A stretch of 64,000 bases of DNA, from positions 88,790 through 152,789 of the forward strand of contig NZ_JBLWEN010000001.1 of the NCBI RefSeq assembly GCF_048287415.1, given 5' to 3'. Below, piece after piece: positions 1-64,000 of this stretch. Position numbers and translations under genes: made by a program. This DNA is from Candidatus Electronema sp. JM. GTDB lineage: Bacteria; Desulfobacterota; Desulfobulbia; Desulfobulbales; Desulfobulbaceae. The notes under the pieces were generated by a model. That model had not been told where the DNA came from, searched no databases, and saw only the letters and a list, made by a program, of their open reading frames with translations. Numbering within the stretch: the first letter of the stretch is position 1; every line of letters begins with the position of its first letter.

Positions 1-1486
1 CAATTTGGAAAACGGGGTGATCAAGGCTCGGAATATTTTCATCAAAATCGCGGCCACCGCCCTGACCATCGGCAGCGGCAATTCAGCGGGCGTGGAAGGC
101 CCCATTGCCCAGATCGGCGGCGCACTCGGCTCGCAATTCGGCCAGCGGCTGCGGGTTTCCGGGGCGAGGATGAAGGTTTATGTCGCCGCAGGCTGCGCGG
201 GCGGCGTGGCCGGAATTTTCAACGCTCCGCTGGCCGGGGTCTTTTTCGCGGCGGAGATCATCCTGCTCGGCACCTACGAGATCGCCGCTTTTTCCGCCTT
301 GGTCATTGCCTCAGCGATGGCCACCGTGATTTCGCGGGCTTGGTACGGCGAGGTGGCTGCCTTTCCCATCCCTGCGTATCACATGGTCAATCCGCTGGTG
401 GAATTGCCGCTCTACACCCTGCTGGCTGTCATTATCGGCATCTTGGCGGTGCTGCACATCCGTTTTTTTTATTTTGTCCGCGACCGCTTCGCCGCTCTGC
501 CGCTGCACAGCCAGCTCAAGCCGATTTGCGGGGCCTTTTTTGTCGGCTGCGTCGGCATTTTTTTTCCGCAGGTGATGGGCGACGGCTACGAATACATTGC
601 CGAAGTGCTCGACGGCAAGGGCGAGCTGGGCGTGATGGCCGCCCTCATCCTGCTCAAATCCGCCGCCACTGCTGTGACGCTCGGCTCCGGCGGCGCGGGC
701 GGCGTGTTCGCGCCCTCGCTCTTCATCGGCGCGGTGATCGGCGGTGCCTTCGGCAGTGTGGCTCATGCCTTGCTGCCGGAGCAGACCGCGACCGCAGGGG
801 CTTATGCCACCGTGGGCATCGGGGCCTTTCTCGCCGCCGCAACGCACGCGCCGATGACCGCAATTTTCCTGCTTTTTGAAATGACCGGCAATTATCTGAT
901 CATCATTCCGGTGATGCTCACCGCCATACTCGGCACCGTGGTTGCGGAAAAACTCTACGGCGATTCGATTGACACCGTGGATTTCACCCGCGAAGGCATA
1001 GACATCCACGAAGGACGGGAAGTGGCGGTGCTGAAATCGATCAAAGTCGGCAAAGCGATTACTGAAGATGTGGACTTCATCAGCGAGACAGCGAATATCA
1101 ATCATCTCCTCAATCTTTTTGCTATGGCCGATGATTCATTTTATTTCCCAGTGGTCAATCATGCTGGACACATGGTCGGCGTTGTCTCCATGCAAGATGT
1201 TAAAAATATTATTCATGACGATGAGCAGCGTTGCTGTCATCTTGTCGGCGCAATTTGCAGCCGCGAGGTCATCGCCCTGACTCCTGACCATAATCTCTAT
1301 GACGCAATTCAGCTTTTTGACATCAAAGGCATTGAGGAAATTCCGGTGGTCGAGAATATGGAGGACAAATGGGTGCTGGGCATGTTGAAACGCCGGGACG
1401 TGATCTCGGTGTACAACCGCGAGGTGCTGCGGCGCGGCATCCGCGAAAAAGCGGAGGAAATCAGAATCCTCTGCGCGTCCGCCTGA
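1..1486 (+). CDS. ClC-family chloride channel / H+-Cl- antiporter with C-terminal CBS pair (5' end outside window)
   Basis: The frame is open from the window edge; the TTG at 5 is only the ORF-caller start. ClC selectivity-filter-type motifs GSGNSAGVEGP and GGVFAPSLFIGA are present. Two CBS-like repeats occupy the last ~140 aa (FYFPVVNHAGHMVGVVS, IPVVENMEDKWVLGML). Confidence 0.85.
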   Translation, partial: NLENGVIKARNIFIKIAATALTIGSGNSAGVEGPIAQIGGALGSQFGQRLRVSGARMKVYVAAGCAGGVAGIFNAPLAGVFFAAEIILLGTYEIAAFSALVIASAMATVISRAWYGEVAAFPIPAYHMVNPLVELPLYTLLAVIIGILAVLHIRFFYFVRDRFAALPLHSQLKPICGAFFVGCVGIFFPQVMGDGYEYIAEVLDGKGELGVMAALILLKSAATAVTLGSGGAGGVFAPSLFIGAVIGGAFGSVAHALLPEQTATAGAYATVGIGAFLAAATHAPMTAIFLLFEMTGNYLIIIPVMLTAILGTVVAEKLYGDSIDTVDFTREGIDIHEGREVAVLKSIKVGKAITEDVDFISETANINHLLNLFAMADDSFYFPVVNHAGHMVGVVSMQDVKNIIHDDEQRCCHLVGAICSREVIALTPDHNLYDAIQLFDIKGIEEIPVVENMEDKWVLGMLKRRDVISVYNREVLRRGIREKAEEIRILCASA

Positions 1487-1496
1487 GGAGGCCCGC

Positions 1497-1892
1497 ATGA
1501 AGATCAGGCTTTTTTCCTTCGGCTTCAAATATGGCCGCCCGGAAGCGGACACAGTCTTCGATGTCCGCTTTCTGCCAAATCCCTACTGGGTGCCGGAGCT
1601 GAAGGAGCGCAGCGGTCTCGACGCGGAGGTGGCCGCCTACGTGCTGGAAAGCCAGGCCGGACGGGAATTCCTCTCCCGCTTGGAACCGCTGCTGCTCTTC
1701 ATGCTCGACAGCCACCGGCAGGCTGGCCGCGAGGACTTCAGCTGCGCGGTGGGCTGCACCGGCGGCAGGCACCGCTCCGTGGCTGTGACCGAGCATCTGC
1801 GGCGGTTCTTAGCCGGAACGGCGGGCGATAAATTGGAGTTTTTTCACCGCGATATCGAGCGGACAGATGCACCATCAACTAATTTTCCCTAA
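1497..1892 (+). CDS. Stand-alone RapZ (YvcJ/UPF0042) C-terminal domain protein, lacking the N-terminal P-loop domain
   Basis: ATG is preceded by GAGGAGG, 11 nt after the ClC stop. FGFKYGRPEADTVFDVRFLPNPYW...VGCTGGRHRSV matches my recollection of the C-terminal half of RapZ. There is no Walker A and no room for one upstream. Confidence 0.7.
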   Translation: MKIRLFSFGFKYGRPEADTVFDVRFLPNPYWVPELKERSGLDAEVAAYVLESQAGREFLSRLEPLLLFMLDSHRQAGREDFSCAVGCTGGRHRSVAVTEHLRRFLAGTAGDKLEFFHRDIERTDAPSTNFP

Positions 1893-1904
1893 AGGAGAAC
1901 GAAG

Positions 1905-2960
1905 ATGACTCATGAAGAGCTGCTTCAGGCGATTCAAAGAGCTGCGGATAGCAAAGTGGCACGTTTCAATCTCATCGGCACCCAGCTCAAGGAGCTGCCG
2001 CAGGAACTCTTCGGGTTGAGCAATTTGACCGAACTGAACCTGCGCGGCAACTGCCTGACTGAGCTGCCGCCGGAAATCGGCAGGCTGACCAAGCTGAAAT
2101 CGCTCAACCTCGGCGGCTGCGGCCTGCGCTGTCTTCCTAAAGAAATAGCCAAGCTGAACGCGCTGGAGGAGCTGTATCTGCCCAACAATCTGCTGACGGA
2201 ATTGCCGCCGGAAATCGGCCAGCTCACCCACCTTACCGAACTGAATCTCAACGACAATCAGCTCGAAATGCTGCCGCCGGAGATCGGCAAGCTGACCCGC
2301 CTGCAAGAGCTGTCGCTCAACGGCAACCGCCTGAGCGGGCTGCCTGCGGAATTTTTCCAGCTGACCGAGCTATGCGAGCTGAATCTCGACAGCAACCGTT
2401 TGGCCAGCCTGCCGCCGGAAATTGGCACCTTGGACAAGCTGACTGATTTTTCTATTCTCGACAACCGATTGACCGATCTGCCCGCGACCATTGGCAAGCT
2501 GCGCAGCCTGATCCGCCTCTATCTTGGCGGCAATAAACTGCGCCAGTTGCCGTCGGAAATCACCCAACTGACGAACCTGACCGCCCTCTGTCTCGGCAAC
2601 AACGAGCTGACCGAGCTGCCGCCAGAAGTTTTCCAGCTCACCGGGCTGACTGAGCTGAATCTGCACAGCAACCATCTCAGCGAGCTGCCGCCGGAAATCG
2701 CTAAGTTGAGCGGGCTGGAATCGCTCTGCCTCTACGGCAATAAATTCAATTCCTTCTCGCCTGTGCTTTTCCGGCTGCCGGAACTGACTGAGCTGAATCT
2801 GCACAGCAATCATCTCAGCACGCTGCCGCCGGAAATCACCCAGCTCACCAATCTGGCCGAGCTGCTCGTGGACAACAACCCGCTGATCTCGCCTCCGCCG
2901 GAGATCGCCGAGCAGGGCATTGAGGCGGTGCGGGAGTATTTTGCGGAAACAGAGGCATGA
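1905..2960 (+). CDS. Leucine-rich repeat protein (ROCO-type LRR module only)
   Basis: About 13 tandem 23-aa LRRs (LxELPPEIGxLTxLxxLxLxxNxL). It ends with NNPLISPPPEIAEQGIEAVREYFAETEA, the same LRR-to-Roc linker seen in the ROCO protein at 53413. RBS AAAGGAGAA. Confidence 0.85.
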   Translation: MTHEELLQAIQRAADSKVARFNLIGTQLKELPQELFGLSNLTELNLRGNCLTELPPEIGRLTKLKSLNLGGCGLRCLPKEIAKLNALEELYLPNNLLTELPPEIGQLTHLTELNLNDNQLEMLPPEIGKLTRLQELSLNGNRLSGLPAEFFQLTELCELNLDSNRLASLPPEIGTLDKLTDFSILDNRLTDLPATIGKLRSLIRLYLGGNKLRQLPSEITQLTNLTALCLGNNELTELPPEVFQLTGLTELNLHSNHLSELPPEIAKLSGLESLCLYGNKFNSFSPVLFRLPELTELNLHSNHLSTLPPEITQLTNLAELLVDNNPLISPPPEIAEQGIEAVREYFAETEA

Positions 2961-2973
2961 ACGGATGCTACGG

Positions 2974-5124
2974 CTACGGTTTCGCTTTGGGCAGACTGAT
3001 GGCAAAGACCACGCCGCTTCTGCCGTCATCAAGGTTCCGCACGCTGGCCTTGCCGCCGTGATGCTCCAAAATGGTGCGGACGATATACAGCCCCAAGCCC
3101 ATGTGCGGCCGGTCGTCTTTCACGGGCCGATTTGTTGTCATGGAGTTGAATATCTGCTGCTGGACAGCAGGGTCAATAGTCGGCCCCTGATTGACCACCT
3201 GCATGACAATGAATTCCCCCTGCTCCTCCAGCAGCAGCTCGACCGGCGTTTCCGGCAGATGGAATGAAACCGCATTTTCAACTAATTTGTCGAGGGCCTG
3301 ATGCAGGCGGACTGGATCGCCCTCGACTGCCGCTTCCTGCTCCGGCTGCTGATAGAGAAACTTCACCTCGCTGAAAGCCAACTGCCAGCCATGCTCCAGC
3401 CACATGGAAACGGCCCGGCCCAGATCGAACTGCTCTTTGCTGTCGAGAACCAGGGCATTTTTTAAACTGGCTGCCTCGCGGATTGAGGTGAGCAGGCCTT
3501 CCAGCCGCTGCACATCGCGTTCGGCCCAGCGGATGTACTCCATGATCTGCTTGGGCGGATTTTCCTGCTGCCGCCGCTGCTCCTGCTTGAGATTTTTCAA
3601 CGAAGCGGCGACACCGGCCAGCGGCGTGCGCATTTCATGCTCCAGATTGTCGGCCATCTTCTCCCGATGCTCAATCTGCTGCTGAAGCTGCTCCAGCATG
3701 GAATCCAGAGTCCGGCCCAGATCACCGATCTCATCGTGTGACCGCCGCGCCGGACGGCTGCTGCGGAGATGGCCGTCCGAAGTGATGGCTGTCGCGGCCT
3801 GATCCCGGAGTTTTCTGATCCGGCCTGAGAGGCGGTAGGCGAAGAAGAAAAACACGCCGCCGCCGAAGAGGAAGGCCAAAACGGAAAGGGTGATCGTTTC
3901 CTCAATCATCTGGTTGCCGAGCGCGAGGATGGAGTTGGTGGTCTGCTCAACCACCACCGCAGCAATGACCTTGCCGTTTTCGTGCAGCGGGGCAATGGCG
4001 GCCATTACTTCGGTCTGGCCGTCCTCCATCAGGTATTTGGTGAGCGTGTGCCTTCCTTCCAGCCCTTCCCGGATGCCCTGCATGTCCAGCTCAGTCGGCT
4101 GCGAGGCCTGCTCTTGAATTTTCACATCAGGAGCAATGGTGAAAAAACGGTACAGAGGCCGGAGCAGTTCACCAGCTTGGCGCATGATTTCGGTAAATCG
4201 ATCTGCCTCCTCAGACAGATTTTCAGGATTGCGGAGACTGCCGACCTGCGCCCGGACCCGCTGATTTTGATCCACCACCCGGATGCGGGCATAAGGCCGG
4301 TCCAAGGAACGGAGGATATCCTCTATCGGCTTGGAGGTGCCAAGCAGCCAGCCCGGCTCCTGATTGGCAGAAATATTGGCGGTGCCGATCATGGTGCGGA
4401 CACTCCGCTCCTGCTCATCGTCCACATCAGCTACGATAAAGGCCAGCTTGCTGCCGAGCAGATCAAGGGGAATGCGCAGTTCCAGCACATAGCCTCCGCT
4501 TTTCTGCTTCCATACCCCCTGAATGCGCGGCTCGCTGACCGGAAATTTGATTGGATTGCTCGGCATGAGAAAGGGGCTGATCCAGCCTGGTTCATACGGA
4601 GAAATCAAATACCGCCGCTGGCCTTGCTCATCTTCAATCACCAACTGAAGATGGTCGGAACGATCAAGGCGGAGCGAGCTGCGGCTGCGGTAGATGACCT
4701 GGTCATCTTGCACATCAAAAAAAGCGTAGAGATATTTGTCCTGCTTGCCGGTCAGATGACGGAAGCTGAGGGTTTGCGGCAAATATCCCTCTTGCGGACT
4801 GAGCAGATGCTCTTGACCAAAGGTTTTCGCCTGCTCCAGTTCTGGCTGCCAGTCATCCACATTGCCGTCCAGCCGGATGGTGTTGGAAAGCTGAAACAGG
4901 TAGAGATCGCGGCTTTGGTTGAGTGAGCGGAACTGCTCGCGGTCAAACAGGTCGCTGCGGTTGGTGAGGGCGGCCGCGACGGCCTGCGCCGTGAAATTGA
5001 GGGTGTCTTTCTGGCTGATCATCAGGCTGCGCTTGAGCGTGCTGTTCAGCCGCATTCCCAGCAGCGGGAAGAGCAGCAGCAACAGCGAGAGCAGCGCCAG
5101 TTTAGAGCGGAGGGAAATGCGCAC
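2974..5124 (-). CDS. Sensor histidine kinase with large periplasmic domain, HAMP, HisKA and HATPase
   Basis: GTG start 4 nt after the upstream RR stop. N-terminal TM helix, second TM (VLAFLFGGGVFFFFAY), H-box HEMRTPLAGV, and a G-box region GLGLYIVRTILEHHGG. Confidence 0.85.
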   Translation of the reverse strand: MRISLRSKLALLSLLLLLFPLLGMRLNSTLKRSLMISQKDTLNFTAQAVAAALTNRSDLFDREQFRSLNQSRDLYLFQLSNTIRLDGNVDDWQPELEQAKTFGQEHLLSPQEGYLPQTLSFRHLTGKQDKYLYAFFDVQDDQVIYRSRSSLRLDRSDHLQLVIEDEQGQRRYLISPYEPGWISPFLMPSNPIKFPVSEPRIQGVWKQKSGGYVLELRIPLDLLGSKLAFIVADVDDEQERSVRTMIGTANISANQEPGWLLGTSKPIEDILRSLDRPYARIRVVDQNQRVRAQVGSLRNPENLSEEADRFTEIMRQAGELLRPLYRFFTIAPDVKIQEQASQPTELDMQGIREGLEGRHTLTKYLMEDGQTEVMAAIAPLHENGKVIAAVVVEQTTNSILALGNQMIEETITLSVLAFLFGGGVFFFFAYRLSGRIRKLRDQAATAITSDGHLRSSRPARRSHDEIGDLGRTLDSMLEQLQQQIEHREKMADNLEHEMRTPLAGVAASLKNLKQEQRRQQENPPKQIMEYIRWAERDVQRLEGLLTSIREAASLKNALVLDSKEQFDLGRAVSMWLEHGWQLAFSEVKFLYQQPEQEAAVEGDPVRLHQALDKLVENAVSFHLPETPVELLLEEQGEFIVMQVVNQGPTIDPAVQQQIFNSMTTNRPVKDDRPHMGLGLYIVRTILEHHGGKASVRNLDDGRSGVVFAISLPKAKP

Positions 5125-5128
5125 CGAT

Positions 5129-5821
5129 TCAGGGCTGCCAGCGGTAGCCCATGCCGTATTCCGAACGGATGGCGTTGAATTCTGGGTCAGCTTCCCGGAA
5201 CTTGTCCCGGATGCGGCGGATATGGGCGGCGATGGCGTTGTTGGTCACGATCACGCTGGCCGCCTCCATGAGCTGATCATGATTTTTGACATGGCCGGGC
5301 CGCCGCGCCAGGCAAAGCAGTATCCAAAATTCCGTCAGAGTCAAGCTGACCGGCTCGCCTTTCCAGTGCACCTCTTTGCGGTCCTCGTCAATACGCAAAT
5401 CTTGATGCTCAATGATCCGGTTGTTGGCCGGACTGCTGCGCAGGGCTTCGACCGTGCGGAACAGGGCGGAAATGCGGGCCGGCAGAAAATCCAAGGTGGT
5501 GGTGTCCTTGGTCAGATAATCCCATGCGCCGAGCCGCAGGCCGGAAACCCGGTCCACATCTGAATTGCGGGCGGTGAGGAAAATGATCGGAATCACTGGC
5601 GAAAGCGAGCGCAGATGCTGGCACAGCTCGAAGCCGCCAGCCATCTCCTCGCCGAGCATGATGTCTAAAATGGCCAGATCAGGCAGCGAACGGCTGAAAG
5701 CGGTCATTGCCTCCTGTCTGCTGCTGTAGCTGCTGACTTCATAGCCTTCCCGGTGCAGGGCTTGGGCATAATTGGCCTGAAGCCGTGGGTCATCCTCAAC
5801 CAAGGCGATGCGGTAGGTCAT
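5129..5821 (-). CDS. OmpR/PhoB-family response regulator (REC + winged helix)
   Basis: REC motifs (VEDD, DLAILDIMLG, phosphoacceptor context) and a C-terminal winged-helix tail IRSEYGMGYRW. It lies directly upstream of the kinase. Confidence 0.9.
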   Translation of the reverse strand: MTYRIALVEDDPRLQANYAQALHREGYEVSSYSSRQEAMTAFSRSLPDLAILDIMLGEEMAGGFELCQHLRSLSPVIPIIFLTARNSDVDRVSGLRLGAWDYLTKDTTTLDFLPARISALFRTVEALRSSPANNRIIEHQDLRIDEDRKEVHWKGEPVSLTLTEFWILLCLARRPGHVKNHDQLMEAASVIVTNNAIAAHIRRIRDKFREADPEFNAIRSEYGMGYRWQP

Positions 5822-6018
5822 GGCGGAATGTTGCGGGCGAAATAAGCGGTCATGCTGTTTTTTTAAAACGTTACCACAGATTTTTCTTTTCCGCCAGTTC
5901 GGAATGCGTTGTCATGATTCGTCACCTTTCTTCTCCGACGCGTCATGATTCAGCGGCGGAATGGTCATGGTCATTGATAAAAATACTGACAGGAAGAATT
6001 CTTAGATGGAGAACAATC

Positions 6019-6216
6019 ATGACCACAAAAAAAGCAAACAAACTTGGCAGCCTTCCTGCCGTTGACCCTGGCTCTCTGATGCTGGCTGTTTATGTTTTCG
6101 CGGTGAGTGCGCTGGTGCTGCTTGGCTGGCTTGGCTCCGCCGGCGCCGACGGCAAAACGGATATCGTCTTGGCAAAAACAGAAATTCCGGCGGTGACAGT
6201 TCAAATCCAGCGGTGA
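6019..6216 (+). CDS. Small single-pass membrane protein (hypothetical)
   Basis: ATG with GGAGAA 6 nt upstream. One hydrophobic helix (LMLAVYVFAVSALVLLGWLG). The stop is 4 nt before the next gene. Confidence 0.3.
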   Translation: MTTKKANKLGSLPAVDPGSLMLAVYVFAVSALVLLGWLGSAGADGKTDIVLAKTEIPAVTVQIQR

Positions 6217-6219
6217 ATC

Positions 6220-6747
6220 ATGCGGCACCAGAACATATCACCTGAGTTGCAGTATTGTCCGCAGTGTGGTGACGAATACCGGGCGGACATAGTCCGCTGC
6301 GCCGCCTGCGTTGTTCCTTTGCTCAGTGGTAAAGAGCTGCTGGCACAGCAGCGAGGGCAAGCTGCTGCGCCCCGCCGACCGATCAGCCCGGATGATGAGT
6401 TGGTCACCATCCAGAAAGGGCCGGTGGTGCAGATGCAGATGGTGCAGGCGATGCTGAAGCGGGCGGGCATTCCTTCCTTGGCGGCAGGCGAGTCCTCATC
6501 ATCCTGCGCCAGCGGCGGCTGCGGCGGCCCTAACTTGCTGATTCAAATCAGAAGCAGCGATTATGAGGCTGCCGCTGCGGCACTTGCCGCAGAGTATGTC
6601 CGCAGCACCGGGCTGCGCGATCATGACGTTGCCGCCGCTGGCGCAGTTTTTGACGCGGAAGCCGAAACTGCCCTCTGTCCAGCCTGCGGCTGCCACTTTT
6701 CAACCACGCACGACTCCTGCCCTGACTGCGGCCTCTCCTTTGTCTGA
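6220..6747 (+). CDS. Double zinc-ribbon protein with central DUF2007-like domain (hypothetical)
   Basis: CPQCG...CAAC at the N-terminus and CPACG...CPDCG at the C-terminus. The middle section resembles a small beta-alpha signal-transducing fold (my recollection only). Confidence 0.55.
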   Translation: MRHQNISPELQYCPQCGDEYRADIVRCAACVVPLLSGKELLAQQRGQAAAPRRPISPDDELVTIQKGPVVQMQMVQAMLKRAGIPSLAAGESSSSCASGGCGGPNLLIQIRSSDYEAAAAALAAEYVRSTGLRDHDVAAAGAVFDAEAETALCPACGCHFSTTHDSCPDCGLSFV

Positions 6748-6901
6748 CTTTTTGTTTCCACCTTGATTTTCTCGGCGGAAACGAAAAGTTCTTTTTTTTT
6801 TCAGCCAGGATGATGTACAATTTCTTTTAAAAATCCTGCCAGGCAGCGGCGCGCCGCGCATTCCGCCTGGCTGCGGCAACATTTCAAGGAGAGACAGCAA
6901 C

Positions 6902-7660
6902 ATGAAAAAACTCGCAGCATATGCGGCAGCTGGTCTGATGCTGCTGGCCGTGCATCCGGCGGCAGCAGAGGTCAAATTGGAGACAGAAAGCCAGCGGTTC
7001 AGCTACGCCCTGGGCATGGATTTCGGCACCTATCTGAAAGGGCTGGGCGAGGAGTTTGATCTCAACATCATTGAGCAGGCGATGAAGGATGCCTACACTC
7101 CCGGATCCAAACTGCTGATGACTGCGGAAGAGGCGGCCAAGGCGCAGGAAAACTTCGGCAAGCGGCAGCAGCAGAAGTTCATGGCGATGTTGCAGGCCAA
7201 CAAAGAAGCGGCGAAAAAATTTCTTGATGAGAATAAAACGAAAGAAGGCGTGAAGACTACCGCTTCGGGTCTTCAGTACAAAATCATCAAGGAAGGCAGC
7301 GGAGCTAAACCGACCTCGTCCGACCTCGTCAAAGTGCAGTACAAGGGCACCCTGCTTGACGGCAAGGAATTCGACAGCTCGTACAAACGCAAGGAACCGG
7401 CCAAATTCCGCGTGGATCAGGTCATCCCCGGCTGGACCGAAGCCCTCCAGCTCATGCCGGTCGGCAGTTCTTTTGAGCTGTACATTCCGCCCTCGCTGGC
7501 CTATGGCGACCGGGGTGCGCCGCCGGTGATTCAGCCTGGCTGCCTGCTGAAATTTGAGGTGGAGCTGCTGGAAATCCTGAAGCAGGAGGAAAAGCCGAAG
7601 GCGGAACCGGCGGCAGAGGAGAACAAAGCGGACGACAAGAAGGACGAAGGTAAAAACTGA
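6902..7660 (+). CDS. FKBP-type peptidyl-prolyl cis-trans isomerase (FkpA/Mip-like) with signal peptide
   Basis: Signal peptide [26 protein letters not shown] core [12 protein letters not shown]...[16 protein letters not shown]...[22 protein letters not shown]. Confidence 0.9.
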
Positions 7661-7681
7661 GTTCGTTCTGACGACGGGCAG

Positions 7682-7714
7682 AGCCTGATCCTTTCCGGGA
7701 TCAGGCTTTTTTTT
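7682..7714 (+). terminator. Rho-independent terminator after the FKBP gene
   Basis: AGCCTGATCC (7682-7691) pairs with GGATCAGGCT (7698-7707) and is followed by a T8 run. The hairpin overlaps the last codons of the convergent DUF134 gene. Confidence 0.75.
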
Positions 7715-8003
7715 CTGTCAGTTCATCCTCCTCGAAAATCAAGGCCGCGCCGGAGACCAGCGCATCAGCAGTTTTCTGGCGGGCGGAAGCAAGCAGCCGC
7801 TGCACTGTTCCTCGCGAAACCCCCATCCGCTCCCCAGCCTGTTCTTGAAACAGCCCTTCCAGATCGCAGAGCTTGAGCACCTCCAGCTCGTCGCGAAACA
7901 GCATGATCTGCCTCAGGCTGCGCAGCGGGATGCCGACCGGTTTGAATGCGCTGCTGGGGCAGCCGCCTTCACAGCAGCGTTGTTTCCGGGGGCGCGGCGA
8001 CAT
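7701..8003 (-). CDS. DUF134 (UPF0251) putative DNA-binding protein
   Basis: N-terminal PRPRKQRCC, then FKPVGIP...LFRDELEVLKLCDLEGL.QEQAGERMGVSRGTVQRLL, a sigma-70 region-4-like HTH typical of DUF134. Confidence 0.75.
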   Translation of the reverse strand: MSPRPRKQRCCEGGCPSSAFKPVGIPLRSLRQIMLFRDELEVLKLCDLEGLFQEQAGERMGVSRGTVQRLLASARQKTADALVSGAALIFEEDELTEKKA

Positions 8004-8013
8004 GCGGGGCAGC

Positions 8014-8415
8014 TCAATGGTGGTGGCAGTTGCCGTCGCCTTTGCAGGTCTGCTCAGGCCGCATCAGGGCGAAGCTGCCTGCCAGCAGCCCGGCTGCGGC
8101 ATCCTTGACATGCTTCAGGCCAAGCAATTCAGCACGATAGACCGCAATGCCCACATCCGCGCAGGCCTGCATGGGCCGCGCTCCCATGCCGCCAACCACC
8201 AGTGCGCCGACACCTTTGTTGTGCAGCAATTTCACCGGCCCGACACAGCCGCCTGCGCCATGCTCCACATTGGCGACTGTGTCCACTGAGGCTATGGCCC
8301 CATCCTGAATTTGGATCAGGGTGAACAGATCGCAGTGGCCGAAATGTTCGGAAATTTCCGCATCTAAGCCGCCAGGATTATTGGACGGCACTGCCAGCGT
8401 CATCGTCGCTTCCAT
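8014..8415 (-). CDS. NifB/NifX-family (dinitrogenase FeMo-cofactor-binding fold) protein
   Basis: EHFGHCDLFTLIQI...GAGGCVGPVKLLHNKGVGALVVGGMGARP matches the PF02579-type pattern. Start is ambiguous (ATG at 8415 or 8403). The C-terminus is Cys/His-rich (CKGDGNCHHH). Confidence 0.7.
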   Translation of the reverse strand: MEATMTLAVPSNNPGGLDAEISEHFGHCDLFTLIQIQDGAIASVDTVANVEHGAGGCVGPVKLLHNKGVGALVVGGMGARPMQACADVGIAVYRAELLGLKHVKDAAAGLLAGSFALMRPEQTCKGDGNCHHH

Positions 8416-8627
8416 TTTTTTCGCTCTGCTGAAATTTTTTCTTCTGCGGCAGCCGATTGCTGCCGCACGTTTTGAACATATGCACATTACGCCGCCTGCG
8501 CCAGCATGTCAAGCACGAAAAATCACCGCCTGCCGGTGGACAAGAACAGCGGAATAGTGTACCTTGCAGCAGCTTATCCGCTTCAGAGCAGCGGCGTTCA
8601 GCCTGCTGCCAATTCCCGGAACATCGT

Positions 8628-9194
8628 ATGCGCAGACGTTTTTTTCTTTTTCTTTTTCTTTGTGTTGCCTTGCCCGCTGTCCTGTTTGCGGCAGGAGCTG
8701 AAGATGACAAGCCGACAGTTGCCGGCATCACGCTCACGGCCTCTGGCGGACGGCTGCTGCTGGCCGCCGCTGTCAAAAATTCTTTCACCAAAGAGATGCT
8801 GGAAGGGGTGCAGAACGGCATCCCTGTCATCTTCCGCTTCACCATGAAGCTGGAGCGCGTCCGCAGCTATTGGTTCAACAAGGAACTTGCCGCTCTTGAT
8901 ATCAGCCACACCCTGAGCTACGATCCTATCCGGCGGGAATATCAGATCGTTTTTTCGGAGAAAAAACAGCCGCACAGCACCCGTTCTCTGAGCGAGGCGC
9001 AGCGGCTGATGGCCGAGCTGAAAGGACTTGAAATCGCTAAACTGGATCAGCTTGCCGCTGGTTCAGGCTGCGCCCTGCATATCAAGGCCACGCTGGCGGA
9101 AAATACTTTTCCGCTTGGTCTGCACATGATTATCCCCTTCACTTCGCTGTGGAATATTGAAACCGACTGGCGCACTGTCGAATTCACCTACTGA
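8628..9194 (+). CDS. DUF4390-like periplasmic protein (partner of NtrY-type kinases)
   Basis: ATG at 8628 gives signal peptide MRRRFFLFLFLCVALPAVLFA. It lies immediately upstream of the NtrY-like kinase. The family call is from recollection of this conserved neighbourhood. Confidence 0.55.
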   Translation: MRRRFFLFLFLCVALPAVLFAAGAEDDKPTVAGITLTASGGRLLLAAAVKNSFTKEMLEGVQNGIPVIFRFTMKLERVRSYWFNKELAALDISHTLSYDPIRREYQIVFSEKKQPHSTRSLSEAQRLMAELKGLEIAKLDQLAAGSGCALHIKATLAENTFPLGLHMIIPFTSLWNIETDWRTVEFTY

Positions 9195-9206
9195 GCATGT
9201 GGACCG

Positions 9207-11447
9207 ATGCTGACCCCTGAGCAGCGCAGAAAAAAGCAGCGGCTGATCCGCTGGGTCATAGCCTTCTGCCTGCTGCTGATTCCCTGTCTGATCTGGATGC
9301 AGCGGCAGCTCCTGCAAGGCCAGCTCAACCTGCCGGTATCCAGCACGGTGCTGATCTTCGCCCTGATCAACATCAACGGCCTGCTGCTGCTGCTGCTGCT
9401 TTACCTGATACTCCGCAATCTGGTTGAGCTGCTGTTTGAATGCCGGAACCGAATTATCGGGGCGAGGCTGCGGGCCAAATTGGTGCTTGCCTTTGTCTCG
9501 CTTTCGATTATCCCGACAGCGGCCTTGTTTTTAGTCGCATTAGGATCAGTGTCCACCTCAATGGACTACTGGTTCAACAGCAATGTCGAGGACTCGCTGG
9601 AATCTTCTCTCAAGCTGGCTCAAGGCATATTTCAGGAAACCGAAAACCGGGCCGCCAATATGGGCAGGCAGATCAGTCTGCTGCTGGAAAACATTGATAT
9701 TCGTCTGGAGGACAGCGACGGTCTCCAGCAGCTCTTCAGCAACACCCTTGCTCTTGCCCCTTCCGGCGCGCCAGATGCCTTGGTGCTGATTGATCATCAA
9801 CTGCGGCTGCGGGCCTCTGCCAAAGGGGAGCGGTTGGCTGCAATCGCCCTGCCGGACATCCCCAGCGAGGCACTGCGCCGGGCAGAAAGCAGCCGCAGCC
9901 CGGAGATCGTCACCCGGCAGGTCGGCATCGGCGAGCTGGTGCAGGCTGCTGCGCCGATGCAGTTCAAAGACGGCAGCCGCGCCTTTCTGATCACCAGCCT
10001 GCTCATTCCGTCAGAGCAGTTAGCCCTGATGCAGTCGGTTTCGCAAGGCATCACTGGCTATAAGCAGCTTGTTCTGTTCAAGGCGCCGATCAAGCTGAGT
10101 TTAATCCTCATGCTGCTGATCATCACCCTGCTGATTCTCTTCGGGGCGATTTGGTTCGGTTTTTACATCGCCCGCTCAATGACCAGCTCCATCAACAAGC
10201 TGGCGATCGCCACCCAGCGCATTGCCGAAGGGGATTTGAATTTCACCATCGAGAAGGACTCGGACGACGAGCTGGGCCTGCTGGTGGATTCCTTCAACTC
10301 AATGACCGCCGACCTTTTGGCCAGCAACAGCCAGCTAGCTGAAGCGCATCAGGCCTTGCAGGAGTCAAATCAGATCTCGGAGCAGCGCCGCCGCTATCTG
10401 GAGGCCATCCTCCGCAACGTGGCCGCCGGGGTTATCGCCATCAACGAGCAGCATCAGGTCACGATCATCAATCCCTTTGCCGAAAAGCTGCTGCGCATAG
10501 ACCCCGCGCTCTTCCTGCAACGCGATTTCCATGAGGTGCTGCCCCTCTCGCACGCGGCGATGCTGGAGCAGTTTTTCAGCGACCTGCGCGAGTCCGGCCA
10601 GCGGAGCATTGAGCGGCATCTCAGCCTGACGGTGCGCAAGGGCGAGACCTACTCGCTCTTAGTCAACATCACCCGCCTGCTCGATGACCGCGAGCGGCCC
10701 ATCGGCTACGTCATTGTTTTTGATAATTTGACCAAGCTGGAGAAGGCCCAACGCATCGCAGCCTGGCAGGAAGTGGCCCGCCGCATCGCCCATGAGATCA
10801 AAAACCCGCTCACGCCGATCCAGCTTTCGGCGCAGCGGCTGCGCAAGCGGTATCTGGAAAGCATCAGCAAGGACCGGGAGATATTCGATCAGTGCACAGC
10901 GACCATCATTCAGCAGGTGGACGAGATCAAGCGGCTGGTGACTGAATTCTCCGACTTCGCCCGGATGCCGCGCATCAAGAAGCAGCAGGCGGATTTAACC
11001 GCGCTGGCCGCTGACACGCTGGTGCTCTACCGCGAGGGCTGCAAGCACATTGATTTTCAATTGGAGCGCGGCCAGGTTCCGCCCTTCTCCTTTGATCCGG
11101 TGCAGATCCGCCGCGTGCTGATCAATCTTTTAGACAACGCGGTCAGCGTCCTCAGCAGCGGCGGCGCGGTCAGCCTCGCCATCAGCCTTGACCAGAATGA
11201 GGAAACGGTCAGCGTCTCAGTCAGCGACAACGGCCCCGGCATCCCGGAGGAGGTCAAGCGGCGGCTCTTTGAACCCTACTTCTCCACCCGCAAATCCGGC
11301 ACCGGTCTTGGCTTGGCCATTGCCAACACCATCGTTTCCGAACACAACGGCTCCATCCGCGTGCAGGACAATGCCCCGACCGGCACGACGGTCATCGTGG
11401 AGCTGCCCTTTCTCCGCGAGGAGCCAGCATGTCCGCAAGCATCCTGA
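9207..11447 (+). CDS. NtrY-like sensor histidine kinase (multi-TM, HAMP, PAS, HisKA, HATPase)
   Basis: Four N-terminal TM helices, HAMP (IAEGDLNFTIEKDSDDELGLLVDSFNSM), PAS, H-box IAHEIKNPLTPI, and G-boxes DNGPGIP and GTGLGLAI. Confidence 0.85.
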   Translation: MLTPEQRRKKQRLIRWVIAFCLLLIPCLIWMQRQLLQGQLNLPVSSTVLIFALININGLLLLLLLYLILRNLVELLFECRNRIIGARLRAKLVLAFVSLSIIPTAALFLVALGSVSTSMDYWFNSNVEDSLESSLKLAQGIFQETENRAANMGRQISLLLENIDIRLEDSDGLQQLFSNTLALAPSGAPDALVLIDHQLRLRASAKGERLAAIALPDIPSEALRRAESSRSPEIVTRQVGIGELVQAAAPMQFKDGSRAFLITSLLIPSEQLALMQSVSQGITGYKQLVLFKAPIKLSLILMLLIITLLILFGAIWFGFYIARSMTSSINKLAIATQRIAEGDLNFTIEKDSDDELGLLVDSFNSMTADLLASNSQLAEAHQALQESNQISEQRRRYLEAILRNVAAGVIAINEQHQVTIINPFAEKLLRIDPALFLQRDFHEVLPLSHAAMLEQFFSDLRESGQRSIERHLSLTVRKGETYSLLVNITRLLDDRERPIGYVIVFDNLTKLEKAQRIAAWQEVARRIAHEIKNPLTPIQLSAQRLRKRYLESISKDREIFDQCTATIIQQVDEIKRLVTEFSDFARMPRIKKQQADLTALAADTLVLYREGCKHIDFQLERGQVPPFSFDPVQIRRVLINLLDNAVSVLSSGGAVSLAISLDQNEETVSVSVSDNGPGIPEEVKRRLFEPYFSTRKSGTGLGLAIANTIVSEHNGSIRVQDNAPTGTTVIVELPFLREEPACPQAS

Positions 11448-12796
11448 TCATTGACGACGAAAGCGCCATCCGCGAGAGCCTCTCCGGCATTCTGGAGGAC
11501 GAGGGCTTTCAGCCGCTGACCGCCGCCTCCGCCGAAGAGGGGCTGAACCTGCTGGCGCGGCAGGACGTTGATTTGATTCTTTTAGACATCTGGCTGCCGG
11601 GCATGGACGGCATCGAAGCCCTCAAGCGCATCCGGCAGAACTGGAGCGAGGCCCCGGTGATCATGATTTCCGGTCATGGCAGCGTTGAGACCGCAGTGCA
11701 GACCACCCGCATCGGCGCCTTCGATTTCATAGAAAAGCCGCTCTCTTATGACAAGGTGGTGCTGGCGGTCAACCAGGGCCTGCGGCTGGCCCGCTTGGAG
11801 CGCGAGAACCGCCTTCTGCGCGAGGCCGCGCCTGCCGGAGCGGCGATTATCGGCGAATCCCAAGCCATCCGCCAGCTGCGGCGGCAGATCGAGCGGGTCG
11901 CGCCCACAGACGCTTCCGTGCTGATTCTCGGCGGCCACGGCACCGGCAAGGAGCTGGCCGCGCAGGCTGTGCACCGCCAGTCGTCCCGCGCCGCCAGCCC
12001 GATGGTCGCGGTCAACTGCGCCGCCATCCCAGAGGAGCTGATTGAGTCCGAACTTTTCGGCTATGAGAAAGGGGCCTTCACCGGCGCGGACAAGGCCAAG
12101 CAGGGCAAATTTGACCAGGCCGACGGCTCAACGCTCTTTCTCGATGAAATCGGCGACATGAGCCTGAAGAGTCAGGCCAAGGTGCTGCGCGTCCTGCAAG
12201 AGAAGAACTTCGAGCGGGTCGGCGGCGGCAGGATGATTGAGGTGGATGTGCGCATCCTGGCAGCCACCAACAAGGATTTGGAGCAGGAAATCAAAGCTGG
12301 AAATTTCCGCGCCGACCTTTTCTACCGCCTGAACGTCATCCCGCTGCGCATCCCGGATTTGAAGGAGCGGCTGGAGGACATCCCGCTCCTTGCGGCGGAA
12401 TTCCTCCGCCAGCTCCGCAGCCGGGGCTTGGGCGAGAAGCGTTTAGACGACGGTGCGCTGGCCCTGCTCATGCGCCACAGCTGGCCCGGCAACATCCGCG
12501 AGCTGCGCAACCTGATCGAGCGGTTGGTGATCATGACTCCCGGCCAGCTTATCACCGCCGAGGATGTGAGCTTCTTTCTTCAGCCCAGCGCGGCACGGCC
12601 CATTCAGTCTGTCAGCCTGCCGGATTGGTGCCGCTTCGGCTTCAAGGAGGCGCGGCGGCAATTTGAGCACGATTATCTCTGCAAAAAGCTGGAAGAATGC
12701 GGCGGCAACATTTCCAAGACGGCGGAGACAATCGGCCTGGAGCGCAGCCATCTGCACAAGAAGCTGAAGGCATTGGGCATCAAGGCCGAGGAATAG
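11429..12796 (+). CDS. Sigma-54-dependent response regulator (NtrX/NtrC family: REC + AAA+ + Fis-type HTH)
   Basis: REC (ILIIDDE...DLILLDIWLPGMDG), Walker A GGHGTGKE, GAFTGA loop, ESELFGYEKGAFTGA, and a C-terminal HTH GGNISKTAETIGLERSHLHKKLK. It overlaps the kinase stop by 19 nt. Confidence 0.9.
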   Translation: MSASILIIDDESAIRESLSGILEDEGFQPLTAASAEEGLNLLARQDVDLILLDIWLPGMDGIEALKRIRQNWSEAPVIMISGHGSVETAVQTTRIGAFDFIEKPLSYDKVVLAVNQGLRLARLERENRLLREAAPAGAAIIGESQAIRQLRRQIERVAPTDASVLILGGHGTGKELAAQAVHRQSSRAASPMVAVNCAAIPEELIESELFGYEKGAFTGADKAKQGKFDQADGSTLFLDEIGDMSLKSQAKVLRVLQEKNFERVGGGRMIEVDVRILAATNKDLEQEIKAGNFRADLFYRLNVIPLRIPDLKERLEDIPLLAAEFLRQLRSRGLGEKRLDDGALALLMRHSWPGNIRELRNLIERLVIMTPGQLITAEDVSFFLQPSAARPIQSVSLPDWCRFGFKEARRQFEHDYLCKKLEECGGNISKTAETIGLERSHLHKKLKALGIKAEE

Positions 12797-13061
12797 GGTG
12801 AAGGGCCGACTTGCGCAGGGAATTGCTATCGGCATAGAGCAAGGCATTGCGTGGAAGACTAAACTCGAACCCGCCAGAATCATGCTGTAACGGCATGCCT
12901 GCCGAGCTGATTTGCAGATACACCGTATCGGCAAAGAGACGATTGAACGCCTTCGGGCGGAGATGTAATATGAAATCAAGGATAAATTTGCAATGGCAGA
13001 AAAATTCTGACAGAAGATCAGGAATTGCAAGCATCTCTTTCACCTGAATTAACAAACGCCA

Positions 13062-14159
13062 ATGACTGAAATCACCACAACCATCCCCCACGTCCGCCAG
13101 CGGATTGACGAGATAGACAGCAATATCCTCCGCCTGCTTCAGGAGCGCCTGAGCTGCGCTAAGGAAATCGGCAGGCTCAAGGCGCAGTCCAATCTGCTGA
13201 CTTGGGATCCGCAGCGCGAACGCGCCATTTACGCCCGCCTCTTGGAAGAAAACAGCGGCATCTTCCCGGAAGACGCTGTGCGCAGCGTCTTTCATGAAAT
13301 CATCACCGCCTGCCGCTTGGCCCAGAAACAGGACGAAGTCGCCTTTCTGGGGCCGGAGGGCACCTTCACCCACCTTGCCGGGGTGCGGCATTTCGGCACG
13401 TCCGCCCTCTACCGCCCAGCGGAGTCCATCGAGGATGTCTTCAACGAGGTGGAGAAGGGCCGGGTGCAGCACGGCGTGGTGCCGGTGGAGAACTCCACCG
13501 AAGGCTCGGTCTTCTGGACGCTGGACTCGTTCATGAAGTACAAGGTCAAGATTTGCGGCGAGCTGCAACTGCCTATCCGCCACAATCTCGTGTGCAGCTC
13601 CGGCAGGATTGAGGACATTCAGGCTGTGGCCTCGCACGCCCAGCCGCTGGCGCAATGCCGCGAGTGGCTGCGCAAGCACCTGCCCGGTATTTCCACTCTG
13701 ACCATGCCTTCCACCGCCGCTGCGGCGCAGATGGCGGCGGAGAATCCGAACATCGGCGCAATCGTCAGCGACTTGGCGGTGAAGCTCTACGCGGTGCAGG
13801 TCGCGGTGCCGGGGATTGAGGACTATCAGGGCAACACCACGCGCTTTCTCATCATCAGCAATCACTCGCACTCGCGCAGCGGCAGCGACAAGACCTCGCT
13901 TCTGCTCGGCTTGGCGGACAAGCCCGGCGCGCTGAAGGAGGCGTTGACCATCCTGTCCGACAAAGGCATCAATCTGGCCAAGATTGAATCCAGGCCAATG
14001 AAGGGCAAACGCTGGCAGTACCTCTTCTTCATGGACCTGATCGGCCACATTGAAGACGCGGTGATTCAGGACGGCTGCGAGGCCTTGAAGCAGATATGCT
14101 CCTATTATGAATGGCTCGGCTCCTATCCCAAGGCCGTTGAGCCTGAGGCAGGAATTTGA
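13062..14159 (+). CDS. pheA: Bifunctional chorismate mutase / prephenate dehydratase (P-protein)
   Basis: CM domain (RQRIDEIDSNILRLLQERLSCAKEIGRLK), PDT domain (VAFLGPEGTFTH...VVPVENSTEGSV), and an ACT domain with the ESRP motif (NLAKIESRPMK). Confidence 0.9.
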   Translation: MTEITTTIPHVRQRIDEIDSNILRLLQERLSCAKEIGRLKAQSNLLTWDPQRERAIYARLLEENSGIFPEDAVRSVFHEIITACRLAQKQDEVAFLGPEGTFTHLAGVRHFGTSALYRPAESIEDVFNEVEKGRVQHGVVPVENSTEGSVFWTLDSFMKYKVKICGELQLPIRHNLVCSSGRIEDIQAVASHAQPLAQCREWLRKHLPGISTLTMPSTAAAAQMAAENPNIGAIVSDLAVKLYAVQVAVPGIEDYQGNTTRFLIISNHSHSRSGSDKTSLLLGLADKPGALKEALTILSDKGINLAKIESRPMKGKRWQYLFFMDLIGHIEDAVIQDGCEALKQICSYYEWLGSYPKAVEPEAGI

Positions 14160-14289
14160 CCGCTGGGCTTGCCGCACTCCAAATTTAGCTGACCAATGCT
14201 ATGCTGCGAAGAGCATGATGTCAACTAAGCTGCATTTTTCTCAATGAAGCAGATTTGATGCCGAAGCCGCCGACACGCCGCCTCGTGTC

Positions 14290-14700
14290 CTGCATCCATT
14301 CTTGATGCTGTCAGCTTTCATGCAGCGTATATCAAGCGGCTCCAGCAGACGGTTGAGGATCAATGACCATATTGACAGTCATCCCGGCATGAAGCAGGAC
14401 ATGGAGCTGCTGGTCAACATTCCGGCGGTCGGGCCGCAGACCGGCAGCAAGATGCCCGCAGTCATGAAAGCCCGCCATTTTCAATCTGCCGAGCAGCTCG
14501 CCGCTTATTTGGGCCGGGCACCTCTCGAAGACAGGTCCGGCCAAACTTCGGGCTGTGCCGCACATGGCCGCTGTTGTGGCCGTTCGGCGTAATCCGAACA
14601 TCAAAGCCCCCTATGCACAACTGCTTTCGCGGCAAATCCACAATGTCGGCTTTGGGGGCTGCAATGCGCAAGCTCGCTCATTCTGCTTCGGCGTGGTGCT
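14290..14700 (+). pseudogene. IS110-family transposase remnant (C-terminal third only, at least two frameshifts)
   Basis: Three frames together read ...HPGMKQDMELLVNIPAVGPQTG...FQSAEQLAAYLGRAP...SGQTSG / AAVVAVRRNPNIKAPYAQLLSR / RGKSTMSALGAAMRKLAH. This is the conserved IS110/IS116/IS902 C-terminal region. No N-terminal DEDD domain is present. Confidence 0.7.
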
Positions 14701-14706
14701 CACTTG

Positions 14707-17247
14707 CTATTCTGCTCCAGCTCTATCACTCTCCCCGCTGTCCTCCGCGCCGTCTTCCTCTGCCTCCACATCGCCGGATGAGCGCGCCAAGATGGACATG
14801 TCCACTACCTTTTCGCCCTCGCCGAGATTGATCATCCGCACGCCCTGCGTGTTGCGGCCAATCACCCGGAAGGAGTCCATGGGCAGGCGGATCACCTTGG
14901 CCGAGTTGGCGATCAGCATGACCTGATCGCTGTCCTCCACTTGCAGTGCGCCGACCACCAAGCCATTGCGCTCGCTGGTCTTGATGGTGGAGACACCCTT
15001 GCCGCCACGGCTTTGCAGGCGGTACTCAGAGATGGCTGTGCGCTTGCCGTAACCATTCTCAGTCACAGTGAGGATGGACGTGGACTCGCAGTCGCTCTTC
15101 TTCAGCACCACCGCGCCGACCACCTCGTCCTCGTCCACCAGCGTGATGCCCTTGACCCCGCTGGCGACGCGGCCCATCTCGCGCACGTCATCCTCATGGA
15201 AGTGAATGGACTGGCCGTGCCGCGTGACAAGGAAGACCTCGTCCTCGCCGGAAGTGACAGCCGCGCAGAGTATCTCGTCGTCCTCGCGGATGGTCAGGCC
15301 GATCTTGCCCTTGCGCATGGGCCGCTTGTACTCAGCGATGCTGGTCTTCTTGACGATGCCTTTCTTGGTCACCGTGAGGATGGAGAGGGCCTCGTCAGCA
15401 TGGGCAAGATCAGCTATGGGCAGGATGGCCGCCACCTTCTCGCCCTCGGCCAGCTCCAGCAGATTGACTATTGCCCGGCCTTTCGCTGTACGCCCGCCTT
15501 CAGGCAGCTCATAGACCTTGCGCCAGAAGACGCGGCCCCGGTTGGTGAAGAAGAGGAAGGTGTCGAGCGTCGAGGCGGCATACAGGCCGGAGACAAAGTC
15601 GTCCTTGACATCGGCCATGCCCGCCACGCCCTTGCCGCCGCGCCGCTGCGCCCGGTAGAGACTGAGCGCGGCGCGTTTGATGTAGCCATTGTGCGAGACG
15701 GTGACCACCATCTCCTCGTCGGCGATCATGTCTTCCGGCAGTATCTCATCCGCCGCCTCGATGATCTCCGTGCGCCGCGCGTCGCCGTACTGCTCGCGGA
15801 TCTCGCGGAACTCGTCGCGGATGATCTGCATGACCAGCGCGTCGTCCGCCAGTACCTTCTTCAGCCAGGCGATGCGCTCAAGGATCTCCGCATACTCCTG
15901 CATGATCTTGTCGCGCTCCAAGCCGGTGAGGCGTTGCAGGCGCATGTCCAAGATCACTTGCGCTTGCAGCTCGGACAGAGCGAAGCGCTCCATCAGCCCG
16001 GCCTTGGCCTCCGGCGGGCCAGCAGCGGCGCGGATCATGTCCACCGCCGCGTCGAGATTGTCGAGAGCGATCTTCAGCCCTTCTAAGAGGTGGGCGCGCT
16101 CCTCAGCTTTGCCTAAGTCAAAGGCGGTGCGGCGGTACACCACCGTGCGCCGGTGCTCCAAGAAGTGAACGAGCAGCTGCTTGAGGTTAAGTATCTCTGG
16201 CCTGCCGTTGACGATGCAGAGCATGATCACGCCGAAGCTCTTTTGCAGCGGCGTGAGGCTGTAGAGCTGGTTGATGGTCACGTCCGGGTTCTCGTCCCGC
16301 TTCAGATCCATGACGATGCGCAGGCCGTCGCGGTCAGACTCGTCGCGCACCTCGGCAATGCCCGGCAGCCGCTTCTCCTTCATCAGCAGAGCGATGCGCT
16401 GCACAAGATCGGCCTTGTTCTGCTGATAGGGCACCTCAGTAACAACGATGGCCTCGCCTTCGCCCTTTTTGCGCCGCTCCACGTGCAGCCTGCCGCGCAT
16501 GACGATCCTGCCGCGTCCCGTCTCGTAGGCCTCGCGGATGCCCGCTCTGCCGCAGATGAAGCCGCCGGTGGGGAAGTCCGGGCCGCTGATCTGCTCCAGC
16601 AGCTCCAGCACGCTGATGCCGGGCCGGTCAATCAGCGCGAGCAGGCCGTCCATCAGCTCGCTCAGATTGTGCGGCGGAATCTTGGTGGCCATGCCCACCG
16701 CGATGCCTTCCGAGCCGTTGAGAAGCAGGTTCGGGATGCGCGAGGGCAGGACGGTCGGCTCCTGCTGCGAGCCGTCATAGTTGGGAATGAAATCCACCGT
16801 GTCCTTCTCGATGTCCGCCACCAGCTCCTGATCCAGCCTGCTCATGCGGGCCTCGGTGTAGCGCATGGCCGCCGCCGAGTCGCCGTCCATGGAGCCGAAG
16901 TTGCCCTGGCCGTCCACGAGCGGATAGCGCAGCGAGAAGTCCTGGGCCATGCGCACGATGGTGTCGTACACCGCCGTGTCGCCATGCGGGTGGTATTTGC
17001 CGATCACGTCGCCGACGATGCGGGCCGACTTGACGTAGGGCCGGTTGTGGAATGTGCCCAGCTCGCGCATGGCGTAGAGGCAGCGCCGGTGCACCGGCTT
17101 GAGGCCGTCGCGCACATCAGGCAGGGCGCGGCCGACAATCACGGACATGGCGTAGTCCAGATAGGACTTGCGCAGCTCCTTCTCTATGTCAACGGTCTGA
17201 ATCGCTTCGGGCAGGACTTCGTCCTGCGCTGCTTCTACTGTGGTCAT
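14707..17247 (-). CDS. gyrA: DNA gyrase subunit A
   Basis: An 846-aa full-length match to the GyrA pattern: catalytic region [10 protein letters not shown], the QRDR-type segment [11 protein letters not shown], and a C-terminal beta-pinwheel with an acidic tail. Confidence 0.97.
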
Positions 17248-17280
17248 GCCTTGCCTTGTGTCGTGGTTGCCGGCCGCGGA

Positions 17281-17688
17281 TCAGCGCAGGCCGTTCTCAT
17301 TGAAGAATGCGCTGTACTTCTTGTCTGTGCCCTTGATGTGGCCTTGCAGCCAGTCGCGCAGGAAGTACAGGGTGTCTATGGAGACCGTCAGGCGGCCTCC
17401 CTCAAAGTCGATCTGGAACTCAGTCACCTTCTTGACAAAGGCGGCGTGCTCCTTCACATGCGCCGTTGTGTCCGGGTATTTGAACTGGGCGAAGTACTTC
17501 TCCTCCGCCTTGAAATGGGTGTCGGTGTAGCTGATCAGGCCGCTGAGGATCCTGCCCAGCACATCCTTCCCCTTGCCGCTCTTCATTGCGTCGTGCAGCT
17601 CGTTGATCATCGCCACCAGCTTGCGGTGCTGGCTGTCGATCTCCGCCACATTGACGCTCAAGCTCTCGTCCCACGCTATCAGGCTCAT
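17281..17688 (-). CDS. Bacteriohemerythrin
   Basis: ATG at 17688 with GGGAGGG RBS. WDESLSVNVAEIDSQHRKLV...HF..EE..F......H..EH..F......WL..HI..TD shows the hemerythrin His/Glu/Asp iron-ligand pattern. Confidence 0.85.
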   Translation of the reverse strand: MSLIAWDESLSVNVAEIDSQHRKLVAMINELHDAMKSGKGKDVLGRILSGLISYTDTHFKAEEKYFAQFKYPDTTAHVKEHAAFVKKVTEFQIDFEGGRLTVSIDTLYFLRDWLQGHIKGTDKKYSAFFNENGLR

Positions 17689-17713
17689 TTTGGCACCCTC
17701 CCTGTTTGCTTGG

Positions 17714-18586
17714 TTATTGTGGTGTTGCATTCTTACTGAAATATTTTTTCATGAGAATGAACCGTTCAACAGCGCAATCATTTCTAAGTTTCATGTATTT
17801 GCCATCAAATGGAGTTGGTGCATGCAGGCAGGCGAATTTTTCATCATATACAGTAAGCAGAACACCTCTCGCCCGTGTGAAGAAATCAGCATGTTCTAAT
17901 TTTTTAAGCTTGTTGTCCCAGCCGACTTTTTTTATCCTGTCTGTTCTGCAGATAAAAAAATTTGGCACTTTATCGTAAACAGGAAGGCCTGAAATTTTGC
18001 TGCCGATTGGAGCCACAGGCTGAGAATCAGTCGGATACAAACCTATCTTGCTGTAAGCATGAATTGTAAAAAAAGGAAGGTCAATCACCTTTCCTCCTAA
18101 TATATCAATTCTTGAATCAGAATCTATCAAATAAAGACTATCCTCTATCTTTGTTTTTCTGAAAAAGACAAAATCGTCATCTAAAAAAAGCGTGTACTTT
18201 GTTGCAACGCAACCTAACGCCGCATTTCGTCCTGCGGATATGCCTGAATTATATGGCATGGTTATCTTCTCAACGCTCTTGACTTCTTCTGGATGCAGAC
18301 TGTCATCAACTACAATAATTTTAATAGATGGATAATATTTCCTTATACTCCGCAGAAGACGGACAAGTGCTTTGTAACGTTCAAATGTTTTTATAACAAT
18401 CGTTAGTTCATTCAGCAGCTCGCTGTTGCTTGGAGCGGCAGGTTTTAGTGAATCAAGAAAATTTTGCAGTGCCAATTCAAGATAAATAACAAAATCGTAA
18501 AAAAATTTAGCAACAAATTGAACCCTGCTGCCCATCAGAGCATATTTTATCTTTTTCAGATAAAAAAAAGCGATATTTTTATTCAT
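17714..18586 (-). CDS. Family-2-like glycosyltransferase, strongly AT-rich
   Basis: LTIVIKTFERY...IKIIVVDDS and FLDDDFVF resemble GT-A fold DxD motifs. A hand count of 18101-18200 gives 27% GC. Confidence 0.6.
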   Translation of the reverse strand: MNKNIAFFYLKKIKYALMGSRVQFVAKFFYDFVIYLELALQNFLDSLKPAAPSNSELLNELTIVIKTFERYKALVRLLRSIRKYYPSIKIIVVDDSLHPEEVKSVEKITMPYNSGISAGRNAALGCVATKYTLFLDDDFVFFRKTKIEDSLYLIDSDSRIDILGGKVIDLPFFTIHAYSKIGLYPTDSQPVAPIGSKISGLPVYDKVPNFFICRTDRIKKVGWDNKLKKLEHADFFTRARGVLLTVYDEKFACLHAPTPFDGKYMKLRNDCAVERFILMKKYFSKNATPQ

Positions 18587-19502
18587 GCGACTTGCTTTCC
18601 TTCATTAAATTTTGTTGTTTCTGCTCCTGTAAGCTGGCCAGTTCCTCGCCGGACAGGCCAGTGCTGGCAGCAATAACCTCCAGCGCGACACCGTGCGCCA
18701 GCAGGCTGCGGGCAACAGCGAGCTTCTCCTCACGTTTTCCCTGTTCCATGCCTTGTGCCATGCCCTTCGCCAAGCCATCCTTCTCCGCCTTGGCCAGCGC
18801 TCCCTGCTGGAGCATGATGAAGTCCCGGCGTTTGAACTGCATCTCCAGCTCCTCCTCGTTCAGGGCGGCAGTGTTGGCCAAATCAAAGGCATCAAGCAGC
18901 GGCGGCTCAGTGAAGGTCTTGGGGATGAAGTCAAGGCTGCCAGCGTGCTTGATGAAGTATATCCATTTATCGGTGACGGAATCCAGCTCAGTCTCGCTTT
19001 TGCTGAATTTTGGCAGCTCGATGAAGATCAGCTCAATGTCGCCATTGTACTGAACAAGCTGCTCTTTTTCTCTGAGATCCCAATACGAAATAGCCTTGCC
19101 GAACTCAGGGAACATCGCAAAGTCGGTGATGGTCAGGGCTATGACCGGCTCCAAGCTGGCGTAGTGCTGCGAGCGTTTGAGCTGAGATGAGTAAAGTTTG
19201 GCGGCGTTGTACAACACCCGCTTCTCAAAGCCCTCGACATTCAGCACCTGCATCTCGACGATCACCCTGCGCTGATTGGACAGCACCGCCTTCACGTCCA
19301 CATAGCTGTCTTTCATGCCTTTTAATAGCGGCACCTGATACGGATCAACTATGGTCAGGTCGGTAATTTGCGCATCTTCAAAGTCAATCACGGCATTGAG
19401 GAAGTCAATCAGGATGCCTTTTGACTGCTCGCTGCCGAAGTTTGGCAATCTCTTCTTCAGATAATCCCGTGCTGGCAGCGATGACCGCCGATGCAACGCC
19501 AT
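18579..19502 (-). CDS. Rpn-family (YhgA-like) PD-(D/E)XK recombination-promoting nuclease / putative transposase, paralog 2
   Basis: LIDFLNAV...DLTIVDPY...DSYVDVKA....VIVEMQV shows the nuclease core pattern, with a helical C-terminal tail (LLAHGVALEVIAASTGLSGEEL). Start is uncertain: ATG at 19502 or TTG at 19523. Either start overlaps the upstream paralog by about 100 nt. Confidence 0.65.
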   Translation of the reverse strand: MALHRRSSLPARDYLKKRLPNFGSEQSKGILIDFLNAVIDFEDAQITDLTIVDPYQVPLLKGMKDSYVDVKAVLSNQRRVIVEMQVLNVEGFEKRVLYNAAKLYSSQLKRSQHYASLEPVIALTITDFAMFPEFGKAISYWDLREKEQLVQYNGDIELIFIELPKFSKSETELDSVTDKWIYFIKHAGSLDFIPKTFTEPPLLDAFDLANTAALNEEELEMQFKRRDFIMLQQGALAKAEKDGLAKGMAQGMEQGKREEKLAVARSLLAHGVALEVIAASTGLSGEELASLQEQKQQNLMKESKSHE

Positions 19503-20286
19503 GCGCCAGCAGATTGCGGGCAATAGCGATTTTTTCTTCGTATTTCCCTTCGGTGCGTCCCTCTTCCTTTGAAGACCAGAGCATGGACTGCTGATACGAC
19601 ATATTTAGCATATATTCATCATAGGCTTTGCGCTGCGGCTCATCTAAATTCATCATCCGCAGCCGTGCCGAGGCTTCTTGGATATGCTTGGCCCTGAAAT
19701 CAGGGCGCACTTCGCTGTGCTTGAGCATGTAAATCCATTCATCCAATCCAGACTGCACTTTATCGGGGAAATCCTCAACGCGAATAAGGTAATGCTCAGG
19801 AAATATTTTGCGCACATCGCTGATGCCGAACAGCTCCTGCTGTCTGTTGCTCAGGCTGAGTATATCTTTGCTGTGAACGCCGACAAAATTGGTGGAGCCG
19901 TAATAGAGATAATCTGTGCCGATGCCAAGACTGAAATAGGTGATGCTGACCGAGATGATTTTTTTGATTTCCCGGTACGGCTGGCCTTTTTCTAAATATT
20001 CGGTCATCAGTTTGGCGACACCGTAGGCGATGCGGTGGAAGAAATCGTATTCCGATTTCACCTGCACTTCAATCAGCAGCAACTCGCCTTTGCTGTTTTC
20101 AACCAGCAAATCAACGCGGTTGAATTTATCGAGGCTGTCTTCCTGATTGCTTTCGCTCTCCAAGAGATTGACGACGGTGACATCTTCATCAAGCACGGCA
20201 GTGAGGAAGCCTTCCAGAACGGAAAAATTGGCTTTGTCGCGCAGCAGCTTTTTGATAGCCCAGTCAAAGCGGATGAGTTTTTCCAT
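19405..20286 (-). CDS. Rpn-family (YhgA-like) PD-(D/E)XK nuclease, paralog 1
   Basis: DWAIKKLLRDKANFSVLEGFLTAVL...FNRVDLLVENSKGELLLIEVQV shows the D...E.Q core. The C-terminal tail LLAHGVASAVIAASTGLSEEEI is paralogous to that of the downstream gene. Confidence 0.7.
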   Translation of the reverse strand: MEKLIRFDWAIKKLLRDKANFSVLEGFLTAVLDEDVTVVNLLESESNQEDSLDKFNRVDLLVENSKGELLLIEVQVKSEYDFFHRIAYGVAKLMTEYLEKGQPYREIKKIISVSITYFSLGIGTDYLYYGSTNFVGVHSKDILSLSNRQQELFGISDVRKIFPEHYLIRVEDFPDKVQSGLDEWIYMLKHSEVRPDFRAKHIQEASARLRMMNLDEPQRKAYDEYMLNMSYQQSMLWSSKEEGRTEGKYEEKIAIARNLLAHGVASAVIAASTGLSEEEIAKLRQRAVKRHPD

Positions 20287-20376
20287 GTTACGGTCTATTC
20301 AAAATCAATTACAAGGAAAATTTTTATGGTTATTCCGAGCACAACGAGGAATCTTTGCTGCTTCTGAAACATCCAT

Positions 20377-21864
20377 CTATCGGCTGACACCAGCTTTGCG
20401 CTGGGCTATATCATCCAGTGCTTGCTGAAGCAACTTGGCCTTAGGGTGTTTCATTTTCTGATACAGGTGCAGGCTCCTCTTCCAAGCTGCTTCCGCCTGA
20501 TCAAAATTACCGTATGTCACATACACGCTGCCCAAATTTCCGTATGTGCTCGCCGTTGCTTCTTTTAGCCCCAAGGCTTCGCTGATCTCAAGGCTCTTTC
20601 TGTACATCTCCTCCGCCTTGCCCAATTCGCCGTGTTTGAAGTGTATACTACCCAAATTAGCATACTGTATTGCTGATGTTTCCTTCAACCCCAAGGCTTC
20701 GCTGATCTCAATGCACATCTTGGACATTTTTTTCGCCTTGCCCATCTCGCCGCGTCTTGCATACATATTGCCCAGATTGCCATAATCTTGCGCCATGCAT
20801 TCCCTGCGCCCCAAGGTTTCGTGGATCGCAAGTGCTTTCATGTACATCTCCTCTGCCTCGTCCATCTCGCCGCGCGTAAAGTGTGTATTACCCAGATTGG
20901 CGTACTGGTTCGCTGTTGCTTCCGTCAGTTCCAAGGCTTCGCTGATCTCAAGGCTCTTTTTGTACATTTCCTCTGCCTTGCCCTGCTCGCCACGTATCCT
21001 ATACACATTACCCAGATTCCCGTAATCTTTCGCCATGCCTTCCTTGCGCCCCAAGGTTTCGTGGATCGCAAGTGCTTTTATGTACATCTCCTCCGCCTTA
21101 TATAGCTCACCGCGTGTGCGATACACATTGCCCAGATTACAAATAGCGATTCCCTGTAGCTCGTTGTCCTGATTTGCCTCGCCCAAGGCCAGCACCTTGT
21201 AGTATGCCTCTTCGGCCTGCGCAAATTCCCCTGTGCGGAGGAGTAAGGTGGCAAGCATATTCCAGCCCTCCGCATTGTCCGGGTCAAGCTCCACAGCCTT
21301 CTGATATGCAGTTAGGGCTGCCTTGGTATCGCTCATAAAGGCCAATGCGCCCAAATGCCGGGCGGCGGCGGCTGCTTCCTTGTTCGCCTTCCTTCCTTCT
21401 GCCTCCTTGGTCTTCAGCACTTCAGCAAAGATGGCTTGAGCCAGTTCGGTACGCCCCTGCTCCAAAGCCTTCAAGGCTTCGTTGATGCTCTTTGGTGGCG
21501 CATCCGTCTTGGACAGAGCAGCAATTGCTTCCGTTAATGCCTTGATCTGCTCGTCTTTGGCCTCCAACTGCCCTTGCAATAGCTTTACGGCCAGCTTTCC
21601 CGCATCAACTGCCGGTGCCTTGTCCATGTATTTGTTCCAAACCGCAAGGAAAAAGCCAAGCACCGTCACACTCATCCCAAGCTGGAAGCCATAGGCGAGC
21701 ATCAACTTGATGATCATGCCTGACTCCTCTGGTGAAGGCGGTTGCAGCAGCTTAGAGTCAATGAGCTTAGTGTGGATGCCAAAGACAAGCATCAGGACAA
21801 AGCCCACTAGCACCAGCGGGACAGCCAGATACTTGGCAATCTTCTCAAAGTCTGTGAAGTTCAT
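20377..21864 (-). CDS. Membrane-anchored TPR-repeat protein
   Basis: Two N-terminal TM helices, a coiled-coil stretch, then about 8 TPR units of the YGNLGNVYRxRGExxKAEEMYxKxLxI type. The units are repetitive at the DNA level. Confidence 0.8.
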   Translation of the reverse strand: MNFTDFEKIAKYLAVPLVLVGFVLMLVFGIHTKLIDSKLLQPPSPEESGMIIKLMLAYGFQLGMSVTVLGFFLAVWNKYMDKAPAVDAGKLAVKLLQGQLEAKDEQIKALTEAIAALSKTDAPPKSINEALKALEQGRTELAQAIFAEVLKTKEAEGRKANKEAAAAARHLGALAFMSDTKAALTAYQKAVELDPDNAEGWNMLATLLLRTGEFAQAEEAYYKVLALGEANQDNELQGIAICNLGNVYRTRGELYKAEEMYIKALAIHETLGRKEGMAKDYGNLGNVYRIRGEQGKAEEMYKKSLEISEALELTEATANQYANLGNTHFTRGEMDEAEEMYMKALAIHETLGRRECMAQDYGNLGNMYARRGEMGKAKKMSKMCIEISEALGLKETSAIQYANLGSIHFKHGELGKAEEMYRKSLEISEALGLKEATASTYGNLGSVYVTYGNFDQAEAAWKRSLHLYQKMKHPKAKLLQQALDDIAQRKAGVSR

Positions 21865-22040
21865 GTGTGCTCGTGGTGTATTGCAAGAAACGATGCAGGC
21901 AGGCTGCGGGGACAGTCGCCGCAGCGCCTTTACACATTCGATTCTAAAACTTCCTCATCGCCAACCTACGCTTGGCTGCGCAACTGCTTCGGATAAGGCT
22001 GTATCAACGTTGGCAGGCCAGCTCCGATCTTTTCAAGGCA

Positions 22041-22290
22041 GCCTCCTTTTCTTCCGCGCTCAAGCCCTCTTTTAAAAAGGACAGGCCCTTTTCTTAAAAG
22101 GGCGCATCCTTTCAACGAAAGAGTATCTCCTTTTTTAAATAGGGCTTCCGCTTTTAACAAAAGTGCGCGTTCTTTTCTTAAAAAGAACGCCTCTCTTAAC
22201 GAAAGAGACCTCCCTCTTTAAAAGAGGACACGTCCTATCGAAAAATTAGGGCTTCATTTTCTTAAAAGGACAGCCTCTTTCGTCCAACGG
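22041..22290. repeat. Phased array of ~10 short A/T-cored palindromes with ~21-bp period
   Basis: Units include CCCTTTTCTTAAAAGGG (22086-22102), GCGTTCTTTT-CTTA-AAAAGAACGC (22167-22190, perfect 10-bp arms) and CCTCTTTAAAAGAGG (22213-22227). Unit centres fall at about 22073, 22094, 22115, 22136, 22158, 22178, 22200, 22220, 22242 and 22262. Confidence 0.85.
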
Positions 22291-22336
22291 GGCCGTGCAT
22301 TTGTTCCGCAGCCCCGGTTGTTCGCCGAAGTTCCCT

Positions 22337-25300
22337 TCACACATCCAGCTCAGAAACCTCCAGCGCGTGGTTCTGGATGAACTCGCGCCGTGGCTCGACC
22401 TTGTCGCCCATCAAGGTGACGAACAAATCATCCGCAGCCTCGGCATCCTCAATCCTGACGCGCAGCAGGGTGCGGTTGGCCGGGTTCATGGTCGTCTCCC
22501 AAAGCTGCTCCGGGTTCATCTCGCCCAAACCTTTATACCGCTGCAAATGACTGCCCCGGAAGGTCTCCTCGCGGACAACACGAATCAGCTCGCGCCAATT
22601 TTTAGCCGGAATTTCCTTCTCCTGACCAGAGGCCGCATTCTTGCAGAGGGTGAAACTGCTGCCGATGTGCTCCCTGATTTCAGGATAGAGATCAAGACCG
22701 AGCCGGTATTCGGGAATCAGCGGAATATGCGGCCCGATGACCGCACGGGTGTGGGCCAAACCTTGAAAGGCCGCCTCCGCCTCAAAGCAACTGGGCCGGG
22801 ACGCGCAAACGCGAATGCCGCTGGTGACGGCATTGATGCTGGCGAGCTTATCCAGCAGCCCGTGCAGGAACGCCTCCTCCTTGAATTGATCCGCAGAATG
22901 GACATCGTTTTCAAGCAGGAAGAGGGTGAGCTGCTCCTGAATGTTCATCCGTTCCAAGAAGGTGCTGATGCGCTCAAACAGGGTGAGCTTCTTCAGCAAA
23001 CTGACCAGTTCCTGCCCGGCCAGCACGCTGCCGTTCTCCAAGCGGACTTGCACAAACTGGGCCGCCTGATCGTAAAGGTGGTTGTTGAGCGCGTCCTCAT
23101 CCAGGAAATATTGCTCCTTCTTGCCCCGGCCCAAGCGATAAAGCGGCGGCTGGCCGATATAAACATAGCCTTGCTCGACCAGCGGCAGCATCTGGCGATA
23201 GAAGAAGGTGAGCAGCAAGGTGCGGATGTGCGCGCCGTCCACGTCCGCGTCGGTCATGATGATGATCTTGTGGTAGCGCAGCTTGCTCGCATCAAACTCC
23301 TCCCGCCCGATGCCGGTGCCCATTGCGGCGATCAATTGCTTGATCTCCTCCGAGTCGAGAATCTTGTCGAAACGTGCCTTCTCCACATTCATGATCTTGC
23401 CGCGCAACGGCAGGATGGCTTGGATGGAGCGGTCGCGGCCTTGCTTGGCACTGTTGTGAACAAACACGCCGCTGGCTAAAGCAAAATTGTGCGTGTTCGG
23501 CACTTCGATGTCGTACACATCAATACGCTCGGTCAGCTTCTCCACTGAGACAACGCGGTGGTTGTAATTGCTCACCGCTTCCAGAGCGCGTTCGGTGTTG
23601 TTATCAAAATACCGCTGGCAGAAGGTGTCAAAGCGCAGCAATGATTTGTCCTTTGTGGCAATGCGGTGCTGGCGGTAGCCTTCAAGATCAACTGCGCCGG
23701 GCCGCAGCTCGTGCCGCTTGAGCACGGCCAAAGTTTTCCGGTAATACGTCTGCTGCAACGCAGCTTGGCGGCGGGCGCGGAACTCTGCTGTCCATTGCTG
23801 CTGAGTTTTCTGACTGCGCCACGCCAGCAGCTCGGCATCGCTCCATTGCTCTTTCGCCTTTCGTGACTGCTCCGCACGGGCTTCCGGGTGCTCTTCAAAA
23901 TAGGAACGCACCCGTTCAGCTTGGGCCAAGCGGTTTTCCTCATCCTGCCAGTAGATTTTCTGCGCCTCATTCAACAAAGCGGCATTTTGCTGGCGATATT
24001 CTGCGTTGCTGCGGTAGAACTCCCGCCATTTGTCGGCCATGAAGGCTTTGTACGCCGCATCGTCCCATTGCACTTGAGCGCGTTCAGAGAGCTGCTGCCG
24101 CAACTGCATCATGCGTTGGCTCATCTTGGTGCGGAATTCAGGACTCTGCCGGACAGCCCGACTCTTTTCGATCACATCGGGCCGACGCAGGGTTCGGTCA
24201 GCGTGCTGCCGATGCAGGCGCAAATGCTCTTCCGCCGGAAGCCGCCGGATGTTGGAGGGATTGTTGTTGCGCTTATTGAAATCAAGGTGATGCCGATGTT
24301 CGCCATCTTCAGCCTGATAACCACCTGCCTTGCAGTTATATTTATCGGCAAGGACATGTGTGAATTTCCAGCGGCTGGCATTTGGTTCCCAAACCATTTC
24401 ATAGCCGTCAATGGTGATGCCCGGTTCATTCATATCCGAGAGCTTGCGATACAGCGGCATCAAAGAAGTGCCGACAGTCAGCCGTTCTGCCGGGCAATAG
24501 CTGCCATCGCGAAGCAGGAAGCGGTGATCCGGGGTGCAGACAATCTGCTCGCCATTGTCCAGCGTCACCTGCACAACTTCCTGCTGCCGCTTAGTCAGGC
24601 GCGGATGCAAAATCCGTTCGAGGCCAATCTTGCCGTCTGCTTGAATGGTGTAGCAGAAATGCTCTTTGCCCTGCTCCTGCTCGGCGATCAGCTCCAAAAA
24701 GCTGAGGGCGCGGCCATCGGCCAAAGCCACTTTGGTCTCGCCAGAAAAGCAGCCGCCCGCTGAATCGCCCTCCACGAGAAACAGCTCGCGCTCTGCCGGA
24801 TTCTTCGACTGGCATTCAGCCAGCTTGCCTGCCATCAGCAGAGAAATGCCGTCCTTCTTGCGTGACAAATCACGCGCCTTCCGCGCCGCTTCTCTGGCCC
24901 GCGCCGCCTCGACCGCCTTGCTGAGTATCTGCCGCGCCACCTGCGGGTTGCGCTCCAAGTAATCGCCAAGCTGCTCGGTGCAGATGGAAGCGACGATGCC
25001 CTTCACCTCGGAGTTGCCCAGCTTGGTCTTGGTCTGACCCTCGAACTGCGGATTCGGCACCCGCACTGAAATGATTGCAGTCAGGCCCTCGCGCACATCA
25101 TCGCCCTCCATTTTCTCCTTCATGTGCTTGGGCACAATGTCATCAGTGGCGTATTTGTTGATGCACTTGGTCAGCGCGGCGCGGAAACCCGCCACATGCG
25201 AGCCGCCTTCGCGGGTGTTGATGTTGTTGACAAAGGAAGCCAGCCGCTCAGTGTAGCTGTCCACATATTGCAGACAGACCTCGACCTGCACCTGCTCCTG

Positions 25301-26047
25301 CTCGCCTTCCAGAAAGATCGGCTGCGGATGAATCGGGGTGCGGTTGCGGTTCAGGTGCTCGACATATTCAACCACGCCGCCTTCATAATGAAACACATCC
25401 TCAGCCCCGCTTTGCTCATCCTTCAGGGTGATGTGAACGCCCCGATTGAGAAAAGCCAGCTCGCGCAGCCGGTTGAGGACGATCTCGTATTTGAACACAA
25501 CCGTCTGGGTGAATATCTCCGGGTCTGGCTTGAAAGTAATCGTGGTGCCGGTGTGCTCGCTGGTGCCAACCACCTCCAGCTCGCTGGTCTTTGCGCCGTA
25601 AGAGAAGGTCTGCCGGTAGAGCTTGCCGTTGCGCCGCACCTCAGCGGTGACATGGGTGGAGAGCGCATTGACCACCGACACGCCCACGCCGTGCAATCCG
25701 CCGGAAACTTTATAGGACGAATGATCGAACTTGCCGCCCGCGTGCAAGGTGGTCAGCACCAGCTCAAGAGCGGTCATGTTTTCCGTCGGATGCTTGTCCA
25801 CCGGAATGCCGCGTCCGTTGTCTTCGACCGAGCAGGAACCGTCCTCCAGCAGGATCACCTTAATCTGGTTGCAGTATCCGGCCAGAGCCTCGTCAATCGA
25901 GTTGTCCACCACCTCGTAAATCAGATGATGCAGCCCTTCTTCCGCCGTGTTGCCGATATACATGGACGGACGCTTGCGCACCGCCTCAAGCCCGTCAAGA
26001 ACCTTGATCTGATCCGCCCCGTAGGACGTGTTCTGCTGTTCGCTCAC
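22337..26047 (-). CDS. gyrB: DNA gyrase subunit B, interrupted by an intein
   Basis: GTG at 26047 (AGAAGG 7 nt upstream) gives the canonical N-terminus [31 protein letters not shown]. The GHKL ATPase, transducer and Toprim (EGDSAGG / SAKQGRDR) regions are present. The extein totals about 803 aa once the 433-aa insert is removed. Confidence 0.95.
23453..24751 (-). mobile_element. GyrB intein (433 aa) with HNH-type endonuclease insert
   Basis: The insert lies between EGDSAGG and SAKQGRD. Block [11 protein letters not shown] (Cys codon 24751-24749), block B TPDH, block [15 protein letters not shown], block G VFVHN|S (Asn codon ends at 23453). Internal HNH motif [29 protein letters not shown]. 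Confidence 0.9.
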
Positions 26048-26352
26048 TTGCTTGCCTTCTCTGAAGAATTTATACGGAAAACGGCATGGTTGCGATGCGG
26101 CGCGCCGCATCCTGCCGGAAGCGGCTCATCATACCATAGTTCCGGCAAAAACGGGGAAAAATCTGCGGTTTGCAAGGAATTTTATCCAGATGGCCGCGCC
26201 GCCGCCAAGGAGCATTCCAGCGCGGAGCACTGCTGGCAAAATATGCAATAACGAAGAAAACAGGAACAGCCTGAATACAGTGGCATTTTTTCGCTACGAC
26301 TGGTATGATGGGCGGAGCTTGCCATTTTTATTTTTCATTGAGGAGAAGCGTT

Positions 26353-27045
26353 ATGGAATATTCCCACGAAGTCAAAGAGATGTGCTGCGTCACCAAGGGG
26401 CCGGATCACGGACCTTCGCCCATCCCGCAGGAAGGGCAGTGGAATCAGGTGCGGCAGATCAGCGAAATCAACGGCCTGAGCCATGCGGTCGGCTGGTGCG
26501 CTCCGCATCAGGGGGCCTGCAAGCTGACCTTGAACGTCAAGGGCGGCATTATTGAAGAAGCCTTGGTTGAAACCGTCGGCTGCACCGGCATGACCCATTC
26601 CGCAGCGATGGCGGCGGAAATCCTGCCCGGCAAGACCATTCTGGAAGCCCTGAACACCGACTTGGTCTGCGACGCGATCAACGTGGCCATGCGCGAGTTC
26701 TTCAAGCAGATCAGCTATGGCCGCACACAATCCGCCTTCTCGGAAGGCGGCCTGCCTATCGGCGCGGGCTTGGAGGATTTGGGCAAGGGGCTGCGCACCG
26801 TCACCGGCACCACCTACGGCACCCGCCTGAAAGGGCCGCGCTACTTGGAGCTGGCCGAGGGCTACATCATGGAGCTGGGGCTGGATGCCAACGACGAGAT
26901 CATCGGCTACAAATTCCTCAGAATCGGGCCTATGCTCGACGCGATCAAAAAGGGCGTTGATCCGGCAGAGGCGATGGCCAAGGCCACCGGCACCTACGGA
27001 CGCTTCGCCGAGGCCGTCAAAACAATTGATCCCCGGAAGGAGTAA
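26353..27045 (+). CDS. NifU-N/IscU-like scaffold-domain protein (partner of GGGtGRT protein)
   Basis: ATG at 26353 with GAGGAGAAG RBS. The Cys-containing segments VGWCAPHQGACKL and VGCTGMTHSAAMAAEIL resemble IscU/NifU N-domain motifs. Confidence 0.6.
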   Translation: MEYSHEVKEMCCVTKGPDHGPSPIPQEGQWNQVRQISEINGLSHAVGWCAPHQGACKLTLNVKGGIIEEALVETVGCTGMTHSAAMAAEILPGKTILEALNTDLVCDAINVAMREFFKQISYGRTQSAFSEGGLPIGAGLEDLGKGLRTVTGTTYGTRLKGPRYLELAEGYIMELGLDANDEIIGYKFLRIGPMLDAIKKGVDPAEAMAKATGTYGRFAEAVKTIDPRKE

Positions 27046-27050
27046 CTATC

Positions 27051-28052
27051 ATGGCGCTTTTTGAAGGATACGAACGGAGAATCAGCAAGATCAACGCGGT
27101 GCTGGCCGAACACGGGATCAAGGATTTGGATGCGGCCAAGCAGCTCTGTTTAGATGCGGGCGTGGATGTCTATGCCATTGTCAAGGGCGTGCAGCCGATC
27201 TGCTTTGAGAACGCCTGCTGGGCCTACATCGCCGGTGCGGCCATTGCTTTGAAAAAAAGGCAGAAAAAGGCGGTGGAAATTGCCTCCACTTTGGGCATCG
27301 GCTTGCAGGCCTTTTGCATTCCCGGCTCAGTGGCCGAAAACCGCAAAGTGGGCATTGGTCACGGCAACTTGGCCGCCCGGCTCCTTAGCGAGGAAACAAA
27401 GTGCTTCGCCTTTCTCGCCGGGCATGAGTCCTTTGCCGCTGCGGAAGGCGCCATCGGCATTGCCAGATCCGCCAACCGGGTGCGCACTGAGCCGCTGCGG
27501 GTCATCCTCAACGGCCTCGGCAAAGACGCGGCCTATATCATCTCGCGCATCAATGGCTTCACCTATGTGAAGACACAGTACGACTACTACAGCGGCGCAC
27601 TCAACATTGTTGAGGAAAAGGCGTTTTCCAGCGGCGAGCGGGCCAAAGTGCGCTGCTACGGCGCGGATGACGTGCGCGAGGGCGTGGCCATCAACCACTT
27701 GGAGCTGGTCGATGTGTCCATCACAGGCAACTCGACCAACCCGACCCGCTTCCAGCATCCGGTGGCCGGAACGTACAAGAAGGAATGCCTTGAGCAGGGC
27801 CGGAAGTATTTCTCGGTGGCTTCCGGCGGCGGCACAGGCCGGACGTTGCACCCAGACAACATGGCCGCTGGTCCGGCTTCTTACGGCATGACCGACACCA
27901 TGGGCCGGATGCACAGCGACGCGCAGTTCGCCGGCTCGTCCTCCGTGCCTGCGCATGTCGAAATGATGGGCTTTATCGGCATGGGCAACAATCCGATGGT
28001 TGGCGCATCAGTGGCGGTGGCAGTGGCCTTGCAGCAGGCGGCGGGGCAGTAA
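27051..28052 (+). CDS. GGGtGRT-family protein (function unknown)
   Basis: Contains the family-defining SGGGTGRT motif (FSVASGGGTGRTLHPDN). It starts 5 nt after the upstream gene's stop. Confidence 0.8.
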   Translation: MALFEGYERRISKINAVLAEHGIKDLDAAKQLCLDAGVDVYAIVKGVQPICFENACWAYIAGAAIALKKRQKKAVEIASTLGIGLQAFCIPGSVAENRKVGIGHGNLAARLLSEETKCFAFLAGHESFAAAEGAIGIARSANRVRTEPLRVILNGLGKDAAYIISRINGFTYVKTQYDYYSGALNIVEEKAFSSGERAKVRCYGADDVREGVAINHLELVDVSITGNSTNPTRFQHPVAGTYKKECLEQGRKYFSVASGGGTGRTLHPDNMAAGPASYGMTDTMGRMHSDAQFAGSSSVPAHVEMMGFIGMGNNPMVGASVAVAVALQQAAGQ

Positions 28053-28272
28053 AACAACAGCAGGTCTGCATCACAAATTGGTGCAGACCATGCACAGTTT
28101 ACGGCTCTCGGTAATCAAACAGCAATGAGGACAGGTTCAATTCTGTCCTCAATATCTTTAGTTCATCCGTCAATTGCATCGGCTTTTTCCGAGCGCAGAC
28201 CGGCTGTGATTGGAAATCCGGGAAGATGAATCAATGTGAACGGCCTGAACTGCCACTCTGAACCCGCCTGTC

Positions 28273-31200
28273 ATGCGCATCCTCAAACTCCGCCTGCGCA
28301 ACCTCAACTCCCTTGTCGGCGGGTGGGAGATTGACTTCACCCACCCGGCCTTTGCCGACGGCATCTTCGCTATCACCGGCCCAACCGGCGCAGGCAAGAC
28401 CACTATTCTCGATGCGCTCTGCCTCGCGCTGTATGGCCGCACGCCGCGCTTGGATAAAGTGACGAAGCGCGGCAATGAGATTATGTCTCGGCAGAGCGGC
28501 GAATGCTTTGCCGAGGTGGAATTCTCGGTCGGCAAGGAGGCCCGCCGCTGCTCCTGGAGCCAAGGCCGCAGCCGGAAAAAGGCGGACGGAGAACTTCAGC
28601 AGCCGAAGCGCGAGCTGTCGCTGCTCAACGGCGAGATTCTTGCCAGCAGCGTCAGCAGCGTGGAACAGCTTGTTGAGGAATGCACCGGCATGGATTTCGA
28701 CCGCTTCACCCGCTCCATGCTGCTCGCGCAGGGCGGTTTCGCCGCCTTTCTCCAAGCCTCGCCGGATGAGCGTTCGCCGATTTTGGAGCAGATCACCGGC
28801 AGCACAATTTACAGCGAGATATCCATCCGTGCGCATGAACGCTGGAAACGCGAAAACGACCGCCAGAAGCAGCTTGAGGAACAGGCGGCGGCCTTCCAGC
28901 TTCTCAGCTTGGAAGAAGAGGACGTGCTGCGGCAGGAGCTGGACAGGCTGCGCGGCGAGGTGCGCGTTCAGGGCGACAGGCTGACGCAGCTTGATGCCGC
29001 TCTGAAATGGCTGAAGCGACTTGCTGATCTACGCCAAGACGTGGCAGCGGTCAGCAGGGAGCAGGCCGGGCTGGCTGCGGCGCAAGAGCAGTTTGCCGCC
29101 AGCGAGCAGCGGCTGCGTCTGGACGGACTGGCCCTGCTTGTAGCTGGGGAGCACGCCGCCTTGGCCGCCCGGCGTAAGCAGCAGGCGGATGATCTCAGTG
29201 CAGCGGCAATCTTACGCCGCAGCCTGCCGGAGCTGGAAGCCGCGCTCAAGGCGGCAGACGGGCGGTTGGTCAGCAGCGGCGATGCGCTTGCAGCAGCCAA
29301 AGCAGCGCAGGAGACAGGCCGCGTCCTTATCACCAAAGTGCGCGAGCTGGATTTTCGCTTGCAAGAGAAGCGGGCCGCGCTGCGCAAGCAGGACGAAGCC
29401 TGCGCCGAATTGCGCCGGAAAAATGCTGCTGATCTCGCCGCCTGCGGGAAGCTGGAGCAGGAGCTGCGGCGTGTTCAGGATAGTCAGCAGCAGAGTGCGG
29501 CTTATCTGGCGAAACATGCGGCAGACGAGCGGCTGCTGACAGACTTGACCGGTCTCGGTCAGCAATTGAAGCAGCTTGGCGAGCTGGCCTGGCGGCATGA
29601 GGATGTCAGGCTCGCAGCGGCACTTGCTGAGAAAACCGCTGCCGAGGCGGCGCAGTTCTGGCAGGGCAAAGCTGCGGCGCGGCGCAAGGCGGATGAGCTG
29701 CTTGCCGAAGTGCAAGAGGCACGGGCGGCGGCGGACAACGAATTTGCTCAGCTCCTGCAAGGCCGCCGGGCTGAGGAGCTGTGGCACGAGCAGAACGCCT
29801 TGATCACGCTGACCAAGCTGCTGGCCCAAGCAGATATGCTGGCCAAGGAGCGGGCTGATCTGCATGAGCAGCAGGTTGCGAACAGCGTGGCCAAACAGGT
29901 GCTGGCAGAGACGCTGCGCACGCTGCGGCAGCACTGCAATGCGGCACGGCAGGAGGAGGAAGTCCGGCGGATTGAAGCGGACTTTGCCAAGCGCGTGCTC
30001 AGTCTGGAGGAGCAGCGGGCGCGGCTTCAGGCCGGACAGCCGTGTCCGCTCTGCGGCTCGCCGGAGCATCCCTACGCACAGGGCGGTTTACCTTTGCTGC
30101 ATCAGGCCGAATTGGCCGCGCAGGCAGCCGCTGCGGCCTTGCGGCAGGCTGAGGAAGCTCTGAACAAGGCGGACAAAGAGCAGGCGCGGTTAGATCAGGC
30201 TGCCCAGCATCTCGATGAGCGTCTGACTGAGAAGAACACGGCCATGCAGGCACTTCAGCAGCAGACAGCCAACTGCTGCGCCGAGCTGGCTCTGGTGCCG
30301 GAGCAGCAGCTGTCGGAAATTGAGCAGCGGCTGCATGAGAATCGGCAGACCGTGCAGGCCGCTGAGGCATTGACCAAGAAAATCAGCCAGCTTGGCAAAA
30401 CGCTGGAGCAGCGGCAGGCCGCCTGCATCCAAACTGCGCAGGATGAAAGCAAGGCCGCTGCTGCGCGGGATAAGGCGCAGGAGGCGCGGCAGCGTCTGGC
30501 TGAGGAAGAGCGCAATTTAGCAGAAGATGTGGCGGTAAAGCTGCGGGCGGCGCAAACTGAGCTAGCGGTGTACGGCTGCGCTGAGTTCTCGCTGCGGGAG
30601 ATTGACCAAACCGCCATTGCGTTGACCACCCGCCGCGACACATGGCAGCGGCATCAGCAGCAGCGTATTGCGGCGGAGCAGAAGATTGCCGGGCTTGATA
30701 CAGACGTAAAGGTGCTGCGGGCGGGCATTGAGCAGCGGAACAGGCAGCTTGAGCACGAGGAGCCGCTGCTGCAAGCAGGACGGCAGGAGGCGGAACGGTT
30801 GGCCGCTGAACGGGCCGCGCTCTTTGCCGACAAGCAGCCGGAAGCGGAAGAAAAGCGGCTGGCTGAGGCGGTCAAAGCGGCGGAGCAGGCCGTTGAGCAG
30901 GCGCAGGCGGCGCAGCAGCGACAAGAGAAAACGCTGCATCAGCAACACGCCCTGATCAGCAGCCGGGAGCGTGCCGCTGCGGACAGGATGCCGGAGCTGG
31001 CGCGGCAGGAGGCAGCCTTTGCCGAACGGCTGCGGGCGGGCGGTTTTGCCGATGAAGCGGCTTGGCAGACGGCGCAGCTTGCTGAGGCGGAGCGGGCGGC
31101 CTTGCGGCGGCAGGCGGAAGAGCTGCGTGACCGCCGGACACAGCTTGACGAGCGGCGGCGCGACCGCGAAGCCCGCTTGGCCGAGGAGGAGCAATTAGCC

Positions 31201-31884
31201 CTCACCGACTTGGATCAAGCGCGGCTGGAGGAGGAGCAGGCCGGGCTGACGCTCGCCAGCCGCCGGACAGCGGAGCAGATCGGCTCGCTGACGCAGCGGC
31301 TTGCTGACAACCAGGAGCGGCGCGGCCAGCAGAGCGGCCTGCTCCGTGAGCTGGCGGCGCAGAAAACAGAATGCCTGCGCTGGAAAAGCCTGCATGACCT
31401 GATCGGCTCGGCGGACGGCAAAAAGTACCGCAACTTTGCTCAAGGACTGACCTTTGAGCAGATGGTGCTGCACTCCAACCGCGAGCTGGCCCGCATCCAC
31501 AGCCGCTATCTGCTCCTCCGCGATCCGCAGCAGCCGCTGGAGCTGAGTGTGGCTGATTTCGAGCAGGCGGGCGAAGTCCGCTCCGTCAAAAATCTTTCCG
31601 GCGGCGAGAGCTTCATGGTCAGCCTCGCTCTGGCCCTCGGTTTATCAAGCATGGTCGGCGGCAAGGTGGAATCCCTCTTTCTTGATGAGGGCTTCGGCAC
31701 CTTGGACGACGACGCGCTGGACTCCGCCTTGGCCCGGCTGGCCGAGCTGCGCGGCGAAGGGCGGCTGATCGGGGTGATCTCGCATGTGGCCGCGCTCAAG
31801 GAGCGGATTGCCTGCCAGATTGAGGCCCTGCCCGGCAGCGGCGGGCGGAGTGTGCTGAAAGGGCCGGGCGTGCGGCGGCTGTGA
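28273..31884 (+). CDS. sbcC: SbcC-type SMC-like ATPase (exonuclease subunit C)
   Basis: Walker A GPTGAGKTTILDA, about 900 aa of Ala/Gln/Glu/Arg coiled coil with a central zinc hook CPLCGS, signature LSGGESF, and Walker B LFLDEGFGTLD. Confidence 0.9.
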   Translation: MRILKLRLRNLNSLVGGWEIDFTHPAFADGIFAITGPTGAGKTTILDALCLALYGRTPRLDKVTKRGNEIMSRQSGECFAEVEFSVGKEARRCSWSQGRSRKKADGELQQPKRELSLLNGEILASSVSSVEQLVEECTGMDFDRFTRSMLLAQGGFAAFLQASPDERSPILEQITGSTIYSEISIRAHERWKRENDRQKQLEEQAAAFQLLSLEEEDVLRQELDRLRGEVRVQGDRLTQLDAALKWLKRLADLRQDVAAVSREQAGLAAAQEQFAASEQRLRLDGLALLVAGEHAALAARRKQQADDLSAAAILRRSLPELEAALKAADGRLVSSGDALAAAKAAQETGRVLITKVRELDFRLQEKRAALRKQDEACAELRRKNAADLAACGKLEQELRRVQDSQQQSAAYLAKHAADERLLTDLTGLGQQLKQLGELAWRHEDVRLAAALAEKTAAEAAQFWQGKAAARRKADELLAEVQEARAAADNEFAQLLQGRRAEELWHEQNALITLTKLLAQADMLAKERADLHEQQVANSVAKQVLAETLRTLRQHCNAARQEEEVRRIEADFAKRVLSLEEQRARLQAGQPCPLCGSPEHPYAQGGLPLLHQAELAAQAAAAALRQAEEALNKADKEQARLDQAAQHLDERLTEKNTAMQALQQQTANCCAELALVPEQQLSEIEQRLHENRQTVQAAEALTKKISQLGKTLEQRQAACIQTAQDESKAAAARDKAQEARQRLAEEERNLAEDVAVKLRAAQTELAVYGCAEFSLREIDQTAIALTTRRDTWQRHQQQRIAAEQKIAGLDTDVKVLRAGIEQRNRQLEHEEPLLQAGRQEAERLAAERAALFADKQPEAEEKRLAEAVKAAEQAVEQAQAAQQRQEKTLHQQHALISSRERAAADRMPELARQEAAFAERLRAGGFADEAAWQTAQLAEAERAALRRQAEELRDRRTQLDERRRDREARLAEEEQLALTDLDQARLEEEQAGLTLASRRTAEQIGSLTQRLADNQERRGQQSGLLRELAAQKTECLRWKSLHDLIGSADGKKYRNFAQGLTFEQMVLHSNRELARIHSRYLLLRDPQQPLELSVADFEQAGEVRSVKNLSGGESFMVSLALALGLSSMVGGKVESLFLDEGFGTLDDDALDSALARLAELRGEGRLIGVISHVAALKERIACQIEALPGSGGRSVLKGPGVRRL

Positions 31885-31997
31885 AAGCCTGCCCGGCACT
31901 TCTTTCTTGACAAATGCGGCCCGCCGAAATAAAGTCGGTGTTTATGACCTGTTGCGTAACTGCCCTGCGTTGAGGAGCCGCAAAGCATGTGCTTGAT

Positions 31998-32025
31998 GTA
32001 GGGGCGAAAAATTTTTCGCCCCTGC
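31998..32025. repeat. REP-like element copy 1: perfect 24-nt palindrome AGGGGCGAAAAATTTTTCGCCCCT inside a 28-mer shared with copy 2
   Basis: GTAGGGGCGAAAAATTTTTCGCCCCTGC is identical at 31998-32025 and 60479-60506. It is flanked by the imperfect inverted repeats TATGACCTGTTGCGTAAC (31943-31960) and CTTATGCAAGAGGTCT (32028-32043). Confidence 0.9.
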
Positions 32026-32121
32026 TGCTTATGCAAGAGGTCTGCTGACTGAGGATAAGTTTGCAACAAAACTGGCGGGAACATCCTGCCAAACAAGAAC
32101 TGACATCGGGAGGAGCGGAAA

Positions 32122-32247
32122 ATGGGAGATAAAGGCGGCAAGAAGGATAAAGAAAAGAACAAGAAGCAGCAGGCCCAGAAGCATGACCAGAAGGGCAAGG
32201 CTGCGCCCGCCGCGCAGGAAAAGCCGCCGAAGAAGGCGGAGAAGTAG
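32122..32247 (+). CDS. Small lysine-rich protein (41 aa), absent from the ORF track
   Basis: ATG at 32122 is preceded by GGGAGGAG. It reads MGDKGGKKDKEKNKKQQAQKHDQKGKAAPAAQEKPPKKAEK, with stop TAG at 32245-32247. Confidence 0.45.
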   Translation: MGDKGGKKDKEKNKKQQAQKHDQKGKAAPAAQEKPPKKAEK

Positions 32248-32303
32248 GAGGACAGCTCCCGCCGAGCTGCTGTCTGCGGCTTGGCGGGAGATTGAATCGG
32301 GCA

Positions 32304-32900
32304 ATGATGAAGGACTGCAATGCGATGAAACGGCCAGCAGTTTTTCTTGATCGTGACGGCACCATCAACGAGCAGATGGGCTATGTCAATCATATCAGCC
32401 GCTTTGTCCTTTTGCCCGGCGTGGCGCAGGCAATCCGCAGGCTGAACGAGCATGACATTCCGGCGGTGGTGGTGACAAATCAGTCCGGGCTGGCGCGGGG
32501 CTATTTTCCCGCCTCCCTGCTGGATGAGGTTCACGCGGAGCTGGTGCGGCTGCTGGCAGCGGAAGGGGCGCGGCTGGATGGCATTTATGTTTGTCCGCAT
32601 CACCCGGAGGCGAAAGTGGAGCAGTACCGCCAAGCCTGCCGCTGCCGCAAACCGCAGACCGGGCTGCTGGAGCAGGCCGCCGCCGAGCTTGATCTGGACC
32701 TTGCCCGCTCGTTCATGGTCGGTGACCGCTGGTCAGATTTGGAATGCGGAGTCCGGGCTGGCGCGGCGCCGGTGCTGGTGCTGACGGGCTATGGACGCGG
32801 CGAGCTGGAGTTTATCGGGCCACACAAAAAAATCCAGCCCGCGCTGGTCGCAGCTAATCTGTTGGATGCGGTGGAACAGATTATTCGGCTGAATACTTAG
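32304..32900 (+). CDS. gmhB: D-glycero-D-manno-heptose 1,7-bisphosphate phosphatase (HAD family)
   Basis: HAD motif I FLDRDGTIN, VTNQSG, the Cys cluster CPHHP...CRCRKP, and motif MVGDRWSDLECG. Start is ambiguous (ATG at 32304, 32307 or 32325; the ORF-track start at 32292 is TTG). Confidence 0.8.
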   Translation: MMKDCNAMKRPAVFLDRDGTINEQMGYVNHISRFVLLPGVAQAIRRLNEHDIPAVVVTNQSGLARGYFPASLLDEVHAELVRLLAAEGARLDGIYVCPHHPEAKVEQYRQACRCRKPQTGLLEQAAAELDLDLARSFMVGDRWSDLECGVRAGAAPVLVLTGYGRGELEFIGPHKKIQPALVAANLLDAVEQIIRLNT

Positions 32901-33006
32901 TTTCCAAAAAAAATCGGCATGTTGCACAGGACACTTCCTTTCGGAAGGACATATCCTGCTAATTCCTCTGCACACTGGTGAGGAGGATGGAACATGGATA
33001 GTGAGC

Positions 33007-35025
33007 TTACAGGCCGCGAACTGGCGGCAAGGAAAGGGCAAGCCGGAAGCCCAAGTCGTCGCTGCGGTTGTCCGGCGAGTACCAGTAGCGGAACGCCGCC
33101 CGCACGAACAAGGGTGAGTCGCCCCAGCTACCGCCGCGAAACACGCGGCTCGAGCCTTTCTCAGGGCCAATCGGATTGCCCTTAGGACTGACAGCGTAAT
33201 AACCACTGTTGTACCAATCCGCGCACCACTCCCAGACATTGCCGTGCATGTCGTGAAGGCCCCAAGCGTTGGCCTTCTTTTCACCAACTGGATGGGTTGT
33301 ATTGCCGGAATTTTTGCCGTACCAAGCATAGTCCTGAAGCTGCGCCTCATCATCACCAAAGCACCAAGCCGACTCACTGCCTGCCCGGCAGGCATATTCC
33401 CACTCCGCTTCGGTGGGGAGGCGATAGGTGTGACCTGTTTCCTGACTCAGCCATTGACAGTAGGCAACCGCATCGTCCCAGCTTACATTGATCACCGACC
33501 GCTGCCCTCTGCCCCAGCCCCTGTTTTCTTTACCTGTGGCCTCACAGAAAACATCGTACTCGGCAAAGGTGACTGGATAGCGGCCAATGGCAAAGCTGTC
33601 CAGTTCCACCTCATGCACCGGTCGTGCATCGTCACTGCCATTGCCCTGAATATCTCCCATGCGGAAACGACCGCCGCGTATAAGCATCATCTTTATTCCG
33701 AGTCCACCGCCAAAAGACTCCGGCAAAAGACAAGGTAAGGCAATCTGATCAACGTGCCTGAATATCCCATCAGCAAGATCAACAAAGCGCACGAGCTGAT
33801 CCGTGGCCCGCAGCGGTGTTTGTTCAGCCAACTGCTTCTGCACGATGCCCCAAGCTAAGAGGAACTCCTGCACCGTGTAATGGCTGAAGCGGAAGGCGCG
33901 GTCAGAGTTGCGGTTGAGCAAAGATCGTCCGCCCAGCTCGAACTGCTCCAGCCAGGCTATGTTCGCGTCCGCACGGATGAGCTGCTTCAGCTCATCCTCT
34001 GAGAGTACCCGCGTGCCCTGCCGCTGCATCCGCTCCGCAATCCGCAGGCAGGCCAGAAAGAGTTCCTTGCGCTCAGGCACCTGCTCGCCTTGATGCTGCT
34101 CCCGCAGCTTGCGCACTTCCCGGTCAAGCCATTCCTCCACCGTGTAGGTGTTCCAGTCTTGGCGGCGGCAGTCCTTGGCCAGCAGCTTGTCAATATGCTG
34201 AAGGAGCATGGGCCGCATCCGCAAATCCTGCATGTGCTTGAGCAGACAGTCCGCCTTGGCCCGCTCATCCCTGATCTTCCCAGCCTGAAAGCACAGACGA
34301 TGGTGCCAATGCAAGGGCAGCTTGCGCTCAATGAAGTCCTGCACTTGGGCATCGGTGAAGGGGGAAAGATACAGCACCGGGCAGTGATAGCCGGACAGCA
34401 CCCTGATCTCCGGGCGGCCAAAGCGGTCTGGCTCCATCTCCGGGAAGAACTGCGTCCGGCTGGAGATGAGCACCCGGCGGAAATCCTCGCTGGCGCGCAG
34501 CAGCTCCAGCAGGCGGTCGCGGATGCGCTTCCATGCCTGCGGGTCTTCGTCCAAGGCATCGAGCAGCAGGACGGTCCCGCCCTTGTTCGGCAGAGCCTGC
34601 ACGCGCTCCAAGGTGTCTTTCCCCAGCTTGAACAGGGCGCAGCCATGCCCCTTGGGCCAGAAGCTGGTCAGGTGCATGAGCTTGATCATCAGCAGCAGCG
34701 AGGTCTTGCCCATCCCAGCATCAGAGAGGATGAACATCTGGTGGCGGCCATCCTTCTCCAAAGGCAGACCGCCCTGAAAGAACTCGTTGATCCGCTCAAA
34801 GGCAGGCTGCCGGGCCGCAGAGAGCAGGTCGTCCTGCTGCACATCCGCCGGGTTGCGGTCTTGCAGGAACGGCTCAATGTAGAGGCCGCGCAGGGTTTCA
34901 GGATCAACGAACTCGTCCCGCAGACGGTCAAGCTCCTGCTTCCGCTCGCCGGTCAGTTGCGTGAGCCGCTTCCAAAGATCCTTAATCCACGCTGGCTTGA
35001 CAAAGCTCAGGACTTCCAAGGCCAT
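33007..35025 (-). CDS. NACHT-like STAND P-loop NTPase fused to a C-terminal FGE-sulfatase (SUMF1-type) domain
   Basis: Walker A SDAGMGKTSLL and Walker B VLLLDALDE. The C-terminal ~270 aa carry RGGRFRMGD...PVHEVELDSFAIGRYPVT..EY..F......WDDAVAYCQWLS...YRLPTEAEWEYACRAG...GLHDMHGNVWEWCADWY. RBS AGGAGGG. Confidence 0.8.
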   Translation of the reverse strand: MALEVLSFVKPAWIKDLWKRLTQLTGERKQELDRLRDEFVDPETLRGLYIEPFLQDRNPADVQQDDLLSAARQPAFERINEFFQGGLPLEKDGRHQMFILSDAGMGKTSLLLMIKLMHLTSFWPKGHGCALFKLGKDTLERVQALPNKGGTVLLLDALDEDPQAWKRIRDRLLELLRASEDFRRVLISSRTQFFPEMEPDRFGRPEIRVLSGYHCPVLYLSPFTDAQVQDFIERKLPLHWHHRLCFQAGKIRDERAKADCLLKHMQDLRMRPMLLQHIDKLLAKDCRRQDWNTYTVEEWLDREVRKLREQHQGEQVPERKELFLACLRIAERMQRQGTRVLSEDELKQLIRADANIAWLEQFELGGRSLLNRNSDRAFRFSHYTVQEFLLAWGIVQKQLAEQTPLRATDQLVRFVDLADGIFRHVDQIALPCLLPESFGGGLGIKMMLIRGGRFRMGDIQGNGSDDARPVHEVELDSFAIGRYPVTFAEYDVFCEATGKENRGWGRGQRSVINVSWDDAVAYCQWLSQETGHTYRLPTEAEWEYACRAGSESAWCFGDDEAQLQDYAWYGKNSGNTTHPVGEKKANAWGLHDMHGNVWEWCADWYNSGYYAVSPKGNPIGPEKGSSRVFRGGSWGDSPLFVRAAFRYWYSPDNRSDDLGFRLALSLPPVRGL

Positions 35026-35193
35026 GCTTCCCTCCTTTTTTACTGTTCCTCACCTGCACGACTGTAAATCAGTTCCCAGCCGCAAGCAAGCCGAAAAGCC
35101 CTCTTCGCCTGCCGCAGTTGCAAATTGGCGGCAAGCTGCGTAATATGCTGCGGATGACAATTCTCTCCCGTAACCGCAGCAGACAAGGCCAGC

Positions 35194-38100
35194 ATGAATA
35201 CTACCCAGCCGCCGCCCATCGCCTCCAAGGCTCTTGAAGCCAACTTCCAGCAGACCGCCAGTGCCGTTGCAATTTCTCCCCGCTACGCCCCGCTGCGGGA
35301 GGCCGTGGCCCGCTATCAGGGCTTGTCCGCCCGGCTGGAGCACCTGCTCTACGAAATCAGCCACCCGTTCCGCAACTGGCAGCTCATCATCGCCGAGCTG
35401 CGGCCCTTTGTCCTCAAGAATCTCAATCATTACCTCAGCCATGCGCAGGGGCCGGACTGCTTCGCCCTCTTCAGCTCGATCTTCCTGGACGCGCTGAAGG
35501 ACTCGCGCAAAAACAGCAAGGTCATCGCCCTGACCATGGAGGCCATGCTCGCCTATGCGGACAAAGTCGTCGCCTCGCTCAAGCCGGACATGCTGCCGCT
35601 CTACGGCCCGCAGCTCAACGCTTTTTTCGAGCAGCTCGCCCGCTTGGACGAGATAGACAGCAGCCTGATGGCGCACATGGTGCAGGGCCATCATCCGATG
35701 AAGAAGATGGCGGCCCAGCTCATCAGCCTGAGCCGCAGCGCGGGCGCGGAAACCTTCTCCTGCGCTGCGGCGGCCAAGCTGCTGCGGAAAATCCTCGAAA
35801 TCAACTATGCCTGCTGGCTGGGCGAAGAGGATCCGCAGCCTTGGTTCGAGTCGCAGTGCGGCGGCGGCAGCTGCTGCGGTCAGGCCGGAACCGACTTGGC
35901 GGCGATCTCTCACAGCCGGATGCGCGAGCATCTGACCGCGCTGGAGCAGATCAGCATTGACGAGGATCCGCAGGAGGCCCTCAGCCGCATCTTGGAGCTG
36001 CCCGCGCATATCGACATCGTCCGCCTCTACCGGGAAATCCCCGGCAAATTAGGCGAACATGCTGCGGACACCGACCCGGCGGCGGTGGAGAACCGGAAGC
36101 TCTTCTTCCTCTTCCGCATCATGGAGACCTCCGGCCTCTCGCTCATTCATGAGGAAACCCTGCGCGAGATCAACCGTTCTTTGGTGCAGCTCATCCGCCG
36201 TCAGAGCTTTGACGAGATTGCCGAGTTTTTCACCACCGCCTTTCACTTGCTCAAGGCCAATGTGCGCAAATATCCGCACACTTCGCTGCAATGTATTCAG
36301 GTCATCGGCGGTGAAGTCTTCCAGCGCGGCAACTCGCGTTTAGTTGAAGCCTTCCTCTTCGAGACCGTGCGCTTCGGCTTCCAGCACGCCAATGTCATGG
36401 GCGTGGACGAGGACTGGCAGCCGATCAGCAACCCGGCGCATTTGGCCAACATCCGGGTCTGGCTGAACTTGATCATGCAGGAGCCGAAATGGTGCTCGAC
36501 GCTCTTCTCGGCCCTGATCATCAACCTGCGTCTCTCCGGCACCTGCGTCAAAGACACCGACCTCTTCCAGCGCGACATCACCCAGCTCCTCAATCATCCC
36601 ATCGGCCCGATCTATAACTTGGCCAAGCAGTTCAGCAAGCTGATGCCGGTCTTCTTCAATGAGATCGGCGCGGAAGGCGAGCTGCGCGATGTCTCCACCG
36701 AATTGGATGAACTGCACAAGCGGCACGACGTGCTCATTCATTTTCTCCGCAAGCAGTCGCACGTCGAGTCGTCGAACCTGATTGTCGGCTTCATCCGGGC
36801 CATCTACAGCTTCTGGCTGACCTTGGACAAGAAACCGCTGGCCGCCTATCTGCCGGAAGAAATCCTCAGTCAGGTGGCGAGCAGCGGCCCTTATGTGGAC
36901 GAGCTGCATCTGCTCGCTCAACAGGTGCGCGAGGAATTGGAATACAGCACAGTGGACGAGCTGCTGACCTGGGACGAGGCGGAGCGGAAAGACTGGCTGC
37001 TGCGCCAGAGCGACATTTCCGCTGGCGAGCGCAAACGCTTTGACCTGCTGGTGCGGATGTTCAAGCTGCTCCACCACAAATACAGCTTGGGCATGGATGA
37101 GCTGCGCGGTCAGCTCGAGCACGCGGTGCAGAACGGCTTCCCGGAAATGACCGAGCTGCTGGAGGTTTTGGAGCACGGCGACACCTGGACCTGCTTGGAC
37201 GCAGTGCTGACGCAATTAGAGCAGCTTAAAGAGACCATCCTCAGCGACAAGAAATTTGCGCCGAAGGAGGAAATTTACTACAAGCGGCACATCGCGGTGG
37301 ATATTCCTTCCGTCTATGGCCGCTATTCGGAGCGCAAATTTGACGCGCTCGGCCTGACCTTCCGCTTGGAGAGCCTGGCCAATATTTATTTGGAACGGCT
37401 GAACCGCTCGATCAATCTCGGCTTCATCACCCAAGCCACCTTCATCGGCATCGCCAAAAGCCTCAGCCTCTCTCTCCGCGCCCTGAAGATTGACGGCATC
37501 AGCAGCCGCCGCTTGGACACCTACACCAGCCTGCTCAACTCCTCGATCAGCATCAAACGCTTCACCTACACCCAGCACTTGGACATCTTCCGTGGGTTGT
37601 CAGAAGGGGTGAAGGATGTGATTTATGCCTATTACACCAATATTCATCAGAACAATCTCTCGGTCATCATTCCCCAGATCGGCGGCGAGAATCTGCTGAC
37701 CAAAAACCGGACGCTCTGGGACGAGAAGGACATGTCCTCGACCGTGCACCGCCTTTCCGAGTCCTTCTTCCGCGACCTGATCGCAGCCACCTTCGGCCTC
37801 CAGCATTTGGACAACTTCATCACCCGCATCATCCACACGCTGGAGGCGCAGCGCGACATTCTCGACGAGCAGACCCTCGACCTGCTCATGACCTACAACC
37901 CGGAAATCGCCATCTCCTCGCTCTACAACGAGAATCCGCTCACGCACAACCTGATTCATCTCGGCAACAAGGGCTTCAACCTCATGCTCTTGGCCAACGA
38001 CGGCAAGCCGGTGCCGCCCGCCTTCATCATCACCACTGAAATATTCCGCTGCTGGCAGGCGGTGCAGGGCTTCACCAAGGCGCGGGAGGAGTTTATGCAG

Positions 38101-39444
38101 CGGCTGCACACCTCCATCACCGGCTTGGAGGAGCGCACAGGCCGCCGCTTCGGCTCGCCGGAAAACCCGCTGCTGCTTTCGGTGCGTTCCGGCGCGGCGA
38201 TTTCCATGCCCGGCATGATGACTACGATCCACAACGTCGGCCTGAACGAGGATTTGCTGGAGGAGCTGTGCGTCAAGCACCCGGAGCAGGAGTATTTTCT
38301 CTGGGACACCTACCGCCGCTTCCTGCAATCTTGGGCGATGGGCGAAGGCATGGGCCGCGAGGAGTTCGGCGCGCTGATGAACGCGCACAAGAAACGCTAC
38401 GGCAAGCGGCTGAAACGCGAATTCAGCCCGGCGCAGATGCGCGAGCTGGCTCTTGAATACCGCAACGCCATGCGGCGGCACGGATGCAGCGCGCCGGAAG
38501 ATCCTTGGCTTCAGCTGGTGCGGGCGGTGGAGATGGTGCTGGATTCGTGGAGCACCCATAAAGCCCGCCAGTACCGCCACCTGATGGCCGTCTCCGACGA
38601 CTGGGGCACAGCAGTGATTGTCCAGACGATGGTCTATGGCAACCGCAATCAGCAGTCCGGCAGCGGCGTGCTCTTCACCGCCCATCCCTACCGCAAGGTG
38701 CGGCGGGTCGCGCTCTGGGGCGATTACGCCTCCGGTGATCAGGGCGAGGACATCGTCTCCGGCCTTGTCACCAGCTATCCGATCTCGGTCGAGCAGGCGG
38801 AGCTGGACGGGCGTTCGGTCGAGCAGAGCCTCGAACGCCGCTTCCCGGAGATCTACGAGCAGCTCCTCAGCATCTCCCGCGACTTGGTGTACACTAAAGA
38901 ATGGAACCCGCAGGAGATTGAGTTCACCTTTGAAAGCCCTGACCCGGACGATCTCTACGTGCTCCAGACCCGCGACATGATCACCATCAAGAAGAAGGAG
39001 CATTTCCGGGTCTTCGAGGAAAGCGAGGCGCAGCAGGCGGCGGTGCTCGGCAAGGGCATCGGCGTGAGCGGCTCCGCCATCTCCGGCCTGGCTGTCTTCA
39101 CCGACGAAAACATCCGCCAGCTCCGCCACGAGCAGCCGGACATGCCGCTCATCCTCCTCCGCCAGGACACGGTGCCGGAGGACATCCGGGAAATCTCCAT
39201 GTGCGACGGCCTGCTCACCGCGCGCGGCGGCCAGACCTCGCACGCTTCCGTGGTCGCAACGCGCTTGGAGAAAACCTGTGTGGTCGGCTGCCGCGACTTG
39301 CAGGTCTTCGAGGACAAGGAGCAGGCGGCCATCAACGGCCTTGTGATAAAATTCGGCGACCCGGTCTCCATTGACGGGCGCAGCGGCCTCTTCCTGCGCG
39401 GCATCCATCCGACGCGAGAAGAGGTGCATATTTTGCCGCTGTAG
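35194..39444 (+). CDS. 1416-aa PPDK-like protein: ~900-aa unknown helical N-terminal region + PPDK-type ATP-grasp + swivelling phospho-His domain, with no PEP/pyruvate TIM-barrel domain
   Basis: From about residue 915 it reads HLGNKGFNLMLLA..G.PVPPAFIITTE, LLLSVRSGAAISMPGMMTTIHNVGLN, GVLFTAHPY and GDQGEDIVSG. The mobile domain is GLLTARGGQTSHASVVATRLEKTCVVGC. The protein ends about 65 aa after the catalytic-His motif. Confidence 0.75.
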   Translation: MNTTQPPPIASKALEANFQQTASAVAISPRYAPLREAVARYQGLSARLEHLLYEISHPFRNWQLIIAELRPFVLKNLNHYLSHAQGPDCFALFSSIFLDALKDSRKNSKVIALTMEAMLAYADKVVASLKPDMLPLYGPQLNAFFEQLARLDEIDSSLMAHMVQGHHPMKKMAAQLISLSRSAGAETFSCAAAAKLLRKILEINYACWLGEEDPQPWFESQCGGGSCCGQAGTDLAAISHSRMREHLTALEQISIDEDPQEALSRILELPAHIDIVRLYREIPGKLGEHAADTDPAAVENRKLFFLFRIMETSGLSLIHEETLREINRSLVQLIRRQSFDEIAEFFTTAFHLLKANVRKYPHTSLQCIQVIGGEVFQRGNSRLVEAFLFETVRFGFQHANVMGVDEDWQPISNPAHLANIRVWLNLIMQEPKWCSTLFSALIINLRLSGTCVKDTDLFQRDITQLLNHPIGPIYNLAKQFSKLMPVFFNEIGAEGELRDVSTELDELHKRHDVLIHFLRKQSHVESSNLIVGFIRAIYSFWLTLDKKPLAAYLPEEILSQVASSGPYVDELHLLAQQVREELEYSTVDELLTWDEAERKDWLLRQSDISAGERKRFDLLVRMFKLLHHKYSLGMDELRGQLEHAVQNGFPEMTELLEVLEHGDTWTCLDAVLTQLEQLKETILSDKKFAPKEEIYYKRHIAVDIPSVYGRYSERKFDALGLTFRLESLANIYLERLNRSINLGFITQATFIGIAKSLSLSLRALKIDGISSRRLDTYTSLLNSSISIKRFTYTQHLDIFRGLSEGVKDVIYAYYTNIHQNNLSVIIPQIGGENLLTKNRTLWDEKDMSSTVHRLSESFFRDLIAATFGLQHLDNFITRIIHTLEAQRDILDEQTLDLLMTYNPEIAISSLYNENPLTHNLIHLGNKGFNLMLLANDGKPVPPAFIITTEIFRCWQAVQGFTKAREEFMQRLHTSITGLEERTGRRFGSPENPLLLSVRSGAAISMPGMMTTIHNVGLNEDLLEELCVKHPEQEYFLWDTYRRFLQSWAMGEGMGREEFGALMNAHKKRYGKRLKREFSPAQMRELALEYRNAMRRHGCSAPEDPWLQLVRAVEMVLDSWSTHKARQYRHLMAVSDDWGTAVIVQTMVYGNRNQQSGSGVLFTAHPYRKVRRVALWGDYASGDQGEDIVSGLVTSYPISVEQAELDGRSVEQSLERRFPEIYEQLLSISRDLVYTKEWNPQEIEFTFESPDPDDLYVLQTRDMITIKKKEHFRVFEESEAQQAAVLGKGIGVSGSAISGLAVFTDENIRQLRHEQPDMPLILLRQDTVPEDIREISMCDGLLTARGGQTSHASVVATRLEKTCVVGCRDLQVFEDKEQAAINGLVIKFGDPVSIDGRSGLFLRGIHPTREEVHILPL

Positions 39445-39451
39445 CTGATGG

Positions 39452-39478
39452 CGAAAAAGGGGCGAAGAAAATCGCCCC
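39452..39478 (-). terminator. Rho-independent terminator of the AT-rich operon (hairpin shared with the convergent PPDK-like gene)
   Basis: GGGGCGA (39459-39465) pairs with TCGCCCC (39472-39478). Read on the minus strand, the hairpin is followed directly by TTTTT. Confidence 0.6.
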
Positions 39479-39495
39479 AGTAGAATCAGCGCAAA

Positions 39496-40212
39496 CTATT
39501 GAGCAGTGCCTTTTCGAGGAATCTTCAGCCGTAGTCTTGGATAAATTAAGTTTGGGTTATCCATCAACTGAGGATGCTTCTCTTTATTTGCCAAAATAAT
39601 TTCTTGAACAGAAACGTGGTGTCGTTCAGCGATCTTTCCTAAACAATCGCCTTCCATTACTTGATAGCAGTCTTTGCCTAAATAGCAATCAACAGTCTCC
39701 TTTAGTTCTGTGATATTTTCTGGATTGGCATAGAATATGTAGACTGGCGCGAAAATCAAAGAAACAGCGTACCATCTTTTTTTACGAAATATCCATCTAA
39801 TGTTTATTGTTTTTTCATAAATTTTTTTTATTTTGCTTTTGCAATTTTCAATAAAAATTATGCCGCCGCTCAAGATGCCATCTATTTTATAGACAAAAAC
39901 AGGCAGATTCGACCTGTATTTCCGTATCAATCTATTTCCATATCCTTCCATGTAAAGAAGGATAAAAAACAATGTAAAAACACAGAATGCTATTATTTTA
40001 AATAAAATCATTAAAATCCAAGGAAGCACCCGGAGCGCAAGCCAAGGAATCAACAACATCAATACGAAAAGAATAACAAACGGGAGTGCAACGGATAGCC
40101 ATTCTGATCTTGATGCAGAAAATAGCTGTTCGGAAATAACTTGGAAGAAAAGAATACCTTTTATAAGGTATTCATCTTGAATTTGGTTTAACAGGCTATT
40201 CAGGCGTTCCAT
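39496..40212 (-). CDS. Island gene D: polytopic membrane protein with C-terminal LysM domain
   Basis: There are 3-4 hydrophobic helices (LSVALPFVILFVLMLLIPWLAL, ILMILFKIIAFCVFTLFFILLY, AVSLIFAPVYIFY). The LysM-like C-terminus is YQVMEGDCLGKIAERHHVSVQEIILAN...IYPRLRLKIP. The start overlaps the gene C stop by 17 nt. Confidence 0.7.
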   Translation of the reverse strand: MERLNSLLNQIQDEYLIKGILFFQVISEQLFSASRSEWLSVALPFVILFVLMLLIPWLALRVLPWILMILFKIIAFCVFTLFFILLYMEGYGNRLIRKYRSNLPVFVYKIDGILSGGIIFIENCKSKIKKIYEKTINIRWIFRKKRWYAVSLIFAPVYIFYANPENITELKETVDCYLGKDCYQVMEGDCLGKIAERHHVSVQEIILANKEKHPQLMDNPNLIYPRLRLKIPRKGTAQ

Positions 40213-41437
40213 CTCTCCTTATTGATTCAGGGTGTATATTAATATCCGCACTTTCTTCTTGTTGATCCTGTTGTTTTTCCTCGCTGGATGACTTTTCTCC
40301 AATAAGAGCAGCTCCTTGGTCTGACAATCTTCCTACCTTCTGCACAAGTGATTTGGCAATATCCTCAAACCTCCATTCGCCGATCACACCTTTTTCAACG
40401 AAAATTTTTAATATTTCTATACAAGTTGAATTCTCTTCAACACGCATCTTCTCTTCCCTGTCTATTTGCTGTTTGACAAATGAAAGCAATTCTCTGTCGT
40501 TTGGATTTTCTGGATTGCATATTGCAATAATTCCGCGCCAATTACCAATTGACAGGAGCGGCGACAGCAGCGTTTCCCTATTTAGCCTATGATTGAATTC
40601 AATTCGCTGCATTTCAAGCTGCTTCTCAAATTCAATCTGCTTGATTCGCATCTCTGCTTCCATTTTCTTCAATTCAAAATTCATACTTTGTTCCAGCAGG
40701 ATAGTTTGCCTATAAAGCTCAATTTTCCTATCCTTAAATAGCAGCTCCTGTCTCATGGACTCTATCTCCATTTTCTGCTGCATCAGCCGTTTTTCCATTT
40801 CAGCCTTTATGGCATCTACCGAGAATTGCTCCTGAATGATTTTTTCTTGATTTTTTGCATCTATCGTCCCCAGCTTTCCATCAATCAGCCTTTTGCTGAT
40901 GGATTCATGTGGCGACAGCGTAACGAATGGAGGACGGCTTAACTTGAATCCTAAGTCATGAATTTTATTGCCATATATCAATTGACTTTTAAGCTCCTCA
41001 ACAACAGCTCGTTCTGCCTGCGATGCCTGCTCGTTCGCATAGTTTCGACAGATAGGCCGGATTATATCAAGAGCTGACTCTTTTAAAAAATCCCGAATGT
41101 CTCTCCTTCCATTCTGCACAATAAGCAATGGATTATCTATGCAATAAGTCAATGTGACTTCAGCTTGAAAAGGGAGTTCGTCAGCACAAGGAATACTTAC
41201 TGAAAAAAGAATTGAATATTCCGACAGATCAACTTCATAATACACCTTATATGTGCCGATGAGAATGTCGCCAGCTGTCGGCCCGCCATTTTTTCCTGCG
41301 TAAACAACAATTGGCGGACAATTTTCTCCAAGAAAGACATGTGCCTTTCCGAATTTCGGCGATTCAGGCCGTTTGAAGGAAAATTTTTCCAGTTTTCTCT
41401 CAATAACAAGCGGATATTCTTCAGGAGCGAAATCCAT
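40196..41437 (-). CDS. Island gene C: SPFH/band-7-like N-terminal domain + long coiled coil (flotillin-like architecture), putative
   Basis: FSVSIPCADELPFQAEVTLTYCIDNPLLIVQNG..DIRDFL resembles the SPFH beta-alpha core. Residues ~195-290 are Glu/Lys/Met/Gln-rich heptad-like sequence. The start overlaps the gene B stop by 17 nt. Confidence 0.5.
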   Translation of the reverse strand: MDFAPEEYPLVIERKLEKFSFKRPESPKFGKAHVFLGENCPPIVVYAGKNGGPTAGDILIGTYKVYYEVDLSEYSILFSVSIPCADELPFQAEVTLTYCIDNPLLIVQNGRRDIRDFLKESALDIIRPICRNYANEQASQAERAVVEELKSQLIYGNKIHDLGFKLSRPPFVTLSPHESISKRLIDGKLGTIDAKNQEKIIQEQFSVDAIKAEMEKRLMQQKMEIESMRQELLFKDRKIELYRQTILLEQSMNFELKKMEAEMRIKQIEFEKQLEMQRIEFNHRLNRETLLSPLLSIGNWRGIIAICNPENPNDRELLSFVKQQIDREEKMRVEENSTCIEILKIFVEKGVIGEWRFEDIAKSLVQKVGRLSDQGAALIGEKSSSEEKQQDQQEESADINIHPESIRRDGTPE

Positions 41438-42929
41438 TTTTTATCTCTGTTAAAATTTTCAAGGAAGTTTCAGATTCATCAGACCATTTTTCTAAGTACG
41501 CGCAAATGCAATTGCGATTTCTTGGAATACGAGAGACATCATATAAAATTCTTGCGAGAGTTTTCCAGAATTTTCCGTGCATGTCAATATGTTTCAGCCA
41601 CTTGAATATTTCAGTAAGAGCAAGTCGTCTGATTGGCTCCGAATCAAAAACTCTTTGCAGCAGACGGACAATGAGTTCTTCCGTCTTTGCTTTCTCTTCC
41701 GCAAGAATAAGAAGGCTCGGATGCTGGGAGCCGTCTTTAATTGACCAAGAAATACGCATCAAATCTGAAAATATAAGCAGAGACAAGCGATGAAGCGAGG
41801 ATTTTTTCTCCTGCCGTCCCCATTGGTTAAGAGATTGCAGAACGAGAACCGACGAACTTGATTGCTTGAAGAGCCATTTGACAGCATAAGCTATATCTTT
41901 AAAGAGTATTCCGTTGCCTGAATTTGCAATATTTCTTAAATCTTCGAGAGCTTGTTCAGGAAAATGCTGACCAAGACAAGAGCAATATGCGAAAATTGCA
42001 GTTTGATTCAATTTGACTGAATTTTTCAGACTACTCCAATAATGAATACTATTTAAAGAAAGTTGAGCAACATCTTCGTTTTCATCATATAAAACAACTG
42101 CAAGCGCAAATCCAACTAATTTTTGGATAGATTGACTTTCTGATTTTGCCCAAGGCAACAATATTTGGTCACGAACCGGTTGAAATTCATACCGTGCCAG
42201 CCGACCCGCTGTTGCTGCTGCTCTCAGTCTGATTTGAGAATTTTCATGTTTCCCTAACTCAAACAACCATTGCAGCATTGCTTTTGCATAAACATCACGT
42301 TCATGCCAGATGTGATGCAAAACAGTTTCTGGAGTTTCTTGGTCATCAAATGCAACTTTCTTGACAGGACTTTTGCCGCATTCGGTAACTTCGCAATCAT
42401 TTTCAAGATGCGCTGATATGTCTTTAAGCCACTGACTCCTTTTCTTTTCCTCTATCTCTTCGTCCAGATTAGAAGTATTTTCTATCTCCGCTTCCTTCCG
42501 CGACTGCAACCGAATGATATTTTGCAAATACTGGCTCGCCTCATCAACTAATCGGTAATTGCAGCCATTAAACACTGACAGTGAAATGATAAAACTGCGC
42601 CTGCTTTTGCAGCTATCAAATATAGATTCGATAGAAGAATCAAACGATTTATCTTTGTCCGCTTGCGTTTTTTGGCCAGAATAATTGCTCTGATCTCCGG
42701 CGATTATCGAGCCAGTATTATTTATATTGCTGTTTGATGCATGAAACCCTCCAGTGTAATTATAATTTTTAATTATTTGAATAATAGTTCTGCTGTTCTC
42801 TGTAAAATCATCTGTTTCGTTCGTATGTATTTTATTGTATTTTATAGATTCTTCAACAGATTTTATACCGTCATCTTCAGAAAGATGATCAATTTTTTCA
42901 AAGAAATTTTCTTCGTCGCCTTGTTCCAT
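41421..42929 (-). CDS. Island gene B: hypothetical protein with an acidic/Asn-rich N-terminus and a HEAT/ARM-like helical repeat body
   Basis: A 502-aa ORF at about 35% GC. The HEAT-like motif IRLRAAATAGRLARY is present. The N-terminal motif TGSIIAGDQ echoes the gene A C-terminus. I recognised no enzymatic motif. Confidence 0.6.
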   Translation of the reverse strand: MEQGDEENFFEKIDHLSEDDGIKSVEESIKYNKIHTNETDDFTENSRTIIQIIKNYNYTGGFHASNSNINNTGSIIAGDQSNYSGQKTQADKDKSFDSSIESIFDSCKSRRSFIISLSVFNGCNYRLVDEASQYLQNIIRLQSRKEAEIENTSNLDEEIEEKKRSQWLKDISAHLENDCEVTECGKSPVKKVAFDDQETPETVLHHIWHERDVYAKAMLQWLFELGKHENSQIRLRAAATAGRLARYEFQPVRDQILLPWAKSESQSIQKLVGFALAVVLYDENEDVAQLSLNSIHYWSSLKNSVKLNQTAIFAYCSCLGQHFPEQALEDLRNIANSGNGILFKDIAYAVKWLFKQSSSSVLVLQSLNQWGRQEKKSSLHRLSLLIFSDLMRISWSIKDGSQHPSLLILAEEKAKTEELIVRLLQRVFDSEPIRRLALTEIFKWLKHIDMHGKFWKTLARILYDVSRIPRNRNCICAYLEKWSDESETSLKILTEIKNGFRS

Positions 42930-42942
42930 TTTTGATCTCTCT

Positions 42943-43353
42943 TCATTTTTTATTTATTTGATCCCTGCCTATAAAAGTCCCTTCATTGACAAAGGTGGAA
43001 TTTTTGATAAGCACACCTCCTGTTTGCACAATTCTTTCTACCTTTACCCCATAAAGCCGTGCGATATCTAACGCTAATTCCTGATCTTCTTGGAGCAGCT
43101 TTTTCACTTGAAAGTGCAGAGTCTTCTGCGCATCTTCTTCTGAAGGATCCCGTACCACATCTTCTGCCGCCATTTTCACACCTTCAACTCTTGCAGAAGA
43201 ACGGGAAGAAATTTTTGTCCAGACAGCCTTGGCCGTCTCCCATCCGTCAGAACCTATTTTTTCTAACGCTCCTCCCAGTATCTGTCCCCCACCGCTCAAC
43301 AGATAAGGAAGTACTGGCACTAAAGAAGAAACAACCATTTCAGCAAGTTCCAT
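42943..43353 (-). CDS. Island gene A: small helical protein (136 aa) resembling N-terminal adaptor modules of conflict-system NTPases
   Basis: LVPVLPYLLSGG..ILGGALEKIGSDGWETAKAVWTKI...DPSEEDAQKTLHFQVKKLLQEDQELALDIARL is followed by EGTFIGRDQ. It is the first gene of the operon, 13 nt upstream of gene B. Confidence 0.55.
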   Translation of the reverse strand: MELAEMVVSSLVPVLPYLLSGGGQILGGALEKIGSDGWETAKAVWTKISSRSSARVEGVKMAAEDVVRDPSEEDAQKTLHFQVKKLLQEDQELALDIARLYGVKVERIVQTGGVLIKNSTFVNEGTFIGRDQINKK

Positions 43354-43653
43354 AGTTTTTTCTCAATGTCTCAAGTTGTTCCAGCAGCCAGAGCAATTCA
43401 GGCTTGACAAGGGCAGGCTGCCGATGAATACTGCGCTGCTCAGTATGTGATCACCTGCAATAAATTTCAAGTATTTTAAAAGGGCTTTTGAGCTGCCTTG
43501 CTGCCTGTCTCGGCGGTGCAACAGCGGAGGCCGTCACATCGTTTACATTGAAAAAACAAGGCTACAGGTCACAGCTTGGATTGAGCATTTACGTCGAGGA
43601 AGTTTTCAAATTATCTAAAAACTGAAATACTACAGCTTGCATGTCCGGCAGCT

Positions 43654-45081
43654 TTAATACGCCCCCTTGCCGCTGATCATGCAGCCGACCGTTTTGAGGA
43701 TGATCTTCAGATCGCCGACAAGGGAGTGATTGAGGACATACCAGTCATCCAGCTCAATTCGCTCCTGATAATTTTCCGTATCGCTGCGTTTGCTCACCTG
43801 CCACAGCCCGGTGATGCCCGGCTTCATCGAGACATAGCGGCCCGCGCTCGGCCCGCCGCTGCCCTTGTAGTATTCCTCCAGCTCTCTGCCGACGATAGGC
43901 CGTGCCCCGACCACGCTCATTTCGCCTTTCAGGACGTTGATAAACTGGGGGAATTCATCCAAGCTGCTGCGGCGGAGAAAACGGCCCATCCGCGTCACAC
44001 GGGGGTCATGCTTGAGTTTGAAGGTGCTGCGCCATTCCTCGGCCAAGGCAGAATCACGTTCCAGCAGCTCGTGCAGCTTCTTATCTGCGTCCACCACCAT
44101 CGTGCGAAACTTCAGGCATTCAAATTCCCGGCCTGTCGCGGTGATCCGCCGATGGCGGTAGATCACCGGCCCTCTGCTGTCCAATTTAATCAGCAGCATG
44201 ATCAAGAACATCAGCGGCGCGGTCAGGATGAGGATAAGTAGTGAAAAAACGATATCAAAGCTGCGCTTCCAGCTATGATCTGGGTTGAAGCTGAGAACCA
44301 GCATTTCGCCGATGGACTGTATCTCCGCGTGATGTAAACCGAAAATATAGAGATCAGGCACCAGATAGAGCTGTGCGCCGAGGTCGCGGCATTCGCGCAG
44401 GATCCAGAAGATTTTCCGCTCCGCCCGCATCGGCAAGGCGATATACACGTAGTCAATGTCGTTGACCATCAGATATTCGCGCAAATCACGGATTCTGCCG
44501 AGCAAGGGTTTGTTGACCGCAAGATGGCCTTTTTGCTCCAGCTTGTCGTCAAAAAAACCCAGCACTTCGATGCCCGCCCACGGAATGGCCTCGGTCTGCT
44601 GGGCCATCCGCACCCCCAGTTCGCCCGCGCCGATGACCACCGCATGGCGGATGTTTTTGCCCTGCGCCCGGTAATGGCGCAGAAGCTGACGCACTGCCAA
44701 ATGGGAAAGGAAAAGCAGCAGCGGCGTGGTCAATGACCAGACGATGAAGATTGCCCGCGAGTAGCCTTCCGAAACTTTGCAGATGAAGAAATAGAAAAGC
44801 AGGATGCCGACAACTGCCGCCCAGGCCTTCAGGATGACGAAAAATTCCAGATAGAGCTTCCAGCCCCGCCACGAGCGGTAAAGCTGAAAATAATGAAAGC
44901 TGATAAAACTGGCGACAAAAACGACAGCCTCAAGCCAGGTGTAGTATTGGCTCCACGGCACCTGATGCCAATCCACCAGCAAGCTGAGATAGCCGCAGAC
45001 CAGCAGGCAATCGAGAATATGCAGCAGTTTGTAGATGGACGAGGTGCGCTGACGCAGGTTCCACGACAGGGCAGGGGACAT
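43654..45081 (-). CDS. Polyprenyl-phosphate hexose-1-phosphate transferase (WcaJ/EpsB-type bacterial sugar transferase)
   Basis: Four to five N-terminal TM helices and a Rossmann-like linker. The C-terminal PF02397-type core is KRSFDIVFSLLILILTAPLM...DSRGPVIYRHRR....G..F...KFRTM...A........KHDPRVTRMGRFLRRSSLDEFPQFINVLKGEMSVVGARP. Confidence 0.85.
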   Translation of the reverse strand: MSPALSWNLRQRTSSIYKLLHILDCLLVCGYLSLLVDWHQVPWSQYYTWLEAVVFVASFISFHYFQLYRSWRGWKLYLEFFVILKAWAAVVGILLFYFFICKVSEGYSRAIFIVWSLTTPLLLFLSHLAVRQLLRHYRAQGKNIRHAVVIGAGELGVRMAQQTEAIPWAGIEVLGFFDDKLEQKGHLAVNKPLLGRIRDLREYLMVNDIDYVYIALPMRAERKIFWILRECRDLGAQLYLVPDLYIFGLHHAEIQSIGEMLVLSFNPDHSWKRSFDIVFSLLILILTAPLMFLIMLLIKLDSRGPVIYRHRRITATGREFECLKFRTMVVDADKKLHELLERDSALAEEWRSTFKLKHDPRVTRMGRFLRRSSLDEFPQFINVLKGEMSVVGARPIVGRELEEYYKGSGGPSAGRYVSMKPGITGLWQVSKRSDTENYQERIELDDWYVLNHSLVGDLKIILKTVGCMISGKGAY

Positions 45082-45084
45082 GGA

Positions 45085-46020
45085 TTAACGTGCCCAGCCT
45101 TGCCAGCCGGGATTCATGCTGAGTGTTTTCGCCCAAGACCGGGGCAGCAGGCGGTGCCGTCTGCCGAGCTGATAGGCGATGAATTTGCCTGCATTGCGGC
45201 AAAACCATTCCGGCAGGAGCTGGTATTTTTTCCGGGCCAACAGCAAGGCCAGCTCGGAACGCACATACTGCCTGCCTGCGCCGCCAGCCCCGCCGAACTG
45301 CCGCAGCAGAGCCTGCTCTTCGGCATGAAGCACGCCAATGTCGAAATACCGCCGCGCTTCCTGCATGATAGAGTAATTATGAGAATGCCAGACAAGGGCC
45401 TCGCTGACGTAGAGCACATCATAGCCGTTTTCAAGCAGTTTGGCCAAGGTCAAGGTGTCTTCGCCAAAAAGAAGCCGCTGCGGGAAATAACCAGCAGTAG
45501 CCAGCGGCTCCCGTCGCCATGCGGCAAAGGAATTGGAGATGAAAATGGTTTTGAAGCCGAATTTGGCTCGATCGTTCCAGCGGCGGCATTGCGCCTGCTC
45601 TGGATAATTGAAACGGCGCAGATGCTCGCTGAACAGCGTGGCATCTTGGGCCGGAAGCTGGCGGCCATAGGTGGCGGCCAGCCTGTCTTTATCGTGAAAA
45701 GGCCGGACTAATCGCTCCAGCGCGTCATCTGCCGCCGGAATTGCGTCTTGGCTCATGCAGATGAGAATTTCGCCGGAGGTCTGCTGGGCAGCCCAAGTGC
45801 GAGTGCCGCCGTGATCAAAATCCTGCTGAGGAATTTCCAGCAGGCGGATGGCCGGATTGGTGGTCTGATGCCGCCGGATGATGCTCAAACTGTTGTCAGT
45901 GGAGCCGGAATCCACCAGCAGAATTTCGTCGGGCAGCAAGGTCTGCCGGGCCAGCGCAGTGAGCAGCTCGTCCAGCCAGTACCCGCCGTTCCAAACAGGA
46001 ATAATGAGCGAGACGGTCAT
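45085..46020 (-). CDS. Family 2 glycosyltransferase (rhamnosyltransferase-like)
   Basis: SLIIPVWNGGYWLDELL.....Q......EILLVDSGSTDNS shows the GT-A N-terminal pattern. A 3-nt gap separates it from each neighbouring gene. Confidence 0.8.
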   Translation of the reverse strand: MTVSLIIPVWNGGYWLDELLTALARQTLLPDEILLVDSGSTDNSLSIIRRHQTTNPAIRLLEIPQQDFDHGGTRTWAAQQTSGEILICMSQDAIPAADDALERLVRPFHDKDRLAATYGRQLPAQDATLFSEHLRRFNYPEQAQCRRWNDRAKFGFKTIFISNSFAAWRREPLATAGYFPQRLLFGEDTLTLAKLLENGYDVLYVSEALVWHSHNYSIMQEARRYFDIGVLHAEEQALLRQFGGAGGAGRQYVRSELALLLARKKYQLLPEWFCRNAGKFIAYQLGRRHRLLPRSWAKTLSMNPGWQGWAR

Positions 46021-46023
46021 GCG

Positions 46024-47334
46024 TCACAGCTCGTTCTGCCACTCAGCCAGCAGTCGCAAGGCCAGCTCGGCCCGCTGGCCGCCTCGGTCTTTTTTGCGCA
46101 CTCGGCCCGACAGCGGCGGGAAGAGGCCGAAGTTGACATTCGAGGGTTGAAAATGGGCCGGATCGGTTTCAGTGAGATGACGGATAAGTGCGCCAAGAGC
46201 AGTGCCTGCGGGCGGCGCGGCCATTGTTTGCCCCTGCGCCAAGCGGGCGGCGTTGATACCTGCCAGCAGACCCATCGCCGTTGACTCCACATAGCCCTCG
46301 ACCCCGGAAAGCTGTCCGGCAAGGAAGAGGCCGGGCCGCTTTTTCATCTGTAAAAATGGATCAAGCAAGACCGGGGCGCAGATGAAGGTGTTGCGGTGAA
46401 TGGAGCCGAGACGGACGAACTCCGCCTGCTCCAAGCCGGGAATAGTGCGGAAAACCCGCTGCTGCTCGGCATAGGTGAGCTTGGTCTGGAAGCCGACGAG
46501 ATTGTACGAAGTGCCGTCGAGGTTCTCGGCCCGCAGCTGGACAACCGCGTGCGGCTCCCTGCCGGTGCGCGGATCAGCCAAGCCGACCGGCTTCATCGGC
46601 CCGAAACGCAGGGTGTCCTTGCCGCGTGCGCACATCACCTCAATCGGCAGGCAGCCCTCAAAATACTTCGGCTCCTCGAACGCCTTCAGCGGCACGGTTT
46701 GGGCATTGCCGAGCAAGTCAATGAAGGCGTTGTACTCCGCCTCATCCATCGGGCAGTTGAGGTAATCGCCCGGCGTGTCGTCATCCCAGCGCGATTTGCG
46801 GTAGATACGCTTCATGTTGAGCGAGTCTGCGGCCACAATCGGGGCGATGGCATCGTAGAAAGCGAGATGCTGTTCTCCGGTCAGAGCGATCAAGCTGGCG
46901 GTCATGGCCTCGGAGGTCAGCGGCCCGGTGGCGAGAATCACCGGCCTGTCCGTCTCCGGCAGGGCTGTGACTTCCTCGCGGATGACGGTGATGCGCGGAT
47001 GCGCGTCCATAACTCTGGTCAGATATTCAGCAAACTGCTGCCGGTCAACCGCCAGTGCTGTGCCTGCCGGAACCGCGCTGGCCTCCGCCGCCCGGATGAC
47101 CAATGAATACAGCCGCCGCATTTCCTCTTTCAGCAGGCCGACCGCCGAATCCGGCGCATTGGAGCGCAGCGAGTTCGAGCAGACTAATTCGCCGAGCAGC
47201 TCGGATTCGTGCGCCGGGCTGAAGCGCGTCGGCTTCATCTCGTATAATTCGACGGAGCAGCCGCGCTGCGCAGCCTGCCAAGCGGCCTCGCAGCCCGCTA
47301 AGCCGCCGCCGATGATTTTAATGGATGCGGTCAT
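46024..47334 (-). CDS. trmFO: Methylenetetrahydrofolate--tRNA-(uracil-5-)-methyltransferase
   Basis: FAD-binding [16 protein letters not shown], then YEMKP..FSPAH....[12 protein letters not shown] and a GID/TrmFO-type C-terminal half. The 436-aa length is typical. Confidence 0.85.
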
Positions 47335-47340
47335 GAAAAA

Positions 47341-48318
47341 TCAGTCCTTGCGCCTGCTGATGCTGACGCGTTGCAGCAGGCGGTTCTGGTCTTTGGCACC
47401 GTCATAGGCAATGACAAGCTGCCAGCTGTCCTGCCGCTCCTCAAGCACAGCCAAGCCCTCAGCCTTGGAGTCCTCGTCCGGCGGCGCAATTTCACCAAGC
47501 AGACACAGCCTGCCCATATCCTCCGGCCTGCGGTCTTTGCCCGGCACCGTGTCTTTGCCGTTCCAATGATAAATTTGATACGAATCTGTCCCGTCGCCCA
47601 CCGGCCCGGCCAAGATCAAAAAACCGTCAGCAACAGTGGCGAGATCGCGGATACCCCGCCCGCCGAGCCGGACATACAGCAGCTCGTATTGTTCCGGCTC
47701 CTCCCAACGCAGCCGCAGCACCGGGACGTAATTGTCCCGGAAGACCGGTCCCCGGAAACCGACATGCAGCCAGCCGTCCTTGACAGCAAGGCCTTCAATG
47801 TCAACGCCGTTCTCTTTGCTGGGAATGCCGCAGAAGGCTTTCAAGGCCGGATCATTATAAATGATGCCGCGCAGACTGATTCTGTCCTTCGCCAGCTCCT
47901 TGCCGTCTTCATTCAGCCGCAGGCGGAAGAGCCAGTCCCGGCTGACCTCGTCTTCAATTTTGTCCTGATGAAAAGTCTCCCGGTTTTCCTTCCAGTTGCG
48001 TTCTTTCTTGATCTTCTTCCGTTTGGAGGAGTGCGAGCCGATGACGTAAGCAAGATCGCCTTCAACGCAGATGCCTTCAATATCCAGCTCCTTGCCTTGC
48101 GTTACGAGGATACTGTGCGCCGCCACGCAGCTGCCGTCGCTGTTTATCGTAAGAAACTGAATGCGATTCTCGTCTCCGTCATGGCCTGATGCCTCGTCTG
48201 CGCCGATGATTAAAAAGGAGCGGAACTTTGCGACCGCGCTCACATTCTCAAGGGCCAAAATTTCGCCTGATATGCTTATAAAGCAAGCAGGTGCCATATC
48301 CTCATTTCTCCATAACAT
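47341..48318 (-). CDS. DUF3616-like protein (hypothetical)
   Basis: Repeated D(I/V)EG(I/L)(A/C)V motifs (DIEGICVEG, VDIEGLAVKDGWLHVGFRGP, AEGLAVLEE) match my recollection of DUF3616. The start overlaps the upstream stop by 17 nt; an alternative internal Met exists. Confidence 0.45.
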   Translation of the reverse strand: MLWRNEDMAPACFISISGEILALENVSAVAKFRSFLIIGADEASGHDGDENRIQFLTINSDGSCVAAHSILVTQGKELDIEGICVEGDLAYVIGSHSSKRKKIKKERNWKENRETFHQDKIEDEVSRDWLFRLRLNEDGKELAKDRISLRGIIYNDPALKAFCGIPSKENGVDIEGLAVKDGWLHVGFRGPVFRDNYVPVLRLRWEEPEQYELLYVRLGGRGIRDLATVADGFLILAGPVGDGTDSYQIYHWNGKDTVPGKDRRPEDMGRLCLLGEIAPPDEDSKAEGLAVLEERQDSWQLVIAYDGAKDQNRLLQRVSISRRKD

Positions 48319-48967
48319 TATATTTCTTAATATGCCTGAAAGCGGTCAACGCATCAAGGATGAAATCAAGCGATCCGGCTGGGCCATTGTAATGATAGAC
48401 ATTCTTCTTAGCCATGACCAATTCTCCGATATGCACTGGTGAAAAATCAGGATCAGCGCATGAAAGCTGGAACCATTCTCCTTCTTTTTTTTGAAACTTC
48501 CCCTGCATGGCTTCGATATCATAATTTGCCACCTGGTCATCTGTCGCCCGCCACATATTGTAGCTGCCATGCCCGACAAGCACGATGCTTTGATATTTTG
48601 GATCAGTGAGAACGTTCATGAAATCCGCTTTGGTAGCCGCAAAAAAATAGTCTATTTTTTCTCCTCTTGCATTAAAATACCACGTCCATGCCGGGTAGCT
48701 TCCCAAAAAGCCGAACGGCGGCGCCCAATAATCATAATCTGAAAAGGCATGTGCGGACAGCAGAATTGCGGCGTTCTTATCTGTTTTTGTAAGTAAATTT
48801 GAAGTGAATGCAATCGCCGCTATTGGTATATAAACTGCGATAAGAATAACAACATATTTTATCAGAGGCTTAATGCTGATAGTTCCAAATTTTTTCTTAA
48901 ATATAACGTGATATAAGCTCATGGGTGTCGTGCATGTTGAAATGATATAGCTTTTTCTTATGATCAA
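48302..48967 (-). CDS. AT-rich membrane-anchored hypothetical protein
   Basis: N-terminal TM helix YVVILIAVYIPIAAIAF. I assigned no family. The ORF-track start at 48967 is TTG, and ATG at 48922 is an alternative. Composition is visibly AT-rich compared with both neighbours. Confidence 0.5.
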   Translation of the reverse strand: MIIRKSYIISTCTTPMSLYHVIFKKKFGTISIKPLIKYVVILIAVYIPIAAIAFTSNLLTKTDKNAAILLSAHAFSDYDYWAPPFGFLGSYPAWTWYFNARGEKIDYFFAATKADFMNVLTDPKYQSIVLVGHGSYNMWRATDDQVANYDIEAMQGKFQKKEGEWFQLSCADPDFSPVHIGELVMAKKNVYHYNGPAGSLDFILDALTAFRHIKKYNVMEK

Positions 48968-49025
48968 AACTCTCAGCGTATATCCATGTCGTCACCTGAC
49001 ATGGCTTTAAATTGAAAAAGCAATG

Positions 49026-50480
49026 TTATAGATCACAACTTGGATTGAGTGTATTGTCCTTCATTTTTTTCACCGGCAGGCTGATGAAAAACGCCGCGCC
49101 CTGCCCCTGCGCACTCTCAACCGTGATTGCGCCACCGTGCTTGGTGATGATCTCGCGGGTCACAGCCAAACCAAGGCCGCTGCCCTTGCCAACTTCCTTG
49201 GTGGTGTAGAAAGGATCAAAGATTTTCTCCATATCCACTGCCGCGATGCCGGGGCCGTTGTCGCGCACTTCAATACGGAGCAGCCCTTCCTCTGCCGCGA
49301 TGCCTGCTTTGAGCAAAATCTGCCCTGCGCCGTCCAAGGCTTGCGCTGCATTGCGGAGAATATTGATCAGAGCCTGCTGGAGCTGCCGCTTGTCAGCGCA
49401 GAAGAGGCCGTCCTGCGTGATTTCAGTGCGGAACTCAAGCGTGTCCGGGATGTCGCCTTTGACCAATTTGCAGGTCTCGCGGATGAACGCGCCCAGCTCC
49501 AGCTCTTTGGGCCGCACTTCGCGGTCATGGGCGAACTCCAGCAGAGAGCGGATGATGTTCCGCGCCCGGTCTGTTTCCTCGTCTATCTGCGCGGCCATTT
49601 CAAGCAGAAAGTCGCTGTCCGGCAGGTTTGCCTCCTGCAATTCTTCCAGCAGTATCTGCGCCGAGGTGCTGGCGTTGGAAAGCGGGTTGTTCAGCTCATG
49701 CGCCACGCCCGCCACCAAAGTGCCGACCGCCGCCATCTTTTCGCTCTGGACGAGCTGCTTCTCGCGCTTGTCTAAAATCTCCATCATGTGACAAATCGCC
49801 TTGCTCACCGCCTGGATTTCCACCGGATCAGCAGCATCTTCCCAGCAGGTGAAATTGCCTGCGGCGATGCTGTGGGTGTAATCCACAATATGCTGAAGCG
49901 GCTGCACAATCAAATTGCGCATCTGCCTGCCAAGAAGCAGGGCCATGCCAGCCACAGCAGCGACAAGGAGCAGTCCGGCAACTTTCAGGCGGGCCAGCTT
50001 CCGGTCTATCGCCTCGCGGATGTTCCGGTTCATCGCCCCAGACAGATTCACCAGCTCCTTGCCTGCGCTGCGGATGGCCTCCTCATTCAGATGACGGCGA
50101 TTCGTCTGAAAGAAGGCGAATTCCGCATCCATGAGCTGGCGATAGCGGAACAGCTCGTCCTGCAAGCGCACCTTAGCCTTGCGGTCTTCCCCAACCTGCT
50201 TTTCCCGAAGCAGCATGAAGGCATTCTCAATCTGCGCTTGGTTCTCAAGGAACTCCTGCTGCTCGCGGTACAGGAGCCAGTTCTTCTCATAACGGCGGAT
50301 TTCCAGCACGGTGTCAGTCAGGGCGGCGACAGACTCCAAGGTGGAGACGCGCTGGCGGATGTCGGCAAGGCCCACAGCCACCATGAGGGTGATCGTGGCG
50401 GCCAGCAGCACCATCAGGCAGTAGCCAAGCTGGATGCGCCGGACAAGGCTGTTCGGTAGACGGCTGATAATGGATTGCAT
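49026..50480 (-). CDS. Sensor histidine kinase (TM, HAMP, HisKA, HATPase), orphan
   Basis: ATG at 50480 (MQSIISRL). Two TM helices, H-box VAGVAHELNNPLSN, and G-boxes DNGPGI and GSGLGLAV. Confidence 0.85.
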   Translation of the reverse strand: MQSIISRLPNSLVRRIQLGYCLMVLLAATITLMVAVGLADIRQRVSTLESVAALTDTVLEIRRYEKNWLLYREQQEFLENQAQIENAFMLLREKQVGEDRKAKVRLQDELFRYRQLMDAEFAFFQTNRRHLNEEAIRSAGKELVNLSGAMNRNIREAIDRKLARLKVAGLLLVAAVAGMALLLGRQMRNLIVQPLQHIVDYTHSIAAGNFTCWEDAADPVEIQAVSKAICHMMEILDKREKQLVQSEKMAAVGTLVAGVAHELNNPLSNASTSAQILLEELQEANLPDSDFLLEMAAQIDEETDRARNIIRSLLEFAHDREVRPKELELGAFIRETCKLVKGDIPDTLEFRTEITQDGLFCADKRQLQQALINILRNAAQALDGAGQILLKAGIAAEEGLLRIEVRDNGPGIAAVDMEKIFDPFYTTKEVGKGSGLGLAVTREIITKHGGAITVESAQGQGAAFFISLPVKKMKDNTLNPSCDL

Positions 50481-50726
50481 AATGCAATAGTGCTCTCTGA
50501 AATGCAACAGCCCTTGCAGGCCCAAGCAGTCTGACCTTTTCTATGCAATCGGGCCAGACTGTTGCCTCTTGCAGCAGCGGCAGGCTGACAGGCTGAATCC
50601 GCACCTGCGCTTGTCAGCGTATATCAAGGCATTGCTGGCGTTTTTCTCAACTGGCACAGACCTTGCATTAATTAAACCAAGTGTACTCGGAACTTCCGCT
50701 TTTCACCACATACAAGGAGAAAAATC

Positions 50727-50912
50727 ATGAAACTCGCCTGCACGCTCCGCTGTCTGCTTGAAGAAACCTTTGCCGCCGCCGCTTTTGCTGAAGAAGGCCA
50801 GCATGAAACCGCACGGGAGCTGCTCCGCAAGGAGGAGGCCGAGCGGGCCGCCCGCCGGGCTGCGTCAGTCGGCGGCGACTGCTGCCTGACAGCGGCAGCC
50901 CCTGCCGCATGA
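50727..50912 (+). CDS. Small hypothetical protein (61 aa)
   Basis: ATG with AAGGAGAAAAATC upstream. Its N-terminal motif is shared with the following micro-ORF (see findings). Confidence 0.4.
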   Translation: MKLACTLRCLLEETFAAAAFAEEGQHETARELLRKEEAERAARRAASVGGDCCLTAAAPAA

Positions 50913-50934
50913 AGTCAGCAGTCAAAGGAATAAA

Positions 50935-51000
50935 AATGCAGCTCAACAGCCTGCTCCGCCTGCTGGCAAAGACTTTTGCCGAGGAGGGCGGGCATAAATG
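50935..51000 (+). CDS. Micro-ORF (21 aa) paralogous to the N-terminus of the preceding small ORF
   Basis: MQLNSLLRLLAKTFAEEGGHK, with AAAGGA 7 nt upstream of the ATG. Too short for the ORF track. Confidence 0.25.
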
Positions 51001-51341
51001 AAGGGGAGCAAAGCACGTGCTGCAGCTGCTCCGCCAGCAAAAGAAAGCAGCCTGCCACTCTCGCCGCCGCCATCTGACACCAGCGCGGCTCAACTCGGCA
51101 CTCTTCTGTTTTTTTCTCGCAGCATCCTAAAAATACGGCTGTTTCAGCCTGCCGTGTTATTTCAGCGTTCTTCCTGCTGAAATAATGTGTCAGGCTGCTG
51201 TTTTCCTCTTTGCTTCCGCCGCAGAATTGAGTAAATAACTCCCGCTGAAGCTGCGTGCGCAGCACTGTCTGCCAGTCTGCGCCGCAACCTGCTCTGCCTG
51301 CAAACAAATTGAACCACTTCAACATAAAGGAGAGACCAACG

Positions 51342-52265
51342 ATGTACATGTACCTGCCTGTCGCCCTCACCAGCGTGAACTTCCTGCTGGTGTCGGGCAT
51401 CGGATTCACGGTCGGAATGCTGTCCGGCCTTTTCGGCGTGGGAGGTGGCTGGCTGATGACCCCCCTGCTGATGATGATCGGCATTCCGCCCACCATTGCT
51501 GCGGGCACGGACGCGAACCAGATTGTGGCCGCCTCCACCTCCGGCATGTACACCCACTGGCGGCTGGGCAATGTGGACTACAAGATGGGCATCTGTCTGC
51601 TCATCGGCAGCTTCCTCGGCGGCGCTTTCGGCGTGCAGGTCATCAAAGTGCTCACCGCCACTGGCGGCGCGGACTTCCTGATCAAGATCACCTACGTGCT
51701 CATGCTGGGCATAGTCGGCTCCTTCATGTTTGTCGAGAGCCTGACAGCGATGAAGAAGGCCAAGAGCGGCGAGGCCAAGCCTGCCGCGCCAAAGGACAAT
51801 GCCAAGAAGAGCCTGATCATGCGTCTGCCCTTGCAGACCACCTTTGAGAAGTCCGGCGTGTCCTTCTCCGCGCTGGTGCCGGTGGGCCTTGGCGCCTTTG
51901 TCGGCCTGCTGGCGGCGATCATGGGCGTGGGCGGCGGCTTCCTCATGGTGCCGGTGATGATCTACATGCTGCGCATTCCGATGCACGTGGTGGTCGGCAC
52001 CAGCCTGTTCCAGATCCTCTTCACCTGCATTGAGGTGACCTTCCTGCAAGCCTACTACAACCGGACTGTTGACTTCCTCCTCGCCCTGCTCCTCCTGATC
52101 GGCTCGGTCTTCGGCGCACAGATCGGAGCGAAGCTGGGCCGCAAGCTGCACGGCGACCAGCTCAAGATCCTCCTTTCCGTCATCGTCCTGTCCGTGACCG
52201 TGAAGCTGGTTTTCGACTTGATACTCCAGCCTGCCAACCTGCTTTCCTACGCTGGAGGACATTGA
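51342..52265 (+). CDS. TSUP-family (TauE/SafE) anion exporter/permease
   Basis: ATG at 51342 with AAAGGAGAG RBS. The internally duplicated 4-TM halves each carry a G.GGG..M.P.L motif (GLFGVGGGWLMTPLLM and IMGVGGGFLMVPVMIY). Confidence 0.85.
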   Translation: MYMYLPVALTSVNFLLVSGIGFTVGMLSGLFGVGGGWLMTPLLMMIGIPPTIAAGTDANQIVAASTSGMYTHWRLGNVDYKMGICLLIGSFLGGAFGVQVIKVLTATGGADFLIKITYVLMLGIVGSFMFVESLTAMKKAKSGEAKPAAPKDNAKKSLIMRLPLQTTFEKSGVSFSALVPVGLGAFVGLLAAIMGVGGGFLMVPVMIYMLRIPMHVVVGTSLFQILFTCIEVTFLQAYYNRTVDFLLALLLLIGSVFGAQIGAKLGRKLHGDQLKILLSVIVLSVTVKLVFDLILQPANLLSYAGGH

Positions 52266-52267
52266 TC

Positions 52268-53029
52268 ATGCGCATGATGAAAACAGCCCTGCTCGCAGCC
52301 GCCGCGCTCGCGCTCTCCGTTCATGCCGCCGCTGCGGCAAGCATTCAGGCCGCTCCGTCGGACATCAAAATATCCCTGTTCTACCACGGCGCGGCTGTGG
52401 AGGTCAAAGGACAGGCTGCGCCGGGCGAGGACGTGCTGGTCAAAGTCACGCCCTCCGAGCAGCATGAGTTCCACCTCAAATACAAGGGCAAGGCCGCAGG
52501 CATCTTCTGGATGAAGCTCGGCACCTTGGTGTTTGAGAACCTGCCCAGCACCTATCTGCTCGCCTCCTCCGGCCCGGTTGACAAGGTGCTGGACGCGGAG
52601 GCGCGGACTGCCGAGAACGCGGGCTTGGACGCTTTGCAGAAGAAGGCGGTGATCAAGGCGGAGAAAGGCGCGATGCCTGCTGGCGACTGGTTCGGCCAGT
52701 TCCTTGATTTCAAGAAGAAGGAGAAGCTCTACAATGTTGAGGAAGGCACGGTGAAGGTCGGCGCGGACGGCAGCTACAGCTACACGCTGGCCTGGCCGTT
52801 CCAGGCTCCTCCGGGCAGCTACAAGATTGAGGCTGTCACCGCCAAAAACGGCAAGGTGACAGGCCACGCCGAGACAGCGCTCACGGTTGAGCTGACCGGC
52901 ATTGTCGCCCTGCTGGCTAAGATGTCCGCTGACAACCGCACGCTGTACGGCATCATCTCCATTGTCGTGGCTGTCGCCGCCGGTTTCGGCGTGGGCATGA
53001 TCTTCAAGAAGGGCGGCGGCTCGCACTGA
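52268..53029 (+). CDS. TIGR02186/Alph_Pro_TM-like protein (signal peptide + C-terminal TM anchor)
   Basis: Signal peptide MKTALLAAAALALSVHAAAA and C-terminal helix LYGIISIVVAVAAGFGVGMIF. The family call rests on recollection of its usual pairing with a TSUP permease. Start is ambiguous (52268, 52274 or 52277). Confidence 0.5.
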   Translation: MRMMKTALLAAAALALSVHAAAAASIQAAPSDIKISLFYHGAAVEVKGQAAPGEDVLVKVTPSEQHEFHLKYKGKAAGIFWMKLGTLVFENLPSTYLLASSGPVDKVLDAEARTAENAGLDALQKKAVIKAEKGAMPAGDWFGQFLDFKKKEKLYNVEEGTVKVGADGSYSYTLAWPFQAPPGSYKIEAVTAKNGKVTGHAETALTVELTGIVALLAKMSADNRTLYGIISIVVAVAAGFGVGMIFKKGGGSH

Positions 53030-53061
53030 GCATTTCGTTCGGGACGACGCAGCATGTTCAG

Positions 53062-53093
53062 GGGCAGGCCGCTGGTCTGCCCTGTTTTTATTT
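53062..53093 (+). terminator. Rho-independent terminator after the TSUP operon
   Basis: GGGCAGGCC (53062-53070) pairs with GGTCTGCCC (53074-53082, including one G-U pair) and is followed by TGTTTTTATTT. Confidence 0.7.
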
Positions 53094-53208
53094 GCGCACC
53101 GCCGTGCTTGCAGGGTGATTGCGGAACAGGCGGAAAATTGGTTGAATGGGCAGCGTGGCCACGTAGGGGCGGCTCGCGAACCGCCTCCTACTATGCTGTG
53201 AATCATGC

Positions 53209-53293
53209 TTGCACTATAGTGGAAGCAGCCATTGCACTACAGTGGAAACCTCGGTTGCACCATAGTGCAAACATCGGTTGCACTATAGTGCAA
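53209..53293. repeat. Four 16-bp palindromic sites (TTGCACTATAGTGCAA consensus) on an exact 23-bp period
   Basis: Copies start at 53209 (TTGCACTATAGTGGAA), 53232 (TTGCACTACAGTGGAA), 53255 (TTGCACCATAGTGCAA) and 53278 (TTGCACTATAGTGCAA, a perfect palindrome). Confidence 0.9.
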
Positions 53294-53311
53294 CCGCAAG
53301 CCACAGCCTGC

Positions 53312-53326
53312 TGGCCGCTTGGCTGC
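53312..53326 (+). promoter_or_regulatory. Candidate sigma-54 (-24/-12) promoter
   Basis: TGGCCGCTTGGCTGC fits the TGGC-N8-TGC spacing of the TGGCACG-N4-TTGC consensus. It lies 19 nt downstream of the palindrome array and 87 nt upstream of the ROCO ATG. Confidence 0.3.
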
Positions 53327-53412
53327 GAGGAAGCTGCAAGTATCCGAGCCATGCTCGAAGGCATTGCAGGGGCACCCTTAGCACAACCACACACCCACGG
53401 AGGAACGAGGCG

Positions 53413-55434
53413 ATGAGCAAAGAAGAAGCCTTGCAGCTAATTAAAGAGGCTGCGGAGACAGGGGCAACGTGGCTTAATCTCTTTAATCAAGGATTGAGTG
53501 AAATACCACCTGAGGTGTTTGCGCTTAAGCAGCTCACCTATCTTGGTCTCACTCATAATCGTCTCGCCTTTCTACCGCCAGAACTGTTTGAGATGAAGCA
53601 GCTCACCCAGCTTGAACTCAGCGACAATTGCCTTATCTCATTACCGCCTGAGGTGTTTACACTCAAACAATTAACCTTGCTTAACCTCATTCGCAACCAC
53701 CTTGTCACCCTACCGCCAGAGATTAATCAACTACCCAAGTTAAAAGATATTTGGTCTTTCGATAACCCCCTCGTCTCTCCTCCTTACGAAATAGCTATCA
53801 AAGGCATCTCAGCCATACGCGAATACTTCGCTGAAATGGAAGGCGAGAGCAAGGAGCTGGCCGAGGTCAAGATCATCCTTGTGGGCGAAGGCGCATCGGG
53901 CAAGACCTCATTAGTCAGGCGGCTGCGCGGGGAGCAGTTCGACCCGCACGAGCCAATGACGCACGGCATCAGCATCAACAAATGGCGGCCCGCAAGCGCA
54001 GGCCAGCTGCCCTGCTGCAATGTCTGGGACTTCGGCGGCCAAGAGATCATGCACGCCACGCACCAGTTTTTCCTTTCCCGCCGCAGCCTGTACGTCCTTG
54101 TCCTCGACAACCGGCGCGACGAGCGGCCCGAATACTGGCTGCGCTACATCGAAACCTTCGGCGGCGATTCGCCGGTCTTAGTGGTGCTCAACAAGCAGGA
54201 CATCAATCCCGGCTTTGATCTCAACCGGCCTTTTCTGCACGAGAAATACCCGTTCATCAAGGGCTTTTGGCCGCTTTCCTGCCACAGCGGACAGGGCATG
54301 GCGGCATTCACGCAAGCCTTGCACGAGGAGTTAGACAAGGTGCCCTTGAGCAAGAACCGCTGACCCGCAACCTGGTTCCGGGCAAAGGAAAAGCTGGAGC
54401 AGCTGCACGAGCCGCGCATCAACTACGAACGCTTCGAGCAAATCTGCCTTGAAGCCGGGGTGAAGGGCGCGACCACGCAGCAGGTCTTGGTGGATTTCCT
54501 CAACGATCTGGGCACGGTCATTCACTTTGATCAATTTGAGCTGAACGATCATCACGTCCTTAATCCGCAATGGGTGACAGAGGCGGTGTACAAGATCATC
54601 AACGCGCCGTCGGTGGCACATGCCAAGGGCCTGCTGCACGTGGATGCGCTGGCGGACATCTTAGCAAAGAAGAAGGACAGCGAGCATCGTTATTATCCCG
54701 CTGATCACCATTACATCATCGAGCTGATGAAGAAGTTCGAGCTGTGCTATCAAGTGGGTGAGAGCGAGGTGCTGATACCGCAGCTTTTGGCCGTGCCTGA
54801 GCCTTCCTTCACCTTTTATTACAGCAATGCCCTGCGTTTTGTTCTCCATTATGAGGACTTCCTGCCGCCGTCTGTCATGCCCCGCTTTATTGTCAATCGG
54901 CATAAAGAGATTCAAGGCGAACTGCGCTGGCGCAGCGGCGTTGTCCTGAAGAATGCGCAGCTTGATGCCAGCGCGGTGGTGCGGGCGGATGACGAGGCCC
55001 GCCGCATTCATATCGCTGTGACCGGCAAGGAGCGCAAAATCTTCCTCGCCCTGATTTGGCTCACTCTGCGGGAAATCAATGCGGGCTTTGAAGGCTTGAA
55101 GGTCAGCGAGCGCGTGCCCATGCCGGATGAGCCGGAACGCAGCGTGGATTACGAGACACTTCTCAGCTATGCGGAACAGGGCTTGGAAAAGATTATCCCC
55201 GAAGGCACGAAAAAGGCATATAGTGTGAAAGAGCTGCTGGAACGGGTGCATTTCGCCAATGAAAGCGAGGGCAGGCAGATGCTGGCTTTGGCTGAGGGTG
55301 AACGGAAAGGCGGAGCAGTGAACAAAACAGGCGCCGCATTGAACACCATGTTCAAGCTGGAGCCTTCAGTTTTTGGCGTGGGAATCAACCTCAATGCGAT
55401 GTTTGACGCTCTGCTGAAATGGCAGAGGAAGTAA
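53413..55434 (+). pseudogene. ROCO protein (LRR - Roc GTPase - COR) interrupted by one in-frame TGA at 54361-54363
   Basis: LRRs, then the linker NPLVSPPYEIAIKGISAIREYFAE. Roc G1 GEGASGKTS, G3 WDFGGQE, G4 NKQD. The COR region is (TGA)PATWFRAKEKLEQLHEPRINYERFEQIC...VLVDFLNDLGTVIHF...IIELMKKFELCY. ORFs 53278-54363 and 54460-55434 share a frame, with no other stop between them. Confidence 0.8.
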
Positions 55435-55545
55435 GCCCGCAACCGCTTGGGCCTGAGAATCCTAAGTGCTTGGGATTTTGGCCGAGGCGTTGCTTTGAAT
55501 AACTCGCGCAGCTTATTGGCTGCTCTGAAGATAAAGAAATCTGCA

Positions 55546-55785
55546 ATGAGATGCGTATGCTGCGGAGGGCCGCTCAAAAGCGGCACAGTGACATTCAGCT
55601 ATGAGGATGAGGAAGCATACATCTTTGTTGAGCATGTTCCGGCTGATGTATGCAGTCATTGCGGCGAGAAAGTGTATTCCCCGGCTGTTGCGGACATGCT
55701 GCTGGATATCGCTCAAAGGAAGAGCGAGCCAGTCAAGATGCTCCATATCCCTGTTTATGATTTTGCTCAAACGAAGAGAACATGA
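55546..55785 (+). CDS. YgiT-type (MqsA N-terminal-like) zinc-finger protein, no HTH domain
   Basis: MRCVCCGG...GTVTFSYEDEEAYIFVEHVPADVCSHCGEKVYSP shows the CxxC...CxxC YgiT pattern. The stop overlaps the next start (ATGA). Confidence 0.7.
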   Translation: MRCVCCGGPLKSGTVTFSYEDEEAYIFVEHVPADVCSHCGEKVYSPAVADMLLDIAQRKSEPVKMLHIPVYDFAQTKRT

Positions 55786-57314
55786 CTCCACCTGTCGGCC
55801 TGGCCAAGCACGAGCAGCTGCAAGCGCTTGCAGCTCAATACGGCTGCCCTGTCCTGGAATACAGCGAGAAGGTCAGCGTGCCGTTCCTCATCCTCATTCA
55901 GCTCAATGCGGAGCAGCTGCGGCAGGAAGGCTGGCTGCCGCTACACGTCACGGAAGAGAAGGTGAAAATCCTCACGCACCGCGCCCCGGACGAGGTCGCC
56001 GCCGCTGTCCGCCAGACGCTGGGCGAGGTGGAGCTTGATTTTGTCCTCACTGTGCCGCATGACTTTATCCGGGTCTTTGAGCACAGCTGCGATCTCAACC
56101 CCAGATTCCCCATGCCCGCAGGCCGCACGCCGCTGGCCAGAGTGCGCACTTACTTCGCAGGCCGCCGCTCGCTTTTCGCGCACTACCGCACCTTGATGGC
56201 CAAAAGCCGCACCGATCTGGCCACCGTCCGCACCGCGCTGTCCTTCATGACCATCGCCCTGCTCGGCGTGCGGGTCTTCGGCCTGGGCACGCTGGCAGTG
56301 CTGGAGCTGCCGCTCTTTCTCCTCGGCGCATGGGTCTGCGTTGACAGCATCGTCAGCTACCTGCCTGCCCGCCGGGTGAAAAGCCGTCTGCCCGCCTGCT
56401 CCGGCACCACGCCGACCAACGGCACCACAGTCTTGGCGGCCTCGAACGCGGAGGATTTCCCGCTCTTCCGCCGCCTGCCTGAGACACCGGGCGCAGCCGC
56501 CTTGCGGGCAGGCTGGACCAAGCTCACCCCGCTGATGCGCCGCCGCTTTCTCGCCAGCGACCGCACCGACATGGCCGAGGAGCGGACAACGCTGGCCTGC
56601 CTCCGCACCAAAATGGCGAAGGCGCGCACCGGCCTGGCTTTTGTCCGCACCGGCCTGGCCTTTTTCTCCCTCGGCTTCGGCCTGATGCGGGCCTTTCCCG
56701 AAGTCATTTATTGGCACATCTTAGATGTGAGTTTGATGGCCGCCGGAATCCTCATGGCACTGGAAGGCTTCTTCTGGTATAAAAAAGGTCGGCCTGCGGG
56801 CGAGGAAGGGCAGGCTTCGGTGGAGAAAGCGAACAAGGCGGGCACGATCTGGGATTTCTTCTTCCCGCATGTCGCGGCCTGCCCCAGCCCCAATCCCCTG
56901 CAAACCCCGCCAGTGCGCCGCTCGCACGCGCCGGGCCTCTGGGCGACCACAGGTCTAGCTTTGGAGCGCACCGTCTTAGCTGACCGCCGCAATGTCATGG
57001 CGCGGCTACGGACGGTCATGGCCCGCTCGCGCACGGGCATGGCCTTCATCCGCACCGGCCTGAGCATCCTGCTGATCGGTGTCACCTTCTTGGTCTCCTT
57101 CCCGGATGCGGGCCTGCTCTGGCAGCTGCTCGACTGGTGCCTGATCCTCGGCGGCTCCGTCTTAGTTGCGGACGGCTTTTACTGGACGGTGCCTGCGGAG
57201 CGGAAACGGACGGAGTTCCCCTACTGCTTCGCGGATTTGGAAATAGCTCTGGCGGATTACGGCATTCCCTCCCGCCATTGGCGGAAGACGGTGTTTTATC
57301 GTGCAAGCAAGTAA
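55782..57314 (+). CDS. Membrane protein: T2SSE_N (GspE/MshE N-terminal-like) domain + three DUF202 (YidH-like) modules
   Basis: The N-terminal ~100 aa fit the GspE_N pattern (QYGCPVLEY...LNAEQLRQEGWLPLHV.EEKVKILTHRAPDEVAAAVRQTLG.VELDFVLTVPHDFIRVFE). There are three RTxLAxxRTxLA motifs (SRTDLATVRTAL, ERTTLACLRTKMAKARTGLAFVRTGLA, RNVMARLRTVMARSRTGMAFIRTGL), each followed by paired TM helices. Confidence 0.7.
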   Translation: MTPPVGLAKHEQLQALAAQYGCPVLEYSEKVSVPFLILIQLNAEQLRQEGWLPLHVTEEKVKILTHRAPDEVAAAVRQTLGEVELDFVLTVPHDFIRVFEHSCDLNPRFPMPAGRTPLARVRTYFAGRRSLFAHYRTLMAKSRTDLATVRTALSFMTIALLGVRVFGLGTLAVLELPLFLLGAWVCVDSIVSYLPARRVKSRLPACSGTTPTNGTTVLAASNAEDFPLFRRLPETPGAAALRAGWTKLTPLMRRRFLASDRTDMAEERTTLACLRTKMAKARTGLAFVRTGLAFFSLGFGLMRAFPEVIYWHILDVSLMAAGILMALEGFFWYKKGRPAGEEGQASVEKANKAGTIWDFFFPHVAACPSPNPLQTPPVRRSHAPGLWATTGLALERTVLADRRNVMARLRTVMARSRTGMAFIRTGLSILLIGVTFLVSFPDAGLLWQLLDWCLILGGSVLVADGFYWTVPAERKRTEFPYCFADLEIALADYGIPSRHWRKTVFYRASK

Positions 57315-58539
57315 CGAGACGCTCCTGACGGCCTTGGCCCGGAAGGGCGTTCTGCCGGCAGAGACGCTGGCGGAGATTGAGCAGGCCGCCACGCTGCGCG
57401 GGCTGGCGCCTGCGACGCTGCTGGTCTATGAGTACAATGTGCCGCGCGTCACGCTGCTGGAGGCCTTGGCTGAGATTCACGCCTGCCAGCCGGTGGAGTA
57501 TGATGAGCGGCTGCCCATCCCGCCGGACTTCCTGCCCAAGCTCTCCGGTCCGGCCTTGCTGAAGGAAGGCTGGTTCCCCATCTTCTTGGAGGAGGACGGC
57601 ACTGTGACGGTCGCCGCCTCCAACCCTGCCGCGCCGGGCCTGTGCGCTTCGGTGCGGCAGACGCTCGGATGCAGCAATGTGGTCTGCATGGTCACCCTGC
57701 CGGAGGACGTGCAGTGGTTCATTCAGGATTATCTGCACGCGCCGCCCGGCCTGCTTATCGGCACTGAGCGCACTGGCCTGGCCTATTGGCGCAACACCAT
57801 GGCCCAGTGGCGGACGCTGCTCGCCTGCTGCCGCACCGACATGGCCAAGGCGCGCACAGCACTGGCCTTTGGCCGCTTTGGCCTCTCGCTGATCACGGTC
57901 GCCATGACCTTGCTGCGCCTGACTCCGCCGCGCCTGCCCAAGCCTGCGGCCTTCCTCCTCCTGGCTTTGGGCCTGCTCTGCAACGGACTGGGCGTGGCGG
58001 TGTATCTGCGGATCCGCCGCTCGCAGCTACGCCCGCCCGGCAGCCAGACGATCATGGAAGTGACTGCGGCCACCATCTCGTTCTTGGAGCAGTACCATTT
58101 CCCGGAAGAGCTGAAGGGCAGCCTGCCGCCGCCGCAGACCGGCGCATCCATGCTCGCCCGCCTGGGAGAGCTGCTCGCCGACTACTCGACCATCCTTTTC
58201 CCGGCTCCGCCCAGCCGCGAGCGCACGCATCTGGCCCGTGAGCGCAACGTGCTGGCGGCCCAGCGCACGGTGGCTGCTTGTTACCGCACCATCTATGCCC
58301 GCGCCCGCACTGGGCTGGCCTTCACCCGCACTGGCGTGAGCTTCTTCAGCTTTGGCGTGGGCCTGATCCTCTATTTCGGCCTCGGCCTGAACACCATCTT
58401 TGATGCGCTGCTGATTGCCGCAGGCCTGCTGATGATCACCGACGGCCTGCTCTGGTATCTGCCGGTGCGCAAAGAGCAGGCCGAGCTGCCGCGCTCGCGC
58501 AGCGGTGCCCTGGCTGGCTGGGAGGATGACGACGAATGA
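57301..58539 (+). CDS. Paralogous membrane protein: T2SSE_N-like domain + two DUF202 modules
   Basis: GTG start overlaps the upstream gene by 14 nt. ARKGVLPAETLAEIEQAA...LSGPALLKEGWFPIFLEEDGTVTVAASNPAAPGLCASVRQTLG...MVTLPEDVQWFIQDYL is followed by RNTMAQWRTLLACCRTDMAKARTALAF and ERNVLAAQRTVAACYRTIYARARTGLAFTRTG. Confidence 0.7.
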   Translation: MQASNETLLTALARKGVLPAETLAEIEQAATLRGLAPATLLVYEYNVPRVTLLEALAEIHACQPVEYDERLPIPPDFLPKLSGPALLKEGWFPIFLEEDGTVTVAASNPAAPGLCASVRQTLGCSNVVCMVTLPEDVQWFIQDYLHAPPGLLIGTERTGLAYWRNTMAQWRTLLACCRTDMAKARTALAFGRFGLSLITVAMTLLRLTPPRLPKPAAFLLLALGLLCNGLGVAVYLRIRRSQLRPPGSQTIMEVTAATISFLEQYHFPEELKGSLPPPQTGASMLARLGELLADYSTILFPAPPSRERTHLARERNVLAAQRTVAACYRTIYARARTGLAFTRTGVSFFSFGVGLILYFGLGLNTIFDALLIAAGLLMITDGLLWYLPVRKEQAELPRSRSGALAGWEDDDE

Positions 58540-59942
58540 AGATCCTGCACCGCATCTGCCTGTCTGACGCGATCAACATCTGCCTTTTGGTGCTGATCGG
58601 CCTCTTTGCGATCCACTCCTTTGACGAGCTGCTGGCCAAGTTCCGCTTCACCACGATTGCTGACGGCCTCAACGCGGCCTTTTTGGAAATGCGCATCGCC
58701 GAGAAGAACTATCTTCTTTACGGCGACAAGGAGGCCCTGAACTCCATTTCCACCCGCATTGCTGAGACTGTCCCGGTCTTGGAGAAAGAGCGGGAGAACA
58801 TCGAGCAGGTCACGGGCGGCAGCGACTACAAGTACCTTGTCCAGCTGCTGGCCGAGTACCGCAGCGATGTCCTTGCCCTGCGAGACGGGCATGGCGCGGA
58901 CAAGCGGGTGCGGGAGTCCGGCCACAGCCTGCGCGCCTTCTCCGAACATCTCACCGCCATGGAGCGGGACAAGGTGGCGCAGATCATCGAGCGCTCGAAA
59001 GCCGTGCTCCGTCATTCCTTCTGGGCGGTGATCTTCTTCGCCTTTGTCTTCACCCAGTGGAATGCGCGGAGCATCCGCCGTTCCCTTCGGCAGGTGGAGC
59101 AGCTGACACGCTCGATTGCCAAGGGCGAGTTCTCCCTTATCCAAGAGAAGCCAGCGGCAGATGAGCTGGGTTCCATCGTCCAGGCGATCAGCACGATGTC
59201 GGACGAACTGAACCGGCGCGAAGAGGAGATTGTCCGCTCCAAGCGCCTGGCTTCCATTGGTGTGTTGGTGGCCGGTGTGGCCCATGAGCTGAACAATCCG
59301 CTCAACAACATCTCCATGATTGCGCAGACCTTCACAGAGCTGCACGACAAGCTGAACAGCGGGCAGCAGCTGGAGTTCATGGCCCAGATTGATGAGGAGA
59401 CCGAACGCCTGCGGGTGACAATCAAGAACCTGCTTGATTTCTCCAAGCCCAAGGAGAAGGAAATGGAGCCGCGCTGCCTGAACGAGGTGGCGCAGAAATG
59501 CATTGGCTTAGTGCAGAACATGCTGACCATCGGCAACATCCGCACCAAGCTGGCCTTGGCCGAAAACCTGCCCCAGCTCTGCTTGGACGAGCACCAGATT
59601 CAGCAGGTGCTGGTGAACATGCTGATCAACGCCATTCAGGCCATGCCGCCCGGCGGCGTGCTCAGTGTCAGCACCCGCCTGCTGCCTGAGCAGCACATGG
59701 CGGAAATAGAAATCAGCGACACCGGCAAGGGCATTCCGCCGGAGCTGATCAACCACATCTTCGACCCCTTCTTCACGACTAAAGACGAGGGCGGCACCGG
59801 CCTTGGTCTCTGGGTCAGCTACGGAATCATCAAAAACCACGGCGGGGAGATTCACGTCAAGAGCACAGTGAACAAGGGCACGACCTTCACTGTCACCCTG
59901 CCGACAGACTTGGAGCGATGTCAGCTATGCACAGCATCATGA
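58536..59942 (+). CDS. Sensor histidine kinase (TM, HAMP, HisKA, HATPase)
   Basis: ATGA overlap with the upstream gene. H-box VAGVAHELNNPLNN, N-box NMLINAIQAM, and G-boxes DTGKGIP and GTGLGLWV. Confidence 0.85.
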   Translation: MKILHRICLSDAINICLLVLIGLFAIHSFDELLAKFRFTTIADGLNAAFLEMRIAEKNYLLYGDKEALNSISTRIAETVPVLEKERENIEQVTGGSDYKYLVQLLAEYRSDVLALRDGHGADKRVRESGHSLRAFSEHLTAMERDKVAQIIERSKAVLRHSFWAVIFFAFVFTQWNARSIRRSLRQVEQLTRSIAKGEFSLIQEKPAADELGSIVQAISTMSDELNRREEEIVRSKRLASIGVLVAGVAHELNNPLNNISMIAQTFTELHDKLNSGQQLEFMAQIDEETERLRVTIKNLLDFSKPKEKEMEPRCLNEVAQKCIGLVQNMLTIGNIRTKLALAENLPQLCLDEHQIQQVLVNMLINAIQAMPPGGVLSVSTRLLPEQHMAEIEISDTGKGIPPELINHIFDPFFTTKDEGGTGLGLWVSYGIIKNHGGEIHVKSTVNKGTTFTVTLPTDLERCQLCTAS

Positions 59943-60307
59943 TTATTGACGACGAACGGATAGTGGGCGACATGGCCAAACTGTCCCTCAGTCAGGATGG
60001 CTACGATGTGGAAACGTTTCTCGACGGCGAGAGCGCGCTGAGGCGGCTCAAGGAGAAGAGCTTCGCTGTCGTGGTCACGGATTTGAAGATGAAAGGCGTG
60101 GACGGGCTGGAAGTCTTGCGCAACGTCAAGCAGCTTTATCCGGCAACAGCGGTGATCATGATCACTGCCTTCGCCAATCTTGATGTGGCCATCGAGGCTC
60201 TGCGCGACGATGTTTTTGATTTCTTCCCCAAGCCGGTGAAGATCAAAGACCTGAAAGCGTCGGTCAAGCGGGCAGTGGAAAAGGGAAACATGCCGCAGGC
60301 AGGCTGA
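59927..60307 (+). CDS. Single-domain response regulator (CheY-like REC)
   Basis: IMIIDDE...VVVTDLKMKGVDGLEVL...VIMITAF......A......DFFPKP. Start is ambiguous (59918, 59927 or 59939); 59939 would give an ATGA overlap with the kinase stop. Confidence 0.85.
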   Translation: MHSIMIIDDERIVGDMAKLSLSQDGYDVETFLDGESALRRLKEKSFAVVVTDLKMKGVDGLEVLRNVKQLYPATAVIMITAFANLDVAIEALRDDVFDFFPKPVKIKDLKASVKRAVEKGNMPQAG

Positions 60308-60370
60308 GTCTGTGGCTGCTGTCGGCGATGGAGTTCTTCCTGGCAGCTTATGCTCTGGCAGAGGACACCA

Positions 60371-60448
60371 TTATGCTTGACAAGAGGACAACGTTATCCT
60401 CTTGCGGAGCATAACATTATGCTCTTTGGCTGCATAGTGCTATGCAGC
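60371..60448. repeat. Two consecutive hairpins related to the REP/MITE-like family
   Basis: TTATGCTTGACAAGAGGA (60371-60388) pairs with TCCTCTTGCGGAGCATAA (60397-60414) with a 3-nt internal mismatch. GCTGCATAG (60429-60437) pairs with CTATGCAGC (60440-60448). Confidence 0.75.
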
Positions 60449-60478
60449 GGCAGCAGCAAATATGGTCGTGGCAATGGT

Positions 60479-60506
60479 GTAGGGGCGAAAAATTTTTCGC
60501 CCCTGC
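60479..60506. repeat. REP-like element copy 2 (identical 28-mer containing the 24-nt perfect palindrome)
   Basis: GTAGGGGCGAAAAATTTTTCGCCCCTGC is identical to 31998-32025. Confidence 0.9.
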
Positions 60507-60542
60507 AGCATTGCGGAAAACATGCAAAGGAGGAACGAGGCG

Positions 60543-60674
60543 ATGAACAAAGAAGAAGCCTTGCGGCGGATTAAACACGTGGAGGAGACAGGAGCAACGA
60601 GGCTTGATCTGAGCTTTCAAAGATTGACTGAACTGCCGCCTGAACTCTTTCAAATAAAAAATGAACCAACTTGA
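60543..60674 (+). pseudogene. Truncated duplicate of the ROCO/LRR gene 5' end (43 codons)
   Basis: GGAGGAACGAGGCGATGA(A/G)CAAAGAAGAAGCCTTGC is shared with 53399-53434, with one mismatch in 36 nt. The product MNKEEALRRIKHVEETGATRLDLSFQRLTELPPELFQIKNEPT* parallels the ROCO N-terminus, then terminates where the PpsA-like ORF begins. Confidence 0.7.
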
Positions 60675-63261
60675 TAGTTCTGCCGACAAAGGAGCAACTC
60701 TCCGCAGCCTGTGGACTGCCTTGCTCAAGCTGCTGCCGGGCCGCAGCGCGCCGCCAGTCAGCCCGCGTCTGGTCTTTGAACGCTTTCAGAAGGTGCTGGC
60801 CAGCAACAATCAGGCTTTGGAGATCATTGCCGATCTGGGCGAGAAGCTGGGCGGCGACTACCTCTTTGACATGCGCTATGTTGAGTCCTCGGTTGAGGAG
60901 CTGATTGCGGCGGTGCACAGCTCAGTGCTGGCGGTGAATGAGCTGTGCGGCGACCGTCACGCCAAGCTGCATCAGGTGCATGAGCGTCTGAGCGAGGACT
61001 TGCGCCTGACCCTGGCTGGCCGTGAAGACCGCGAGGGGCCGCTGATCTTCACGCTGGATGAGATCCGCCCGCGCAACTGGGCCTTGGTCGGCGGCAAGGC
61101 CGCGCACTTGGCGGTGATGCGGCATGATCCGCAGCTGCGCGTGCCGGACGGCTTTGTCATCACCGCCCGCGCCTACAACGATCTGATTGACCATAACGGC
61201 CTGCGGCAGCAGCTCACTGCTTTTGAGGAGCTGATGTCCGCCACTGAGCCGGATGCCGACCTGCTGGAGGAGCAGCGCAGCTTGATTGAACAGGCCGTGC
61301 TCGCTGCCGCGCCGCCGCCGGGCCTGTTGGACGCGCTTGCCCAAGCAGCAGGCCGTCTGCCGCAGACCAGCAAGCCGCTCTTCTTGGCGGTGCGCAGCTC
61401 GGCGCAGGAGGAAGACATGGACTTCTCCTTTGCCGGCCAGTTCACGTCGGTGCTCAACGTGCCTGCCCAGCCGGATGCGCTCTTTGCTGCTGCCCGCGAG
61501 GTGATGGCCAGTCTGTTCTGCGCCGGGGCTGTGTCGTACCGCCGCCGCGTCTTCCCGGATGAAGGCAAGATGGCTATTGCCGTGGTCTGCCAGCGGATGG
61601 TGGATTCCCGCAGCAGCGGCATCGTCTTTTCGGTGGACACCATGCAGCTCGCTCACGACACGATGGTGGTGGTGGCCGCGTGGGGCCAAGGCGAGGCGGT
61701 GGTGGAAGGCGGCACAGCCACTGACACCTTCCAGCTCCACAAGGGGCCGCCGCTGCGCATCGCTGCCCGGCAGGTGGCGGACAAAGAGCAAGGCCTCTTT
61801 GCCGGAGCCGAGAGCGGCCTGACCAGCCGGGCCATCGCCAAGGAGCTGCGCACTGCGTCCTGTCTCTCAGACGATGAGCTGCTCCAGCTTGGCAGCACAG
61901 CCCTGCACTTGGAAACGCTCTTCAAGCGGCCGCAGGACATCGAATGGGCCTTTGACAGCAGCGGCCAGCTCTACATTCTCCAAGCCCGGCCCTTGGTGCT
62001 CAACACCCCGGCGCGGGAAAAGGCCCTGCCAGTCCGTGTGGAGCAGCACGAGGTCATCTGCGCCGGACAAGGCAAAGTGGCCCAGCAAGGCATTGCCGCC
62101 GGGCCAGTGCATTTGGTCAATTTTGCTGAGGAGACCGGCGAGTTCACGGAAGGCTCAGTGCTGGTCACGCACCACGATTCCTCCCGCCTCGTCACCTACA
62201 TCCAGCGGGCCGCCGGTGTCATCACCGAGACCGGCACGCCGGTCAGCCACATGGCCACCATCTGCCGCGAGTTCCAAGTGCCCTGCTTGGTCAATGTGGG
62301 CAGCATCCTCGGCAAGGTGCGCGAAGGCGAGCTGATCACCGTGGACGCGGAAGACCGCCGCATCTATCGAGGCTTAGTTGACGAGCTGCTGGTCTATCGC
62401 GCCACCTCCTGCATCAACCTGATGTCCAGCCGCGAGTTCCGCCTGCTCCGCCGCATTCTCAAGAAGGTCTCTGAGCTGCATCTGGTGGATCCGATGATGC
62501 AGGACTTCAGCATAGACGGCTGCCGCACCTATCACGACATTCTCCGCTTCTCGCATGAGTCAGCAGTGCAGGAGATGGTCAACCTTGGCCGCGATGAGCG
62601 GCGGCTGATCAAGGGCAGCATCGTCCGGCCGATGAAGCTGCCCATTCCCACCGGCATTCTGGTGATTGACATCGGCGGCGGCCTTGCCTCTGACGCGCCT
62701 GAGCGCGATGTGCCGTTTCAGGCCATTGCTTCCGTGCCCTTCCGTGCTGTGCTGCAAGGGATGCTCTTCCCGGAGATATGGCACAACAATCCTATGCCGG
62801 TAGGCATCCGCGACCTGATGAACAGCATGTTCAGTCCGATCCGCGAAGAGGCGGCGGAGCAGTACAGCGGCCACAACATCGCCATCATCGGCGGAAATTA
62901 TGTCAATCTTTGCTTTCGTCTGGGCTATCATTATAATATTATAGACGCGCACTGCGGCGAGGCGGAGCAGAACAACCATCTTTACTACCGCTTTCTGGGC
63001 GGCGTGACGGACATGACCAAACGCTCGCGCAGGGCGGCGATGATCGCGCAGATACTCAAGGAGTTCGAGTTCAATGTCCAGACCAAAGGCGACCTGGTCA
63101 CAGCCCGGCTCTCGCGCCTGCCGCAGCGGGAGGCCGAGCGCGCGCTGGACATCCTTGGCAGACTGGTGGGCTACACCCGCCAGCTGGATGTGCGCATGGA
63201 GAGCGACAATGATCCGGGCAGATATGCCGAAGCGTTCCTGAACGGGGAATACAGGGTTTGA
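60661..63261 (+). CDS. PpsA-like protein: PEP synthase-type ATP-grasp + swivelling phospho-His domain + ~300-aa non-canonical C-terminal domain
   Basis: NWALVGGKAAHLAVM, LAVRSSAQEEDMDFSFAGQFTSVLNV, MAIAVVCQRMVDSRSSGIVFSVD, QDIEWAFDSSGQLYILQARPL, and the mobile domain AGVITETGTPVSHMATICREFQVPCLV. The C-terminal region lacks the PEP-utilizer TIM-barrel motifs I know (no GTNDLTQ-like segment). Confidence 0.75.
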   Translation: MNQLDSSADKGATLRSLWTALLKLLPGRSAPPVSPRLVFERFQKVLASNNQALEIIADLGEKLGGDYLFDMRYVESSVEELIAAVHSSVLAVNELCGDRHAKLHQVHERLSEDLRLTLAGREDREGPLIFTLDEIRPRNWALVGGKAAHLAVMRHDPQLRVPDGFVITARAYNDLIDHNGLRQQLTAFEELMSATEPDADLLEEQRSLIEQAVLAAAPPPGLLDALAQAAGRLPQTSKPLFLAVRSSAQEEDMDFSFAGQFTSVLNVPAQPDALFAAAREVMASLFCAGAVSYRRRVFPDEGKMAIAVVCQRMVDSRSSGIVFSVDTMQLAHDTMVVVAAWGQGEAVVEGGTATDTFQLHKGPPLRIAARQVADKEQGLFAGAESGLTSRAIAKELRTASCLSDDELLQLGSTALHLETLFKRPQDIEWAFDSSGQLYILQARPLVLNTPAREKALPVRVEQHEVICAGQGKVAQQGIAAGPVHLVNFAEETGEFTEGSVLVTHHDSSRLVTYIQRAAGVITETGTPVSHMATICREFQVPCLVNVGSILGKVREGELITVDAEDRRIYRGLVDELLVYRATSCINLMSSREFRLLRRILKKVSELHLVDPMMQDFSIDGCRTYHDILRFSHESAVQEMVNLGRDERRLIKGSIVRPMKLPIPTGILVIDIGGGLASDAPERDVPFQAIASVPFRAVLQGMLFPEIWHNNPMPVGIRDLMNSMFSPIREEAAEQYSGHNIAIIGGNYVNLCFRLGYHYNIIDAHCGEAEQNNHLYYRFLGGVTDMTKRSRRAAMIAQILKEFEFNVQTKGDLVTARLSRLPQREAERALDILGRLVGYTRQLDVRMESDNDPGRYAEAFLNGEYRV

Positions 63262-63273
63262 CAAGGAGACGGA

Positions 63274-63717
63274 ATGCAGCTTACAACCACGGCCAGCGAC
63301 AGCTCTGACCTGCTCATTATTGATGACGAGCCGATCATCGGCAAGCGGCTGCAACACACCTTCAGCAAAATTGGACTGAACGCGCAGGCCTTCACCAGCC
63401 CGCAGGCGGCGATGGAGCGTATCAGCAGTGCGCCGGTCCATGTGGTGATCACCGATTTCCGCATGAAGGGCATGGACGGCCTGGAGGTCTTCCGCCAGGT
63501 CAAAAAATTGAGTCCGCGCAGCAAGGTGATCATCATCAGCGGCTACGCCAGCCCGGAGACGGTGGACATCGCTTTTCAGGAAGGGGTGTTCGATTTTCTC
63601 GTCAAGCCGTTCCGCTTGGACGAACTGAAGGAGGCGGTGCGTCGGGCGCTGGAGGAGATCAGCAGGGAGCGGAAAGCAGAAGCGTCAGCCGCGCCATCTC
63701 CAGTGTATGGCATGTAG
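63274..63717 (+). CDS. Single-domain response regulator (CheY-like REC)
   Basis: RBS AAGGAGA. LLIIDDE...HVVITDFRMKGMDGLEVF...VIIISGY......A...G..DFLVKPF. Confidence 0.85.
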   Translation: MQLTTTASDSSDLLIIDDEPIIGKRLQHTFSKIGLNAQAFTSPQAAMERISSAPVHVVITDFRMKGMDGLEVFRQVKKLSPRSKVIIISGYASPETVDIAFQEGVFDFLVKPFRLDELKEAVRRALEEISRERKAEASAAPSPVYGM

Positions 63718-63753
63718 AATTGTCCCCTGCGTTGAGTGGCTACGTGATGCAGC

Positions 63754-63771
63754 AGGGGCGAAAAATTTTTC
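63754..63771. repeat. REP-like element copy 3, truncated after the left arm and loop
   Basis: AGGGGCGAAAAATTTTTC matches the first 18 nt of the 24-nt palindrome and then diverges (ACACCTTATATT...). The upstream motif CCCTGCGTTGAG (63725-63736) is shared with copy 1 (31963-31974). Confidence 0.75.
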
Positions 63772-63860
63772 ACACCTTATATTAGAGCCTGTTACTGTTA
63801 ACACTAGACCTCTTGCGTAAGTCACAACTTATTGATAAAAGAAGCTATGACCTGTTAGCA

Positions 63861-64000
63861 TTATTTGATTGCAATCACGATCAAGGCAAAAACGACAAAC
63901 CCGATGAACATGACATCCAGTTTGTCAAACCGGGTGAAGATGCGGCGGAATCCCTTCAGCCTTCTGAACAGCCGCCCGACTTCATTCCGTTTTTCATACA
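63861..64000 (-). mobile_element. IS5-family (DDE_Tnp_1-type) transposase gene, 3' end only (continues beyond the window)
   Basis: The minus-strand translation YEKRNEVGRLFRRLKGFRRIFTRFDKLDVMFIGFVVFALIVIAIK* matches the conserved Y..RN.vER.F..LK.fRRi.tRydK C-terminal signature of IS5-family transposases. Confidence 0.7.

What the first reader, a model, noticed from the sequence alone, without database searches (positions are those of the whole stretch)
31942..32043. REP/MITE-like repeat family built around the perfect palindrome AGGGGCGAAAAATTTTTCGCCCCT
The same 28-mer GTAGGGGCGAAAAATTTTTCGCCCCTGC occurs at 31998-32025 and 60479-60506. A truncated copy lies at 63754-63771, and a relative with the same GGGGCGA/TCGCCCC stem serves as the terminator at 39459-39478. 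Each copy is accompanied by versions of a second motif, (C)TTATGCAAGAGGTC and its complement GACCTCTTGCGTAAG:
- Around copy 1 the motif forms imperfect inverted repeats (31943-31960 and 32028-32043), giving a ~100-bp MITE-like unit.
- Upstream of copy 2 it folds on itself (60371-60414).
- Near copy 3 it lies at 63807-63821.

Copies 1 and 3 also share CCCTGCGTTGAG. All copies are intergenic, downstream of operons. This fits a genome-wide structured repeat (REP/BIME-like, possibly terminator-forming or IS-mobilised).
Basis: seen in the sequence. Interest (0 to 1): 0.5.

Follow-up and report, generated by a model that had tools for sequence, protein, structure and literature searches.

The report
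Known RAYT-type REP palindrome repeat
The palindrome is a copy of an already catalogued "double-foot" REP element, the short DNA hairpin repeat recognised by a domesticated tyrosine transposase, here sitting in a freshwater cable bacterium, so it is an ordinary member of a known repeat class.

Summary
The palindrome is real. It is exact at 31998-32025 and 60479-60506 and decayed at 63752-63779.

It is not specific to this genome. The 22-base core occurs in more than 116 loci from about 75 assemblies of many phyla, against about 0.03 expected by chance. The flanks are unrelated except for GTA...TAC, giving the consensus GTAGGGGCGAAAAATTTTTCGCCCCTAC.

That exact 28-mer is listed by Quentin et al. 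2018 (Table S1) as a "double-foot" REP of TnpA_REP (RAYT) subclass 2.4. In ten fetched loci the palindrome lies inside and next to such a Y1/HuH gene, in frame as VGAKNFSPL, as that paper describes.

The source is Candidatus Electronema sp. JM. No RAYT gene lies in the window, and I could not scan the whole genome.

The "second motif" is only partly real:
- It flanks copy 1 as 15-nt imperfect inverted repeats.
- It recurs beside copy 3, within a stack of IS5/IS427-like element ends.
- It is not significant at copy 2.

Three relatives lack window 31945-32045 entirely, so copy 1 arrived within a roughly 100-bp MITE-like insertion.

The hairpin at 39459-39478 is an ordinary minus-strand terminator.

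Verdict: a known kind of element, of low interest.

The parts
31998..32025 (.). REP copy 1: GTAGGGGCGAAAAATTTTTCGCCCCTGC. It forms a 12-bp hairpin with loop AATT. The 5' foot is GTAG. The 3' foot is CTGC, which reads GCAG on the other strand.
   Evidence: Folding energy is -20.4 kcal/mol with RNA parameters and -11.5 with DNA parameters. Its 22-nt core is exact in more than 116 loci, and it differs by one base (3' foot CTGC, not CTAC) from the 28-mer REP in Quentin 2018 Table S1.
60479..60506 (.). REP copy 2, the identical 28-mer. It lies 171 nt after the response-regulator stop and 37 nt before the ATG of a leucine-rich-repeat (LRR) gene fragment.
   Evidence: L145 has the same REP at the equivalent place. 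L144 has a different double-foot REP at the orthologous position.
63752..63779 (.). REP copy 3, decayed: GCAGGGGCGAAAAATTTTTCACACCTTA. The left half is intact and the right arm is mutated.
   Evidence: The hairpin is lost: -2.6 kcal/mol with DNA parameters.
31945..32045 (+). A 101-nt lineage-specific segment ('unit 1') holding REP copy 1 between imperfect terminal inverted repeats. It is a MITE-like insertion.
   Evidence: Alignments A2 and A5. Electronema sp. VV and GCA_011391865 have 11-12 unrelated nt here, between conserved flanks. Electronema sp. JC lacks it too, but shares only the upstream flank.
31946..31960 (+). Left inverted repeat of unit 1: GACCTGTTGCGTAAC. The 11-mer TATGACCTGTT (31943-31953) is identical to the end of the resident IS at 63846-63856.
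   Evidence: and direct reading.
32028..32042 (-). Right inverted repeat of unit 1: GACCTCTTGCATAAG on the minus strand. It matches the left arm at 12 of 15 positions.
   Evidence: The arms pair in the predicted fold.
63807..63821 (+). IS/MITE-end-like motif GACCTCTTGCGTAAG, preceded by CTA. It is the middle one of three stacked IS5/IS427-like ends.
63785..63803 (+). Remnant of another IS427-like end: GAGCCTGTTACTGTTAACA, preceded by TTA.
   Evidence: Read. Compare the inverted repeats GGGCCTGTTAAC of complete relatives in L119 and L120.
63848..64000 (-). Partial IS5-family (IS427-like) element running off the window. The terminal repeat is TGACCTGTTAGCA (63848-63860), the stop codon is at 63861-63863, and the transposase C-terminus reads ...RLKGFRRIFTRFDKLDVMFIGFVVFALIVIAIK.
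   Evidence: Homologues are named IS5/IS1182 family transposase. Related IS5-family transposase genes sit in plasmids, one shown complete with both ends (L120), and another complete relative is in L119.
31907..31935 (+). Sigma-70-like promoter, TTGACA-17-TAAAGT, immediately upstream of unit 1. This is context only, not part of the repeat.
   Evidence: Both hexamers are invariant in four Electronema genomes.
32122..32247 (+). 41-aa lysine-rich ORF downstream of unit 1. This is context only. Unit 1 would form its 5' leader.
   Evidence: It is called as a 41-aa gene at the same place in L121, L122 and L123.
39459..39478 (-). Ordinary intrinsic terminator for the minus-strand LysM gene (39496-40212). 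Its stem is GGGGCGA/TCGCCCC. It is not shown to belong to the REP family.

Best explanation
The palindrome is a GTAG-footed 'double-foot' REP (repetitive extragenic palindrome). It belongs to the family that goes with TnpA_REP/RAYT subclass 2.4 (Bertels group 4).

Inferred mechanism, based on the E. coli TnpA_REP work: on single-stranded DNA the 28-mer folds into a 12-bp hairpin. A Y1/HuH tyrosine transposase encoded elsewhere in the genome recognises the GT[AG]G foot and cleaves and rejoins there. Copies therefore spread to, and are exchanged between, intergenic sites.

Once transcribed, the hairpin (-20 kcal/mol as RNA) can secondarily act as a 3'-end or leader structure.

In this window, from Candidatus Electronema sp. 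JM, there are two intact copies and one decayed copy. Copy 1 did not arrive as a bare REP. It came inside a roughly 100-bp segment bounded by 15-nt inverted repeats that resemble the ends of a resident IS5/IS427-like element.

Shown: the sequence identity, the cross-genome distribution, the link to RAYT genes in other genomes, and the presence/absence polymorphism of unit 1.

Inferred: RAYT-mediated mobility in this genome, and any RNA-level role.
For: (1) Distribution. My calculation gives about 0.03 expected for 596 Gb. The hosts include Electronema aureum, E. sp. TJ and E. sp. JC, Desulfobacteraceae, Spirulina and Phormidium, Fluviicola, Omnitrophota and Anaerolineae.

(2) Flanks. Of 125 scorable copies, 79 have GTA on the left, 86 have TAC on the right and 66 have both. 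The flanks are otherwise unrelated.

(3) Location. Copies avoid long ORFs: 47% lie inside, against an 86% background, p about 1e-25.

(4) Link to RAYT genes. [quoted passage not shown] In nine of the ten it is translated in frame as VGAKNFSPL-like; L092 reads the other frame (RGEKFFAPT). Three loci also carry a copy just upstream. The motifs MPNHIH, WQRNY and YIxxNP are invariant in the eight aligned. The best family hits are NCBIfam REP_Tyr_transpos and Pfam Y1_Tnp. Of 120 further homologues, 79 contain GAKNFSP.

(5) Published description. Quentin et al. 2018 (PMC6006769) describe exactly this for subclass 2.4. [quoted passage not shown] Their Table S1 lists GTAGGGGCGAAAAATTTTTCGCCCCTAC, foot GTAG, double foot = T, for BAM00060.1.

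(6) The other foot. In the window it reads GCAG, which fits the GYAG degeneracy reported by Di Nocera et al. 2013.

(7) Turnover at these sites. L145 has the same REP at the copy-2 position, and L144 has a different double-foot REP there. Unit 1 is absent from three relatives.
Against: - No RAYT gene lies in the 64-kb window.
- The source genome could not be scanned.
- No Electronema name appears among the top 120 RAYT homologues.
- Only three copies are visible here, so high copy number in this genome is unproven.
- The 3' foot of both intact copies is CTGC, not the strict C[TC]AC.
- Copy 1 sits in a larger insertion with its own inverted repeats, so that copy may have moved by a DDE-transposase route rather than by RAYT.
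- A few of the 127 copies elsewhere lack the GTA/TAC feet and look like ordinary extended terminator hairpins (L007, L060, L078, L116).
Confidence: 0.85

Rival explanations
1. The mobile unit is a roughly 100-bp MITE mobilised in trans by the resident IS5/IS427-like DDE transposase. On this view the palindrome is merely the internal core of that MITE.
For: - Window 31945-32045 is one insertion/deletion difference relative to three relatives.
- It is bounded by 15-nt inverted repeats matching at 12 of 15 positions.
- The left repeat shares the 11-mer TATGACCTGTT with the end of the partial IS at 63846-63856.
- The right repeat recurs, 15 of 16 identical, at 63806-63821 among stacked IS ends.
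- Complete relatives of that IS have comparable ends, TA|GGGCCTGTTAAC.
Against: - There is no target-site duplication, and 11-12 nt of the empty site are replaced.
- Only one complete unit is seen. The motif is absent from 1.3 Mb of fetched loci, apart from matches unlinked to any REP.
- Copy 2 has no such repeats.
- More than 100 copies of the palindrome in other genomes have unrelated flanks.
- The sequence next to the 63807 motif does not match the interior of unit 1.

At most this explains how copy 1 arrived, not what the family is.
Confidence: 0.2
2. The palindromes are host-evolved transcription terminators or mRNA-stabilising hairpins that arose in place, not mobile elements.
For: - All three copies follow the 3' ends of genes.
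- The RNA hairpin is strong, z about -6.
- A few copies in other genomes carry A- and T-tracts like bidirectional terminators (L078, L116).
- A similar stem forms a genuine terminator at 39459-39478.
Against: - No T-tract follows the stem in the window copies, and the scan did not flag them.
- Copy 1 lies downstream of a conserved promoter, in a leader, not at an operon end.
- An identical 28-mer in about 75 assemblies of many phyla cannot arise by local convergence.
- It occurs in frame inside RAYT genes.
Confidence: 0.05
3. The palindrome is an operator for a dimeric transcription factor that regulates the downstream genes.
For: It is a perfect 24-28-bp dyad. Copies 1 and 2 lie 96 nt and 37 nt upstream of start codons.
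Against: - The neighbouring genes are unrelated, both here and in more than 100 other loci.
- The site is missing from orthologous promoters of relatives.
- Its conservation across phyla tracks a transposase gene, not a regulon.
Confidence: 0.02

Closest known systems
'Double-foot' REP of TnpA_REP (RAYT) subclass 2.4 / Bertels group 4. Quentin, Siguier, Chandler and Fichant 2018, BMC Genomics 19:475, Table S1, entry CaerA01 BAM00060.1: GTAGGGGCGAAAAATTTTTCGCCCCTAC.
   Same: - The 27 of 28 bases match; only the A/G in the 3' foot differs.
- The 12-bp stem, AATT loop and GTAG foot are the same.
- It is intergenic and dispersed.
[quoted passage not shown]
   Different: - The host is different: a cable bacterium (Desulfobulbaceae).
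- The 3' foot here is CTGC, not CTAC.
- The cognate gene was not located in this genome.
- One copy is embedded in a larger inverted-repeat-bounded insertion.
E. coli REP/BIME elements with TnpA_REP (RAYT subclass 2.2). Ton-Hoang et al. 2012 is recalled from my own knowledge. Messing et al. 2012 (PMC3479197) and Corneloup et al. 2021 (PMC8266576) are known to me only from the abstract openings listed.
   Same: Both have a GTAG-footed GC-rich hairpin, are extragenic and high-copy, and are recognised as single-stranded DNA by a Y1/HuH enzyme. This is the working model I apply here.
   Different: - E. coli REPs are imperfect bulged hairpins with one foot, arranged as inverted pairs (BIMEs/REPINs).
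- The element here is a single, perfectly symmetric 28-mer.
- It belongs to a different RAYT subclass, one that carries REPs inside its own gene.
GTAG-tagged REP super-family (Di Nocera, De Gregorio and Rocco 2013, BMC Genomics 14:522).
   Same: - The terminal GTAG motif, with GYAG variants.
- Stems of 6-13 bp and minimal loops.
- A preference for sites downstream of ORFs.
- G-T pairing, which suggests an RNA role.
   Different: This sequence was not found in that paper's text or in its held supplements. Its figures are not held, so I cannot assign the element to one of the 24 families.
Bacterial MITEs derived from IS5-family (IS427-group) insertion sequences.
   Same: Unit 1 is about 100 bp and non-coding. 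It has terminal inverted repeats resembling a resident IS end, and it is present or absent between close relatives.
   Different: It has no target-site duplication, no further copies were found, and its interior is a REP rather than IS-derived sequence.
Subterminal hairpins of IS200/IS605 elements.
   Same: These are hairpins recognised by a Y1/HuH transposase on single-stranded DNA.
   Different: IS200/IS605 hairpins flank the transposase gene as the ends of a discrete IS. These palindromes are dispersed singly, and the associated gene is low-copy (Table 1 of Quentin 2018).

Membership tests
GTAG-footed REP (RAYT/TnpA_REP-associated) | A 5' GT[AG]G tetranucleotide at the foot of a GC-rich hairpin. 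| tested here: met
   GTAG at 31998-32001 and 60479-60482 opens a 12-bp stem. 79 of 125 copies elsewhere have GTA before the GGGG core.
GTAG-footed REP (RAYT/TnpA_REP-associated) | Many copies dispersed in intergenic DNA of one genome. | tested here: inconclusive
   - There are 2 intact copies and 1 decayed copy in 64 kb, all intergenic.
- Copies avoid ORFs.
- A whole-genome count in Electronema sp. JM could not be made.
GTAG-footed REP (RAYT/TnpA_REP-associated) | A cognate Y1/HuH tnpA_REP gene in the same genome, flanked by the same REP (a REPtron). | not testable with these tools
   - There is none in the window.
- The feature is met in ten other genomes: L041, L050, L053, L057, L061, L085, L092, L093, L106 and L107.
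'Double-foot' REP of TnpA_REP subclass 2.4 | 5' GT[AG]G plus its reverse complement, C[TC]AC, at the 3' end. | tested here: not met
   Read strictly, both intact window copies end in CTGC. The family consensus does meet it: 66 of 125 copies elsewhere have both feet. The other strand reads GCAG, within the published GYAG degeneracy. The window copies are one-base variants of the double-foot form.
'Double-foot' REP of TnpA_REP subclass 2.4 | Sequence match to a catalogued member. | tested here: met
   Table S1 of PMC6006769 lists GTAGGGGCGAAAAATTTTTCGCCCCTAC: subclass 2.4, double foot T, MFE -20.4. The window copies match at 27 of 28 positions.
'Double-foot' REP of TnpA_REP subclass 2.4 | [quoted passage not shown] The gene carries NH[IFV]H, WQ and YIxNNP. 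| tested here: met
   Met in other genomes, not in this window. In the eight aligned genes VGA..SP lies between MPNHIH and WQRNY...YIxxNP. This matches the description and Table 1.
MITE derived from an IS5/IS427-like element (unit 1 only) | Terminal inverted repeats matching the ends of an autonomous IS in the same genome. | tested here: inconclusive
   - The arms match each other at 12 of 15 positions.
- The left arm shares an 11-mer with the one visible end of the resident IS.
- The other IS end lies outside the window.
MITE derived from an IS5/IS427-like element (unit 1 only) | A target-site duplication. | tested here: not met
   The flanks are TTTA and TGCTG. The empty site in relatives (GTTTGTGTTCCATAAGTGAC) is partly replaced, not duplicated.
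MITE derived from an IS5/IS427-like element (unit 1 only) | Several near-identical copies. | tested here: not met
   No second unit occurs in the window or in 1.3 Mb of fetched loci. The source genome was not scanned.
MITE derived from an IS5/IS427-like element (unit 1 only) | Presence/absence polymorphism between relatives. | tested here: met
   It is absent from Electronema sp. VV, sp. JC and GCA_011391865. In VV and GCA_011391865 both flanks are conserved.
Intrinsic terminator | A GC-rich stem-loop followed directly by a T-tract. | tested here: not met
   The REP copies were not flagged, and no T-run follows them. The separate hairpin at 39459-39478 does meet the feature, on the minus strand.

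The most novel reading that the evidence does not exclude
REPs of this class may spread and turn over by routes other than simple RAYT-mediated copying. Two observations point that way.

(a) Copy 1 shows a RAYT-type REP riding inside an insertion bounded by inverted repeats that look like IS5/IS427 ends. That would mean dissemination by a DDE transposase acting in trans.

(b) At the orthologous site upstream of the LRR gene, two Electronema relatives carry different perfect 28-bp double-foot REPs. The centres are AAAAATTTTT and TTTCGCGAAA, between identical feet. Point mutation cannot easily produce this. It suggests site-specific replacement of one REP 'allele' by another.
Probability: 0.15. 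Interest if true: 0.45.

Novelty: already known. Interest (0 to 1): 0.15.

Why it matters
Mostly for annotation. These hairpins should be labelled as RAYT-type REPs, not as terminators, operators or a new repeat class.

They also mark places where cable-bacterium genomes rearrange. All three copies sit at strain-variable junctions.

A minor point of wider interest is that one exact 28-bp REP is shared by genomes from many phyla, while the associated transposases are only about 50-65% identical. The pairing of REP and enzyme therefore seems to be tightly constrained.

Tried and rejected
- Rfam at gathering thresholds on the whole window found nothing.
- A full-text search for the 22-mer found no paper. 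The match was found only in a supplementary table.
- A search for cable bacteria together with REP found no paper.
- Nunvar 2010 and Di Nocera 2013 do not hold the sequence in their text or held supplements.
- Exact-protein look-ups of window genes failed, including the 100%-identical SbcC hit, so the window could not be extended.
- A profile search with eight RAYTs gave more than 7900 hits, but no Electronema name among the 120 listed.
- An empty-site test for copy 3 failed. All five related contigs diverge from about 63676-63689 onward, before the response-regulator stop codon.
- I considered that CCCTGCGTTGAG might be the right end of a decayed REP, because L082 has an intact REP followed by TGCATTGAG. 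I left this as unproven.
- CRISPR, assembly or adapter artefact, and transcription-factor operator were all considered and rejected. The grounds were the spacing, the occurrence in complete isolate genomes and in frame inside genes, and the unrelated neighbouring genes.

Full report
**1. The observation**

The 24-mer AGGGGCGAAAAATTTTTCGCCCCT is exact at 32000-32023 and 60481-60504. It has two mismatches at 63754-63777. None of 100 shuffles of the window gave any match. The 28-mer GTAGGGGCGAAAAATTTTTCGCCCCTGC is identical at 31998-32025 and 60479-60506.

The intact copies fold into a 12-bp hairpin with an AATT loop. The energy is -20.4 kcal/mol with RNA parameters and -11.5 with DNA parameters. 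Copy 3 has lost its right arm.

All three copies are intergenic:
- Copy 1 lies 113 nt after the sbcC-like gene.
- Copy 2 lies 171 nt after a response-regulator gene.
- Copy 3 lies 34 nt after another response-regulator gene.

**2. The palindrome is not peculiar to this genome**

I scanned one genome per species, 596 Gb in all, for the 22-base core GGGGCGAAAAATTTTTCGCCCC. By my calculation a random 22-base palindrome is expected about 0.03 times.

The loci come from about 75 assemblies. They include Candidatus Electronema aureum, E. sp. TJ and E. sp. JC. They also include Desulfobacteraceae, Spirulina, Phormidium, Fluviicola, Omnitrophota, Anaerolineae and Latescibacterota.

The flanks are unrelated except for three bases on each side. 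GTA precedes the core in 79 of 125 copies, TAC follows it in 86, and 66 copies have both. The family consensus is therefore the perfect 28-bp palindrome GTAGGGGCGAAAAATTTTTCGCCCCTAC.

The copies avoid long open reading frames. 47% lie inside one, against a background of 86%, with p of about 1e-25.

**3. Link to a transposase**

In ten of the fetched loci the palindrome lies inside a gene of about 180-225 codons. In nine of them it is read in frame as VGAKNFSPL or a close variant; L092 reads the other frame (RGEKFFAPT). Three loci carry another copy just upstream.

Eight of these proteins, aligned, share invariant MPNHIH, TIGS..RGFKIGVTK, WQRNY..H and YI..NP motifs. Their best family matches are NCBIfam NF047646, 'REP-associated tyrosine transposase' (61 bits, below its 80-bit cut-off), and Pfam Y1_Tnp.

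A profile search found more than 7900 relatives. Several are named 'REP element-mobilizing transposase RayT'. Of the 120 listed, 79 contain GAKNFSP and 6 contain the other-frame reading GEKFFAP.

**4. This is already in the literature**

Quentin, Siguier, Chandler and Fichant (2018, PMC6006769) define TnpA_Y1 subclass 2.4, which equals Bertels group 4. Its features are:
- HuH motif NH[IFV]H, plus WQ and YIxNNP.
- A distribution across Cyanobacteria, Bacteroidetes and various other phyla.
- REPs that are 'long' or 'double foot', meaning 5' GT[AG]G plus 3' C[TC]AC.

Their Table S1 lists, for protein BAM00060.1 (genome code CaerA01), the REP GTAGGGGCGAAAAATTTTTCGCCCCTAC. It records foot GTAG, stem 12, loop AATT, MFE -20.40 and double foot = T.

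The window copies differ from this by one base, with CTGC for CTAC. On the other strand that foot reads GCAG, inside the GYAG degeneracy reported for GTAG-REPs by Di Nocera et al. 2013.

**5. Source and what could not be tested**

The SbcC-like protein is 100% identical to a protein of Candidatus Electronema sp. JM. Relatives are at 86% (GCA_011391865), 85% (E. sp. JC) and 81% (E. sp. VV).

No RAYT-like gene lies in the window. I could not read the rest of the JM assembly. The genome-wide copy number and the presence of a cognate gene in this organism therefore remain open.

**6. The second motif and the 'MITE-like unit'**

Counted over the whole window, the 15-mer and the 12-mer are not significant. 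I then aligned the 90-nt flanks locally against a null of 3000 random window segments. Only the flanks of copies 1 and 3 share matches, three of them, each with p of about 0.006-0.015. The flanks of copy 2 share none.

The motif looks like an insertion-sequence end:
- The window stops inside an IS5-family element on the minus strand. Its C-terminus reads ...RLKGFRRIFTRFDKLDVMFIG....
- Complete relatives of about 830 bp end in TA|GGGCCTGTTAAC..., with the stop codon inside the right repeat.
- By position, the resident element ends at 63848 with TGACCTGTTAGCA.
- Two further such ends are stacked just outside it, at 63807-63821 and 63785-63803. Each is followed by TA.
- The left repeat of unit 1 shares TATGACCTGTT with the resident end. 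The right repeat is 15 of 16 identical to the 63806-63821 end.

**7. Comparative test of unit 1**

In Electronema sp. VV and GCA_011391865 the sbcC gene, a TTGACA-17-TAAAGT promoter-like site and the leader of a 41-codon lysine-rich ORF are conserved. E. sp. JC shares only the sbcC end and that site. All three lack window 31945-32045. VV and GCA_011391865 have 11-12 unrelated bases there instead.

Copy 1 therefore arrived, or was lost elsewhere, as part of one segment of about 100 bp whose borders coincide with the inverted repeats.

Against a clean MITE, there is no target duplication and no second copy in anything I could read. The REP itself clearly exists without these repeats in more than 100 other places.

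**8. Copies 2 and 3 in relatives**

The segment 60281-60721 varies between strains. A contig at 96% identity (L124) has 113 bases there. Contigs at about 80-85% identity have about 2.5 kb holding an LRR gene (L144) or an NB-ARC/TPR gene (L145).
- L145 carries the same REP about 210 nt before the pyruvate phosphate dikinase-like (PPDK-like) gene, as part of a cluster of different double-foot REPs.
- L144 carries a different perfect double-foot REP, GTAGGGGCGTTTCGCGAAACGCCCCTAC, 36 nt before the LRR gene's ATG. The window has copy 2 at 37 nt.

Downstream of the last response regulator, all five related contigs diverge. There is therefore no empty site to compare for copy 3.

**9. The other claims**

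The fold-back at 60371-60414 is part of a run of palindromes that L144 also has upstream of the same gene. It is local regulatory or structural sequence, not part of the repeat.

The hairpin at 39459-39478 is a standard terminator on the minus strand for the LysM gene. It shares only the GGGGCGA stem, so calling it a relative is not justified by the evidence.

**10. Verdict**

It is the published double-foot REP of RAYT subclass 2.4, seen here in a cable bacterium.

The composite architecture holds for copy 1 only. It probably reflects IS5/IS427-type ends that accumulate at the same junctions.

Interest is low. The two loose ends worth a look are the REP carried inside an inverted-repeat-bounded insertion, and the different REP 'alleles' at one orthologous site.

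Noticed in passing
L144 844-871 compared with window 60479-60506: At the orthologous spot, 36-37 nt upstream of the LRR-gene ATG, a relative carries a different perfect 28-bp double-foot REP: GTAGGGGCGTTTCGCGAAACGCCCCTAC. The feet are the same and the central 10 nt differ. This looks like replacement rather than point mutation.
   Followed up: partly
L145 2611-2797; L047 5742-5769: Electronema relatives hold other 28-bp double-foot REP families, GTAGGGACACGGCATGCCGTGTCCCTAC and GTAGGGTTACGGCATGCCGTAACCCTAC. In L145 several kinds are clustered within 190 bp. None of these occurs in the window.
   Followed up: partly
window 31907-31935 and 32122-32247: A sigma-70-like promoter (TTGACA-17-TAAAGT) is invariant in four Electronema genomes. 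A 41-aa lysine-rich ORF (MGDKGGKKDKEKNKK...) is a called gene in two of the relatives (loci L121-L123). The 101-nt unit sits exactly where the transcript should start, so in strain JM it would add a structured leader.
   Followed up: partly
window 63783-63863: Three IS5/IS427-like element ends lie in tandem in the same orientation, each followed by TA. This suggests repeated nested insertions next to decayed REP copy 3.
   Followed up: partly
window 60281-60721; 60544-60673 compared with 53399-53520: This intergenic stretch is hypervariable between strains. The closest contig has 113 nt, and others have 2.5-kb LRR or NB-ARC/TPR genes. In the window it holds only the N-terminal fragment of an LRR gene, 79% identical to the start of the Roc/LRR gene at 53278-54363.
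   Followed up: partly
window 63690-63736: The last codons of the response-regulator gene and its stop diverge from all relatives. They read GTAGAATTGTCCCCTGC, which could be a REP with an internal deletion overlapping the stop codon.
   Followed up: no
L081, L104, L107, L045, L058, L095 (the bases just left of the palindrome): In several genomes the REP is preceded by one to three tandem partial copies of its left half (ggggcgaaaaatt...). This hints at slippage or abortive events at the hairpin.
   Followed up: no
window 60382-60448: There is a series of 18-22-nt palindromes: AAGAGGACAACGTTATCCTCTT, GAGCATAACATTATGCTC and GCTGCATAGTGCTATGCAGC. Similar palindromes occur in L144 upstream of the LRR gene. 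They may be operator sites.
   Followed up: no
window 56176-58338; 20531-21191; 1979-2925: The repeat finder showed coding repeats here: 21-nt-periodic CGCACC..ATGGCC units in two adjacent genes, five 120-nt units, and 69-nt LRR units.
   Followed up: no
window 33007-35025 (-); L023 1423-1796: A 672-aa protein has a C-terminal FGE-sulfatase (C-type-lectin-like) domain. Its E. aureum homologue has a REP about 90 nt past its 3' end. I did not check whether a diversity-generating retroelement is involved.
   Followed up: no

Follow-up and report, generated by a model that had tools for sequence, protein, structure and literature searches.

Gene location and domain architecture

The gene described here lies on the reverse strand of a 64-kb stretch of DNA from Candidatus Electronema sp. 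JM, and the whole of this stretch is referred to below as the window. JM is a cable bacterium, and cable bacteria form centimetre-long multicellular filaments. The 672 aa product is 100% identical to protein P0001 of JM. The features of the gene, in window coordinates, are as follows.

33007..35025, reverse strand: coding sequence of 672 aa, complete, with an ATG start (open reading frame list and translation)
35031..35037, reverse strand: Shine-Dalgarno sequence AAGGAGG, 5 nt before the ATG (seen directly in the DNA)
34891..35025, reverse strand: two-helix hairpin of the N-terminal ~45 aa (AF2 helices 11-22 and 26-38)
34306..34890, reverse strand: nucleotide-binding domain, aa 46-240 (Walker A, Walker B and sensor-1 R190)
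34699-34725, reverse strand: Walker A motif SDAGMGKTS, aa 101-109 (sequence motif)
34543-34572, reverse strand: Walker B motif VLLLDALDED, aa 152-161 (sequence motif)
33706..34305, reverse strand: helical and winged-helix domains, aa 241-440 (NACHT-type motif and AF2)
33853-33894, reverse strand: NACHT-type winged-helix motif FRFSHYTVQEFLLA, aa 378-391 (FxHxSxQEFL-type)
33037..33693, reverse strand: FGE-sulfatase domain of C-type-lectin fold, aa 445-663 (Pfam PF03781)
33031..33156, reverse strand: DGR-type variable repeat (VR), aa 624-665, GSSRVFRGGSWGDSPLFVRAAFRYWYSPDNRSDDLGFRLALS, made up of the final 42 codons of the FGE domain

From N- to C-terminus, the protein thus comprises a short helical hairpin, a STAND NTPase of NACHT type and the FGE-sulfatase domain. 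The AF2 model has a mean pLDDT of 87, and the protein lacks a signal peptide or transmembrane segment (maximum KD19 1.16). An earlier reading of the DNA letters (the sequence-only reading) had described a STAND/NACHT-like NTPase with a C-terminal FGE domain, and this architecture is confirmed by the motifs, the Pfam FGE-sulfatase match and a fold match to NOD2. That the FGE domain is a full one also holds, but its length was given as ~270 aa and the Pfam match covers ~220 aa. In the source databases the protein is named 'SUMF1/EgtB/PvdO family nonheme iron enzyme' or 'formylglycine-generating enzyme'.

A gap of 168 bp separates the gene from a divergent, PPDK-like ORF of 1416 aa (35194..39444), and the two are divergently paired as had been described. 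On the opposite flank are genes for a HAD hydrolase and then SbcC, with gyrB ~7 kb further.

The NTPase module and the N-terminal hairpin

Walker A and Walker B are both clear, in agreement with the sequence-only reading, and in an alignment of 74 homologs residues G104, G106, K107, D156 and D161 are invariant while R190 is nearly so (90% or more). The NACHT Walker B was reportedly described by Koonin and Aravind in 2000 as hhhhD followed by an acidic D[GAS]hDE signature. In the winged-helix motif, F380 and H382 are invariant and E387 and F388 nearly invariant among the same homologs. A Foldseek search with the AF2 model matched ADP-bound NOD2 (5irm_C, E = 1.1e-10, 459 alignment columns). The Pfam matches of this region all fell below their gathering scores, with E values of 0.03-0.3: NACHT (PF05729) scored 11.3 bits vs 26.7, nSTAND3 (PF20720) 12.8 vs 27.2, and NPHP3_N 15.0 vs 24.8. 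The label 'NACHT-like' therefore depends on the motifs and the NOD2 fold match. Among 63 members of the same STAND clade, nSTAND3 was matched by 25 and NACHT by 8 (E <= 0.001), and the clade is a divergent one on the NACHT/nSTAND3 border. A few of its members carry TIR or DUF4062 at the N-terminus, which fits an immune-type family.

About 95 aa had been counted before the P-loop, close to the ~100 aa found, but only the first ~45 aa form a separate element, as residues 46-100 are part of the conserved NTPase core in the alignment. The hairpin is conserved across the family, with F8, L17, L21 and E31 nearly invariant, and among the 150 best-matching cluster representatives most matches begin within the first ~20 residues. 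Searches with the N-terminal ~45 aa gave no Pfam, NCBIfam or PADLOC match. The sequence-only reading had seen no obvious effector here, and none is recognisable; in aa 1-95 there was no Pfam match at E <= 1, including to an effector-associated domain (EAD) or a Death-like adaptor (Kaur et al. 2020). The hairpin is the only element before the NTPase and hence the sole candidate for an output or adaptor module. It could be an undescribed adaptor. MoxR, vWA and peptidase genes do not flank the JM gene. A possible resemblance of the N-terminus (MALEVLSFV...) to the 'MADA' helices of plant CC-NLRs was given no weight.

The FGE-fold domain

The C-terminal domain matches PF03781 over nearly the whole profile (E = 3.9e-60; positions 4-254 of 255), and shares the fold and the RLPTEAEWEYA and HGNVWEW motifs with SUMF1/FGE, PvdO and EgtB. 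PvdO, TvpA and FGE were all matched by Foldseek, and the top PDB sequence match was the DGR variable protein TvpA of Treponema denticola (2Y3C, E = 4.1e-34, aa 533-664), which has the same FGE-type C-lectin fold and carries its VR at the same C-terminal position. Catalytic FGEs have two Cu(I)-binding cysteines (C336 and C341 of human FGE; the LCHDSYC segment in S. coelicolor). Unlike SUMF1/FGE, the JM protein has neither of them: in an alignment with 6MUJ the first is opposite a gap and the second opposite L639, a position occupied by 13 residue types among orthologs. Judged by these residues, the domain is non-catalytic.

A C-terminal variable repeat

The 42 codons that end the FGE domain have the properties of a DGR-type VR, a feature that the sequence-only reading had overlooked and that explains the presence of an FGE fold at this end of the protein. 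In an alignment of 26 orthologs the variable sites fall between aa 626 and 657, with 9-13 residue types per column, and are set in a scaffold of invariant (R630, G631, G632, G659, F660 and R661) and nearly invariant (R642, R646 and P651) residues. Mean identity at the VR sites was 0.14 over 325 pairs, vs 0.73 outside the VR, and was uncorrelated with overall identity; orthologs that are 90% identical outside the VR have about 1 of 17 VR sites in common. A paralog group from the same genomes served as a control, and gave 0.56 at the VR-equivalent sites vs 0.53 outside.

Adenine mutagenesis is recognised by NNC codons derived from AAC with their third positions kept. The variable positions of the VR are distributed 16/16/6 over codon positions 1/2/3, vs 74/60/184 in the remainder of the gene, and the changes are in NNC codons, at the first two positions, where all four bases occur while the third-position C is kept. 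Codons observed at corresponding sites include GGC/GAC/TGC, TAC/GAC/GGC and AAC/TTC/ATC. The Electronema VV ortholog is broken and decaying, and the VR of one ortholog pair (P0022/P0025) is nearly static, so the diversification system is not maintained in every lineage.

A small inverted repeat (GCCGC-CAGTTC-GCGGC, 33013..33028, reverse strand) with a 5 bp stem follows the VR directly on its 3′ side, and its counterparts in the GS and V4 orthologs are longer. Its predicted DNA folding was no better than that of shuffled sequences (z = -0.9), and it might at best be a weak candidate for a DGR target-recognition hairpin.

DGR cassettes and template repeats

Two cassettes with template repeats (TR) homologous to the VR were found in other genomes. 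One (L057) belongs to the cable bacterium Candidatus Electrothrix sp. EH2 and consists of HRDC, a reverse transcriptase (RT) and the TR. Between the TR and VR of EH2 itself, each of the 13 mismatches falls on an adenine and none of the 95 other bases is changed, and the EH2 system is a bona fide DGR. The second cassette (L052) has the same arrangement, with an RT carrying IGNLVSQ and YMDD. The top 120 relatives of this RT were of Desulfuromonadales type and included no named cable-bacterium RT, so L052 is taken to be heterologous.

Compared with the EH2 TR, itself a heterologous template, the JM VR has mismatches at 20 of 31 adenines and at 15 of 95 other positions (p = 6e-7). Sites that vary among three Electronema VRs coincide with 25 of 29 adenines in the L052 TR and with 17 of 97 other positions (p = 2e-11), and the Electrothrix ortholog P0013 shows the same adenine pattern. 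The adenine signature of the JM VR rests on templates of other organisms, and 15-20% of non-A positions also differ from those templates; across genera, the EH2 TR retains ~85% identity to the Electronema VR at non-A positions. The JM TR is predicted to be ~130 nt long and to read about GGCTCGAACCGCGTGATTCGCGGCGGTAGCTGGAACAACACACCCAAAAACGTGCGGGCGGCGAACCGCAACAAGAACACACCAGACAACCGCAACAACGACTTGGGCTTCCGG.

A copy of the TR was sought in the window by blastn (word size 7, E <= 10), which returned only the VR itself, and six-frame translation of the window gave no YxDD motif in any ORF of at least 200 aa. No TR was found within 10 kb of five orthologs, among them those of GS, E. scaldis, V4 and GW3-4, and the gene lists of the orthologous loci contain no DGR RT within 10 kb. 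A VR/TR pattern scan of the GTDB species-representative genomes recovered the VR of Electronema aureum GS and no Electronema TR, and a longer pattern gave 0 matches in IMG/VR. The other matches of the scan were in unrelated, mostly actinobacterial genomes and are presumed to be chance matches. For the JM paralog P0046, no contig position was found. JM itself presumably retains a cognate template and reverse transcriptase.

A proposed receptor with a rewritten binding surface

The protein is probably an NLR-like receptor, in which a NACHT-type STAND switch is joined to a non-catalytic sensor of FGE fold whose binding surface is a DGR-written VR. It would be soluble and cytoplasmic, with the NTPase acting as a nucleotide-dependent oligomerisation switch and the FGE/C-type-lectin-fold domain binding a ligand through the surface encoded by the last 42 codons. 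During diversification, an RT would copy the TR with errors at adenines and the resulting cDNA would replace the VR in the gene, randomising ~17 residues, mostly in NNC codons, and leaving the scaffold residues unchanged. With no DGR cassette found near it, the JM gene may be a target served from a distance or one left orphaned. If the protein works as characterised NLRs of bacteria and eukaryotes do, the NTPase would be freed to oligomerise once a ligand binds. A phage or other invader is the presumed source of the ligand. No effector was identified for the protein, and the presumed mode of output is that the 45 aa hairpin may recruit an effector encoded elsewhere, or may itself act when clustered; alternatively, the protein may merely sequester its ligand.

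A bolder version, which we consider improbable, is that cable bacteria have a single chromosomal NLR-like receptor with an antigen-binding site that a distant DGR rewrites in trans, giving an anticipatory, adaptive-like defence shared by the filament and signalling through the hairpin in place of an enzymatic effector. The hairpin could then be a membrane-inserting helix of resistosome type, or a new homotypic adaptor, and in Electrothrix the receptor and an adjacent, non-diversified paralog might form a sensor/helper pair.

Alternative explanations

Of the alternatives, that of a fossil target is possible though rather unlikely. According to it, the VR was diversified in ancestors and the JM cassette has since been lost, so that the protein is now a NLR-like receptor of fixed specificity or is decaying. 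The failure to find a TR or RT in the window, or a TR in the GS representative genome, is consistent with this, as are the broken VV gene and the static VR of P0022/P0025, and the paralog group indicates that a once VR-like segment can become fixed. However, even the closest orthologs available (90% identical elsewhere) are fully randomised at the VR sites, which means that diversification went on after the species split; an extant cable bacterium has a genuine DGR, and in JM the ORF is unbroken and has kept every NTPase motif.

Ordinary positive selection, or recombination between paralogs, would dispense with a retroelement altogether. Diversifying selection is common in immune receptors and no cognate TR was found in the JM window, but selection leaves unexplained the kept third-position C next to positions 1 and 2 that take all four bases, the coincidence with adenines in independent DGR templates, and the ~85% non-A identity between an Electrothrix TR and the Electronema VR. 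The paralogs carry a different, conserved sequence at the VR position and so are not possible donors. This explanation is very improbable.

The sequence-only reading had proposed that the protein is a sensor functionally coupled to the divergent PPDK-like gene, to an AT-rich island with SPFH/LysM genes or to both, its output being encoded in trans. Physical adjacency, divergent orientation and the 168 bp gap speak for such a link, and conserved adjacency among homologs had been suggested as a check. Against it, PPDK-like, SPFH and LysM genes are absent beside the gene at all eight orthologous loci (0/8), where the flanking housekeeping genes differ each time. PADLOC returned nothing for the neighbours of the JM gene, the PPDK, SPFH and LysM genes included, except generic SMC-head matches for SbcC, and the other flank holds the HAD hydrolase, SbcC and gyrB genes noted above. 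The linkage is rejected for this lack of synteny, and the coupled model as a whole is hardly plausible.

An NTPase-regulated enzyme with a catalytic FGE domain (formylglycine generation, or oxidative chemistry like that of EgtB or PvdO) is likewise very improbable, as its strong resemblance to FGE, PvdO and EgtB domains in Pfam and NCBIfam and the source annotations are set against the loss of both Cu-binding cysteines, hypervariability in the very segment that houses the FGE active site, the lack of a DinB domain with the EgtB iron site, and NCBIfam scores far under the equivalog cut-offs (PvdO 129 vs 500, EgtB 90 vs 360). A housekeeping sulfatase-maturation role, which the sequence-only reading had tied to an FGE domain retaining all catalytic cysteines, is rejected because both are missing.

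Relationship to known systems

NACHT/nSTAND proteins with FGS/CLec domains have been described as DGR-diversified sensors of 'antigen receptor type' in multicellular bacteria (PMC7159879; bioRxiv 10.1101/2023.09.22.558884; bioRxiv 10.1101/2022.07.19.500537; PMC13581612). Examples of such STAND (NACHT/nSTAND1)-CLec/FGS targets are those of DGR3 and DGR6 in Thiohalocapsa PB-PSB1 (Dore et al., bioRxiv 10.1101/2023.09.22.558884; Kaur et al. 2020, PMC7159879). Like these, the JM protein has a central STAND NTPase and a single C-terminal C-lectin domain of FGE type ending in a VR, and comes from a multicellular host; as in DGR3, no N-terminal effector or adaptor is identified, and as in published DGR systems, an HRDC-RT-TR cassette is present in its lineage (Electrothrix EH2). 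Unlike the Thiohalocapsa targets, the JM-type gene is not beside a cassette (none was found within 10 kb of any ortholog) and is a single-copy ortholog spread over two genera in unrelated housekeeping neighbourhoods. Nor does the JM locus have an EAD adaptor or a neighbouring peptidase.

With the antiviral bNACHT/Avs STAND proteins (Kibby et al., bioRxiv 10.1101/2022.07.19.500537; PMC13581612) it shares an NTPase of NOD2-like fold and a C-terminal 'antigen-receptor-type' sensor, and surveys of that group explicitly name the FGS sensor type (bioRxiv 10.1101/2022.07.19.500537; PMC13581612). In characterised bNACHT/Avs members the N-terminus holds an enzymatic effector or a known adaptor, and phage proteins are sensed by repeats or other non-FGS C-terminal regions (bioRxiv 10.1101/2023.09.22.558884; PMC13581612; bioRxiv 10.1101/2022.07.19.500537); as of the 2023 preprint, no FGS-type member had been tested experimentally (bioRxiv 10.1101/2023.09.22.558884). 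Unlike bNACHT/Avs, the JM protein gave 0 PADLOC matches at E <= 1, a check that the sequence-only reading had proposed, and the NCBIfam model EruA (NF058535) matched weakly and in the NACHT module only (aa 98-237; 23.9 bits vs a cut-off of 1000).

TvpA, in contrast to the JM protein, is a 294-residue chain that has no NTPase module. It is a surface lipoprotein, whereas the JM protein has no signal peptide or transmembrane segment and is fused to a NACHT switch.

Implications

The JM gene belongs to a class of putative variable immune receptors that has already been described, since NACHT-FGE targets of DGRs are known from multicellular bacteria; its new features are its host, its distance from any cassette found and its lack of an identified effector. 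Its annotation can be corrected, from 'nonheme iron enzyme' or 'formylglycine-generating enzyme' to a predicted non-catalytic, hypervariable receptor. The diversified ortholog set and the fixed paralog set, present in the same genomes, provide a clean natural comparison for the gain and loss of DGR targeting, and a concrete question is raised as to how an effector-less STAND protein yields an output. A literature search found no paper naming cable bacteria or Electrothrix together with DGRs, and with the present results cable bacteria join the multicellular bacteria whose NLR-like sensors are diversified by DGRs.

Domain architecture of the NACHT-FGE protein

The NACHT-FGE ORF product matches a protein of Candidatus Electronema sp. 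JM at 100% identity, and the source of the window is therefore a freshwater cable bacterium. The gene and its product have the following features.

33007..35025 (-), CDS of the NACHT-FGE protein, 672 codons, ATG start
5 nt upstream of the ATG (-), ribosome-binding site, AAGGAGG
aa 101-109, Walker A, SDAGMGKTS
aa 152-161, Walker B, VLLLDALDED
aa 378-391, NACHT-style winged-helix motif, FRFSHYTVQEFLLA
aa 445-663, FGE-sulfatase domain, Pfam E = 3.9e-60

The Walker A and B motifs and the FGE domain of the sequence-only reading were all confirmed, by motif reading and by Pfam respectively. The Pfam NACHT, nSTAND3 and NPHP3_N models were all sub-threshold. In an AlphaFold2 model built with 74 homologs as input (mean pLDDT 87), ADP-bound NOD2 was the top structural match after FGE-fold matches (E = 1.1e-10, 459 columns). 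The P-loop is preceded by ~100 residues, of which aa 46-100 lie within the conserved NTPase core; the sole extra N-terminal element is a two-helix hairpin (aa ~1-45), in agreement with the earlier view that an N-terminal effector is almost absent. No TM segment was found in the protein.

The best match by sequence among solved structures is TvpA, the variable protein of a diversity-generating retroelement (DGR) in Treponema denticola (E = 4.1e-34), which outranks PvdO and true FGEs. Retention of the catalytic cysteines had been named as the sign of a housekeeping sulfatase-maturation role; both copper-binding cysteines of FGE are absent, aligning with a gap and with hypervariable L639. NCBIfam equivalog models score far under their cut-offs on the domain. 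On these two grounds, an enzymatic function was rejected.

A hypervariable repeat at the C-terminus

Orthologs of the protein are 64-88% identical overall, with a scrambled stretch of the last ~35 residues ahead of the conserved LGFR motif. In 26 orthologs compared, each column of positions 635-657 shows 9-13 residue types, set in an invariant or near-invariant scaffold (R630-G631-G632, R642, R646, P651 and G659-F660-R661). This variable repeat (VR) comprises the last 42 codons of the FGE domain (33031-33156). Mean pairwise identity at its 17 variable sites is 0.14 and is uncorrelated with identity in the remaining sequence (r = 0.12; 325 pairs for both); even ortholog pairs with 90% identity outside the VR have 1/17 sites in common. 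A paralog group from the same genomes served as an internal control, with identities of 0.56 at the VR-equivalent sites versus 0.53 elsewhere.

In the nucleotide sequences of JM, GS and V4, variable codon positions 1/2/3 number 16/16/6 in the VR and 74/60/184 in the remainder of the gene. The C at the third position is retained, typical codon sets being GGC/GAC/TGC or AAC/TTC/ATC. This pattern is the mark that a DGR leaves when it mutates AAC codons specifically at adenines. Neither a second copy of the VR nor a reverse transcriptase (RT) was found within the 64-kb window, and no second copy was found within 10 kb of five orthologs.

DGR templates in other genomes

Scanning metagenomes with a degenerate pattern of the VR and its template repeat (TR) led to a heterologous cassette, contig L052, carrying an HRDC gene, a Desulfuromonadales-like RT in which both DGR motifs occur (IGNLVSQ and YMDD), and a TR, rich in AAC, that translates to 41 residues. 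A secreted caspase-like (Peptidase_C14) gene lies directly downstream of this TR (L052 1940-3007). A second contig from that sample has a matching VR and, by eye, 8/8 differences fall at TR adenines.

A template peptide predicted from the JM, GS and V4 VRs was then used as a protein query. It best matched a 73-aa ORF from Candidatus Electrothrix sp. EH2, on a 3.6 kb contig (L057 1-3602; QYKX01000139.1) that forms a complete DGR cassette: a partial FGE target, HRDC, RT and TR, plus a further HRDC-like gene. All 13 mismatches between the EH2 TR and VR fall at TR adenines, with 0/95 at other positions; bona fide DGRs of the VR-matching type therefore occur in cable bacteria. The FGE domain of the target beside this cassette differs from that of the NACHT-FGE family.

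The JM VR and the EH2 TR align from an identical first base (GGCTCG...), with mismatches at 20/31 TR adenines versus 15/95 other bases (p = 6e-7). The Electrothrix ortholog P0013 shows the same adenine pattern (19/30 versus 9/78). Against the L052 TR, sites variable among the three Electronema VRs include 25/29 adenines versus 17/97 other bases (p = 2e-11).

Public protein databases also contain dozens of short entries (45-79 aa) named 'FGE-sulfatase family proteins' that look like translated DGR TRs (P0241-P0286). Seven of the eight read have the Asn-rich form ...RGGSWNN...NRNRN...NRNNNLGFR..., and P0254 reaches further upstream.

Genomic surroundings

A HAD hydrolase gene and SbcC flank the NACHT-FGE gene on one side, and a divergent gene, PPDK-like in its C-terminal third only, on the other. 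The surrounding features are as follows.

22337-26110 (-), further upstream, gyrB with intein, 1257 aa; intein at aa ~453-889
35194-39444 (+), PPDK-like gene, 1416 aa; PPDK ATP-grasp and swivel phosphohistidine domains at aa ~920-1400
39400-43400, AT-rich island beyond the PPDK-like gene, GC 0.37-0.49 versus ~0.58

NCBIfam reported gyrB plus intein N- and C-terminal splicing regions in the GyrB protein. The first ~900 aa of the PPDK-like protein had no family match. Island genes, all on one strand, encode a LysM protein, an SPFH/Band7 protein, and 502-aa and 136-aa ORFs without a match in Pfam, NCBIfam or PADLOC; the island may have been horizontally acquired. Another AT-rich stretch occupies 17.7-21 kb.

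The sequence-only reading had paired the NACHT-FGE gene with the PPDK-like gene and the island, and had proposed PADLOC and a search for PPDK-like or SPFH/LysM genes beside homologs. Such neighbours were absent at all eight orthologous loci compared (Electronema GS, V4, VV and JAABPV01; Electrothrix scaldis, GW3-4 and MTKS01; one JGI contig), and PADLOC returned nothing for the protein or these neighbours, so the pairing is unsupported. Electronema orthologs have different flanking genes at each locus, and those of Electrothrix adjoin a paralog near trkA-rpmH-rnpA-yidC. Two genes upstream of the JAABPV01 ortholog is a gene for a TIR-beta-helix (NosD-like) protein (L058 6903-8147), which may be a separate defence gene. 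The region 6-10 kb upstream of the ortholog in E. scaldis (L003) also has a caspase gene and TGase_elicitor genes.

NTPase family, paralogs and loss

The NTPase module (aa 1-440) matched 1748 cluster representatives at E <= 0.001. In most of the best 150, the match starts within the first ~20 residues, indicating that effector absence is the rule in this clade. Among 63 members scanned, C-termini carry pentapeptide repeats (46), an FGE domain (13) or WD40 repeats (a few), and N-terminal TIR and DUF4062 occur once each. Judged by domain content, the clade follows the architectural rules of NLR-like conflict proteins.

Electrothrix has a tandem arrangement of the hypervariable gene and a paralog of ~47% identity (L005 10001-15065; L059 7084-11829), recalling sensor/helper NLR pairs. 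The VR-equivalent segment of the paralog is conserved (WDS.ERFIRSSFRF.LSPGLRIIRVGFRVA). In Electronema, including JM, the hypervariable gene is solitary. The Electronema sp. VV ortholog (L060 10001-11708) is broken in two, with a NACHT part of 467 aa and an FGE remnant of 113 aa, and falls ~410 bp short of the syntenic gene in V4; loss of the receptor is therefore under way in at least one lineage.

This decay, the lack of a template in the GS genome, and the failure to find a JM template and RT in the window are consistent with a fossil target, diversified by an ancestral DGR whose cassette has since been lost from JM. We consider this rather unlikely.

Proposed mechanism and relation to published systems

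The analyses show a NACHT-type switch joined to a non-catalytic, lectin-fold putative sensor, the predicted binding site of which has been randomised by DGR-type mutagenesis. By analogy with STAND proteins already characterised, and on the basis of the literature, binding of a ligand would lift autoinhibition, and nucleotide-dependent oligomerisation would follow. The output might come from the conserved N-terminal hairpin acting as adaptor or executor, from cooperation with an adjacent fixed paralog, as arranged in Electrothrix, or from ligand sequestration, as put forward in Kaur et al. 2020 (PMC7159879).

The same study described STAND/NACHT proteins that carry FGS domains, presenting them as 'antigen-receptor-type' proteins which DGRs diversify in multicellular bacteria; this class also appears in Kibby et al. 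(bioRxiv 10.1101/2022.07.19.500537) and Dore et al. (bioRxiv 10.1101/2023.09.22.558884), and FGE-type sensors feature in a 2026 STAND survey (PMC13581612). The JM protein joins these published proteins, and is therefore a further example rather than a new class. No paper linking cable bacteria or Electrothrix with DGRs was found in the literature searched. The JM protein differs from the published examples in its cable-bacterium host, in its separation from any cassette, in lacking an effector, a known adaptor and a peptidase partner, and in being kept as an ortholog in two genera in unrelated housekeeping contexts. A predicted TR peptide, used as a query, provides a fast route to DGR cassettes.

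What the first reader, a model, noticed from the sequence alone, without database searches (positions are those of the whole stretch)
35194..39444. 1416-aa PPDK-like enzyme without a PEP/pyruvate domain but with a ~900-aa unknown N-terminal region
The last ~500 aa carry the PPDK nucleotide-binding (ATP-grasp) motifs and the swivelling His domain (GGQTSHASVVATR). The protein stops about 65 aa after the catalytic His, so the TIM-barrel that normally accepts the phosphoryl group is absent. Instead, about 900 aa of helical sequence with no motif I recognise precede the grasp domain. By analogy with rifampin phosphotransferase-type enzymes, this may be an ATP-driven His-phosphotransferase acting on an unknown substrate bound by the N-terminal region. 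A second truncated PEP-utilizer relative lies at 60661-63261.
Basis: partly seen in the sequence, partly recalled or inferred. Interest (0 to 1): 0.6.

Follow-up and report, generated by a model that had tools for sequence, protein, structure and literature searches.

The report
Orphan-domain dikinase linked to GAPDH genes
This cable-bacterium gene encodes a widespread, highly conserved 1,400-residue enzyme that keeps the ATP-driven phospho-histidine engine of pyruvate phosphate dikinase but replaces its pyruvate-binding barrel with a large helical domain of unknown fold, and in many other anaerobes it sits next to glyceraldehyde-3-phosphate dehydrogenase genes, which suggests an undescribed step in central sugar metabolism.

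The parts
35194..39444 (+). Complete gene for the 1416-aa dikinase-like protein ('X'), identical to WP_417913596.1 of Candidatus Electronema sp. JM
   Evidence: ORF list and translation; exact-sequence look-up; the N-terminus matches the family consensus MxxxxxSxALxxNL
35194..37938 (+). N-terminal orphan domain (aa 1-915): all-alpha apart from one beta-hairpin, with no known family or fold
36364..36813 (+). Conserved core 1 (aa 391-540), with invariant H416, D454, T455, D456, E494, G495, R498, D505, D512, R519, K520, H523 (motifs DTDLFQRD, NEIGAEGELR, HFLRKQxHxES)
   Evidence: Invariant columns in alignments of 43 and 75 divergent members. Windowed conservation 0.51-0.71, close to that of the kinase active sites.
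37264..37383 (+). Conserved beta-hairpin motif (aa 691-730): ExIYxKRHIAxxIPSxYGxYxExKF. The tip loop 696-707 is flexible in the model and holds invariant K697, R698, H699, P705, S706.
   Evidence: Only beta element in the model, with a low-pLDDT tip. Highest N-terminal conservation, 0.77. Invariants.
37951..38988 (+). PPDK-type nucleotide-binding (ATP-grasp) domain, aa 920-1265, with K926, R998, E1241, E1243, Q1258, R1260
   Evidence: TIGR01828 positions 18-335; PDB PPDK alignment; family invariants; coordinates checked
39040..39420 (+). Phospho-histidine swivel domain, aa 1283-1409, with catalytic His1350 (nt 39241-39243) and Thr1348
   Evidence: PF00391 E 3.4e-16; isolated PPDK His domain 2FM4 aligns with aa 1282-1403; H1350 invariant; coordinates checked
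39459..39478 (.). GC-rich palindromic hairpin between the convergent gene ends; a possible shared terminator
   Evidence: Consensus scan reported it on the minus strand, but the number of such sites was no higher than in shuffles, so this is weak. Sequence read.

Best explanation
X is a PPDK-derived phospho-histidine dikinase in which the PEP/pyruvate TIM barrel has been replaced by a novel ~915-aa all-alpha N-terminal domain that supplies the third (acceptor) site. Proposed mechanism: (1) the ATP-grasp domain binds ATP and pyrophosphorylates His1350. (2) Because the kinase half is of the PPDK type, not the PEPS type, the gamma-phosphate most likely goes to Pi, giving AMP + PPi and leaving the beta-phosphate on His1350. 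(3) The swivel domain carries His1350~P to the conserved polar site of the N-terminal domain (H416, D454, D456, E494, R498, D505, D512, R519, K520, H523 and the K697-R698-H699 hairpin), where the phosphate passes reversibly to a bound acceptor. Gene context places the acceptor in triose-phosphate/C3 metabolism, working with a dedicated long phosphorylating GAPDH paralog (gap*). My leading specific guess is 3-phosphoglycerate <-> 1,3-bisphosphoglycerate, an AMP/PPi-linked counterpart of phosphoglycerate kinase, so that [X + gap*] would run parallel to [pgk + gap]. What is shown: the domain composition, the retained catalytic residues, the absence of the barrel, the novelty and conservation of the N-terminal domain, and the gene pairing in other genomes. 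What is inferred: steps 1-3, Pi as co-substrate, and above all the identity of the acceptor. The confidence given is for the general statement; for the specific 3-PG reaction I put about 0.2.
For: Kinase half: aa 920-1409 align with PPDK residues 17-513 (E 1e-73), and TIGR01828 scores 355 bits against 66 bits for PEPS. K926, R998, E1243, Q1258 and H1350 are invariant, and R1260 and T1348 are at least 90% conserved, in 43 members at 30-61% identity. N-terminal half: a confident all-alpha model (pLDDT 85.9); no sequence or fold relatives; two motifs as conserved (0.71, 0.77) as the ATP loop (0.78) and the His loop (0.76). Family: 594 clusters at 50% identity, with the architecture constant in Desulfobulbales, Clostridia, Bacteroidales, Geobacteraceae and Anaerovoracaceae. 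Identity of 61-85% across Desulfobulbales is typical of a core enzyme. Context: unbiased neighbour clustering finds a single widely conserved neighbour, a ~417-aa GAPDH-like gene immediately downstream on the same strand, in 47 of 59 dereplicated lineages (median gap 55 nt) and in 54 of 71 loci with enough sequence. Canonical gap lies directly upstream in about 20 Desulfocapsaceae-type loci, in the order aroK-aroC-glgA-gap-X. The sister clade has pgk-tpiA-secG divergent from gap-X-gap*. Dissulfurirhabdus thermomarina has gap-X-gap*-pgk-tpiA-secG. SerA lies downstream in 9 lineages. gap* keeps the catalytic Cys and His and the motifs that hold the phosphate-site residues of canonical GAPDH (my assignment from the alignment). 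Precedent from established knowledge: succinyl-CoA synthetase uses an ATP-grasp domain and a swinging phospho-His to make an acyl phosphate.
Against: There are no biochemical data for any member, and no paper was found. In this window and in other cable bacteria the gene has no glycolytic neighbours, so the context evidence is borrowed from relatives at 30-70% identity. PGK is present in the same loci or genomes, so a second 3-PG/1,3-BPG enzyme is not required. gap* also occurs without X nearby. I could not obtain model coordinates, so I could not test whether the invariant N-terminal residues cluster in space or whether His1350 can reach them. Bacteroidales-type loci lack the GAPDH neighbour. 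Hemerythrin-fused variants would also fit a sensory or regulatory role.
Confidence: 0.55

Rival explanations
1. X does the same job as PPDK or PEP synthase (pyruvate <-> PEP), with the N-terminal helical domain acting as a non-homologous replacement for the PEP/pyruvate TIM barrel, and it serves gluconeogenesis together with a gluconeogenic GAPDH paralog.
For: The kinase half is closest to true PPDK. Databases label the family PPDK or PEPS. Neighbours include gap, glgA and shikimate-pathway genes, whose pathway consumes PEP. This recalls the co-regulated gluconeogenic pair gapB/pckA of Bacillus subtilis (established knowledge).
Against: The N-terminal domain has no similarity in sequence, profile or fold to any PEP- or pyruvate-binding domain. 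Desulfolithobacter dissulfuricans, which has X at 70% identity, also has a canonical 816-aa PEP synthase that is abundant in its proteome. The conserved neighbours are gap, gap*, pgk and tpiA; no enolase or pyruvate kinase appears among the annotated neighbours.
Confidence: 0.15
2. X is a protein-directed phosphotransferase or a sensor-regulator. The helical N-terminal region would be a docking scaffold, and His1350~P would phosphorylate a protein such as gap*, or a residue in X's own flexible hairpin (H699 or S706), to control flux at the GAPDH step.
For: Large alpha-helical regions often mediate protein binding; the only fold hits are solenoid or bundle proteins. The invariant hairpin tip is flexible and carries His and Ser. 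Some members have an N-terminal hemerythrin sensor domain. The partner GAPDH has about 80 aa of subfamily-specific insertions that could act as docking sites. PTS Enzyme I shows that a PEP-utilizer His domain can phosphorylate a protein (established knowledge; weak hits).
Against: Conservation of 61-85% across an order, and active-site-level conservation of many charged residues, are more typical of an enzyme than of a regulator. A dikinase that spends two phosphoanhydride bonds per event would be a costly switch. Many genomes keep X without an adjacent partner.
Confidence: 0.18
3. X is a bacterial counterpart of plant alpha-glucan, water dikinase and phosphorylates glycogen or polyglucose.
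For: Similar size (about 1400 aa), no TIM barrel, and a large N-terminal non-catalytic region. Glycogen synthase glgA lies two genes upstream in about 25 Desulfocapsaceae-type loci. Cable bacteria are reported to store polyglucose (my own knowledge).
Against: No carbohydrate-binding module was detected. The domain order (ATP-grasp then His) is the reverse of GWD. glgA adjacency is confined to one lineage, whereas GAPDH adjacency spans phyla.
Confidence: 0.04
4. X is a xenobiotic or secondary-metabolite phosphotransferase of the rifampin phosphotransferase or PigC type.
For: It shares the logic of an ATP-grasp domain, a swivel His domain and a substrate domain that is not a TIM barrel. There are weak NCBIfam hits to RPH, PigC and RedH (E 1e-7 to 1e-10).
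Against: Scores are far below the cutoffs (30.8 against 999 for RPH). The domain order differs. Conservation is at housekeeping level and the gene sits in a glycolytic operon context, with no resistance or biosynthetic cluster nearby.
Confidence: 0.03
5. The long ORF is an assembly or frameshift artefact that fuses two genes, or it is a decaying pseudogene.
For: None beyond the unusual length.
Against: The exact protein is in RefSeq. More than 1300 homologs at 90% clustering have the same length and architecture across phyla, with strong purifying conservation along the whole length.
Confidence: 0.01

Closest known systems
Pyruvate, phosphate dikinase (PPDK, EC 2.7.9.1; e.g. Clostridium symbiosum 1KBL/1DIK)
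   Same: The ATP-grasp nucleotide domain and the phospho-His swivel domain are in the same order. PPDK residues 17-513 align with aa 920-1409, and all catalytic residues of these two domains are kept.
   Different: X lacks the C-terminal PEP/pyruvate TIM barrel entirely, carries about 915 extra N-terminal residues of unknown fold, and scores 355 bits against a cutoff of 843 for TIGR01828.
TIM-barrel-less 'PPDK' of actinobacteria (NCBIfam NF004531/PRK05878, 534-aa profile; I recall this as the Mycobacterium tuberculosis Rv1127c type)
   Same: A PPDK N-terminal domain and His domain without the PEP/pyruvate barrel. X aa 922-1261 match profile positions 25-299, 292 bits.
   Different: X scores below the cutoff (456) and has the 915-aa N-terminal domain that those proteins lack. 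Their function is also unresolved (my own knowledge).
Rifampin phosphotransferase (RPH; PDB 5FBS/5HV1; PMC4844700)
   Same: An ATP-grasp domain, a swivelling His domain and a substrate-binding domain that is not a TIM barrel, giving ATP -> AMP chemistry through phospho-His.
   Different: RPH domain order is ATP-grasp, then the RIF-binding domain, then His. Its substrate domain is unrelated to X's. Sequence similarity is weak (30.8 bits against a cutoff of 999). RPH is a resistance gene, not a gene in a glycolytic context.
Alpha-glucan, water dikinase (GWD, EC 2.7.9.4)
   Same: About 1400 aa, with the substrate-recognition region N-terminal to the catalytic His and nucleotide domains, and no TIM barrel (my own knowledge).
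   Different: In GWD the His domain precedes the nucleotide-binding domain, and the N-terminal region holds CBM45 starch-binding modules. None was detected here.
Succinyl-CoA synthetase / ADP-forming acyl-CoA synthetases (mechanistic precedent only)
   Same: An ATP-grasp domain plus a mobile phospho-His that phosphorylates a carboxylate to an acyl phosphate. This is the chemistry proposed for the 3-PG -> 1,3-BPG guess.
   Different: No homology to the acceptor site is claimed. The His carrier is of a different type, and those enzymes form ADP, not AMP.
PTS Enzyme I
   Same: A PEP-utilizer His domain next to an alpha-helical partner-binding subdomain, with phospho-His passed on to another molecule (weak hits E 2e-4 to 2e-3).
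   Different: Enzyme I is charged by PEP at a TIM barrel, not by ATP at an ATP-grasp domain, and its acceptor is the protein HPr.

Membership tests
PEP-utilizer / dikinase superfamily (PPDK_N ATP-grasp + mobile His domain) | PF01326 nucleotide-binding domain above the gathering score | tested here: met
   96.8 bits against cutoff 27, aa 965-1205
PEP-utilizer / dikinase superfamily (PPDK_N ATP-grasp + mobile His domain) | PF00391 mobile domain with the catalytic His in a TSH motif | tested here: met
   59 bits against cutoff 23.1; GGQTSHAS with H1350 invariant
Pyruvate, phosphate dikinase (TIGR01828) | C-terminal PEP/pyruvate-binding TIM barrel (PEP-utilizers_C) | tested here: not met
   No hit. 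The protein ends 66 aa after the catalytic His, at the position matching PPDK residue ~513. The N-terminal region is all-alpha, so it is not a permuted barrel.
Pyruvate, phosphate dikinase (TIGR01828) | Whole-protein score above the curated equivalog cutoff | tested here: not met
   355.2 bits against cutoff 843.45
Pyruvate, phosphate dikinase (TIGR01828) | ATP-site residues and the T-x-H catalytic motif (PPDK K22, R92, E323, Q335, R337, T453, H455; numbering recalled from the literature) | tested here: met
   K926, R998, E1243, Q1258, R1260, T1348, H1350 are conserved across the family
Pyruvate, phosphate dikinase (TIGR01828) | Catalyses pyruvate + ATP + Pi <-> PEP + AMP + PPi | not testable with these tools
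   Needs an enzyme assay
PEP synthase (TIGR01418 / NF005057) | Score above cutoff, and a TIM barrel | tested here: not met
   66-73 bits against cutoffs 598-740; no barrel
Rifampin phosphotransferase (NF041857) | Score above cutoff; domain order ATP-grasp, substrate domain, C-terminal His | tested here: not met
   30.8 bits against cutoff 999. Here the His domain follows the ATP-grasp directly and the extra domain is N-terminal.
Alpha-glucan, water dikinase | N-terminal CBM45 modules; His domain preceding the C-terminal nucleotide-binding domain | tested here: not met
   No CBM or any other Pfam hit in aa 1-920, even at E <= 10. Domain order is ATP-grasp then His.
TIM-barrel-less PPDK (NF004531, PRK05878) | Score above cutoff; a protein of about 500 aa made only of the ATP-grasp and His domains | tested here: not met
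   291.9 bits against cutoff 456; X has an extra 915-aa N-terminal domain

The most novel reading that the evidence does not exclude
X catalyses a previously unrecognised reaction of lower glycolysis/gluconeogenesis: an AMP/PPi-linked interconversion of 3-phosphoglycerate and 1,3-bisphosphoglycerate (a '3-phosphoglycerate, phosphate dikinase') at a new all-alpha catalytic domain. With the long GAPDH paralog gap* it would form a second, energetically distinct module parallel to PGK + GAPDH in energy-limited anaerobes, much as PPDK relates to pyruvate kinase and PPi-PFK to ATP-PFK.
Probability: 0.2. Interest if true: 0.9.

Novelty: new variant of a known kind. Interest (0 to 1): 0.68.

Why it matters
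The Embden-Meyerhof pathway is the best-studied pathway in biology. Even so, a 1,400-residue, strongly conserved enzyme family sits inside or beside the gap-pgk-tpiA cluster of many anaerobes (sulfur disproportionators, digester Clostridia and unclassified Thermodesulfobacteriota) with no known substrate, no curated family for two-thirds of its length and no structural relative. If it catalyses a new phosphoryl transfer at the triose-phosphate node, it would change how the energy budget of carbon metabolism is drawn for energy-starved anaerobes, cable bacteria included. It would also define a new catalytic fold that accepts phosphate from a swivelling phospho-histidine. There is a practical point too. 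Pipelines label the family 'pyruvate, orthophosphate dikinase' or 'phosphoenolpyruvate synthase', so genome-based metabolic reconstructions may count a PEP-forming step that this protein, lacking the PEP/pyruvate domain, probably cannot perform.

Tried and rejected
1. Permuted TIM barrel in the N-terminal region: rejected. There are no profile hits, and the model is all-alpha with a single hairpin. A local resemblance of 'ALGLTFRLE' to the barrel motif 'GIGLxRTE' lies in a predicted helix, and I judged it to be chance.
2. Fusion or frameshift artefact: rejected. A member with no Pfam hit (P0239) turned out to be a truncated divergent member with the same motifs.
3. Link to the adjacent NACHT-FGE-sulfatase gene: rejected, 0 of 80 related loci.
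5. HAD-like 'DxD' reading of IFISDTDLF: rejected, because the segment is not preceded by a beta-strand in a Rossmann-like fold.
6. 'X replaces a missing PGK or a missing PEPS': weakened. PGK lies in the same loci, and PGK plus an abundant canonical PEPS are present in D. dissulfuricans.
7. Looking for X in the D. dissulfuricans proteome table: not found, but the stored file is truncated, so this is inconclusive.
8. Literature searches for the family or the gene pair found nothing.
9. Promoter and terminator scan: no sigma-70-like promoter, and terminator-like sites no more frequent than in shuffles.
10. Whether cable bacteria have gap* elsewhere in the genome: the last homology search returned mostly unnamed proteins, none labelled as cable bacteria, so this is inconclusive.

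Full report
OBSERVATION. The ORF at 35194-39444 (+) is real, starts with ATG and encodes 1416 aa. Its sequence is identical to RefSeq WP_417913596.1, 'PEP/pyruvate-binding domain-containing protein' of Candidatus Electronema sp. JM, a freshwater cable bacterium. Pfam finds only PPDK_N (aa 965-1205, E 2e-27) and the PEP-utilizers mobile domain (aa 1319-1398, E 3.4e-16), with no PEP-utilizers_C barrel. NCBIfam's PPDK model TIGR01828 matches positions 18-335 of 865, at 355 bits against a cutoff of 843. Solved PPDKs align over their residues 17-513 with aa 920-1409 (E about 1e-73). The catalytic motif GGQTSHAS holds His1350 (nt 39241-39243), and the protein stops 66 residues later. That point corresponds to the start of the linker which leads to the TIM barrel in PPDK (domain boundaries from my own knowledge of C. 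symbiosum PPDK).

THE KINASE HALF IS INTACT. I matched X to PPDK residues using numbering recalled from the literature. The equivalents of the PPDK ATP-site residues are K926 (K22), R998 (R92), E1241/E1243 (D321/E323), Q1258 (Q335) and R1260 (R337). The equivalents of the T-x-H motif are T1348 and H1350. All are present. Each is invariant or at least 90% conserved in an alignment of 43 family members that share only 30-61% identity with the window protein. The kinase half is much closer to PPDK (355 bits) than to PEP synthase (66-73 bits). I therefore infer, without proof, PPDK-type chemistry: ATP + Pi giving AMP + PPi, with the beta-phosphate left on the His.

THE N-TERMINAL DOMAIN CARRIES A SITE AS CONSERVED AS THE ACTIVE SITES. 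Across the 43 divergent members, windowed conservation has two N-terminal peaks: aa 391-540 (0.51-0.71) and aa 691-720 (0.77). For comparison, the ATP loop (aa 991-1020) scores 0.78 and the His loop (aa 1321-1350) scores 0.76. The invariant residues are mostly charged or polar: H416, D454, T455, D456, E494, R498, D505, D512, R519, K520, H523, K629, Y630, K697, R698, H699, P705, S706, R724, R860 and D873. The hairpin tip (aa 696-707) carries K-R-H...P-S and is the least confidently modelled part of the core, as would be expected for a mobile loop. This pattern suggests a catalytic or ligand-binding site that combines acidic residues able to bind a metal with basic residues able to bind phosphate. 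I could not test spatial clustering because model coordinates are not exposed.

DISTRIBUTION. The best hits are cable bacteria (Electronema 81-85%, Electrothrix 73-76%) and other Desulfobulbales (61-73%). A profile search reaches members named from Clostridia, Anaerovoracaceae, Bacteroidales, Geobacteraceae and other Thermodesulfobacteriota, at 33-51% identity and with unchanged length. Cultured hosts include Desulfobulbus rhabdoformis, D. elongatus, Desulfogranum spp., Desulfolithobacter dissulfuricans and Dissulfurirhabdus thermomarina. A few members add an N-terminal hemerythrin domain. Source databases call the family PPDK or PEP synthase, and by the membership tests it is neither.

GENE CONTEXT: THE MAIN NEW FINDING. 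In this window X is monocistronic. It is flanked by a divergent NACHT-like/FGE-sulfatase gene and a convergent LysM gene. None of the window's neighbours recurs next to X in 80 related genomes, so the proposed NACHT link is not supported. Elsewhere the picture is very different. I collected 80 metagenomic loci of the distant clades and 8 further loci from exact-protein look-ups, then clustered all neighbouring ORFs without prior assumptions. Exactly one neighbour is widely conserved: a ~417-aa GAPDH-like gene immediately downstream on the same strand. It is present in 47 of 59 lineages dereplicated at 90% identity, with a median gap of 55 nt, and in 54 of 71 loci that have a complete X and at least 1.5 kb downstream. 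This 'gap*' keeps the NAD-binding GxGRIG motif, the catalytic Cys (SCTT) and His. It also keeps the motifs DLRRNR, TGAA and VRIPT, which I assign to the phosphate-site residues of canonical GAPDH. It carries about 80 residues of insertions and scores below the type I GAPDH cutoff (313 against 367 bits). In about 20 Desulfocapsaceae-type loci a canonical 335-aa gap lies directly upstream, in the order aroK-aroC-glgA-gap-X. In the clade closest to the Desulfobulbales (about 50% identity) the locus is secG-tpiA-pgk, divergent from gap-X-gap* with a 5-nt spacer. In Dissulfurirhabdus thermomarina everything is co-directional: gap-X-gap*-pgk-tpiA-secG. In 9 lineages 3-phosphoglycerate dehydrogenase (serA) lies further downstream. 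Over all 171 X-containing loci, truncated ones included, 58 have gap* downstream, 20 have gap upstream and 5 have both. The pairing recurs in different arrangements and phyla, which argues for a functional link and against mere inherited synteny.

LIMITS OF THE CONTEXT EVIDENCE. Cable bacteria, Desulfobulbus (where a P-type ATPase follows X) and Bacteroidales-type loci lack the GAPDH neighbour. gap* is a large family of its own, and 3 of the 5 gap* genes I sampled have no X nearby. PGK co-occurs with X. In D. dissulfuricans the published proteome table lists PGK (GF1_27150), a long GAPDH (GF1_27170, 406 aa), a canonical GAPDH (GF1_25490, 334 aa) and an abundant canonical 816-aa PEP synthase (GF1_21790) (PMC9751629 supplement). 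X in that genome lies elsewhere. X therefore does not fill an obvious gap in the pathway. It is either a parallel route with different energetics, or it does something else at this node.

MECHANISM PROPOSED. Shown: a complete ATP-grasp domain and phospho-His swivel domain, no barrel, a novel conserved domain, and the association with GAPDH, PGK and TPI genes. Inferred: ATP pyrophosphorylates His1350; Pi probably removes the gamma-phosphate as PPi; the swivel domain delivers His~P to the conserved N-terminal site; and a bound acceptor is phosphorylated reversibly. From the gene context I place the acceptor in C3/triose-phosphate metabolism. My leading specific guess is carboxylate phosphorylation of 3-phosphoglycerate to 1,3-bisphosphoglycerate, which would then be handed to gap*. 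Phospho-His to acyl-phosphate transfer has a precedent in succinyl-CoA synthetase (established knowledge). Paired modules [pgk + gap] and [X + gap*] would mirror known ATP/PPi enzyme pairs in anaerobes. I put the general statement at 0.55 and this specific reaction at about 0.2.

RIVALS. The rivals are a non-homologous PPDK/PEPS analog (0.15), a protein-directed phosphotransferase or regulator of the GAPDH step (0.18), a glucan dikinase (0.04), an RPH/PigC-like small-molecule phosphotransferase (0.03) and an artefact (0.01). The evidence for and against each is listed in its own section.

COMPARISON WITH KNOWN FAMILIES. X belongs to the PEP-utilizer/dikinase superfamily, since both defining domains score above their cutoffs. 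It fails the membership tests for PPDK and PEPS (no barrel, scores below cutoff), for RPH (score and domain order), for GWD (no CBM, reversed domain order) and for the short barrel-less PPDK family PRK05878 (score, extra domain). In general logic it works like RPH and GWD: an ATP-grasp domain, a swivel His domain and a substrate domain that is not a barrel. Its substrate domain, however, is unrelated to anything described.

NOVELTY AND VERDICT. I found no paper on the family or on the gene pair, no curated model for two-thirds of the protein and no solved relative of that region. I class it as a new variant of a known kind: a dikinase with a new acceptor domain. It is widespread, strongly conserved and placed in the most classical of metabolic operons. 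Interest 0.68. The main caveats are that the function is inferred from gene context in relatives, not from this genome, and that no substrate has been established.

Noticed in passing
window 60661-63261 (+): A second non-canonical dikinase (866 aa). It has a PEPS-like ATP-grasp and His domain (aa 124-577, matching PDB 8A8E/2OLS), no TIM barrel, and unassigned N-terminal (~125 aa) and C-terminal (~290 aa) regions. D. dissulfuricans has a possibly related 853-aa protein, GF1_10020, at low abundance.
   Followed up: partly
L081 12314-13567, L169 11275-12564, L171 7001-8236 and about 60 other related loci: A long GAPDH paralog ('gap*', 406-455 aa) has about 80 aa of insertions but an intact catalytic Cys and His and intact phosphate-site motifs. 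It scores below the type I GAPDH cutoff. It is a large family of its own and is sometimes found without X nearby (L172, L173, L175).
   Followed up: partly
P0163, P0166 (family members from metagenomes): Some family members carry an extra N-terminal hemerythrin domain (typically an O2, iron or redox sensor), which suggests that the enzyme is regulated in some lineages.
   Followed up: no
window 22337-26110 (-): The DNA gyrase B gene is 1257 aa long because it contains an intein with an HNH endonuclease module.
   Followed up: no
window 33007-35025 (-): A 672-aa protein has a weak NACHT/EruA-like N-terminal match and a C-terminal FGE-sulfatase domain. It is transcribed divergently from X but is absent from all 80 related loci.
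   Followed up: partly
window 53278-54363 and 54460-55434 (+): An LRR + Roc GTPase ORF is followed by a separate COR-A/COR-B ORF. This is a ROCO-type protein split into two reading frames, either as a true split or through a frameshift.
   Followed up: no
window 18000-22000 and 40000-44000: Two low-GC islands (0.47-0.51 and 0.40-0.43, against a background of 0.57-0.62). The second begins just downstream of X and covers the SPFH/Band 7 gene and an unassigned 502-aa ORF, with the LysM gene at its edge, which suggests recently acquired DNA.
   Followed up: no
window 27051-28052 (+): A very strong match to the uncharacterised GGGtGRT protein family (PF14057, E 1e-193), located between gyrB and sbcC.
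   Followed up: no
L034-L057 (Desulfobulbus-type loci), L174: In Desulfobulbus, Desulfogranum and Desulfolithobacter a heavy-metal P-type ATPase (with HMA domains) follows X at about 100 nt on the same strand. This synteny is lineage-specific and of unclear meaning.
   Followed up: no
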